The position numbers and the translations under genes are program-made. Below the pieces are notes generated by a model that had not been told where the DNA came from, searched no databases, and saw nothing but the letters and a program-made list of their open reading frames with translations. Below, one piece after another: positions 1-39,377 of a stretch of DNA of 39,377 nucleotides. Each line of letters opens with the position of its first letter. The first letter of the stretch is position 1. The DNA lies in assembly GCA_946415795.1 (NCBI GenBank), contig CAMKTW010000001.1:1-39377 (forward strand), in the 5' to 3' direction. Source of the DNA: an uncultured Bacteroidales bacterium (GTDB lineage Bacteria > Bacteroidota > Bacteroidia > Bacteroidales > UBA932).

Positions 1-94
1 GATGCTGTATTCTTTAGTCTAAACTGCAAAGGTAACGCAAATTGCGTCGTTTTAAACATTATTTTTTCTCGAGGCGGCAAATGTTTAGTGACGG

Positions 95-1708
95 CTAAGG
101 CTGTACAGGCTTATACCTGGGCACCAGGGCCTTCATCAGAGCCCAGGCCAGCAGGTATGCTATGCCGCAGAAGCAGAACATCACAAAGTAGCCCGCGGGC
201 TTGCCGTGAAAACCCATAAATGCGAACGCCTCGCCCGCATTTTCTGCATAAGTGAACAGGTTGCCGGCAATCCTCTGTACAAACATAGAGCCGATACCGC
301 CCGCCATTGCTCCGATACCGGTGATGGTGGCGATGGCCTTTTTGGGGAACATGTCACCCACGGTAGAGAAAAGGTTGGCGCTCCAGGCCTGATGTCCGGC
401 AGCGGCCAGGCCAATCAGTACCGCCGGCCACCACGGAGTGTTGAAATGCACCCCCAGCGGCTGCGCGAACAGCGACGCCAGCGGGAAAAAGGCAAAAATC
501 AGCATAGCCAGCATCCGGCCGGAATAAGGGTTCATACCTCTCTTCTCAACAAATATCTTGGGCAGATATCCCCCGCCTATGGAGACCACGGTCACAATCA
601 GGTATAGCGTAAATATCAGCGCCTGGCCCAGTCCGCTGGTTGCGGGGGCCTGGAACTGGTTGCTGAAATAGCTCGGCGCCCAGAACAGGAAAAACCACCA
701 CACCCCGTCGGTAAAGAACTTGCCAAAGAAGAACGACCAGGTCTGCCGGTACTTATAGCAGCGGACAAATGGGATATTCAGTATCAGTATGGCAGTCAGC
801 AGCACGACGGTACTCCAGAGCAGGGATTTTATCAAGAACGACCCCAGAAGGGCGCACATACCCACCACGATGAACACCCACGAGTGAGGCAGCATCGCAA
901 ACCGGTTGTCCGGCACGTCATCGGCAACGGCCTGCTCCGCACCTTCCTCCGTCTTTGCCGGATTTGGCAGGCCTTCTGAAACATCATCCTGACGTATATA
1001 TTCCAGCTCTGCCGCATTTACCCGCCTGCTCTTTTCCGGTTTGTCGTACATAAACACCCAGAAGAACATCCAGATGAAACCCAGGGCGCCAATTATGATG
1101 AAGGCCATCTCCCACCCCAGCTTTACCGCGAGCGGCGGTATCAGCAGCGGCGCGGCAAGGGCACCTACAGAGGCGCCTGCATTGAAGATAGAGGTGGCGA
1201 AAGCGCGGACCTTTTTGGGAAAATATTCCGCAGTGACCTTGATGGCGGCGGGGAAATTACCCGCCTCGCCAAGGGCAAGGATGCCGCGGCACAACAGGAA
1301 CAGGAACACAGATGTTGTGGACACCGCCAGGGCGGCGCTGCTGCCAGCCTCAACCGCGCGCATAGCGGCTACGCTGCCGAGACCGGCGATTGATGCGGTC
1401 GCCCAGCCGCAGAGGGCGTGCAGGCAGGCTCCGAAGCTCCATACTCCGATTGCGATCAGATATCCCTTCTTGGTCCCCATCCAGTCCACAAACTTGCCCG
1501 CAAACAGGCAGCAAACCGCATAGAATATAGAGAAGAAGCTGGTAATCAAGCCATAATCTGCGTCAGTCCAGTGGAACTCAGGCTTTATAAACTCCTCGTA
1601 TGTCAGCGACAACACCTGACGGTCCAGGTAGTTGACAGTAGTCGCCACAAACAGCAGACTGCATATCCACCACCGCCAGTTAGTCATAAGTTTCTGGTTT
1701 GTCGTCAT
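95..1708 (-). CDS. exuT: MFS transporter, hexuronate transporter (ExuT)-like
   Basis: ORF 95..1717. The codon at 1717 is TTG and the first ATG is at 1708 (MTTNQKL...). The motifs NYLDRQVLS, GKFVDWMGTKKG, LGEAGNFPAA and EYFPKK, plus many hydrophobic helices, are typical of ACS/ExuT-type MFS transporters. It starts 5 nt downstream of uxaC. It is longer than usual because of an acidic loop and extra hydrophobic segments mid-protein. Confidence 0.8.
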   Translation of the reverse strand: MTTNQKLMTNWRWWICSLLFVATTVNYLDRQVLSLTYEEFIKPEFHWTDADYGLITSFFSIFYAVCCLFAGKFVDWMGTKKGYLIAIGVWSFGACLHALCGWATASIAGLGSVAAMRAVEAGSSAALAVSTTSVFLFLLCRGILALGEAGNFPAAIKVTAEYFPKKVRAFATSIFNAGASVGALAAPLLIPPLAVKLGWEMAFIIIGALGFIWMFFWVFMYDKPEKSRRVNAAELEYIRQDDVSEGLPNPAKTEEGAEQAVADDVPDNRFAMLPHSWVFIVVGMCALLGSFLIKSLLWSTVVLLTAILILNIPFVRCYKYRQTWSFFFGKFFTDGVWWFFLFWAPSYFSNQFQAPATSGLGQALIFTLYLIVTVVSIGGGYLPKIFVEKRGMNPYSGRMLAMLIFAFFPLASLFAQPLGVHFNTPWWPAVLIGLAAAGHQAWSANLFSTVGDMFPKKAIATITGIGAMAGGIGSMFVQRIAGNLFTYAENAGEAFAFMGFHGKPAGYFVMFCFCGIAYLLAWALMKALVPRYKPVQP

Positions 1709-1713
1709 ACCTC

Positions 1714-3114
1714 TCAAAAGTCAAAGTAATTCTTTGCATTGTTGTAGCAGATGTCCTCTACCATCTTGCCGATGAAATCAATCTCGGAGGCGGGAAGCCG
1801 GCCGCTCTCTATGTCAGCCCCCAGCATATCGCAGAGGATTCGGCGGAAATACTCGTGGCGCGGGTAGCTTATGAAGCTGCGGGAGTCGGTGAGCATGCCC
1901 ACAAAGCGGCTCAGCAGGCCCAGGCTGGAGAGGGTCTCTATCTGGCGGCGCATCCCCGTCTCGTGATCCAGAAACCACCAGGCGCTGCCGAACTGCATCT
2001 TGCCGGGACAGGAACCGTCGTTGAATGTGTATGCCATAGCGGTCATCACCTCGTTGTCCTTGGGATTAAGGCAGTACAGGACGGTCTTGGCAAGGGCTCC
2101 GGCACTGTCCAGCCGGTCAAAGAATTTGTGGCCGGCGGCGGCTATGGGTTTGTCGTCTATCGCATCGAAGCCGGTGTCCGGGCCGGCGGCGGCGAACATA
2201 CGCGAGTTGTTGTTGCGGTTCGGCCCCACGTGGAACTGCTGTACCCAGCCCGAGCGGGCATCCATCACCGCCTGGTCAAACAGGAACGCGCTGCGGAACT
2301 TCTCTATCTCCTTGGGAGTGGGGACTTTGCCAAGCAAGACCTTCTTGAAGATGATCTCTATCTCGACCGGCTTGTAATCGGCGGCATAGAAGGTGTCCAT
2401 ACCGTGGTCCGAGAGCCTGCATTCCATCGACTCGAAATAGTTGTGGCGGCGCTGCAGCACCTCCTGGAGGTCCTGGTAAGAATCTATATCCTTGCCGACA
2501 GTCTCGCCCAGTTTCTTTAGATAGGCCTTGTATGCCTTGGGGTTCTCTATCGCCATCGCCTTGTCGGGACGCCAGGCGGGGAGGACCTTCACCCCGAACG
2601 GGTGTGCAGCAATCATCTTGTGCCAATGCAGGTCATCGGCCGGGTCGTCGGTGGTGCACACCACCTCAACGTTGAATCTCTTTATCAGCGCCTGGCCGCG
2701 GAACTCTTCGGTGGCCAGTTTTGCATTGCACTCCTCGAATATCTCGCGGGCTGTCTCCGGCTTCAGCAACTTGTCGATTCCGAACACCCGTTTGAGTTCA
2801 AGATGCGTCCAGTGGTACAGCGGATTACGCATGGTGTAGGGCACCGTCTCCGCCCACTTCTCAAACTTCTCCCAGGAGGGTTTATTGCCGGTGATATACT
2901 CCTCGCCCACTCCGTTGCCCCGCATAGCGCGCCACTTATAGTGGTCGCCACCCAGCCATAGCTCGGTAATGTCGGCGAACTGTTTGTTCTCCGCTATCTC
3001 CTGAGGAGAAAGGTGGCAGTGATAGTCTATGATGGGCATCTTCTCTGCGTGGCCGTGATACAGCCGTCTCGCCGCCTCGCCCTGCAACAAAAAATCGTCG
3101 TTGATAAAGGACAT
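1714..3114 (-). CDS. uxaC: glucuronate (uronate) isomerase
   Basis: 466 aa with an ATG start. The N-terminus (FINDDFLL..A..LYH....MPIIDYHCHL) and the length are characteristic of UxaC. It forms an operon-like pair with the hexuronate transporter. Confidence 0.93.
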   Translation of the reverse strand: MSFINDDFLLQGEAARRLYHGHAEKMPIIDYHCHLSPQEIAENKQFADITELWLGGDHYKWRAMRGNGVGEEYITGNKPSWEKFEKWAETVPYTMRNPLYHWTHLELKRVFGIDKLLKPETAREIFEECNAKLATEEFRGQALIKRFNVEVVCTTDDPADDLHWHKMIAAHPFGVKVLPAWRPDKAMAIENPKAYKAYLKKLGETVGKDIDSYQDLQEVLQRRHNYFESMECRLSDHGMDTFYAADYKPVEIEIIFKKVLLGKVPTPKEIEKFRSAFLFDQAVMDARSGWVQQFHVGPNRNNNSRMFAAAGPDTGFDAIDDKPIAAAGHKFFDRLDSAGALAKTVLYCLNPKDNEVMTAMAYTFNDGSCPGKMQFGSAWWFLDHETGMRRQIETLSSLGLLSRFVGMLTDSRSFISYPRHEYFRRILCDMLGADIESGRLPASEIDFIGKMVEDICYNNAKNYFDF

Positions 3115-3121
3115 ACCGGTG

Positions 3122-3982
3122 CTATTTTGCGGCCGCTTCAGGTGACGTCAGGGCCAGGCGAAGGCCGTCGTAGGCGTACATATGGGTGTAGTTGCCGGCG
3201 TGGCGGTAGGTGGTGCGGCACATTGTGGGGCCGTAGTTCCAGCAGCCGCCGCGCTCTATATGGAATTCGCGCTTCTTGTCGCTCTTGAGCATCTTCTGGG
3301 AGTACTGGGGCTCGGTGCCGTCGTACATCAGATATTTATCTTCACACCACTCATACACATTGCCGCTCATATCGTAAAGGCCAAGTTCGTTGGGCTTCTT
3401 GCTGGCCACGGGGTGTGATTTCTCATCGGCATTGGCCACATACCAGGCAACCTCTTCCAGATTGTCGCTGCCGGCATATTTGTAGCCCTTGCTAAATTTG
3501 CCGCCCCGGGCAGCATACTCCCACTCTGCTTCAGTGGGGAGACGGAATTTAAGGCCGGTGAGCTCTTCCAGGGACTCTACAAAACTCTTGCACTCCTGCC
3601 AGCTGACCTTGTCCACGGGGCATTGAGGCCAACGTGTGTAAGAGGGGTTATAGTCTGTAACAGCCTGCCAGAGCTCCTGGGTGACCTCTGTCTGACCAAT
3701 CCAGAAATCCCCGACGGTGACCTCGTGGGCCGGCTTCTCATTCATCTGGGCCTCGGTCCCCTGCTCCGGAGTCGCACCCATAGTGTAAGTGCCGCCCTCG
3801 ACCTTCACCATCTTGAAGGTGACCCCATTCACGGTGAAATCTTTGGTCTCTACCCCAGCGACAGCCGATGCCTCGTCCGGGGCAGTCTCCTGTGCCTTTT
3901 TGCTGCCGCCCTTGCAGGCAGGCATCATTATAACTATCGCAAGCGCCATCGCAAGCGCCATAAAAGAACGTACTGTTTTCAT
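3122..3982 (-). CDS. lipoprotein with formylglycine-generating-enzyme (FGE/SUMF1) C-type-lectin-fold domain
   Basis: Signal peptide plus lipobox (IMMPAC). FGE-sulfatase-family motifs are present: GGTYTMG, EKPAHEVTV..FWIGQTEVT, AEWEYAARGG, GLYDMSGNVYEWC and RGGCW. Confidence 0.85.
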   Translation of the reverse strand: MKTVRSFMALAMALAIVIMMPACKGGSKKAQETAPDEASAVAGVETKDFTVNGVTFKMVKVEGGTYTMGATPEQGTEAQMNEKPAHEVTVGDFWIGQTEVTQELWQAVTDYNPSYTRWPQCPVDKVSWQECKSFVESLEELTGLKFRLPTEAEWEYAARGGKFSKGYKYAGSDNLEEVAWYVANADEKSHPVASKKPNELGLYDMSGNVYEWCEDKYLMYDGTEPQYSQKMLKSDKKREFHIERGGCWNYGPTMCRTTYRHAGNYTHMYAYDGLRLALTSPEAAAK

Positions 3983-4125
3983 AACAATTTATATTTTTCT
4001 ATAAATTTATATCTTTTCCTATCTGCTCAGCGAATATACAAATAACTTGCGAAAATCCCCAGCTATGACAAAACTGCCCTGAAAGCCGAGGCTTCACTCA
4101 GGAGATATTGAATACGAAGGAATGG

Positions 4126-4770
4126 TCAAACCAACCCTTCTAACGCAGCAAGTGCTTCCGACACAGTTTCTTCCGGCAACCCCTCGAGCACTTCACCGGC
4201 GAATGCCACCATCTGCAGCCTGCGGGCCTCCGATTCAGGAATACCGCGGCTGCGAAGATAAAACAACTCGTCACCGTCCAGACGGCCAAAGGTTGCGCCG
4301 TGGCTGCACTTCACATCATCGGCATAAATCTCCAGCTGCGGCAGGCTCTGGGCGCGGCAGTCATCACTGAGCAGAAGGTTGTGGTTTTCCTGATATGCCT
4401 CTGTTCCGATGCACCTTTCCGGCACCTTTATAAGGCCCGAGAAGCCGGTGCGCGCCTGCCCCGACACTATCCCTTTGAACAGCTGACGGCTGGTGCAGTT
4501 GGGGTAGTTGTGAACAATGTTGACCTTGATATTGACATTTGCGGCACCCCCCGCCAGGTACAACCCTTTAAGCTGGCAATCACCCCCCTCCCCTTCAAAC
4601 TGAACGGCGATGTCACATCCGATGGCACCATCCCCGCCCGGCAACGCTACTATCACCAGCTTCAGCGATGCCCCGCTGCACACAGTGATATCCCACGCGC
4701 GGTTATCGCCGCCCCTGAGCAGGACGACATCGCTCCTGGAGACACCTTTGCCTATGACTATCCTATCCAT
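4126..4770 (-). CDS. sufD: Fe-S cluster assembly protein SufD, short form (C-terminal half only)
   Basis: Beta-helix/C-terminal SufD region (EIYADDVKCSHGATFGRLD..LFYLRSRGI). The track start at 4800 is TTG. The ATG at 4770 (MDRIVIG) overlaps the sufC stop by 8 nt. About 214 aa. Confidence 0.75.
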   Translation of the reverse strand: MDRIVIGKGVSRSDVVLLRGGDNRAWDITVCSGASLKLVIVALPGGDGAIGCDIAVQFEGEGGDCQLKGLYLAGGAANVNIKVNIVHNYPNCTSRQLFKGIVSGQARTGFSGLIKVPERCIGTEAYQENHNLLLSDDCRAQSLPQLEIYADDVKCSHGATFGRLDGDELFYLRSRGIPESEARRLQMVAFAGEVLEGLPEETVSEALAALEGLV

Positions 4771-5518
4771 TGATGATCCAGTCGTATCCTTTTGCCTCAA
4801 TTTCGAGCGCCAGTTCGCGGCCGCCCGTGAGAATTATGCGCCCGTTATAGAGCACATGTATCACATCGGGCACGATGTAGCTGAGCAGCCGCTGATAGTG
4901 CGTTATCACTATGAAGGCATTTTCTTTTGTGCGCAGGCTGTTTACCCCCTCGCCAACTATCCTGAGCGCATCCACGTCCAGGCCACTGTCGGTCTCGTCC
5001 AGGATGGCCAGCTGCGGCTCCAGGACGGCCATCTGAAGCACCTCGTTGCGCTTCTTTTCACCACCGGAGAAGCCTGCGTTCACCCCCCGGGAGAGAAAAC
5101 TGCGGTCCATGTTCACCAGCGGGAGCTTGCTGTTCACCAGCTTCAAGAACTCTGCGCCGGAGAGTTCCGGCAGCCCCTTGGCCGTACGCTGCGCAGCCAC
5201 GGCGCTCTTAAGCATTGCTGTATTGCTCACGCCAGGTATCTCCACAGGATATTGGAAACCGAGAAAGAGGCCGGCCCAGGAGCGTTCTTCAGGAGACATA
5301 TCCAGCAGCGAGACGCCGTTCATCAAGGCTTCGCCCTCCGTGACGATATAGCCTGGCTTACCCGCCAACACACCGCTGAGCGTGCTTTTTCCGGCGCCGT
5401 TGGGCCCCATTATGGCGTGCACCTCGCCCCGACCCACCTCAAGGTTGATGCCCCGGAGTATCTCCCGGTCCTCTACCGAGGCGTGCAGATTCTTGACTTC
5501 CAGTAATATATCAGACAT
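4763..5518 (-). CDS. sufC: Fe-S cluster assembly ATPase SufC
   Basis: Walker A GPNGAGKST, ABC signature FSGGEKKR, Walker B LAILDETDSGLD. 251 aa. Confidence 0.95.
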   Translation of the reverse strand: MSDILLEVKNLHASVEDREILRGINLEVGRGEVHAIMGPNGAGKSTLSGVLAGKPGYIVTEGEALMNGVSLLDMSPEERSWAGLFLGFQYPVEIPGVSNTAMLKSAVAAQRTAKGLPELSGAEFLKLVNSKLPLVNMDRSFLSRGVNAGFSGGEKKRNEVLQMAVLEPQLAILDETDSGLDVDALRIVGEGVNSLRTKENAFIVITHYQRLLSYIVPDVIHVLYNGRIILTGGRELALEIEAKGYDWIING

Positions 5519-5521
5519 ACG

Positions 5522-6148
5522 CTATTTGTTTTCCTTATTATAAAGTTTTCGCCAGCTGACCAGGGACCAGATGCCGTTGACCAGATACAAACCGCAGACG
5601 ATGGGCATAAACACGTGCCCGACAGATATGTGCAGAATAATCTGGGTTATGTTGACCAGCATCCACACAATCCAGCAGTCCCACTTCTTGAGGGCAGAGA
5701 GCAACTGTGCGTAGAGTATCAGCACCGTGACAATGGTATCAAGATACGGGTGCGGGTCGTTGGGCAGCACCGTGTTGAGCAGCCAGCCCCAGGCGGCCGA
5801 AAGCAGCAGCACCACCACCACGCTCAAAACACGCTGCTGGGCGGTGAGCTGTGTCACCTTCAGATCGCCCTTGCTGCTCTCCTCTTCTTTTTTGGGATGG
5901 GTCCAACGCCAGTGCCCTATGATGTTTATAGTCAGCGAAATGGGCTGCAAAAACAGGGAGGCGTACAGGTTTTTGTTCCAGAACAGGAGGAACAGCGCCG
6001 CCGTGTAAAGGTAGCCCACCCAGAAGTTGTATTTGGAGTTGCGGCCTGCAAGAAAAACGCAGGTCAGCCCAAGCAGCGACGATATCAAGTCTATCAGCAG
6101 CACCGGAGCGCCGCCGAGGGTAAACAATGTGTAATTAATCCAATCCAT
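5522..6148 (-). CDS. pnuC: nicotinamide riboside/NMN transporter PnuC family
   Basis: 208-aa polytopic membrane protein with PnuC-like motifs (AGRNSKYNFWVGY, W.W at helix ends, AQLLSALKKWDCWIVWMLVN). It is wedged between sufB (6-nt gap) and sufC (3-nt gap). Confidence 0.75.
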   Translation of the reverse strand: MDWINYTLFTLGGAPVLLIDLISSLLGLTCVFLAGRNSKYNFWVGYLYTAALFLLFWNKNLYASLFLQPISLTINIIGHWRWTHPKKEEESSKGDLKVTQLTAQQRVLSVVVVLLLSAAWGWLLNTVLPNDPHPYLDTIVTVLILYAQLLSALKKWDCWIVWMLVNITQIILHISVGHVFMPIVCGLYLVNGIWSLVSWRKLYNKENK

Positions 6149-6154
6149 AAATCC

Positions 6155-7591
6155 TTATCCTACACTGCCCTCCAGGTTTACACTTAACAGCCGGCGGGCC
6201 TCTATGGCAAACTCCATAGGGAGCCGCTTGAGCACGTCGGATGCATATCCGCCAACAATCAGCGCCACCGCATCCTCTTCGCTGATGCCGCGCTGACGCA
6301 GGTAAAACAACTGGTCATCGCTTATCTTAGAGGTCGTCGCCTCGTGTTCCAGAATTGCGCCGCTGTTGGCGCACTCTATCACCGGGAAGGTGTGCGCGCC
6401 GCATTTGTCACCGATAAGCAGCGAATCGCACTGCGAATGGTTGCGGACGCCGCTTGCTCCGGCTGCAACCTTAACCAGTCCGCGGTAGCTGTTCTGGCTC
6501 TGACCAGCACTGATGCCCTTGCTCACAATACGGCTGGTGGTGTTCTTGCCGATATGGACCATCTTGGTGCCGGTGTCGGCCTGCTGATGGTTGTTGGTCA
6601 ACGCCACAGAATAGAACTCAGAGTGGCTGCCGTCGCCGCGCAGTATGGTGCTGGGGTACTTCCAGGTGATGGCGCTGCCTGTCTCTACCTGGGTCCAGAA
6701 AAGACGGCTGTTGTCTCCGCGGCACAGGCCACGCTTGGTCACAAAGTTAAAGATGCCTCCCCTGCCCTGCTTGTCACCGGGATACCAGTTCTGCACGGTG
6801 GAGTACTTGACCTCGGCATCCTTCTCCACAATGATTTCTACAATAGCCGCGTGCAGCTGGTTCTCGTCGCGCATCGGGGCTGTACACCCCTCCAGATAGC
6901 TCACATAGCTCCCCTCATCGGCCACAATCAGCGTCCTTTCAAACTGACCTATATTGCGGGCGTTGATGCGGAAGTAGCTGGAAAGCTCCATCGGACAGCG
7001 GACCCCCCTGGGGATATAACAGAAAGAGCCGTCGCTGAACACCGCACTGTTGAGAGCCGCAAAATAGTTGTCTGAGGGGGGCACAACCCTGGCCAGGTAC
7101 TTGCGCACCAGCTCCGGATGGCTCTGAACCGCTTCGGAGAACGGGCAGAAAATGATACCCTTCTCCGCCAGCGTCTTCTGGAAGGTGGTCTTCACCGATA
7201 CAGAGTCAAACACTGCATCCACCGCCACCCCGCTCAGGGCATCACGCTCGTGCAGCGGAATCCCCAGCTTGTCAAAGGTCTTCACCAGCTCCGGATCGAC
7301 CTCCTCCCGCTTTTTGGGCGGCTTGGGGGCGGCGAAATAGATGATGTCCTGAAAGTCGATTGGCGGGATGGTCAGATGGCCCCAGGAGGGCATCTCCATA
7401 GTCTGCCACTTGCGGAAGGCGCTCAGGCGGAACTCCAGCATCCAGGCGGGCTCCCTCTTGCGCTCCGAAATAGCGCGCACGATATCCTCATTCAACCCTT
7501 TAGGGAAGAACTCCTGCTCGATGTCGGTTGTGAACCCCTCTGAGTATTCGGCATTTGCAAGGCCGGAGAGTATGTCCTCTTTTTCTGCCAT
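6155..7591 (-). CDS. sufB: Fe-S cluster assembly scaffold SufB
   Basis: 478 aa. Contains SufB-typical segments ([57 protein letters not shown]). Confidence 0.95.
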
Positions 7592-7619
7592 ATAGGGGCA
7601 AAGTTAGCCATTTTATCCT

Positions 7620-7627
7620 TACTTTTG
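7620..7627 (+). promoter_or_regulatory. Bacteroidetes -7 box (TACTTTTG) in front of thiL
   Basis: Matches TAnnTTTG 4 nt upstream of the thiL ATG, which implies a very short or absent leader. Confidence 0.35.
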
Positions 7628-7631
7628 CAAT

Positions 7632-8630
7632 ATGGAACAGCAGAACAAAAAGCGCACTGAATTCTCCGAAATCGGCCGCGAACAGGCCATCAAACGCCTT
7701 TTCGAGGGCTCAGGATTCACTAACAGCGACCCGATTGACCTCTCAGAGGGCATCGCCACCCACAAAATGATGATGCAGGGGGTCGACTTCGACCTCGTTT
7801 ACCATCCGCTTAAGCATCTGGGCTACAAAGCTGTGATAAACGCGCTGGGGGATATCTACGCCGCATTTTACAGGCCAAAGGCGCTCTCTATGGTGCTGGG
7901 GGTATCGTCGCACTTTGCGTTTGAAGATATCGCCGACTTTTGGAGCGGGGTACTGGCGGCCGCCAAAGAGCACTCCCTTAAGGCGCTGCACCTGCAGCTG
8001 GCACCATCCATAAACGGTCTGCAAATAAGCCTGGTCGCCACCGGTACACAGACCCGCAAAATGGCTTCATCCCGTCCGGCACCGGCCAACATGGATTTAA
8101 TATGCCTTGGAGGCAACATCGGCGCAGCCTATATGGGCCAGCACGTGCTCGAACGCGAGAAAGGGGCCTTCCTTGCAGCCGGCGAGGCCAACGCCAGGCA
8201 GCCCGACCTGTCCAAATACAAATATCTGCTGAGCCAATATCTCTGCCCGGAGATTCCGGCGGGGGTGATTGACCGGTTTGTCCGCGGAGGCTTCTACCCT
8301 TCTGCCGGCGTATTCGACACCCGCGGCCTTGCCGATGCCGTACACACGCTCTGCTCCCGCACAGGATTCGGCGCCAAAATCTATCTGGACCGCATCCCCA
8401 TAGCCTCCGAGACCTTTGCCCTGGCCGACGAGATCGGCATCGACGCCTTGACCGCCGCAATCAACGGCGGCGACGACTACCGGATTATCTTCACCCTCCC
8501 GATAGACCAGTTCGAAGCCTTTCACAAAGAGATACAGACCTTTGATGTAATCGGCCACCTCTGCCACGCCGACGCCGGAGCCGTTCTCGTAACCCCGGAC
8601 GGTGCCGAGCTCCCGCTGAAGGAGTTGTAA
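7632..8630 (+). CDS. thiL: thiamine-monophosphate kinase (AIR-synthase-related fold)
   Basis: 332 aa. N-terminal GIGDD-equivalent region, DFDLVYHPLKHLGYKA, and a C-terminal PurM-like domain (GGDDYRIIFT). Confidence 0.75.
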   Translation: MEQQNKKRTEFSEIGREQAIKRLFEGSGFTNSDPIDLSEGIATHKMMMQGVDFDLVYHPLKHLGYKAVINALGDIYAAFYRPKALSMVLGVSSHFAFEDIADFWSGVLAAAKEHSLKALHLQLAPSINGLQISLVATGTQTRKMASSRPAPANMDLICLGGNIGAAYMGQHVLEREKGAFLAAGEANARQPDLSKYKYLLSQYLCPEIPAGVIDRFVRGGFYPSAGVFDTRGLADAVHTLCSRTGFGAKIYLDRIPIASETFALADEIGIDALTAAINGGDDYRIIFTLPIDQFEAFHKEIQTFDVIGHLCHADAGAVLVTPDGAELPLKEL

Positions 8631-8631
8631 T

Positions 8632-9528
8632 ATGAAACGTCTGCTGGCTATTCTTCTCCTGTTGTTTGCCATTGGGAGTGTTTCTGCACGCGCGCAGGAG
8701 TTTATTGCATACCGGGATTCCGTGCCTGACGGCTATAATTTCTGGCTCGCTGTCCCGGCGGGCTACGACACCCTGTCCACCGATCTGCCGGTGCTCATTT
8801 TCCTGCACGGACGCAGCCTCTGCGGCAAAGACCTGTACCGGGTTCAGCGATACGGGCCCCTGGATGCAATCAAGCGCGGGCGGAACATTCCCGCACTTGT
8901 GATTGCCCCCCAGAATCCCGGCCCGGCCTGGGAGCCAAGGAAAGTAGATAACGTTCTGGAGTGGGTAATGGAGCGCTTTAACGGCGACCGCAACCGGATA
9001 TATGTTTACGGGATGAGCCTCGGAGGCTACGGCACGCTCGATTATGCAGGGACATATCCCGACAAGGTCGCGGCGGCGATTGGAATGTGCGGCGGAACCA
9101 CACTGGTCTGTTGCGACGGCCTCAGACGCGTCCCCCTGTGGATCATTCACGGCACCCAAGACAAGCAGGTCAGCATATCCCAGTCAAAAGCGGTTGTCAG
9201 CAAAATGCATAAATTTGGAGATACGCCCCTGCTCTGTTATGAATGGATGGAGGACCGTGACCACGGTTCTCTTGCGCGGATCTTCTATCTCTCCGAAACA
9301 TACGAGTGGCTTTTCAGCCACTCCCTTGATGACAGGCGCATCAGCGAGCCTTTCCCGCTGGACGAGGATCTTATGAAAAGCGCCTACCGCAACTGGAAAT
9401 CAGGTGTCAGTGTCATAGTCAGCGACCCTCCCCGCAAAGAATTCCACCCCGTCCGCCGGCCGCTGAATATTCCCGACACCCTGATGCTCCAGACTGCAGA
9501 TTTTACTTTTGACGAATACTTTGATTGA
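8632..9528 (+). CDS. secreted alpha/beta-hydrolase (carboxylesterase / prolyl-oligopeptidase-type serine hydrolase)
   Basis: Signal peptide (..SVSARA/QE). Nucleophile elbow GMSLGG, then IHGTQD and a later DH, consistent with a Ser-Asp-His triad. Confidence 0.7.
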   Translation: MKRLLAILLLLFAIGSVSARAQEFIAYRDSVPDGYNFWLAVPAGYDTLSTDLPVLIFLHGRSLCGKDLYRVQRYGPLDAIKRGRNIPALVIAPQNPGPAWEPRKVDNVLEWVMERFNGDRNRIYVYGMSLGGYGTLDYAGTYPDKVAAAIGMCGGTTLVCCDGLRRVPLWIIHGTQDKQVSISQSKAVVSKMHKFGDTPLLCYEWMEDRDHGSLARIFYLSETYEWLFSHSLDDRRISEPFPLDEDLMKSAYRNWKSGVSVIVSDPPRKEFHPVRRPLNIPDTLMLQTADFTFDEYFD

Positions 9529-9545
9529 AAACTCTTGCCGGCCGG

Positions 9546-10808
9546 TTATTTCTTCAGCCGGAAGATGGCGCAGTCGCCTTTATCGAGGTGCCTGCTTGCA
9601 CTGCGGCCGGGAATTTTGACAATAGAACCGTCGGCATATACCTGCGCTACATCTTTGGTAAAGGAGATGCTGTAATCAAATTCTGCAAGGTGAGAGCGGT
9701 TAACTATCATTACATACTGATAGTCTCCTTTTTCCAGGAACGATACCAGTGCTTCGCCTCCATTGGTATTAAGGTATTTCAGCGGCTCCGGAAGCGGATC
9801 GGAGAGAGCCGTCACGCCATAGGGCAACTCGCCACCGGTGTGATATACCATATTTACCTTACACCCTACAAATATTCCGGCGCGGGTCTGAATCTCTTTG
9901 TTCATCGCCTTTACAAGGTCGTAAACAGCTGTTTTTGTACCATCCTCCGCAATGGGTGCGTCGTGAAAATCCCACGTACCGGGGGTGGGACACCAATATG
10001 TGAAATATTGCAGGCACTGGGCGCCATAAGCAAGGTCGGTATAGAGTTGCAGACGCAGTGAAGCCTGGGTGGCGACGGGATATGGATAGTGCGCAGTTGA
10101 GAGCGCGAAAGCCCAGAAAGGTATTCCGGCCTCCCTGGCAGCCTTTGAAATGACCTCCAGATTATACCACCAGTCGTTGCGGACGCTACCGTTCTGCAGG
10201 ACAGGATAGTTGTCAAAAGAGAGCAGTGTGGGGTGAACGGTCTCTATAAACAGCTCTACGTGCTCTTCATAGGAGGAGCCGAGGGCCTCTTCGCTCACAT
10301 ATGTGGGGTTGAGGTTGAGGTACACGGGGTGACTGGAATCTGCGGCCCGCACGCGTGCGGCCCACTCGCCAAGGTCGGGCAGGTCGGCATTCATCGGCTC
10401 GTCCCGCAGGAAATAGCCGTAGAGGGCGGGATGGTCTTTTACTGCATTTACTATGCGCTCTGTTTCAGTCCGGAAAGAGTCTCCGCACATAAACATCACC
10501 TTGACCCCGGCCTGCTGCGCCAGGTCGAGAGACTGGAGCGCATCCGTGAGAGAATAAATATGGGAGAAGTTTATCGTAAAGCCTGCGTTCCTGAGCTCTT
10601 TGTAACGATCAAGAGTTGCATACTCGGGGGGAATGCTGTACCACGCCAGTACAGGCATCTCGGCAGCTTCTACATATTCTTTCTGATTAACTGGGGGCGC
10701 AGGGTCGTCCTTATCACCAGGGGTGACCGGGGTGGGTTTGGCACAGCTGCAGGCAAGGGGAAGGATTATGCAGACGGCAATTGCGCATAGTAACTTAAAG
10801 TATTTCAT
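9546..10808 (-). CDS. lipoprotein, possible TIM-barrel glycoside-hydrolase-like protein (function uncertain)
   Basis: 420 aa with lipobox PLACSC. Alternating beta/alpha pattern with FLRDEP and NLNP-type segments reminiscent of GH42/GH35-like barrels. I could not place it in a family with confidence. Confidence 0.55.
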   Translation of the reverse strand: MKYFKLLCAIAVCIILPLACSCAKPTPVTPGDKDDPAPPVNQKEYVEAAEMPVLAWYSIPPEYATLDRYKELRNAGFTINFSHIYSLTDALQSLDLAQQAGVKVMFMCGDSFRTETERIVNAVKDHPALYGYFLRDEPMNADLPDLGEWAARVRAADSSHPVYLNLNPTYVSEEALGSSYEEHVELFIETVHPTLLSFDNYPVLQNGSVRNDWWYNLEVISKAAREAGIPFWAFALSTAHYPYPVATQASLRLQLYTDLAYGAQCLQYFTYWCPTPGTWDFHDAPIAEDGTKTAVYDLVKAMNKEIQTRAGIFVGCKVNMVYHTGGELPYGVTALSDPLPEPLKYLNTNGGEALVSFLEKGDYQYVMIVNRSHLAEFDYSISFTKDVAQVYADGSIVKIPGRSASRHLDKGDCAIFRLKK

Positions 10809-10868
10809 ATCTACCGTTTTTATATAAATGTGATTGTCTGGAACTTATAAAAATATTTTTATATAAAT

Positions 10869-10886
10869 CTATAAATATATTTTTAT
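10869..10886. repeat. 18-nt AT-rich iteron CTATAAATATATTTTTAT, copy 1
   Basis: Exact duplicate of 11185..11202. It overlaps the stop of the RHH gene. Confidence 0.7.
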
Positions 10887-11182
10887 AGTTTGTGGTACTT
10901 TTTAAGGAGGTCTTCTATCGCTTCATTATAAAGCTCGTCATACTTTGAGCCGGTCTCAAACTTGAGTTGACCCAGGCGGAGAAACATAGCATTATCAATA
11001 TGAAAACTCACAAGCTTCCGGTTGGCATTCTTTGACACCTTCACAGTTGAAGGTGCGGAAACCTCAACGCCTGCAGGCTTCGTTGCTCGTAAAGTAGCGT
11101 TACCTAAAGCACCGCTTAAACTGGAAGACGACCCCAGTGTCGCCTCCCGGAACTTGTCAAACGGGTCTGATTTCTTTGCCAT
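10883..11182 (-). CDS. small ribbon-helix-helix (ParG/CopG-like) protein, putative ParA partner
   Basis: 99 aa. The N-terminal half is Ser/Gly/Ala-rich and probably disordered. The C-terminus KLVSFHID-NAMFLRLGQLKFE-TGS-KYDELYNEAIEDLLKKY fits a beta-strand/helix/G-x-S turn/helix RHH pattern. It lies immediately downstream of parA. Confidence 0.5.
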   Translation of the reverse strand: MAKKSDPFDKFREATLGSSSSLSGALGNATLRATKPAGVEVSAPSTVKVSKNANRKLVSFHIDNAMFLRLGQLKFETGSKYDELYNEAIEDLLKKYHKL

Positions 11183-11184
11183 TT

Positions 11185-11202
11185 CTATAAATATATTTTT
11201 AT
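11185..11202. repeat. 18-nt AT-rich iteron CTATAAATATATTTTTAT, copy 2
   Basis: Exact duplicate of 10869..10886, in the 50-nt parA-RHH spacer. Related TTTTTATATAA(T) words occur at 10817, 10856 and 11204. Confidence 0.7.
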
Positions 11203-11232
11203 GTTTTTATATAATAGTATTTTTGTATATTT

Positions 11233-12006
11233 CTATAATTTGCGGCCTGATACGCGTTTACCAAGGGTTTTAGCTATTTCGAGGTATTGTTTTGTAACCT
11301 TGCCTGATGGGTCATAATCGTAAATATTCTGATTAAAAGAACCAGCCTGCGCGATCTTTGTAGCCTTGGTAAGGACGGGTTCTATAAAGGCATCTCCCAT
11401 CTCTGATTTAATCTTTTCCACATACATATCGCTGAGCTTATTGCGCTCATATTTAGAAATAATGACACCAGAAAGAACCAAATCGGGATTCAAACGGGGA
11501 TTTGACTTGACATCTGCATACAGGTTTGCAACCATAACCATACCTTGATAGGCCAAACCGTCAGGAGTAGCTACCATAACAAGATTGTCAGATGCTATGA
11601 GTGCATTATAGGTTATAAGACCAAGCGCCGGCGGACAATCTATTATTATAAAGTCGTATTTGCTCTTTACCGGCTTCAGCAGGTCCAGCAGCAGATATTC
11701 ACGCCCCGTAACAGAGGCAGTGTCGCGGTCAAAATTGGAGAGCGAAAGCTCAGACGGAACCAAATCCACATGATCGGCCGCGTGCTCGATTTTAAATTGA
11801 TTTTTGTCCAAAAAAGCGTCCCGGATACTGGCCTCGTGCTCGTCCGGGGCGAGGGGACTTACCATTGCAGTAAGGTTGGCCTGCGAGTCCAGATCCACGA
11901 ATAAGACCTTCTTTCCCATACGGGCCCAGGCATATCCCAGCGCCACGGCGGTAGTTGTTTTTCCAACACCGCCCTTATTGTTTGCAAAACATACAATCTT
12001 TCCCAT
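11233..12006 (-). CDS. parA: ParA/Soj-family partition ATPase (orphan, no ParB/Spo0J partner)
   Basis: Deviant Walker A NKGGVGKTT, followed by VDLDSQANLT. About 257 aa from the ATG at 12006 (the track start at 12021 is TTG). AT-rich relative to its flanks. Confidence 0.88.
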   Translation of the reverse strand: MGKIVCFANNKGGVGKTTTAVALGYAWARMGKKVLFVDLDSQANLTAMVSPLAPDEHEASIRDAFLDKNQFKIEHAADHVDLVPSELSLSNFDRDTASVTGREYLLLDLLKPVKSKYDFIIIDCPPALGLITYNALIASDNLVMVATPDGLAYQGMVMVANLYADVKSNPRLNPDLVLSGVIISKYERNKLSDMYVEKIKSEMGDAFIEPVLTKATKIAQAGSFNQNIYDYDPSGKVTKQYLEIAKTLGKRVSGRKL

Positions 12007-12024
12007 ATATCTATATCTCAATTA

Positions 12025-12058
12025 GTTATACAAATATATAGAAAAATATTTGTATAAC
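12025..12058. promoter_or_regulatory. perfect 13-bp inverted repeat (GTTATACAAATAT-N8-ATATTTGTATAAC) overlapping a minus-strand TATATTTG -7 box upstream of parA
   Basis: Read directly from the sequence. The position and symmetry fit an operator/centromere-like site for a dimeric RHH protein. Confidence 0.45.
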
Positions 12059-12085
12059 AAAACATAAATATAGAAATAATTTTTT

Positions 12086-12105
12086 CTATAAAGATATATT
12101 TTTAT
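12086..12105. repeat. iteron copy 3, imperfect (CTATAAAGATATATTTTTAT)
   Basis: Same word as 10869/11185 with a 2-nt insertion. It overlaps the ispE stop codon. Confidence 0.5.
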
Positions 12106-13001
12106 TTAGGGAAAATACCATAGATTGCGCTGCCGCTGCCGGTCATAGAAGCGTAGATTGCACCGCGAGAATAGAGATCGTTTTTAATATCCGCGAGAAT
12201 CGGATATTTGGCAAAGGCGTAGGCCTCGAAGTCATTTACGACATTCTCGCGCCAGTTCAATATAACTTGAGAAAGTCTTAACTTAAGGTTTGATAGATAG
12301 TTTGAGCTACTAGCAGTATTCTTCTGCCCGGCGCTAATGGCTCCGACCAAACTTCGCTCCGGGCCAGTCGACTCTTCGCGCCTATTCCCTATGCGAACTT
12401 GTTCTTCGCTTTGTGCTCCGGGCGTAACTGCGTCCCCAAAACCCTTTATTGCATCTACGCCTTTATAAGCTTCTGCCGTTGAAATGTGGATCCCCGGGGT
12501 GACAACTTCAATGCGATAGGGGGAAAGATCTATATCGAAAGGTTCCAGGATTTCGCCACGGCCGCTGGCAAACATAGGTCGGTTATAGATAAAAAACGGG
12601 CAGTCGCTGCCAAGTTCTGTTGCAATCTCAGCAAGCCGTTCCTGCGACAGGCCAAGCAAGAACACTTCATTTAGAGCAATCAGTGTGAACGCCGCATCGC
12701 TGCTTCCACCCCCGAGACCAGCCCCCATCGGTATATTTTTATATAAATATATATGGACATCGCCTATGCCGTATTCACTCTGCATCAGCCGGAACGCCTT
12801 GAAACACAGGTTTTTCTCAGCAGTCACGTCGCAAGGCGTACCGTAGCAAGTCATGCCGGCCTCATCGGCTTTCACTACCTCCAGCACATCGCGCACATCA
12901 GGCACCGGCACAAACAGCGTCTCTATATCATGATAGCCGTCGGCGCGCTTGCGCACTACATCCAGTCCTACGTTAATCTTGGCGTTTGGGGTAAGTATCA
13001 T
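12102..13001 (-). CDS. ispE: 4-diphosphocytidyl-2-C-methyl-D-erythritol kinase
   Basis: KINVGLDV N-terminus, GHMP-kinase motif PMGAGLGGGSSDAA, and C-terminal MTGSGSAIYG. 299 aa with an extra low-complexity segment before the last motif. Confidence 0.92.
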   Translation of the reverse strand: MILTPNAKINVGLDVVRKRADGYHDIETLFVPVPDVRDVLEVVKADEAGMTCYGTPCDVTAEKNLCFKAFRLMQSEYGIGDVHIYLYKNIPMGAGLGGGSSDAAFTLIALNEVFLLGLSQERLAEIATELGSDCPFFIYNRPMFASGRGEILEPFDIDLSPYRIEVVTPGIHISTAEAYKGVDAIKGFGDAVTPGAQSEEQVRIGNRREESTGPERSLVGAISAGQKNTASSSNYLSNLKLRLSQVILNWRENVVNDFEAYAFAKYPILADIKNDLYSRGAIYASMTGSGSAIYGIFPK

Positions 13002-13026
13002 AATCTGGTTTCTGCAACAAATTTAA

Positions 13027-13034
13027 TATATTTG
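13027..13034 (+). promoter_or_regulatory. -7 box TATATTTG upstream of pepP
   Basis: TAnnTTTG match 20 nt upstream of the ATG at 13055. Confidence 0.4.
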
Positions 13035-13054
13035 GGTATATTTTCTAAAACGCC

Positions 13055-14446
13055 ATGTTCAGCAAAGAAACTTACATCGCACGCCGCAAAAAGCTCGCAA
13101 GCAGCGTCGAGAGCGGCATCCTTGTTTTCCTGGGGAACAACGAATCTCCGTGTAACTATCGCGACAATACGTATATCTTCCGGCAGGACAGCACTTTCCT
13201 GTATTATTTCGGCCTGGATTTGCCGCACCTTGCCGCTGCCATCGACATTGATAGCGGCGGTGAGATTATATTTGGCGACGATGTGGACATAGACGACATC
13301 ATTTGGATGGGTCCGCAGAAGAGCATCGCAGACCAGGCAGCCTCGGTCGGGGTGGGGAAGACCTATCCGTTTGCCCGCCTGAACGCCTTTGTGGCGGATG
13401 CCCTCGCAAAGGGCCGCACGGTGCATTACGTCCCGCAGTACCGCGCCGACAATTTAATACTGATGTCCGACATCCTTGGCACGCAACCCGCTGCCGTGAA
13501 CTCCGGGGCAAGCGTTGATCTTATAAAGGCCATCGTGGCGCAGCGCCTCGTCAAAGAGCAGTGCGAGATTGCAGAGATAGACCGCGCCTGCGACCTGGGC
13601 TACGCTATGCATTATACAGCTATGACGCTGTTAAAGCCCGGTATGACAGAGCAGGAGGTGGTAGGCGCCATGGAGGGCGTTGTTATCAGCGGAGGCTATA
13701 TGACATCTTTCCCCACCATCCTCTCGCAGCACGGGGAGACGCTGCACAACCATCTGCACGACAAAGTGCTGGAGGTCGGCAAACTGTGCGTAATCGACGC
13801 CGGCGCCGAGATTGCCAGCCATTACTGCAGCGACTTTACCCGCACGCTGCCCGTGGGCGGAAAGTTTGACAGCCGCCAGAAGGATATCTACACCATCGTC
13901 TCTACCGCCAACTCTTTCGCTGCGGAGATGGCGCGCCCCGGAATCACCTATCGCGAGGTGCACCTGGCCGCCTGCCGGCTGATGCTTCAGGGGCTCAAGA
14001 ATGTCGGCCTTGTGAAAGGGGACATAGATGAAGCGCTCGCACTGGGCGTGCAGGGTCTGTTTATGCCCCACGGCCTGGGCCACAATATGGGCCTGGACGT
14101 GCACGATATGGAGAATCTGGGGGAGAATTATGTGGGTTACGATCCTGGCCAGGAGCGGGCAAAACAGCTGGGCCTGGGCTCGCTGCGTATGGCGCGCAAG
14201 CTGGTTCCCGGCCACGTGATAACCGATGAGCCGGGTATCTACTTTATCCCCGCGCTGATAGAGCAGTGGAAGGCGGAGGGCAAGTTTGCCGGCTTCATAA
14301 ACTACTCCGCGCTTGAGAGCTATTATGACTTTGGCGGCATCCGGCTGGAAGACGATATCCTGATTACCCCTTCCGGCTGCCGCAGGCTGGGGCAGAAGCG
14401 GCTCCCCATCACGGTAGAGGATGTTGAGGCCGCGATGGCCTGCTAA
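13055..14446 (+). CDS. pepP: Xaa-Pro aminopeptidase (M24B)
   Basis: 463 aa. N-terminal AMP_N-like domain and a pita-bread catalytic domain with DAGAE, HGLGHNMGLDVHD, TDEPGIY and IRLEDD metal-ligand motifs. Confidence 0.9.
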   Translation: MFSKETYIARRKKLASSVESGILVFLGNNESPCNYRDNTYIFRQDSTFLYYFGLDLPHLAAAIDIDSGGEIIFGDDVDIDDIIWMGPQKSIADQAASVGVGKTYPFARLNAFVADALAKGRTVHYVPQYRADNLILMSDILGTQPAAVNSGASVDLIKAIVAQRLVKEQCEIAEIDRACDLGYAMHYTAMTLLKPGMTEQEVVGAMEGVVISGGYMTSFPTILSQHGETLHNHLHDKVLEVGKLCVIDAGAEIASHYCSDFTRTLPVGGKFDSRQKDIYTIVSTANSFAAEMARPGITYREVHLAACRLMLQGLKNVGLVKGDIDEALALGVQGLFMPHGLGHNMGLDVHDMENLGENYVGYDPGQERAKQLGLGSLRMARKLVPGHVITDEPGIYFIPALIEQWKAEGKFAGFINYSALESYYDFGGIRLEDDILITPSGCRRLGQKRLPITVEDVEAAMAC

Positions 14447-14497
14447 CGTGCCCTGTGACAGTCTTTTCTGCCGCAGATCTGTGTGCCGCCGCCAGTA

Positions 14498-14514
14498 TGT
14501 GACATTTTGTCACA
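14498..14514. promoter_or_regulatory. perfect palindrome TGTGACA-TTT-TGTCACA between pepP and groES
   Basis: 7-bp arms read directly from the sequence, 77 nt upstream of the groES ATG. It could be an operator or a weak pepP terminator. Confidence 0.2.
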
Positions 14515-14590
14515 AAAAATGCGGTGGCACTCATTTTGTCTTACAGACACACTGCAACTGAAAATTTGTAACATTATAAATATTAAAATC

Positions 14591-14860
14591 ATGATTAAAC
14601 CATTAGCAGACAGAGTGTTGGTTGAAGCTCAGGAAGCCGAGACCAAAACCGCAAGCGGACTGTTTATCCCCGATTCGGCAAAGGAAAAACCCCAGCAGGG
14701 TGTCATTATCGCAGTTGGAAACGGCAAAAAGGACGAACCTATGGAACTCAAGCCGGGTGACAAGGTGATGTACGGCAAATACTCCGGCAGCGAAGTATCT
14801 TTCGATGGTAAAGACTATCTGATCATGCGTCAGAGCGATGTCATCGCAGTTATTGAATAA
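14591..14860 (+). CDS. groES: co-chaperonin GroES
   Basis: MIKPLADRVLVE...KTASGLFIP....GKV.AVG. 89 aa from the internal ATG of ORF 14483..14860. Confidence 0.95.
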   Translation: MIKPLADRVLVEAQEAETKTASGLFIPDSAKEKPQQGVIIAVGNGKKDEPMELKPGDKVMYGKYSGSEVSFDGKDYLIMRQSDVIAVIE

Positions 14861-14867
14861 CCTTTAA

Positions 14868-16511
<1,644 letters not shown>

Positions 16512-16570
16512 TTACCGGCCCTCCCGCTTCGCCCATTTATCATTCCGGGCGAAGTTGGTGGTTTAAAAAA

Positions 16571-16602
16571 CGGCTCGGGCTTGAAGCCCGGGCCGTTTTT
16601 TT
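16571..16602 (+). terminator. bidirectional rho-independent terminator after groEL
   Basis: CGGCTCGGGC-TTGAA-GCCCGGGCCG hairpin flanked by A6 upstream and T7 downstream. It lies between convergent genes. Confidence 0.8.
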
Positions 16603-16625
16603 GAATGGTGTTGTGCCCGACTTTA

Positions 16626-18161
16626 TTACTGCTGCAAAAAAACGGGACGGACCGATAGCCCATAGCAGCGGTAGCTGCTGTAACTGTAGAAATCATCCGA
16701 ATTGAAGTGGACGGTGCGCGCGTTGTACGGGTAGCCCGTACTGAGGGAAGAAGACCAGTATCTGCCGTCGATCCCGACATAAACGAGTTGGGTAACGGTC
16801 CGGCCACCGGCAGCGGGCAGGAATATGCTGTTGCCGTTGGGGCCGGTAACCAGCCTTCCGTTTACACCGTCCCGTGTCGTCCATTCCCAGGTGCATTCTG
16901 TCCTGAGCTCTGTCCACTCCTCCTCTGTGGGTATTCTCCAGTTGCCCCCCCAGTTGACACTGGCTGCGTCGTCCTCGGGATCTAATATGGCATTGTTGTC
17001 GATATTGCCGTATGAACTGCTTGTACAATACTTGGTCATCGTACCGCCGGTACCATTGCACCACTGGTATGATGCCCAGTTGTAACCAGCGGTCTTGTCG
17101 GATTTCCAAGTCAACGGGTCCAGGCTGCTGTAATACGGCTCCGTCTCTCCCCAGGCGAAATAATCGCCAGATTCCTCGGGAGCATTTGCTCCAAGGTTGC
17201 AGGTTGCCCACTTTAATCCGGACGGAAGCCCCAGATTGACGTATTCGTGCGAAAGGTAAGGATGGGGCTCGTCAATATTTACGACCGGCATCTTGAGGAG
17301 ATTGGAACGGGTGATGGTCTGGCTCCGGGTAGTCTTTAATTCCGTTCGTCTGCCTTGGGTATCGGTAATGGTGACCGTGAATCCTTTTGTCATTTTCACA
17401 GGCGGGAGGGCAATGATGAACACCGTGGCGAGTTCCTCTTCAAGCTGTACGCCATATCCACAACCCAAAGTAACAGGAGATGTCGGTACTGTCGGAGTTG
17501 CATCTGCCAGGGTGATTGCAGGTGCTGCGGTATTAGACACTGTAATCGTTGCCTCTCCGCAGAGTTTCTCACCGTTATTGCCCTCTATGCTGATTGATAG
17601 TATTGTTGCCGTACCCGTCAGCTGGAGCTTCAAACCGCCCAGAACGTTCTTGAACATCAGGTTCATATCACTGACGGACCTCGATACTGCCGCCATCGGG
17701 AACGCTTCGTCGCCGATGTTTGCATAGGCATAGCTCTGGGTTGCCGGGAGGATAATGTCGCTTAAGACATACGAATCCCCGCGCCTGGCGATTGCTGCCG
17801 TCGATGAATAAGGGTAGAAGGCGACATTTACGGGTAGCTCGCCGCCGGCAACGAATCCGGGGCTTTCCATCCTTTCCAGGATAGCAGCCTGCTGCCCTTC
17901 CGACATATCGGAGACCCGGTACTGCTCATTGATGGTGCTTCCGGCAAAAAGGCTTACCCGGTCACCCTGTTCCCAGATAACGGTGCCGAAGACGTCAAGG
18001 AAGGTCTTGGTTTCTATCCCGGCTCCGCCGTCATCGGTTAACTTCTCGATGGTGGCCGTGAAAACCTTTCCTTCCGAAGTTGCGTCACTCTTTTCTACCT
18101 TCTGGCAGCTACATACTGCCACCGCGACCATAAGGCCTGATACCAATACCTTTTTCATCAT
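16626..18161 (-). CDS. surface lipoprotein: fimbrillin-like N-terminal domain plus one FISUMP/DUF1566-like C-type-lectin-fold module (paralogue A)
   Basis: Real start MMKKVLVSGLMVAVAVCSCQ (lipobox) at 18161/18158. The upstream 93 codons of ORF 16626..18443 are read-through. C-terminal module (about 16629-17245): LGLPSGLKWATCNLGA, GDYFAWGETEP, WRIPTEEEWTEL, NGNSIFLPAAG, YWSSSL, GLSVRPV. Confidence 0.85.
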   Translation of the reverse strand: MMKKVLVSGLMVAVAVCSCQKVEKSDATSEGKVFTATIEKLTDDGGAGIETKTFLDVFGTVIWEQGDRVSLFAGSTINEQYRVSDMSEGQQAAILERMESPGFVAGGELPVNVAFYPYSSTAAIARRGDSYVLSDIILPATQSYAYANIGDEAFPMAAVSRSVSDMNLMFKNVLGGLKLQLTGTATILSISIEGNNGEKLCGEATITVSNTAAPAITLADATPTVPTSPVTLGCGYGVQLEEELATVFIIALPPVKMTKGFTVTITDTQGRRTELKTTRSQTITRSNLLKMPVVNIDEPHPYLSHEYVNLGLPSGLKWATCNLGANAPEESGDYFAWGETEPYYSSLDPLTWKSDKTAGYNWASYQWCNGTGGTMTKYCTSSSYGNIDNNAILDPEDDAASVNWGGNWRIPTEEEWTELRTECTWEWTTRDGVNGRLVTGPNGNSIFLPAAGGRTVTQLVYVGIDGRYWSSSLSTGYPYNARTVHFNSDDFYSYSSYRCYGLSVRPVFLQQ

Positions 18162-18181
18162 AACTACCAGATTTAATAATT

Positions 18182-18316
18182 CTACCACTCTCCTTGTGTC
18201 TCGGTCACTTTCTCGGTCTCGCTGCCGCAGATTACACTTTGGATTCCTACAGAAAGTACATCGCATACAGGAGTTGTGTACTCCATAACGCTCTCGTTCT
18301 CCATCAGTTTTTTCAT
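18182..18316 (-). CDS. conserved 44-aa upstream ORF (copy A): MKKLMENESVMEYTTPVCDVLSVGIQSVICGSETEKVTETQGEW
   Basis: ATG 18316, TAG 18184-18182, 20 nt before the lipoprotein ATG. It has paralogues at 36293..36421 and inside 18520..18903. All 5 nucleotide differences from copy B in the last 19 codons are synonymous. Confidence 0.65.
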   Translation of the reverse strand: MKKLMENESVMEYTTPVCDVLSVGIQSVICGSETEKVTETQGEW

Positions 18317-18368
18317 AATTCTTTTTGTTTATAATTATAAGTAAATGTCGGTTCCAATATCTGCACCT

Positions 18369-18399
18369 CAAATTTATGCAATTTTCATTATAGTTGCAA
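18369..18399 (-). promoter_or_regulatory. promoter TTGC-N19-TAAATTTG for uORF A and lipoprotein A
   Basis: -7 box TAAATTTG (rc of 18369-18376) and TTGC (rc of 18396-18399). The geometry is identical to 36466..36496. Confidence 0.5.
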
Positions 18400-18519
18400 G
18401 ACACTGCCGGGGTCGGATGCAGAACAGTCGGTGCGGTGCGCAATTGCGATATGGCATATGCTCAATGGTTAAAAGATGTCTGCAAGCTCTCTTACTCCGG
18501 CTTCTATTGGTTTGCACAA

Positions 18520-18903
18520 TTAATCTGTGACGGGACGTACAGAGAACCCGTTGTAGCGGTCGTCGGGGTAGTCGTCTATAGTATCTGAGAAATAGATAAC
18601 ATAAGCATAGTACGGACTTCCCGTACTAAGAGAGGAAGACCAGTAGTAGCCGTAGGATCCTGTTTCTGTGATACTTGTATAGCCCCGGCTGCCGGCGGCA
18701 GGCAGGAATATGCTGTTGCCGTTGGGGCCGGTGACCAGACTTCCTCTGACTCCATTCTGCCTGGTCCACTCCCAGGTGCACTTGGTCATAAGCTCTTTCC
18801 ACTCGCCCTGGGTCTCGGTCACTTTTTCGGTCTCGCTGCCGCAGATTACACTCTGCGTACCAATAGCAAGAACTACGCATACTGGAGCGTTGTAAACGCT
18901 CAT
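18520..18903 (-). CDS. 127-aa fusion: uORF-type peptide joined in frame to the C-terminal half of a FISUMP/DUF1566-like lectin module (copy B)
   Basis: MSVYNAPVCVVLAIGTQSVICGSETEKVTETQGEW | KELMTKCTWEWTRQNG...NGNSIFLPAAG...YWSSSL...GFSVRPVTD. No signal peptide. The ATG at 18903 lies inside track ORF 18520..18963. It may be a deletion remnant. Confidence 0.55.
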   Translation of the reverse strand: MSVYNAPVCVVLAIGTQSVICGSETEKVTETQGEWKELMTKCTWEWTRQNGVRGSLVTGPNGNSIFLPAAGSRGYTSITETGSYGYYWSSSLSTGSPYYAYVIYFSDTIDDYPDDRYNGFSVRPVTD

Positions 18904-18950
18904 CTTTGAAAAACTGTTAATAATACCCTTGAAACAGGCTATACCCAAAC

Positions 18951-18958
18951 CAAATGTA
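18951..18958 (-). promoter_or_regulatory. -7 box TACATTTG upstream of the fusion ORF
   Basis: rc of CAAATGTA, 47 nt upstream of the ATG at 18903. Confidence 0.35.
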
Positions 18959-19107
18959 CACATTCTTTTTCGCTAATACAGCACCCCTGTTCCGTCCCGC
19001 CAAAGCGCAGGGAAATCCACGTCAGTCACATCTGTCCCACGCGTCAGCGGGGCATCTGCTCCGGGCAGACTGTCATATCGGTTTGGTATTGCGTGGCACC
19101 TTCATCC

Positions 19108-19183
19108 CTGATTATCAGCGTTTTGCTCAATATCGCTTGCGTATATTTGCGCAAGCGATATGCTGTAAGAGGCTGATAATCAG
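19108..19183. repeat. 76-bp compound palindrome (two nested perfect 12-bp inverted repeats)
   Basis: Outer arms are CTGATTATCAGC (19108-19119) and GCTGATAATCAG (19172-19183). Inner arms are ATATCGCTTGCG (19130-19141) and CGCAAGCGATAT (19150-19161). It lies in the divergent spacer between copy B and tadA. Confidence 0.6.
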
Positions 19184-19325
19184 ACCTGTCTCTGCCACGG
19201 CCGGATTATGGCTCTTGCCGGCTGCTGCACTGTCACGGCAATCAGTAAGCGTCTCCACGGTTACGCCTTGACGTGCGGTTGACCCGATTCTACTGTTTTC
19301 GAACTTTTCTGCTACCTTTGTGGAT

Positions 19326-19760
19326 ATGGACGACAACCAATATATGCAGATGGCGCTGGAGCAGGCACGTGCGGCGGGGGAGAGGAATGAGATACCGATA
19401 GGGGCCGTGGTAGTGTGCAAGGGGCGGGTAATCGCGCGTGCCCACAATCTCACCGAGACGCTGAACGACCCCACTGCGCACGCCGAGATGCAGGCGATTA
19501 CCGCAGCCACGGAGTATCTGGGGGGAAAGTACCTGACCGACTGCACGCTTTACGTCACGGTGGAGCCGTGCCCTATGTGTGCGGCTGCGCTCGCCTGGGC
19601 ACAGATTCCCCGTATCGTGTATGGTGCCGACGACCCCAGACGCGGATATTCGCTTTTCAGCCCCAGCCTGCTGCACCCCCGCACCAAAGTCACCAAAGGT
19701 GTCCTGGCCGACGAATGCTCCACCCTTATGACCGGTTTCTTCAAAGCCCGCCGCAAATAA
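19326..19760 (+). CDS. tadA: tRNA adenosine(34) deaminase
   Basis: CMP/dCMP deaminase zinc motifs HAEMQAI and TVEPCPMCAAAL. The track start at 19320 is GTG and the ATG is at 19326. A TACCTTTG -7 box at 19313-19320 suggests a near-leaderless mRNA. Confidence 0.9.
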   Translation: MDDNQYMQMALEQARAAGERNEIPIGAVVVCKGRVIARAHNLTETLNDPTAHAEMQAITAATEYLGGKYLTDCTLYVTVEPCPMCAAALAWAQIPRIVYGADDPRRGYSLFSPSLLHPRTKVTKGVLADECSTLMTGFFKARRK

Positions 19761-19821
19761 CCGGACCGGCCCCGACGCTACGTTTTTGGCGACGTCTATT
19801 TCTTTAGAAGTAAAAAGTTTA

Positions 19822-19829
19822 TATCTTTG
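19822..19829 (+). promoter_or_regulatory. -7 box TATCTTTG upstream of tRNA-Gln
   Basis: TAnnTTTG match 12 nt upstream of the mature tRNA 5' end. Confidence 0.45.
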
Positions 19830-19840
19830 CACTCACATCT

Positions 19841-19911
19841 TGAGATATGGTGTAATGGTAGCACTACAGATTTTGGTTCTGTCTGTCGAGGTTCGAATCC
19901 TCGTATCTCAA
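19841..19911 (+). tRNA. tRNA-Gln (anticodon UUG)
   Basis: Folded by hand. Acceptor TGAGATA/TATCTCA with a U1-A72 pair, D arm GTGT/GCAC, anticodon arm ACAGA-TTTTGGT-TCTGT, T arm CGAGG-TTCGAAT-CCTCG, discriminator A. CCA is not encoded. Confidence 0.9.
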
Positions 19912-19945
19912 CACCTTCCATTGGAGCCCGTAGGGCGATAGCAAG

Positions 19946-19966
19946 TCCCTTCCCCGGGGGAAGGGA
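19946..19966 (+). terminator. GC-rich palindrome TCCCTTCCCC-G-GGGGAAGGGA after tRNA-Gln (possible terminator)
   Basis: Perfect 10-bp arms followed by TTTA. The T tract is weak. Confidence 0.3.
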
Positions 19967-20215
19967 TTTAGGGATGGGGTTACGTTATAGGGTATGTCTT
20001 GGATTGTTTCGCAAAGTCCCTGACATATTGAGAACGAAATACGATTATTTGCGAAACAATTACAAGACACGTGGAAAAGCCTCCGAGTTGCATTTTAGAG
20101 TCCCCTGCCGGCGATGGTAACGACGATTACCAGGCGGCAGAGAAGACGTGTCATAACCCCTTTTACAAGCAAAATCACAAGTCGCACCTTTTGATGCGGC
20201 CTTAACGACTTTTAT

Positions 20216-20851
20216 ATGGCATTATACCTGAAGAAAGAACTGGAAAACGAAGCGACCATCTATGTTTGGGAAATAACCGAAACAGAGCAGGAACTGATGG
20301 ATATGTGCTCCATCCCCAAGAATGAGCTGGAGGAGTTGAGTATGATCCGCAGCGAGGCGCGCCGCAAAGAGCGACTTGCCGTCCGCGCCCTGCTGGGTGA
20401 GATTTTTGACGACAAGGTCTATCTGGGGCACCACGACAACGGCCGCCCCTTCCTGCACAACTCCGCGCAGGAGATAAGCATATCCCACTCAAACCGCTTT
20501 GTGGCCATCATCACCCACCGCGACGAAGCGCTGGGCATTGACATAGAGTCGCTTGACCGTGACTTCTCTGCCGTTGAGAAGAAGGTTCTTTCCGAAGAAG
20601 AGCGTGACGACCTCAGCGACCACAACCGCAAGCTGCAGCTGGCGATAATCTGGAGCGCGAAAGAGGCCATTTTCAAGCGTATGTCCCAGCTCGACGTAGA
20701 TTTTGCCGAGCAGATAGAGATAGAGAAGTTCTCCCCACGCGACGAGGGCGAAATAAGCGCCACCTTTACGCACAAGGATGGCACCGAGATGGAATTTGAA
20801 CTAGAGTATATGGTGTTTGAACGCCACGTGATGGTTTGGCTTGTGGGTTAG
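20216..20851 (+). CDS. 4'-phosphopantetheinyl transferase (Sfp-type)
   Basis: 211 aa. Contains GRPFL, ISISHS, GIDIE and W.AKEA.FK motifs of the PPTase superfamily. Confidence 0.85.
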   Translation: MALYLKKELENEATIYVWEITETEQELMDMCSIPKNELEELSMIRSEARRKERLAVRALLGEIFDDKVYLGHHDNGRPFLHNSAQEISISHSNRFVAIITHRDEALGIDIESLDRDFSAVEKKVLSEEERDDLSDHNRKLQLAIIWSAKEAIFKRMSQLDVDFAEQIEIEKFSPRDEGEISATFTHKDGTEMEFELEYMVFERHVMVWLVG

Positions 20852-20885
20852 TTGTTTATACCTTTCTCTCTGATATCGAGGAATT

Positions 20886-21872
20886 ATGTTAAAGATAAGA
20901 TACGTCGTCGCCGCCATCGCCGTTGCGGCAGCACTGCTGGCCGGCTGCAAGGGTGGTTCCGGCAAAAAAGCGGAAGGCAATCCCGCCGACAACCGCTTCG
21001 CGATGCCTGAACTGCCGTCTATGATTTCTGACCAGCAGCAGGCAATGGAGTATATCACAGCCCATTTCTGGGACAAATTCTTAGCCGAAGACCGTCCCGG
21101 CGTGCAGGATACCTCTCTGGTACGCGGATTTACCGTGGAGGCCTTTACCGAACACTTCTGCCAGTACGCCCTGTACCTCAGGGCTGTGCCCCCCCAGAAG
21201 GGGCTGGCCGCCACCCGCAGTTTTCTGGACAGGGTGGAGAAGATCCAGCTGGCAAATCCGGAAGGAACCCTTTGGCACAAGGTTACAGACGTTTACTTCA
21301 AGATCCTGCAGGATCCCAATTCCCCATATCGCAACGAGGAGTTCTGCATACCCCTGATAGAGAAACGCGCCACCAGCCCCCTCGCCACAGAAGAGGAAAA
21401 AGCCCGCGCAGAACACGATCTGCCCCGCTTCTGCCTGAACCGTCTGGGGGAGAAGGCGGCCAATTTTGCCTTCACCCTGAGAAGCGGCCGGGTTATGAAC
21501 CTTTATGACATAGACAGCGAATACACTATGATCTTCTTCAGCAACCCCGGCTGTGCAAACTGCCGTGAGGTTATAGAGATGCTGAAAAGCTTTCCCGGAA
21601 TTGACCAGCTTATTGAAAACCGGCAGCTCGCCGTTGCCAACGTCTATCCCGATGCCGACCTGGGAGAATGGATCAAGTATGCCCCTATTTATCCGACCAA
21701 CTGGTACAACGGCTACGACCACCTTCTGGCCGTTAACAGTACGCCGCTCTACAACATAAGGGCTATCCCCTCTGTTTATATGCTGGACAGGGACAAGACT
21801 GTCCTGCTGAAAGACGTCCCTTCCGATTTGCTGATGGAGTTCCTGAAAGCGGTGTTCGGCACTACAAATTAA
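20886..21872 (+). CDS. lipoprotein with DUF5106-like N-terminal region and thioredoxin-fold (TlpA-like) C-terminal domain
   Basis: Lipobox LLAGC. The C-terminal half has FFSNPGCANC (CxxC) and a thioredoxin-like pattern. Its 3' end overlaps the convergent 983-aa gene by 11 nt. Confidence 0.7.
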   Translation: MLKIRYVVAAIAVAAALLAGCKGGSGKKAEGNPADNRFAMPELPSMISDQQQAMEYITAHFWDKFLAEDRPGVQDTSLVRGFTVEAFTEHFCQYALYLRAVPPQKGLAATRSFLDRVEKIQLANPEGTLWHKVTDVYFKILQDPNSPYRNEEFCIPLIEKRATSPLATEEEKARAEHDLPRFCLNRLGEKAANFAFTLRSGRVMNLYDIDSEYTMIFFSNPGCANCREVIEMLKSFPGIDQLIENRQLAVANVYPDADLGEWIKYAPIYPTNWYNGYDHLLAVNSTPLYNIRAIPSVYMLDRDKTVLLKDVPSDLLMEFLKAVFGTTN

Positions 21873-24813
21873 CTCCGGTCACGAACTCTGCACCAAAGCG
21901 CCACTTCCCGTCAAAATCAAGATGACGGTTGAAGCGGCCGCCAACGTTCAGCTCCGGGCCAAGCCTGAATATGTGCCCCTGGATGGTGAGGACGGTACCA
22001 TAGGAGGCCATATGCTGCACTCCTGCCGGACTGCGGTTCACCGCATAATCTGCAAACGGAACCACATTGATACGCATCAGGTAGAGCAGTATCGGCACCG
22101 GATGCCAGTCATTGATATTGATGGGTATCGCATACTCTGCGGTAAGCTTGAAATAGTCGTACAGAGGCACTGATTTGTAACCCCTGGGCGCCTTTGACAA
22201 ATTCAGCATATAGCTGCCGGCATCCCCGTCGTCGAACCGCTTCTGGGCGCCTGCGGTGAACTTGAATCCCTGCAACTGGGTAAATCCGGGGACATAGCCA
22301 TAAACATATCCGTACAACCCCTTTCCAACCCCTGAATAGGATCCTCTGGCGTAAGCACCCTTGACCTCCGCACCAATACCCAGTCGAGGCATTATTGCCC
22401 CCTTGGGAATGGGGAGGACACTGTAGTAACGCAGTCCCGCCTCAATATCTCCGCTACCAACGCGCTCATCATCGCCCTGGATGAATTTATCGTTATTCCA
22501 GTTAACCGCTACGCGGGGAATAAAAGCCCTTTTCCACCCGCCGCTTGACAGGTTGATATTAGTGTATATCGATCCGGTGAGTTCCAGCGCGGGGCGGGGT
22601 GGTATGTATGATTGATCTACGCCGCGTCTAGAAATGACTTCGTCGTGATATCGGACGGCACTGGTGCCATAACCAATCCTGCGCTGGGGGCGGTCGTTAT
22701 AGTCTGCAGCTATCTCAAAGATTGGCCACAGGCCGCTGTAGTTGAAGTTGAAATGGCCCGCCACCCGCTTGTTGTGATAAGAGACTCCGGCAATCGCCAC
22801 CGCCGTACCCAACAGGTTCTGTGAAATGACTGTAACACCGGGCGCCGCCAGCTGGTAGTAGTGGTCGTAGCTCATATTCATTATGCGGTTCACACCGGCG
22901 TATATGGGCGCCCACGAGTGGAAATGAAGCAGATGCAGAGGCTTAAAGTAACGTTTGGCCGGGAGTGAATCCACCCGGGCACGGATCTCTGCCTGACGCT
23001 TGGCAGAGAGGGCTGGAGCCATCGTATCGGCCTGGGCAGAGAAACGTTCGGCATCGCTGAAAAGGAAAGGCTGGTCAAAATGGACATCTTCCCAGAGCAG
23101 GTCTGCACGAGTGGTCTTCACCGGACCGTAGCCGCGATGGTTGTAGTCGCTGTAATACAGCGTCCCAGTCTCATTGTCAAAATGGGGATATGCGGCTCCG
23201 AACATCGCGTTGGTAAGTTTCTGGGCGCGATGGGTGGCCGGATTGAAGGAGTATATGTTTGCGATGCCGTCCAGGTCGGTCTCGAACAGCAACCGGTTTC
23301 CTGCGCGCTGCAGGTTGAGTATGGAGCGGGTCTGGGGCTCGATCTCAACGCTCCACTGGGCAGAGGAATCTCCCACCGGGCGGGAATAGAGGCCCCACTG
23401 CCCGTCGCCGATGATGGCATCGACGTAAATCCGGTCCCCGACCCAGGCGGTGCTGTGTATCTGGCCGCCGCCGGGAGCCGCAATGCGGGCTATCTCATCC
23501 ATCGTGCCGGCATCCAGCAGCACTATCTGGGAGGTGCCGTCCAGGGCGTATTCGGTAACTGTCATACGGTCGCCCACAGGAGAGTAGGCCGGATTGAACC
23601 ACCGGGTACGGTGGGTGAGGGTACGCATACGGCCGGTGTTCAGGTCGTAGGAGCGGATCACGGAGTAGTTTTTCAATTCCCAGCGGGGGTGGGGGACTAC
23701 CTCCGACCAGACCAGGGTATGGTCGTCCTTCTTTATCACGAGGCTGGTATTGCTGCTGGTGGCAAAGGGACGTATGTAGTGCTCCTGCCCTTCAGCGTCT
23801 ATGGATATCAGCCGGCTGGCCTGGGTCATACTGGCCTTTACCGCCAATACTCCGCCGTCTACGGGGAGCACTGAGGTGTAATTGCCATAGTAGCCGTCGT
23901 CGTAACTGGTGAGCAGTTCTGCCACTGTGTAGGGAGCCCTCTCGATGAAATCTGCCCGCCACTTGTTTTTGAAGTAGTCCACGGCGCCGTGGAAGTTCTT
24001 GCGGCGGGTGCGGCCGGTATATTTCTGATAAGCCTTGTTCAGGATGCTCGGGTCGTACCAGTAGCGGGTGTAGTCGTGATATATGTCGCCGATTACATAG
24101 TAGTCGGAATTGTCCCGCATAAATGTCTCCATAATGTAGCCGAACGCGTACTTGCTGGGGATGAAATTGCGCACCGAGCCAAAGCGGTAGGTATCGTAGG
24201 AGCGGTTCTCTCCCGACAGGAAAGAGGCCCTGAAGGGCATCAGGAAGTTGGGGTCGCGTCCACGGCCGGCACTGGAGAAATCTGTCTCGGAGTGGACCGC
24301 ATCGCCCTCAAGCTCCCATCCGGAGGGATAAAAGCCGATGCCCAACCCCACAGACTGCTCTCCAAGCAGATACCGGAACACCTTGAAGGTGCCGGTGGTG
24401 AAGTGTGTCACCTGGCCGATGTGTCGCCCTTCGTGCATCGCCAGCTGGTGAACCCAGGTATCGGCAAAACCGCGATTGAACGGCGGGGTGGTGAAAATGT
24501 CCACCCTGCGCGGAGCCCACACCACTGTGGCGTTGCTGGAGAGGGTATAGGGGTGGAGAATCAGGGGAATCTCGCTGTTCTCTATTTTGAGCCCAACCTG
24601 TGTGCGGGGGCGGGCTATTTCAAAGTTATAGAGGTACTCCCGTGCCAGCGAATCCAGTCCGCCGGGATATATAACCCGGTAGTTATCCCCCTTTATTATG
24701 CTCCAGCGGGCGCCGGCGGGATCGGCTCCCAATTGGTAATACTGAGCCCCCGCCCCCAGCGAAAAGGCAAGCAGCAGCACAACGACGGATATGACTCTAT
24801 CGATTCTCTTCAT
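21862..24813 (-). CDS. large secreted/outer-membrane protein of unknown function (N-terminal HExxH-containing region, central beta-propeller-like region, beta-rich C-terminus)
   Basis: 983 aa with a signal peptide (..GAGA/QYY). An HEGRH motif is encoded at 24421-24435. The middle has TolB/PD40-like repeats and the C-terminal third is Gly/Tyr-rich with alternating residues, suggesting a barrel. No family assignment. Confidence 0.6.
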   Translation of the reverse strand: MKRIDRVISVVVLLLAFSLGAGAQYYQLGADPAGARWSIIKGDNYRVIYPGGLDSLAREYLYNFEIARPRTQVGLKIENSEIPLILHPYTLSSNATVVWAPRRVDIFTTPPFNRGFADTWVHQLAMHEGRHIGQVTHFTTGTFKVFRYLLGEQSVGLGIGFYPSGWELEGDAVHSETDFSSAGRGRDPNFLMPFRASFLSGENRSYDTYRFGSVRNFIPSKYAFGYIMETFMRDNSDYYVIGDIYHDYTRYWYDPSILNKAYQKYTGRTRRKNFHGAVDYFKNKWRADFIERAPYTVAELLTSYDDGYYGNYTSVLPVDGGVLAVKASMTQASRLISIDAEGQEHYIRPFATSSNTSLVIKKDDHTLVWSEVVPHPRWELKNYSVIRSYDLNTGRMRTLTHRTRWFNPAYSPVGDRMTVTEYALDGTSQIVLLDAGTMDEIARIAAPGGGQIHSTAWVGDRIYVDAIIGDGQWGLYSRPVGDSSAQWSVEIEPQTRSILNLQRAGNRLLFETDLDGIANIYSFNPATHRAQKLTNAMFGAAYPHFDNETGTLYYSDYNHRGYGPVKTTRADLLWEDVHFDQPFLFSDAERFSAQADTMAPALSAKRQAEIRARVDSLPAKRYFKPLHLLHFHSWAPIYAGVNRIMNMSYDHYYQLAAPGVTVISQNLLGTAVAIAGVSYHNKRVAGHFNFNYSGLWPIFEIAADYNDRPQRRIGYGTSAVRYHDEVISRRGVDQSYIPPRPALELTGSIYTNINLSSGGWKRAFIPRVAVNWNNDKFIQGDDERVGSGDIEAGLRYYSVLPIPKGAIMPRLGIGAEVKGAYARGSYSGVGKGLYGYVYGYVPGFTQLQGFKFTAGAQKRFDDGDAGSYMLNLSKAPRGYKSVPLYDYFKLTAEYAIPININDWHPVPILLYLMRINVVPFADYAVNRSPAGVQHMASYGTVLTIQGHIFRLGPELNVGGRFNRHLDFDGKWRFGAEFVTGVNL

Positions 24814-26593
24814 TAAAATAGGCGTAAACGTTTGCAGCTACTTTTTTACCCACGACCTCTTCCAAATCGTGAAGAGATGCCTCTTTAATCCGCTTTACGC
24901 TCTTGAAACGGGTCAACAGCCTGGCGGCCGTAGCTTCGCCGACCAGCGGAATCTCTGCAAGTTGCGAGCCAATCTGACTCTTTGAGCGCAAGTTACGGTG
25001 ATGGGTTATGCCAAACCTGTGAGCCTCGTCGCGGATTTGCATCAGCACCTTCAGTGAGGTGGAGTTCTTGTCTAGGAAAAGGGGATATGGATCGCCGGGG
25101 CGTATTATCTCCTCCAGCCGCTTGGCAAGTCCCACGGCGCACACCTTATCGGCAATGCCCAGCTCGTGCAGCGCCTCCATCGCGAAGTGCAGCTGGCCGC
25201 GGCCGCCGTCTATCACGATCAGCTGCGGGAGGGGCTCTCCCTCAGAGAGCAAACGCGAATAGCGGCGGTTCACCACCTCTTTCATAGAGGCATAGTCGTT
25301 GGCTCCCACCACGGTCTTTATGTTGAAATGGCGGTAATCTTTTTTGCTCGGTCGGCACTCGCGGAACACCACGCACGATGCTACCGGATTGGTCCCCTGG
25401 ATGTTGGAGTTGTCGAAACACTCTATGTGACGCGGCAGATCCTGCATCCCCAAATCGCGTTTTAAAGACTCCATCACCCTCATATTGTATTCATCAGGAT
25501 TGACCTTCTCCTCGTGGCGGTATTTTTCTACCTTGAGCGCTCCGGCGTTCTTCTGGCTGAGGCGCAGCAGTTCCAGCTTCTGCCCACGTTGCGGCACAAT
25601 GACCTCAACCCCTGAGAATTCGCCTCCAGGGGCAAACGGCACCACCACCTCCTTTGACAGCGCCCCGAACTTGGATATCATCTCTGCTATGAATGTGGCC
25701 AGAACCTCCTCTTCAGGTTCCTCTATGCGCGCCTCCAGCTCCATATTGAAGCTCTGCACCACGCACCCCTCGCGGATTCGCAAAAAATTGCAGAAGTGCT
25801 CCTGTCCTTCGCTCACCATAGAGAAGACGTCGGTGTCGCTCATCGTCTGGTTCACAATGGCAGATTTGGAGTAGTGGCGCTCCAGCAGCATTGCCCGCTC
25901 CTTATAGACCTGGGCCTGTTCGTATTCCAGGCGCGCCGCCGCCGCCGCCATTTTTTCCCGGTTCTCCCGGATAAGGCCGCGGGCCCCTCCGGAGAGCAGC
26001 GTCTCCACCGACGATATCATTGCATCGTAACCATCGCGACTGATGCGTCCCACGCACGGTGCGCTGCACCTTCCCAGATGTGCGTTCAGGCACACCTTGA
26101 ACTTGCCGGCGGCGATTGCCTCGTCCGACAGGCGCATCTTGCAGGTGCGAAGGGAGTAGAGCTGCGCGATAAGCTCCAGCATCGCGTGGGCGTAGGATGC
26201 ATTACTGTAAGGCCCGAAATAGCGGCTGCCGTCTTTTGCCAGGCGGCGGGTCAGCATAACCCTTGGGTAGGGCTCTTTCTTTATCACTATCCAGGGGTAT
26301 GTCTTGCTGTCTTTAAGGAGTATGTTATAGCGGGGCTGGAGCTTCTTTATAAGGTTGTTCTCCAGCAGCAGGGCATCCTGTTCCGTCTCCACCACGGCAA
26401 AAATCATATCGGCAACCTTGCTTACCATCACCCTGGTCTTGCGGTCCAGGCTTTCCGGAGGTCGGAAGTATTGCGAGACGCGACGGTGGAGGTCCTTGGC
26501 CTTGCCCACATATATCACCTCCCCCTCTCTGTCAAGAAAGCGATACACGCCCGGCGAGTGGGGCAGCAGGCTGACTTTTTCCCTTACATTCAA
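24797..26593 (-). CDS. uvrC: excinuclease ABC subunit C
   Basis: GIY-YIG N-terminus (PGVYRFLD..G.VIYVGKAKDL..RV.QYF), UvrBC and endonuclease-V-like domains, and a C-terminal HhH. The start codon is TTG at 26593, overlapping the upstream stop. No in-frame ATG occurs before residue 55. Confidence 0.93.
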   Translation of the reverse strand: MNVREKVSLLPHSPGVYRFLDREGEVIYVGKAKDLHRRVSQYFRPPESLDRKTRVMVSKVADMIFAVVETEQDALLLENNLIKKLQPRYNILLKDSKTYPWIVIKKEPYPRVMLTRRLAKDGSRYFGPYSNASYAHAMLELIAQLYSLRTCKMRLSDEAIAAGKFKVCLNAHLGRCSAPCVGRISRDGYDAMISSVETLLSGGARGLIRENREKMAAAAARLEYEQAQVYKERAMLLERHYSKSAIVNQTMSDTDVFSMVSEGQEHFCNFLRIREGCVVQSFNMELEARIEEPEEEVLATFIAEMISKFGALSKEVVVPFAPGGEFSGVEVIVPQRGQKLELLRLSQKNAGALKVEKYRHEEKVNPDEYNMRVMESLKRDLGMQDLPRHIECFDNSNIQGTNPVASCVVFRECRPSKKDYRHFNIKTVVGANDYASMKEVVNRRYSRLLSEGEPLPQLIVIDGGRGQLHFAMEALHELGIADKVCAVGLAKRLEEIIRPGDPYPLFLDKNSTSLKVLMQIRDEAHRFGITHHRNLRSKSQIGSQLAEIPLVGEATAARLLTRFKSVKRIKEASLHDLEEVVGKKVAANVYAYFNEENR

Positions 26594-29500
26594 TCGGCCA
26601 GAGACTTGATGCTGTTGTTAATCCAGTCGTATTCTTCCTGATAGCCGCTTGCGCGGAACAGGTTTGCCAGGTAGGTGACATACTGCATCTCACGATCCAG
26701 GGTTTCCTCGTCCAGTATGTCGCCGTGGAACGGCTGGCTGGAATATACCATAGATTTGAGCGCCTCTTCCATATATGCACGGGAGAGGGCCTGGGCCTTC
26801 TCAAAGCGCCCCAGGGTAAGATAGTGGTCGATGGAGGTTAGAACCTCGTATTCGTTAGACCCCCGGATTATCGCAATATCGTAAGGGATATTCTTAGCCG
26901 GGGTCACTTCATAGCAGCGGTCCAGCACCGCCTCCGCCTCTTCAAAGCGGAATTCGCTGATAAGCTTGGCGGCCACCTGGTTAAAGATGCCGCGCACCGG
27001 CGTCACACTGCTGAAGGCGTAGAGATTGAAGTAATCAAAGTTGATGGTGGTGTCCTTCAGGCTGTCAAAGCGGTAATCCTCCATCACCATACGGTACATC
27101 TTGTCAAGGTCCATCTGTTTTGCCTCGGAACCCTGAGGGCACTCTATCGGGACAATCTTGTATGCATAACCGTCAAACTGAAGGTATTTGCCAATCTCAA
27201 AGGTGCAGTCACCGTTCTGGCTCACAAAGTAAATGGGCCGGTCCCACTTGTAGTTGTTCAGTATGTCAAGCAGTATCAGGTCGGTCTTGGTAATCACGCT
27301 GCTGTCGTCCGGAATCTTAAGCTCCAGTGCGTCCAGCATCTTGTCGGCGTCTTTTCCCAGTACGATGCCGGCTTCAAGCGCTTTCTCCTTGTCCACAGGC
27401 ACAATTATGGTGCGGCTGGCCACCACACCGCTGCTGCCGCTGCGGTACTTGGGGTTGGTGAACACCGTCATCACCTCCTCTACGGTGGCGGGACGGCCGA
27501 AGGCGTCGATCACCTGCACAAAATCGTTGGTGCCGTAGAGATAATCCCTGCGCGGCAGCGAAATCGGGAGCGGGGCCGACTTGTTGCTGCGGCATTTCAT
27601 CTGGTCTATATACCAGTCCATCCCGAGCAGCGATGTGTTCATTATGCGGACATCGGTGCGGATACCCTCTACCTCCTGTGCATACCACAGGGGGAAGGTG
27701 TCATTGTCGCCGTGGGTAATCAGGATACCGTTCTCTTCGCAGCTGTTCAAATAGTTGTATGCCTCCTCTATCGAGGTGTAGCGGCCACTTCGGTCGTGGT
27801 CGTCCCAGTTCTGGCAACCCATCAGGACCGCCACCGCAATGGCCAGGACGCTTGCCGCAGAGGCTGTTGCCACAGAGGTGCCGGCAGCAACCTTCTCGCC
27901 GTTCTCGCGGGCGATACCCTTGCCCGTCAGGTTGTCTAACCAGTCTTTAATGGCCATCACCGCCAGTCCTATCCAGATTGCGAACACATAGAAAGAGCCC
28001 GCGTATGCGTAGTCGCGCTCACGCGGCTGGTAGGGGGTCTGGTTGAGGTAAATGATTATGGCGATGCCTGTCAGGAAAAACAACAGGAAGGTGATCCAGC
28101 CGTTGCGACCGTCGTGTTTGAGCTGGAAGAACAGCCCTATCAGACCCAGTATCAACGGGAGGAAATAGTAGTGGTTCTTGGCCTTGTTGTGCGCTATGTA
28201 GTCGGGGGCGAGGCTCTGGTCGCCCAGGCGTATCTCGTCCAGGAACTTTATGCCGCTCTCCCAGTTGCCGCAGGAGGGGTCTCCCGGCACCTGGCCCTGA
28301 AGGTCGTTCTGACGCCCCACAAAGTTCCAGAAGAAGTAGCGGAAATACATATAACTCAGCTGATAGTCAAAGAAGTAGCGCAGATTGTCGCGCATCCTGG
28401 GCATCTGGGTCTTCTTCAGGCTGCCGTCGGCCATACGGACTGTCTTTGTCTTGAAATCGCCCATAGTGTAGGCGTCGTAGAATTGCTCGTGAGTGCGGGA
28501 CTGCGTGCTCCACATACGGGGGAAGAGCATCTTTGCCCCCATAGGGTAATCGGGCTCCAGCGGCTTGGCTGTCTTGAAGTATTTATCGTCAAGTTTGGTC
28601 CAGTAGGTACCGTCCTTGATGTCATATACAGATTTGTAGCTCTCTCCAAACACCACCGGCTTGCTGCCGTACTGCTCCCGGTTTATATAACGCACCAGCG
28701 TGTAGGGGTTGTCCGGAGAGTATTCGTTTGTGGGCGGATTTGCGTTGGCGCGGATTACCACCACGGCAAATACAGAATAGCCTATAAGGATGGCGGTGAA
28801 GGCCAGCGTCAGGGTGTGGGCTACCGCCTTTTCGCGGCGCCGGAAATAACGCAGCAAGGCAAAGCAGGCGGCAAACATCAGCAGGGCCAGTATAGACGCC
28901 CCCAGGTTGAATGGTGCGCCCAGGCTGTTTACAAAGAAGCGGTCAAAGCTGGCGATGACCCTTGGCACCCACGGGATGATGATAAAGAGTATGAGCGCCA
29001 GCACCAGAGCAGAAATGGCCAACATCAGCACCCCTCTCCAGAAGGTCATCTTCTCTCCCTCGTGACTCTTGTAATAGTATATGAACACTATTACCGGTAT
29101 TACGAGCAGGCTGAGCAGATGGATGCCGATGGAGAGTCCCAGCAACAGCGCAATGAACACCAGCCAGCGGTCGTTATACGGCTCCCCGTAGTGCTCTTCC
29201 CACTTCAGGATAGCCCAGAACACTATAGCTGTCACAAGACTGGACATCGCATACACCTCGCCCTCAACCGCAGAGAACCAGAAGGTATCGGAGAAACAGT
29301 AGGCCAGCGCCCCGGCAGCTCCCGCCCCCAGCACGGCTATCGCCGCCCCGTTGGTGAGCGCCTTTCCCCGCCGCTCCAGCAACCTCCTGCCAAAATGGAC
29401 GATGGTCAAAAACAGGAAGAAGATGGTGAAGGCAGAGCACACGGCACTGCAGCAGTTCACCGCCGCAGCCGCGTGTTCCGGCCCGGTAAACATCGTGAAG

Positions 29501-29694
29501 AAACGGGCAATCAGCTGGAACATAGGGTTTCCCGGGGGATGACCCACCTCCAGTTTGTATGAAGACGCTATGAATTCGCCGCAGTCCCAGAAACTGGCGG
29601 TAGGCTCAATGGTGGAAAGATATACGCAAGAAGAGAGGACAAGTATTACTATTGCCAGTATGTTCTTGATTCTCTCAAATAATTTTTTCTCCAT
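26590..29694 (-). CDS. DUF2723-family polytopic membrane protein (glycosyltransferase-C-like) with C-terminal TPR-like region
   Basis: Real start MEKKLFERIKN at 29694. FWDCGEFIASSYKLEVGHPPGNP is the DUF2723 hallmark. About 1034 aa. The upstream part of ORF 26590..30081 is antisense to yciH and is spurious. Confidence 0.85.
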   Translation of the reverse strand: MEKKLFERIKNILAIVILVLSSCVYLSTIEPTASFWDCGEFIASSYKLEVGHPPGNPMFQLIARFFTMFTGPEHAAAAVNCCSAVCSAFTIFFLFLTIVHFGRRLLERRGKALTNGAAIAVLGAGAAGALAYCFSDTFWFSAVEGEVYAMSSLVTAIVFWAILKWEEHYGEPYNDRWLVFIALLLGLSIGIHLLSLLVIPVIVFIYYYKSHEGEKMTFWRGVLMLAISALVLALILFIIIPWVPRVIASFDRFFVNSLGAPFNLGASILALLMFAACFALLRYFRRREKAVAHTLTLAFTAILIGYSVFAVVVIRANANPPTNEYSPDNPYTLVRYINREQYGSKPVVFGESYKSVYDIKDGTYWTKLDDKYFKTAKPLEPDYPMGAKMLFPRMWSTQSRTHEQFYDAYTMGDFKTKTVRMADGSLKKTQMPRMRDNLRYFFDYQLSYMYFRYFFWNFVGRQNDLQGQVPGDPSCGNWESGIKFLDEIRLGDQSLAPDYIAHNKAKNHYYFLPLILGLIGLFFQLKHDGRNGWITFLLFFLTGIAIIIYLNQTPYQPRERDYAYAGSFYVFAIWIGLAVMAIKDWLDNLTGKGIARENGEKVAAGTSVATASAASVLAIAVAVLMGCQNWDDHDRSGRYTSIEEAYNYLNSCEENGILITHGDNDTFPLWYAQEVEGIRTDVRIMNTSLLGMDWYIDQMKCRSNKSAPLPISLPRRDYLYGTNDFVQVIDAFGRPATVEEVMTVFTNPKYRSGSSGVVASRTIIVPVDKEKALEAGIVLGKDADKMLDALELKIPDDSSVITKTDLILLDILNNYKWDRPIYFVSQNGDCTFEIGKYLQFDGYAYKIVPIECPQGSEAKQMDLDKMYRMVMEDYRFDSLKDTTINFDYFNLYAFSSVTPVRGIFNQVAAKLISEFRFEEAEAVLDRCYEVTPAKNIPYDIAIIRGSNEYEVLTSIDHYLTLGRFEKAQALSRAYMEEALKSMVYSSQPFHGDILDEETLDREMQYVTYLANLFRASGYQEEYDWINNSIKSLAD

Positions 29695-29753
29695 AAAAAC
29701 TTTGCAAAGTCCGTCTATATTACGACAAATGTACGAATTAGTTTTTTTATAAC

Positions 29754-29761
29754 TAAATTTG
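29754..29761 (+). promoter_or_regulatory. -7 box TAAATTTG upstream of yciH
   Basis: TAnnTTTG match 21 nt upstream of the ATG at 29783. Confidence 0.4.
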
Positions 29762-29782
29762 CAGCCGTAAATCGCTTCCGCT

Positions 29783-30130
29783 ATGTCCAACGACTGGAAA
29801 AACCGCCTGGGTGTCGTGTACTCCACAGACCCCAACTTCAAATATGTCACACAGGACGACATTGACCAGGAGCCGGAGACCCTCCCGGCTGAGCGCCAGA
29901 AGCTGGTGGTGGCCATTGACCGCCGGAACCGCGGCGGGAAGCAGGTTACTGTGGTGAACGGATTCGTGGGGCGGGAAGACGACCTTGCCTCCCTGGCAAA
30001 GACCCTTAAGACTAAATGCGGCGTAGGCGGGAGCGCCAAGGACGGCCAGATAATTATCCAGGGCGATATGCGCGACCGCATCGTAGATATCCTGTTATCG
30101 ATGGGCTACAAGGCAAAACGCGGCAACTGA
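29783..30130 (+). CDS. yciH: SUI1/YciH-family translation initiation factor
   Basis: 115 aa. Contains RRNRGGKQVTVV.GF, LAK.LK.KCGVGGS and I.IQGD.R..I...L. Confidence 0.9.
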   Translation: MSNDWKNRLGVVYSTDPNFKYVTQDDIDQEPETLPAERQKLVVAIDRRNRGGKQVTVVNGFVGREDDLASLAKTLKTKCGVGGSAKDGQIIIQGDMRDRIVDILLSMGYKAKRGN

Positions 30131-30131
30131 T

Positions 30132-30833
30132 ATGTTCTCTTTTCTGCAGGCGATAGGGCAGGACTGCTGGCAGTCCAGTGAGTTGATGACGGTTGTGGGG
30201 GAAAACTTCCCCTCGGCGGTTATCGAAAGTCACCCTGCGCTGACCACCTATGCGCTATTGCTCTGCCTGCTCTATTTTATGGTTTTTGTGGAGAACTCGT
30301 TCATCTCAATCCTGATATCGTGGCGTTCACTGTTCAACCGGATTGCGCTGGAAGATACGCTGGCCAACAAAAACCTGATTTACGCCATCAACAACACCGC
30401 CCTGCTTTGTGTACCCACGGTCTCCCTGGTGCTCTATTTCCTGAACATATCGCCGCTCAATTTTGTATTTATCCTGGCGGCGATGGCTGTCTTCGTGCTG
30501 GCGCATCTGGGGCTTTTCCTGCTGACAGGATGGCTTAAATACTGCCCGGATATGATGCGCACGGTCTCCATCTGCGGCCGGATGCACCTTATCGTGTTCA
30601 CTACCGTGTCGCTGTTGCTGCTCATCGTGGTGCGGCTGGCGGGCATCACATCGTCTGTTTTCCCAACTGTTTTCCTTGCAGCGGTCTTTGGTCTGCTGTT
30701 CATTTTACGCGCCAACCGCAGCCTGAGGATTTTTAGAGAAAATAATTATTCATTATTATTTTGGTTTTTGTACCTTTGCACGCTCGAAATACTGCCCCTG
30801 GGGCTTTTAATTTGCGCACTCATCCGCATATGA
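30132..30833 (+). CDS. DUF4271-family membrane protein
   Basis: 233 aa with 5-6 hydrophobic helices. Its ATGA overlap with the downstream HemD-like gene is the conserved Bacteroidetes arrangement. Confidence 0.75.
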   Translation: MFSFLQAIGQDCWQSSELMTVVGENFPSAVIESHPALTTYALLLCLLYFMVFVENSFISILISWRSLFNRIALEDTLANKNLIYAINNTALLCVPTVSLVLYFLNISPLNFVFILAAMAVFVLAHLGLFLLTGWLKYCPDMMRTVSICGRMHLIVFTTVSLLLLIVVRLAGITSSVFPTVFLAAVFGLLFILRANRSLRIFRENNYSLLFWFLYLCTLEILPLGLLICALIRI

Positions 30834-31579
30834 TAGATTTAAGAGGAAAGAAAATTCTGATTGCCCAGCCCGCACCCAAGAACAGTTCGCCTTACACAGA
30901 GCTTGAAACCAGGTATATGCTCTCGTTTGACTTCTGTCCTTTTTTTACGGTAAAGCCGGTCTCTACCCGCGATTTCCGTGCACAGCGCGTAAATATACTG
31001 GACCACACTGCCATCGTGTTCACGTCGCGCAGCGTGATAGACGCCTTCTTCCAAATCTGCGAGCAGATGCGCGTAACCGTCCCGGAGGATATGAAGTATT
31101 TCTGCCAGAACCAGCAGATTGCCCTCTACCTGCAGAAGTATATTGTATATCGCAAGCGCAAAATCTTCTTTGGTGACGGCAAGCCGCTGTCTGTTGTGGA
31201 TGCCATCGGCAATAAGCATAAAAACGAAAAATTCCTCATAGCCTGCACCGACAGCCTGCGTGCCGATCTGGCGAAGGCCTTTGACAAGGCAGGCTTCAAA
31301 TATGGAAGCGCGGTGTTTATGAACACCGTTGTGAGCGACATAAAGCATCTTGACATGGCAAGCTACAGCGCACTGGTGTTTTACAGCCCGTGCGACGTAC
31401 GCTCGCTGCTGGAAAACTACCCCGATTTCAAACAGAACGGCCTGGTGCTGGCAACCTTTGGCGTAAATACCGCAAAGGCGGCAGAAGAGGCCGGCCTCAA
31501 GATTGAAATCACTGCCCCCACACCGGAGGCGCCGTCTATTGCACAGGCACTTAATCTCTACTGCAGCAAGCTTTCATAG
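30830..31579 (+). CDS. hemD: uroporphyrinogen-III synthase (HemD-like)
   Basis: Start MIDLRGKKILIAQP at 30830 (internal ATG of ORF 30761..31579). LDHTAIVFTSRSVIDAFF...MKYFC....IALYLQKYIVYRKRKIFFG matches the Bacteroidetes HemD-like family. Confidence 0.8.
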   Translation: MIDLRGKKILIAQPAPKNSSPYTELETRYMLSFDFCPFFTVKPVSTRDFRAQRVNILDHTAIVFTSRSVIDAFFQICEQMRVTVPEDMKYFCQNQQIALYLQKYIVYRKRKIFFGDGKPLSVVDAIGNKHKNEKFLIACTDSLRADLAKAFDKAGFKYGSAVFMNTVVSDIKHLDMASYSALVFYSPCDVRSLLENYPDFKQNGLVLATFGVNTAKAAEEAGLKIEITAPTPEAPSIAQALNLYCSKLS

Positions 31580-31629
31580 CGGCTGCACCTTTTACCATTT
31601 CCCGCAAGCAACCCGCAATACCGCAGCCC

Positions 31630-31983
31630 ATGACTTTTGCCTTTCCAAAAAAGCAACATCTGGCACAGCGGGAGGCCATCTCAGCCCTCGCCTCACACGG
31701 CAAGGTGCTGTTCAAATATCCGATAAAGGCCTTCTGCCTGAAAACGGATAGTGTTGGCTATCAACGTTACGTGTTTACAGTACCAAAGAAACTGTTCAAA
31801 CGGGCGGTAAAACGAAACCTGCTAAAACGTCGTATGCGTGAAGCCGTACGGCTCAATCAGGAGACCGTTCTGGACGGCTTCTGCGCCGATTTCCTGCTGG
31901 TGTATATCGGCCGGGATATTTGCCCTTACTCCGCAATTGAGGCCGCTGTGAAGGAGATTCTCGCTAAAAGTAAAACGCTATGA
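31630..31983 (+). CDS. rnpA: ribonuclease P protein component
   Basis: 117 aa. Basic RNR-type motif [16 protein letters not shown]. Confidence 0.88.
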
Positions 31984-32222
31984 CACCGTTCCACCAAGCG
32001 GTGCGGCGCATCACATCCTGGCCGGCACTGATGCTAATCAAATTCTACAAGGCATTCCTGTCGCCCTATATGGGGCGCTCCTGCCGCTTCCAGCCCACCT
32101 GCAGCACTTACACCTACGAAGCCATCCAGAAGTACGGCATCCTCAAAGGGGGCTGGCTGGGCCTCAAGCGCATCCTCCGCTGCCACCCCTGGGGCGGAAG
32201 CGGATACGACCCCGTGCCTTAA
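31980..32222 (+). CDS. yidD: membrane protein insertion efficiency factor YidD
   Basis: 80 aa. Contains [33 protein letters not shown] overlap with rnpA. Confidence 0.93.
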
Positions 32223-32231
32223 ACTTTTATT

Positions 32232-32492
32232 CCGGGCAGAACTAGCCGAGGCCTGAATGGGGGCGCGAGCGGCGCTAGCGGAAGACGCCGGTGCGACAGT
32301 ATGAGGCGCTTTTGCCAGGATTGCCTGGCGGAAGCGACGAATCCGTCGCAGCCTGAGCGCACAAAAACGCCGGCCATGCGAGGTATGCTTGAAGCGCGAA
32401 GCGCAAGGTTCCCGAGCATAGGCGTTTTTGAAGCGGAAGGCAGGCGGCTGTAGTGACAGCGAGCGCCTCATTCAGGCAAAGGCCCTGCCCGG
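32232..32492. repeat. GC-rich non-coding element with nested terminal inverted repeats and several internal hairpins
   Basis: Outer IR CCGGGCAG (32232-39) / CTGCCCGG (32485-92). Inner IR GCCTGAATG (32251-59) / CATTCAGGC (32469-77). Hairpins at 32314-29 and 32334-49 (6-bp stems, 4-nt loops) and AAAAACGCC...GGCGTTTTT (32363-32429). Only junk ORFs cover it. Confidence 0.55.
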
Positions 32493-32522
32493 CGCAATGA
32501 TTATCTCTTTTGAGCTCAGGTA

Positions 32523-32918
32523 CTACTTAATCGCTTCAATCTCCTCCTCCGACAATTGTGTAGCAGCCATTATGGTTTCCATACTGGCTCCTATCGCTCT
32601 GAGATTCCTAACCGTGCTACGTTTCTCCTCGGCTATCCCTTCAGTTCTCCCCTTGGTATAACCTTCACGGTGGAAATACTCGCCGATGACCTTCTTGTCG
32701 TATTCGGTAATCATAGATGTCACGTATTTGCGTAGTTCCTTCTCTTCCAGCTCTCCGGTCTGCGCTATCGAGAACACATCCTCGAAGCCCGCCTGGTCTG
32801 CCGGTCTCTTTGCAAATTTATTCAAATTTTTGAAAAGGTAACACCATCTCTCTACGTCCGTCTCCAGCGTCTCCCAGGCTCTGCGTAACCGCGGCAGCTC
32901 CAGGAAGAAAAACTGCAA
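32523..32918 (-). pseudogene. 5'-truncated Rpn-family / PD-(D/E)XK-nuclease 'transposase' remnant (C-terminal half only)
   Basis: FFFLELP....ETDVERWCYLFKN...............LEEKELRKY... and a helical C-terminus match the non-catalytic half of the Rpn/TIGR01784-type family. The track start is TTG. The nuclease domain is absent, and the frame runs straight into the neighbouring terminator. Confidence 0.6.
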
Positions 32919-32930
32919 AGTTGCCGGGCA

Positions 32931-32970
32931 GATATAAAAAGAGTGCTTCCCAAACTCCGGGAAGCACTCT
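32931..32970 (-). terminator. rho-independent terminator of the 1088-aa lipoprotein gene
   Basis: 11-bp stem GAGTGCTTCCC/GGGAAGCACTC (32941-51 / 32959-69) with a 7-nt loop, followed on the minus strand by TTTTT. Confidence 0.75.
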
Positions 32971-33001
32971 AATTATAGGGGCTTAGATTATTTACAAGCC
33001 G

Positions 33002-36000
33002 TTAGTCTTTGACGGGACGGACTGAGTACCCGTAGGCGCGCACGGCGCTGCCCGCGCTGGGACCAACTGAATCAAAGCCCACGCCCATCGCTTTATACGG
33101 GTCGAACGTATCGAGAGTCGAAGACCAATATGCGCCAAGTGAGCCGACACTGTCGCGGTTGGTAGCATACCGGTATCCTGCAGCGGGCAGGAATATGCTT
33201 TTGCCATTGGGCCCAGTAACTTGATATCCGTTTTTACCGTATAGTGCAGTCCACGTCCATGTGCATTCATTCTGGAGTTCTGTCCACTCTGCTTCAGTGG
33301 GCATTCTCCAGCTGCCTCCCCAGTTTGCATAGGCTGCATCGTCCGCTAAGTCAAGGACGGTCTTGTTATCAATGGTACCGTAAGCACCTCGTGTATTGTA
33401 TTTGGTCAATGTATAAGAGCTACCGTTACACCATTTGTACGATGCCCAGTCATATCCGGTAATCGCAGGATTCGTGCGGGAGCGCCAGTCACTGCAAGGG
33501 TTATCCTGAGAATGGCCGCTCATGTAATACGGATCCGTCTCACCCCAGGCGAAATAGTCGCCGTATTCATCGGCTGCAAATGCACCAACATTGCAGTTTG
33601 CCCACTTTATGCCGGAGGTAAGGCCCAGATCGACCGCCTCGTGTTCTTTCACTACCGCCTGATATGATGCCGAATAGTCTCCGTCGCATGTTGTACCGAC
33701 AATGGTGGCTGTGCCGGCAGAAAGTGCCATGACTTTACCCTCCCAGGTAATCGATGCGACTGACGTATTATATGATTTCCATACGATATGCTTGTGGGTT
33801 GCATTGGATGGAGAAACGGTTGCATTCATCGAATATGTTTGGCCAACGGTCAACGACACAGCCCCAAGTGGCAGCGATATCCCGGTTACGGGTACCCACT
33901 CACTATCGTCCTTAACGGGACGAACGGCAAGTCCGAGGTAGCGGTGGTAGTAGCCGTCATATGACATATCACTTGCAGAGACATTCAGGCCCATAGCGCC
34001 AGTAGGGGTGTACTTATCGAGGGAAGAAGACCAGTAGTCGCAGGTGGTGCCGACCCTGTAGGAGTTCGAATTTCTCCGGTAACCGGCGGCGGGGAGGAAT
34101 ATGCTGTTGCCATTAGGGCCGGTAAGCAAATCTCCTGTCACTCCGTTCCGGGTTGTCCAAGTCGATGTGCAATTATCTATCAATTCTTGCCACTCATCGA
34201 TTGTAGGCATACGCCATCCGTCACCCCAAGAGGCCCTTGCAGCATCGTCTTCGTAACCATAACATATGAAATCCGTTCTGTGGTCCACCGTACCATATCC
34301 TTTGGTATTGTATCTGGTAAGCACACTTCCGTTACCGTTGTCGCACCACTGATACGATGCCCAGCTATAATCGCTGTCGGGTTCGGTCTCACCCCATGCA
34401 TAATAATCTCCGTACTCCTCCGGTGCGGTGGCGCCGAGGTTGAATGGTGCCCACTTCCGGCCCGAAGGCAGGCCCAGGTCAACGGCCGTCAGGGCTGCAT
34501 TGACAGTCACTGTGCATGTCGCTGTAAATCCGCCGTCAATTGTCGTTACCGTGATGGTGGCGGTGCCGGCAGCCACAGCTGTCACCGTACCGTTTGCATC
34601 GACGCTCGCAACGTCCGTATCGCTGGAGGACCAGCTCACTGCCGGCCGCGATGCACTCGAGGGCGCAACGGTCGCCGTTAAAGTTGCCGTTTCTCCCTCA
34701 GTAAGGGATATGTTGCCCGGATCAAGCGTTACGCCGGTCACGCGGATCACATCTTCATCCGAGACGGGACGGACAGGGAAACCGTAGTATCTGGGTGCAT
34801 TGGCAAAACGGATAGTTGCCGAATAGAAATCGGCGTACCTCGCATTGGAAGTGGTTTCTGGGTTTACGGTTGATGACCAGTAGCCTCCGGTGGAACCCGC
34901 ATGGTAGAAGTATGTGCCTTGTCTGTCACCCGCAGCCGGGAAGAAGATGCTGTTATTGTTGAGCCTGCTTGTCGCCAACTGTCCGTTCACCCCGTTCCGT
35001 GTGGTCCATGTCCAGTTGCAATTTGCCATCAGCTCAGCCCAATCCTCCTGCGTGGGCATACGCCAGTCTCCGCCCCAATTGGCACTTGCGGCATCGTCTT
35101 CTAAGTCCAATTCCATCTTGTCATCGTCGATAAAATACTTGGTCAGGCTCGACTCCGACCCTTCACACCACTTGTAAGTTGACCAGACGTATCCTTCACT
35201 CTTGCCGTCTTTCCAATTACTGCAAGGATTGTCTTGAGCATGACCCTCGGTATAATAAGGCTCTGTCTCGCCCCACGCATAGTAATCACCGTACTCCTCA
35301 GGTGCGCCCGCGCCGAGGTTGAAGGTTGCCCACTTAACGCCAGAAGGCAAGCCCATGTCAACGGCCTCGGGAACCGGCGGAACATAAGGCGCGGTGCCGA
35401 CATAAGTCACCGCAGGCATCGAGAGGATGTTAGACCTGGTGATGGTCTGGCTCCTGGTGGTCTTTATCTCCATCGAGGCGCCCTGCGAGTCACAAACCAC
35501 CACTGTGAAGCCACCCTCCATTGTCATCGGAGGCAGCGCTATGATGAATGCCGTCGCCTCAGTCTCGCTCAGCTGCACATACTCCTGGCAAATCAGCGTC
35601 GCCCTCGTACCATCGGCATCTGTCATCTCTACAGAAGGTGCATTGTCGGCAGACGCCGTAACCTCTGCCGAACCGCAGAGTAGCTCGCCGTTGTTGCCCG
35701 TGATGCTTACGGATGTGATCTCCGCCGTTCCTTTCAGCCGCAACTTCAACCCTCCGAGCACATTCTTGAACTTGAGGTTGTAATCACTCGCAGAACTTGT
35801 AACGGCCACCATTGGGAACGCCCCGTTGCCGAAGCTCGCCTGCGCGAAATACTGCGTATAGGGGAAAACTATGTCGCTGATGACATAAGAGCTCCCGTTT
35901 TGTACGATTCCTGCCGTTGCCTCATACGGATAGAACGCCACGTTGTTGCTAATCGCTTCTGAGGGAACGGATTCAGGATTCTCAACTCTGAACAGCGCCG

Positions 36001-36268
36001 CAGCCGTCTTACCGTCCGACGCATCGGTCACCTGATAGTGCTCGTTGACGGTGCTCCCCACAAAGATGCTCACCTGGTCCCCAAGCGTCCAGAGCACATT
36101 GAGATTATCCAGCGATGTCTTGGTGCCTATGTCGGTTGCATCGCCGACAATGGCCTCCATGGTGGCTGTGAAACTTTTGCCCTCGGGGGCAAATTCGCCC
36201 TCCTCTTTAACCTGGCAGCCGCATACTGCAAATAAAGCCAAAAGGCCTAATACTAAACTTCTTTTCAT
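33002..36268 (-). CDS. surface lipoprotein: fimbrillin-like N-terminal domain plus three FISUMP/DUF1566-like lectin modules separated by two Big_2 Ig-like domains (paralogue C)
   Basis: Lipobox LFAVCGC. The N-terminal 300 aa align with paralogue A (FTAT.E...TKT.L....V.W..GD.VS.F.GST.NE.Y.V.D). Lectin modules lie at about 34760-35366, 33908-34483 and 33005-33636. Big_2 domains lie at about 34500-34744 and 33652-33893. Confidence 0.88.
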   Translation of the reverse strand: MKRSLVLGLLALFAVCGCQVKEEGEFAPEGKSFTATMEAIVGDATDIGTKTSLDNLNVLWTLGDQVSIFVGSTVNEHYQVTDASDGKTAAALFRVENPESVPSEAISNNVAFYPYEATAGIVQNGSSYVISDIVFPYTQYFAQASFGNGAFPMVAVTSSASDYNLKFKNVLGGLKLRLKGTAEITSVSITGNNGELLCGSAEVTASADNAPSVEMTDADGTRATLICQEYVQLSETEATAFIIALPPMTMEGGFTVVVCDSQGASMEIKTTRSQTITRSNILSMPAVTYVGTAPYVPPVPEAVDMGLPSGVKWATFNLGAGAPEEYGDYYAWGETEPYYTEGHAQDNPCSNWKDGKSEGYVWSTYKWCEGSESSLTKYFIDDDKMELDLEDDAASANWGGDWRMPTQEDWAELMANCNWTWTTRNGVNGQLATSRLNNNSIFFPAAGDRQGTYFYHAGSTGGYWSSTVNPETTSNARYADFYSATIRFANAPRYYGFPVRPVSDEDVIRVTGVTLDPGNISLTEGETATLTATVAPSSASRPAVSWSSSDTDVASVDANGTVTAVAAGTATITVTTIDGGFTATCTVTVNAALTAVDLGLPSGRKWAPFNLGATAPEEYGDYYAWGETEPDSDYSWASYQWCDNGNGSVLTRYNTKGYGTVDHRTDFICYGYEDDAARASWGDGWRMPTIDEWQELIDNCTSTWTTRNGVTGDLLTGPNGNSIFLPAAGYRRNSNSYRVGTTCDYWSSSLDKYTPTGAMGLNVSASDMSYDGYYHRYLGLAVRPVKDDSEWVPVTGISLPLGAVSLTVGQTYSMNATVSPSNATHKHIVWKSYNTSVASITWEGKVMALSAGTATIVGTTCDGDYSASYQAVVKEHEAVDLGLTSGIKWANCNVGAFAADEYGDYFAWGETDPYYMSGHSQDNPCSDWRSRTNPAITGYDWASYKWCNGSSYTLTKYNTRGAYGTIDNKTVLDLADDAAYANWGGSWRMPTEAEWTELQNECTWTWTALYGKNGYQVTGPNGKSIFLPAAGYRYATNRDSVGSLGAYWSSTLDTFDPYKAMGVGFDSVGPSAGSAVRAYGYSVRPVKD

Positions 36269-36292
36269 GGTAAGACTGTTATTATCATTGTT

Positions 36293-36421
36293 CTACCATT
36301 CACCTTCTGTCTCGGTTACCTGCTCGTTCTCGCCGGAGGTCTGGCAGATTCTATGCCGGATACGTACAGTAATTACTTCGCTTACAGGTGCGTCGTAAAC
36401 ATTTTTCGTCAATTTTTTCAT
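36293..36421 (-). CDS. conserved 42-aa upstream ORF (copy C): MKKLTKNVYDAPVSEVITVRIRHRICQTSGENEQVTETEGEW
   Basis: ATG 36421, TAG 36295-36293, 24 nt before the ATG of the 1088-aa lipoprotein. It shares MKKL, (N/S)VY.APV, IC and VTETxGEW-TAG with copies A and B. Confidence 0.6.
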   Translation of the reverse strand: MKKLTKNVYDAPVSEVITVRIRHRICQTSGENEQVTETEGEW

Positions 36422-36465
36422 AAAGCTTTATTATTAATTTCCATATATGCATAAGCCATATTTTA

Positions 36466-36496
36466 CAAATTTATGTATTTATCTGCCAATTAGCAA
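36466..36496 (-). promoter_or_regulatory. promoter TTGC-N19-TAAATTTG for uORF C and lipoprotein C
   Basis: -7 box is rc of 36466-36473 and TTGC is rc of 36493-36496. The spacing and -7 sequence are the same as at 18369..18399. Confidence 0.5.
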
Positions 36497-36530
36497 CAAA
36501 AAAGGCTGACCGCAATGGCCAGCCTCTTTT
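36496..36530 (-). terminator. rho-independent (bidirectional-looking) terminator of secDF
   Basis: AGGCTGaCC-GCAAT-GGcCAGCCT hairpin (36503-36525) flanked by an A tract and a T tract. Confidence 0.75.
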
Positions 36531-36547
36531 GACAAGGTGATTTTCCC

Positions 36548-39377
36548 TTATTTTTTGGTAACCTTTTCGGCGGCCTTCTCCTCACGCTTGCGGTTGAGGT
36601 CGTACATAATGGGGGTACCGATGAAGATGGATGCGTAGGTACCTACAATCACACCGAGTGTCAGGGCAACTGCGAAACCGCGGATGCTCTCGCCGCCAAA
36701 GATTGCGATTGCCACCAAAACGAGCAGGGTAGTAATGGAGGTGTTCAAAGTACGGCTCAAGGTCGCATTGACCGCGTCGTTGATGTTCTCCTTGAGGGAA
36801 CGCTTGGGATAGAGAGTCTTGTATTCGCGGATACGGTCAAAGATCACCACGTTGTCGTTGATTGAGTAACCGATTATGGTGAGGACTGCCGCGATGAAGG
36901 TCTGGTCGACATCCAAGGTGAACGGCAGGATTCCGCTGAACAGCGAGAAGAAGCCGATCATGATGAGGGCGTTGTGTACCAGCGATGTCACGCCGCCGAC
37001 ACCCCAGGTCCAGTTGGTGAACCTCAGGGCGATGTAGGCGAAGATTGCAATGAGCGCCAGGATTACTGCGATGATTGCGTCGCGCTGCATCTCGCTCGCG
37101 ATGGAGGCATCCACGCGGTCGGAGGAGATGATACCGTTGGGGTTGTTCAGGGTAGAGGTGAACTCTTCCTGGCTCATCTGGTTTGCGAAGAAACCCTTCA
37201 GGGCGTTGTATATCTTGCCTTCAATCTCTTTGTCTGTCTGCTGGCTGCGGTCGTTCACCTTATATTTAGTGGTAATACGCATCTGTGACGCACCGCCGAA
37301 CTGCTTTACCTCGGCTGCCTCGCCAAACTCCTGCATCGTAGCGGCACGAACCTGCTCTGCGGTAACCGGCTGGTCAAAGCGGACAACATAAGTACGACCG
37401 CCGCTGAAATCGACGCCGTAGCTGAAGCCTTTGGTGAAAATGCTTACCAGGGCAATTACACAGAGGATACCGGAGATGATGTATGTGGTCTTGCGCAGCT
37501 TGATGAAGTCGATATGGGTATTCTTGAGGAAGTTGCGGGTTGCGGGGGAATCAAAGCTGATGTCTTTGTTGCGGGCCAGCCTTGCCTCGAAGATAAGTCT
37601 CGGGATAAAGATGGAGGTGAATACGGAGGTGATGATACCGATTACCAGCACGGCTGCGAAGCCCTTGACGGGACCGCTGCCGAAGAAGAACAGGATGATA
37701 CCGGTAATCAGGGTGGTCAGCTGACCGTCGATGATAGCGGAGTATGCATTCTTGTAACCGTCGGATATTGCTAGGCGGAGCGACTTGCCGCTGCGCAGCT
37801 CCTCTTTTACACGCTCATATATGATGACGTTGGCATCCACGGCCATACCCATAGTGAGCACGAGACCTGCGATACCGGGGAGGGTGAGCACCGCACCAAA
37901 CGATACCAGGGCACCGAAGAGGAACAGCACGTTGCACAGCAGCGCAAAGTCTGCTGCAAAACCTGCACGGCGGTAGAAGATTGCCATATAGATGAGCACG
38001 CACAGGAAGGCGAGCAGGAATGAAATCATACCGCTCTTGATGGACTGGCTACCCAGGGAAGGTCCCACGACCTGCTCCTGAACGATGCGGGCGGGGGTGC
38101 TGAGCTTACCGCTCTTGAGCACGGTTGCAAGGTCTTCTGCCTCTTCAGGGGTGAAATTGCCGGTAATCTGGCTGCTGCCGCCGCTGATCTTTGTCTGTAC
38201 GTTGGGGTATGAGTAAACCAGATCGTCCATAACGATGGCGATCTGCTTGCCTACGTTCTGCTCTGTGATGACCTCCCAGCGTGCGCTGCCGGTAGAGTTC
38301 ATAGTCATACTGACCTCTGCCGCACCGGAAATCTGGCTGTAGTTGACGCGGGCGGAGGTAATCACGCCGCCGTCCAGGACGGGACCCTTGCCGGCTGCGC
38401 TCTTGAGGGCAATCAGCTCAAAGTACTGGCCGCTCTTATCATAAGCGCTGGGCTTGAAGGTGAGGGCCGGAACAAAGTCGTTGGGGAACTCCACGCTGCT
38501 TGTGCGGAGCATCCGCATAACCTCAGCGGTGTCGCGGTAGTGAACGTAACCAAGGCAGGCGCTGTTTGCACCAGTCTGCTGAAGGCGGCCGAACAGGGGG
38601 TTGGCCTTGCGATAGGCCTCCATCTGGTCGTTCTCGCTCTGCTCTGCAGTAGCGGAGATGTTATTCAGCAGGCTGTCAACCCCGGGTGCAGTTTCTGTAG
38701 CTTCCACTGCCTCACCTTCTGCTGCAGGCTCTTCAGAAGCCTCGACAGCTGCCAGTCTGGATGCCTCGTTGCGGTTCAGCTCCTGCAGGAAGGGCATAAT
38801 TTCGTTTGCTGTGTAGGTCTGCCAGAACTCAAGGGATGCGGTACCCTGGAGGAGCTTACGTACACGCTCAGGCTCCTTCACGCCAGGGAGCTCCACGAGG
38901 ATGCGGCCGGTGCGGGCGATTTTCTGGATGTTGGGCTGTGCCACGCCAAACTGGTTGACACGGCGCTCCACAACTGTATAGGAGTTGTTGATTGCGCTCT
39001 CAGCCTCTTTGCGGAGAAGCTCTATAATCTCATCGTTGGTGATCTTGGACTTGTTTGCAACATCGCTGCTGAACTTGTCAAGGTCAATGTCGAACGAGAG
39101 CCTCTGCTCGCCGGCAACCTCTTTCCAGGCCTCAGCGAAAAGGGTGATGAAGTCGGTGTGGGTCTCTTCTGCACGCTGACGCGCCAGCGAGAGTGCCTTG
39201 TTGAATTCATCGGTGGTCTTTTCGCGGGCGCAGTTGCGAACCAGCTCGCCAAGGTCCAGCTGCAGCATTACGTTCATACCGCCCTTGAGGTCCAGACCCA
39301 GGTTGATCTCTTTCTCCTTTACATCCTTGTATGTGTAGCCGAGGTAAACTTTCTCGGTGGATATGGAGTCGATGTAC
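36548..39377 (-). CDS. secDF: protein translocase subunit SecDF (fused), 5' end outside the window
   Basis: The frame stays open to the window edge. The conserved LGLDLKGG motif is encoded just upstream of the track's Met at 39277. Two SecD/SecF 6-TM modules are present (MAVDANVIIYER, SINDNVVIFDRIRE). Confidence 0.93.
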   Translation of the reverse strand, partial: YIDSISTEKVYLGYTYKDVKEKEINLGLDLKGGMNVMLQLDLGELVRNCAREKTTDEFNKALSLARQRAEETHTDFITLFAEAWKEVAGEQRLSFDIDLDKFSSDVANKSKITNDEIIELLRKEAESAINNSYTVVERRVNQFGVAQPNIQKIARTGRILVELPGVKEPERVRKLLQGTASLEFWQTYTANEIMPFLQELNRNEASRLAAVEASEEPAAEGEAVEATETAPGVDSLLNNISATAEQSENDQMEAYRKANPLFGRLQQTGANSACLGYVHYRDTAEVMRMLRTSSVEFPNDFVPALTFKPSAYDKSGQYFELIALKSAAGKGPVLDGGVITSARVNYSQISGAAEVSMTMNSTGSARWEVITEQNVGKQIAIVMDDLVYSYPNVQTKISGGSSQITGNFTPEEAEDLATVLKSGKLSTPARIVQEQVVGPSLGSQSIKSGMISFLLAFLCVLIYMAIFYRRAGFAADFALLCNVLFLFGALVSFGAVLTLPGIAGLVLTMGMAVDANVIIYERVKEELRSGKSLRLAISDGYKNAYSAIIDGQLTTLITGIILFFFGSGPVKGFAAVLVIGIITSVFTSIFIPRLIFEARLARNKDISFDSPATRNFLKNTHIDFIKLRKTTYIISGILCVIALVSIFTKGFSYGVDFSGGRTYVVRFDQPVTAEQVRAATMQEFGEAAEVKQFGGASQMRITTKYKVNDRSQQTDKEIEGKIYNALKGFFANQMSQEEFTSTLNNPNGIISSDRVDASIASEMQRDAIIAVILALIAIFAYIALRFTNWTWGVGGVTSLVHNALIMIGFFSLFSGILPFTLDVDQTFIAAVLTIIGYSINDNVVIFDRIREYKTLYPKRSLKENINDAVNATLSRTLNTSITTLLVLVAIAIFGGESIRGFAVALTLGVIVGTYASIFIGTPIMYDLNRKREEKAAEKVTKK

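Follow-up and report, generated by a model that had tools for sequence, protein, structure and literature searches.

A small peptide gene family directly upstream of pilin-like lipoprotein genes in gut and rumen Bacteroidales

A short ORF directly upstream of a larger gene on the same strand is the layout of the arrest and leader peptides, among them TnaC, SecM, MifM, SpeFL, ErmCL and the Bacteroides tetQ leader. TnaC stalls at its stop codon, with a critical Trp involved. The peptide family considered here, which precedes lipoprotein genes in Bacteroidales, resembles these peptides in its position and in its C-terminal conservation, but it differs from them in several respects: no sequence similarity to TnaC, SecM, MifM, SpeFL, ErmCL or the tetQ leader; no alternative RNA structure or terminator to relieve; a distance from Trp to stop codon that is not fixed in 19% of members, with invariant residues some 30 positions upstream; the existence of an orphan copy; and no export signal of the SecM/MifM type. 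The type V pilus systems (the FimA/Mfa1 superfamily, with tip subunits Mfa3-5 and anchor Mfa2) are close in another way. The N-terminal domains of the downstream lipoproteins model onto pilin structures and, like type V tip subunits, these lipoproteins carry adhesin or enzyme payloads; the cassette differs, however, in that no stalk, anchor or protease genes accompany it and in that the match to Mfa_like_1 is sub-threshold only. We know of no small signal-less peptide gene described as a component of fim or mfa operons, nor of any factor controlling or assisting type V pilin-like surface proteins outside Porphyromonas, and the small proteins of gut and rumen Bacteroidales are to our knowledge largely uncharted. 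A third comparison is with the FISUMP/DUF1566 (Lcl_C) lectin lipoproteins: both lipoproteins in our sequence end in such domains, but the lectin is here a swappable payload and the peptide has no profile similarity to it. The family is also like coupled small accessory subunits or chaperones in its spacing (1-24 nt), its single copy per cluster and the purifying selection over its 32-residue core; it differs in having no detectable homology to them and in being signal-less while its partner is exported. All told, we are dealing with a small ORF coupled to an adhesin gene, without homology to any described example.

The window, by which we mean the whole stretch of DNA analysed (39,377 nucleotides from an uncultured Bacteroidales bacterium), holds three copies of the peptide sequence and two large lipoprotein genes:

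18182 to 18316, minus strand: copy A, a small ORF of 44 aa (MKKLMENESVMEYTTPVCDVLSVGIQSVICGSETEKVTETQGEW) with a TAG stop, included in the family alignments
16626 to 18161, minus strand: lipoprotein A, 511 aa, with a signal peptide and lipobox Cys, a pilin-like N-domain (about 17268-18107) and, at its C-terminus, a lectin domain that is DUF1566/FISUMP-like
36293 to 36421, minus strand: copy C, a small ORF of 42 aa (MKKLTKNVYDAPVSEVITVRIRHRICQTSGENEQVTETEGEW) with a TAG stop
33002 to 36268, minus strand: lipoprotein C, 1088 aa, with a pilin-like N-domain (about 35408-36217) followed by FISUMP/DUF1566 lectin and Big_2 domains
18520 to 18903, minus strand: copy B, a chimeric ORF of 127 aa that joins a peptide core (18903-18799) to half a lectin domain

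Re-read from the sequence, the coordinates, lengths and stops of the three copies are those of the initial annotation. The stop codon of copy A lies 20 nt from the ATG of lipoprotein A at 18161, and that of copy C lies 24 nt from the ATG (36268) of the 1088-aa paralogue. In tblastn searches against the window the three copies recover one another with E-values of 1e-8 to 1e-16, the next best matches having E >= 0.17; their mutual similarity thus far exceeds chance. Between copies A and B, the 19 codons QSVICGSETEKVTETQGEW show five nucleotide differences, all of them synonymous, and the synonymous changes GTG/GTA, GGA/GGT and GAG/GAA reported between copies A and C are likewise present. Copy A is identical to a public protein (P0001), and copy C has close relatives in P0003, P0005, P0012 and P0013. 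An orthologue of the copy C cassette is carried by locus L013.

A search for homologues, which the initial annotation had proposed, was made across public collections and shows the peptide to belong to a family. A profile of the three copies retrieved 41 close protein clusters of 37-77 aa, nearly all ending in VTETxGEW, and an exhaustive HMM search of 1.84 billion representatives (E <= 1e-3) extended the family to at least 94 clusters at 50% identity, or about 147 sequences, mostly of 37-60 aa. The peptide had been described as unannotated, which is not universally so: gene callers had already picked up the 41 close clusters, and in two NCBI metagenome-assembled genomes it bears the name 'hypothetical protein'. 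Among GTDB species representatives the close subfamily occurs in two rumen Bacteroidales metagenome-assembled genomes only (three copies in a goat rumen genome, four in a sheep reticulum genome); ENA and Logan assemblies from gut and rumen supplied other members, and one distant member is present on 121 contigs. Of two scans of JGI metagenomes the first gave nothing and the second one true locus (L043), a further candidate (L044) being rejected as a false positive that encodes a DUF151-like protein. The family is absent from the viral contigs of IMG/VR and the peptide has no match in PHROGs or PADLOC, and a phage or defence origin was discarded on these grounds.

The family pattern is M-polar-Y..P.C.V(I/L).V..Q.V(I/L)C.S..TE.V.E..GEW-stop. 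Each peptide has a variable polar N-terminus, a hydrophobic core of about 20 residues (Y..P.C.V[IL].V..Q.V[IL]C.S) and an acidic tail of about 12 residues that usually ends in Trp. In an alignment of 85 diverse members Y13, P16, C30, S32, E35, G42 and W44 are at least 90% conserved, and the hydrophobic pattern from P16 to C30 is maintained. The tail beyond C-x-S most often counts 12 residues and has a mean charge of -4.1. The terminal W is exact in 119 of the 147 sequences (81%), the other 28 (19%) carrying an extension or another ending; divergent endings are WGW, WGGPVE, DPDWFN and EEDLF. The core is probably beta-hairpin-like. AlphaFold2 predicts residues 11-40 of the 44-aa peptide with a pLDDT of 82-88; DSSP assigns no secondary-structure elements to this model and Foldseek finds no matches to it (0). 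That the peptide belongs to no described family, as first supposed, is borne out by the curated collections: Pfam and NCBIfam give scattered single matches only for the 85 members (E >= 0.002), PHROGs and PADLOC give none, and the best match among PDB sequences has an E-value of 0.057, with no match to pilins. A limited literature search returned nothing relevant to the peptide, and inspection of the family members showed no Sec, Tat, lipoprotein or double-glycine signal. Two possible origins within the cassette itself were tried and rejected by profile-profile comparison with hhalign, which finds nothing in either case: that the peptide is what is left of a collapsed lectin domain (V.IG.Q.W ... 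PTxxEW), where the EW at the junction of copy B is a mere 6-nt microhomology, and that it is homologous to part of the pilin-like N-domain.

Selection acting on the peptide itself, which the synonymous differences between the copies had suggested, is evident in the family at large. Over the 32-codon core the mean pN/pS is 0.28 (20 distinct nucleotide versions), with 0.49 for the first half and 0.13 for the last 16 codons. In comparisons with the divergent subgroup pS climbs to about 0.92, so that synonymous sites are saturated while the peptide is retained. The low pN/pS and the saturation together point to selection on the polypeptide and not on the DNA or RNA. The reading frame, which the initial annotation had singled out for checking, is unbroken in every free-standing copy. 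By these measures copies A and C are to be regarded as genuine small genes, translated-looking, of an undescribed Bacteroidales family.

The proteins encoded downstream measure 414-1632 aa and are built alike at one end only. Their payloads are DUF1566/FISUMP lectins, Big_2 (Ig-like) domains or, at L039, a GH5 cellulase, and all of them have in common an N-terminal domain of about 280 aa, for which tblastn comparisons with the N-domain of lipoprotein A give 54-62% identity among close members (55% for lipoprotein C) and 27-37% among distant ones. The lectin had initially been taken as the defining feature of the partner. Both lipoproteins in the window do end in lectin domains, but the cellulase of L039 shows that this does not hold for the family; since the payloads differ while all share the N-domain, the conserved partner is the N-domain and not the lectin. 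Lipoprotein C scores 109 bits for Big_2, 60.5 bits for Lcl_C (cut-off 34.9) and 51.5 bits for TIGR02145 (cut-off 41.65). The lectin match of lipoprotein A is sub-threshold at 23.2 bits, and the region aligns with the lectin domains of its homologues at 45-70% identity. Signal peptides with a lipobox Cys (...VAVAVCSCQK, ...LFAVCGCQV) were read by eye and have equivalents in all homologues, which would thus be made as lipoprotein precursors. The AlphaFold2 model of the N-domain (pLDDT 85.6, pTM 0.82) has as its top Foldseek matches 3T2L, 3UFI and 4K4K (probability 1.00, E 4.4e-9 to 1.5e-7, TM-score about 0.5), which are Bacteroides structures of type V pilins or 'putative cell adhesion protein', and it also matches Mfa3 (5NF4) and Mfa2 (5NFI) of P. 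gingivalis. The model thus gives the N-domain the two-lobed beta-sandwich of the type V pilin fold. At the sequence level, one homologue, P0087, which NCBI names 'fimbrillin family protein', matches Pfam Mfa_like_1 with an E-value of 5.5e-4 and 20.5 bits, below the cut-off of 27; the window protein does not match this model. The predicted structure has an N-terminal strand (VFTAT) followed by a low-confidence loop with a conserved TKT, an arrangement that is no more than suggestive of proteolytic strand removal and strand-exchange polymerisation. A diversity-generating retroelement or a shufflon, considered as the source of the repeated lectin segments, was dismissed, the window containing no reverse transcriptase or invertase.

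The pairing of the two genes, first remarked at two places in the window, is a fixed one. Of 17 or so distinct contexts, about 16 have the peptide gene on the same strand as a lipoprotein gene and directly upstream of it, the sole orphan being L027, while the wider neighbourhoods are unrelated (MutS/FtsX, UvrA, GroEL, ribosomal protein S10, glycoside-hydrolase operons). The lipoprotein gene is the sole recurring neighbour in the contexts examined; genes for a maturase, a peptidase-containing ABC transporter or immunity do not recur in these roughly 17 contexts, and no peptide-lipoprotein fusion protein was found. Peptide and pilin-fold lipoprotein form an obligate-looking cassette. In tandem arrays one peptide gene serves two or three pilin-like lipoprotein genes and its position varies: lipoprotein-peptide-lipoprotein in L016, peptide-lipoprotein-lipoprotein in L031, and lipoprotein-lipoprotein-peptide-lipoprotein in L023. 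At L039 there is a 4-nt overlap between the peptide gene and the stop codon of the GH3 gene before it, the partner follows after 13 nt, and the peptide gene behaves as an ordinary operon gene would. The orphan L027 lies behind a tRNA gene; it is equipped with a TAnnTTTG promoter element of its own as well as a terminator-like hairpin, and no lipoprotein gene follows. Five population variants of this lineage have an invariant core, and all four of their substitutions are confined to residues 1-19 of the ORF as called; the orphan may be a recent deletion remnant. In another pair of loci (L005/L026) it is the lipoprotein gene that has a mutated start codon.

Between the peptide genes and their surroundings the window shows the following elements:

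18369 to 18399, minus strand: promoter-like element of copy A (TTGC at 18399-18396, 19 nt, TAAATTTG at 18376-18369)
18162 to 18181, minus strand: spacer of copy A, 20 nt, AT-rich, from the stop codon to the lipoprotein ATG
36466 to 36496, minus strand: promoter-like element of copy C (TTGC at 36496-36493, 19 nt, TAAATTTG at 36473-36466)
36269 to 36292, minus strand: spacer of copy C, 24 nt (AACAATGATAATAACAGTCTTACC), from the stop codon to the lipoprotein ATG

The shared TTGC-N19-TAAATTTG geometry 5' of copies A and C, as first described, recurs at L031 and L027, and we take this element to match the Bacteroides -33/-7 consensus. The promoter-like element of copy C is preceded by a terminator-like hairpin and T-run belonging to the upstream 909-aa ORF (36548-39277), possibly a Sec-family protein to go by its C-terminal residues. 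The spacer of copy C has a nearly identical counterpart in L013 and similar ones in L006 and L016; over the family spacers measure 1, 11, 13, 15, 20, 21, 22, 24 or 95-100 nt. The longest class comprises three loci, with a conserved hairpin inside the spacer that does not cover the start codon. Bacteroidetes are mostly without Shine-Dalgarno-based initiation, and the lack of a Shine-Dalgarno sequence had been put forward for the spacers of copies A and C; as a general statement this does not hold, for the L028/L029 subgroup has AGGAGG within its 15-nt spacer. The two genes are probably co-transcribed and, with the stop of the peptide only 1-24 nt from the downstream start, probably translationally coupled as well. 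The Trp-TAG ending was likewise given prominence at first. It is true of copies A and C but is not a family feature, as divergent members, the L028/L029 group included, stop with TAA; among the members seen the stops are TAG or TAA and never TGA. TAG moreover ends 8 of the 24 long ORFs in the window, and Trp-TAG was accordingly dropped as a special signal. So was a fusion by TAG read-through: the spacers of 21 and 24 nt are in frame and stop-free, the 15-nt spacer is in frame with an in-frame TAG, and those of 20, 22, 95, 97 and 100 nt are out of frame. RNA folding at 17 loci revealed no structure masking the lipoprotein start codon: the unpaired probability from -15 to +12 of the ATG is 0.27-0.73, about the transcript average. 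An Rfam scan of the window found a tRNA only.

How might such a peptide act? The reading we favour, with confidence falling a little short of even, is that of a small protein coupled to the lipoprotein gene and acting in trans on the pilin-like lipoprotein pathway, as opposed to a pure stalling leader. The peptide gene would be transcribed together with the downstream gene, in the window from the Bacteroidetes-type promoter before it; with a stop so near to the lipoprotein start, translational coupling would yield a product at about 1:1 with the lipoprotein; and the peptide, as it is without a signal, would stay in the cytoplasm as a small protein and would influence how the pilin-like lipoproteins of its cluster are produced, kept export-competent or assembled. 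What argues for a trans-acting protein is the orphan L027 with its own promoter and terminator-like hairpin, the single peptide gene per lipoprotein cluster, the operon-embedded members such as that of L039, the variable C-terminal endings (19% not W), the spread of conserved residues across 32 positions, the unmasked lipoprotein start at 17 loci, and the fairly confident AlphaFold2 prediction of the peptide alone. Against it stand the missing signal on a peptide whose partner is exported, so that direct pairing needs an extra step or else a purely cytoplasmic role; the possible origin of the L027 orphan by recent deletion; the lack of DSSP secondary structure in the model and of any peptide-lipoprotein fusion; and the variable N-terminus combined with strongest conservation at the extreme C-terminus, which is also the classic signature of an arrest peptide. 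The last point leads to the cis-acting leader, a viable but less likely explanation, in which the nascent chain, with some 30 conserved C-terminal residues inside the exit tunnel and Trp at the P site, would slow termination, and the stalled termination would set reinitiation or blocking at the lipoprotein start 1-24 nt further on, possibly with a metabolite or the state of release factor 1 as the cue. Its location immediately 5' of the lipoprotein gene on the same strand would suit a leader, as would an N-terminus that varies in length and sequence while the last 16 codons are tightest (pN/pS 0.13), the 81% of members ending exactly at W, the exclusive use of TAG or TAA, and a peptide that is signal-less though the downstream product is exported. 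Yet there is no conserved RNA structure over the lipoprotein start, spacers are anywhere between 1 and 100 nt long, the ending of some members is WGW, WGGPVE, DPDWFN or EEDLF, two near-invariant residues, Y and P, sit some 30 positions before the stop codon, the orphan L027 has its own terminator, TAG is common in this genome (8 of 24 long window ORFs), and at 20-24 nt a ribosome on the stop codon would cover the start, which leaves repression only. The initial annotation had offered a leader or a partner subunit. Both are possible, a small protein being somewhat the likelier, but the termination-stalling version loses specific support, with a TAG that is not conserved, a W end that 19% of members lack, an unmasked lipoprotein start and an orphan copy that persists.

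If the peptide does act in trans as a protein, it may be a dedicated small chaperone or assembly factor, or a beta-hairpin donated in trans that keeps the tip-type N-domain export-competent or capped; this more specific form is unlikely as it stands, but, if true, it would explain why the peptide tracks the N-domain across lectin, Ig-like and glycoside-hydrolase payloads. Type V pilins are reportedly completed by a strand donated in trans, which is in line with the quite improbable idea of an exported structural partner, a free beta-hairpin that would fill the donor-strand groove or cap an edge of the N-domain on the cell surface, having reached the envelope by an unrecognised route. The family-wide co-occurrence with the pilin-fold domain and with no particular payload would agree with this, as would the hairpin-like hydrophobic pattern of the core and its fairly confident prediction; but Sec, Tat, lipoprotein and double-glycine signals are absent from the family, the peptide has neither profile similarity to the N-domain nor a sequence match to a PDB pilin, and some tandem pilin-like lipoproteins have no peptide of their own. 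Very improbable in our judgement is that the peptide gives rise to a bacteriocin or to a modified or secreted signalling peptide, its linkage to the lipoprotein being incidental. Small size, the invariant Cys-x-Ser, a semi-conserved N-terminal 'NLSKE' that faintly recalls a bacteriocin leader, and a weak match of one of the 85 members to a huazacin-type model (E 0.026) are in favour of this, whereas about 17 contexts show no recurring gene for a maturase, a peptidase-containing ABC transporter or immunity, there is no GG cleavage motif, and a conserved core behind a variable leader is the reverse of typical modified-peptide precursors. There is, finally, the reading that the ORF is a non-functional by-product, either a chance ORF or a decaying fragment that paralogous lipoprotein genes carry along at their 5' end. 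Copy B and a related sequence, P0126, do show recombination and decay of the region, and L005/L026 has the mutated lipoprotein start; against this, the free-standing copies all keep an unbroken frame, pN/pS lies at 0.13-0.28 and synonymous sites are saturated, and seven residues are near-invariant in a family of 94 clusters at 50% identity, so that this reading is effectively refuted and its chance negligible.

The practical interest lies in a compact, easily manipulated two-gene cassette in which a peptide of about 37-47 residues accompanies a pilin-fold lipoprotein displaying lectins or a cellulase. The clear signature of the peptide and the purifying selection on it offer a direct experimental fork between a cis leader and a trans protein. 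Should the former be true, it would be a peptide-dependent translational control new for Bacteroidetes; should the latter be true, a new accessory factor for the display of adhesins and enzymes in fibre-degrading rumen bacteria. The finding is a clean, experimentally tractable lead, and its mechanism is a proposal.

Copy B, described at first as the N-terminus of the ORF 18903->18520, does supply the N-terminal 35 codons of that ORF, but it is a chimera and not a third copy of the free-standing type. Its peptide part is 83% identical to copy A at the nucleotide level and its lectin part 81% identical to the lectin of lipoprotein A. The junction is in frame (...TETQGEW|KELMTKCTWEWT...) and runs into the C-terminal half of the lectin domain. 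The matches on the peptide side and the lectin side overlap on a 6-nt microhomology, GAGTGG, which reads as Glu-Trp codons, the same pair being found in the lectin motif PTxxEW. The ORF has no signal peptide, and a related form of 99 aa from another sample (P0126) carries an additional internal deletion. Copy B is probably a recombination product in decay and not a third functional copy. The divergence of its peptide segment from copy A is mostly synonymous (dN/dS 0.14) and may be older than the fusion.

Spacers of 21 or 24 nt, counted from the peptide stop to the lipoprotein ATG, occur behind copy C of the small-ORF peptide (window 36269-36292) and at the outside loci L006, L013, L016, and L032. 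Because these spacers are stop-free and in frame with the peptide, read-through of its stop codon would yield a peptide-prelipoprotein fusion. The 15-nt spacer also keeps the peptide frame, but has an in-frame TAG inside, and those of 20, 22, 95, 97, and 100 nt are out of frame; we therefore rejected read-through to such a fusion, and take the open 21- and 24-nt spacers as coincidence. All three cassettes (peptide plus lipoprotein gene) with long spacers of 95-100 nt, listed here, have in common a hairpin, CACCACCGTTTGG...CCAACGGTGGTG, whose differences are compensatory:

L009, 6145-6239: long spacer with the hairpin
L022, 713-809: long spacer with the hairpin
L025, 5130-5229: long spacer with the hairpin

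Folding z-scores range from -0.8 to -2.7, and no T-run follows the hairpin on the 3' side in any of the three. It could be an element of RNA processing or stability, or a small inserted repeat.

In two cases the lipoprotein gene is damaged behind a peptide ORF that is itself intact: at L005/L026 (around 957-1045) GAG stands in place of the lipoprotein ATG, and only a 250-aa C-terminal ORF is left, while at L029/L030 the lipoprotein is cut to 191 aa (L029 1455-2030). In the window, the frame of lipoprotein A is open upstream across the entire small ORF, which lies in another frame. The resulting extended ORF of 605 aa, starting from TTG (16626-18443, minus strand), could be a trap for gene callers; the openness of this upstream frame is probably a composition effect of GA-rich codons.

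The genes and sequences neighbouring the peptide copies and cassettes are as follows:

Window 19841-19911, plus strand: tRNA gene scoring 64.7 bits in Rfam; it lies roughly 0.9 kb away from copy B, the peptide core fused to half a lectin domain
L027, about 4816-4890: tRNA-like sequence, directly followed by an orphan peptide copy
Window 32523-32918, minus strand: fragment of a transposase or nuclease of the PD-(D/E)XK type (PDDEXK_2, Rpn-like), directly 3' of lipoprotein C
L001 4033-4221, minus strand: HTH_Rpn_C gene (62 aa), upstream of the cassette
L002 413-601, minus strand: HTH_Rpn_C gene (62 aa), upstream of the cassette
Window 21862-24813, minus strand: 983-aa ORF with no Pfam match
Window 26590-30081, minus strand: homologue (1163 aa, 238 bits) of TMEM260-like protein O-mannosyltransferase
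L034 3310-4992: 560-aa lipoprotein gene, 8 nt upstream of the peptide gene of a distant cassette

That recombination-promoting nucleases lie beside a recombining paralogue family may be more than coincidence. The TMEM260-like homologue is noteworthy beside surface-protein genes of a Bacteroidales genome. The 560-aa lipoprotein of L034 lacks the pilin-like N-domain; by eye its C-terminus looks FISUMP-like (YYQWGR..., CPSGY...), with no Pfam match on record, and farther upstream lies an outer-membrane beta-barrel-like gene. One match of the metagenome scan (L044 186-263) was rejected as a false positive: it is a DUF151 / bifunctional-nuclease-like protein that has the stretch ICSSGTEDVEID in common with the peptide subfamily, a likeness we judged to be a chance match.
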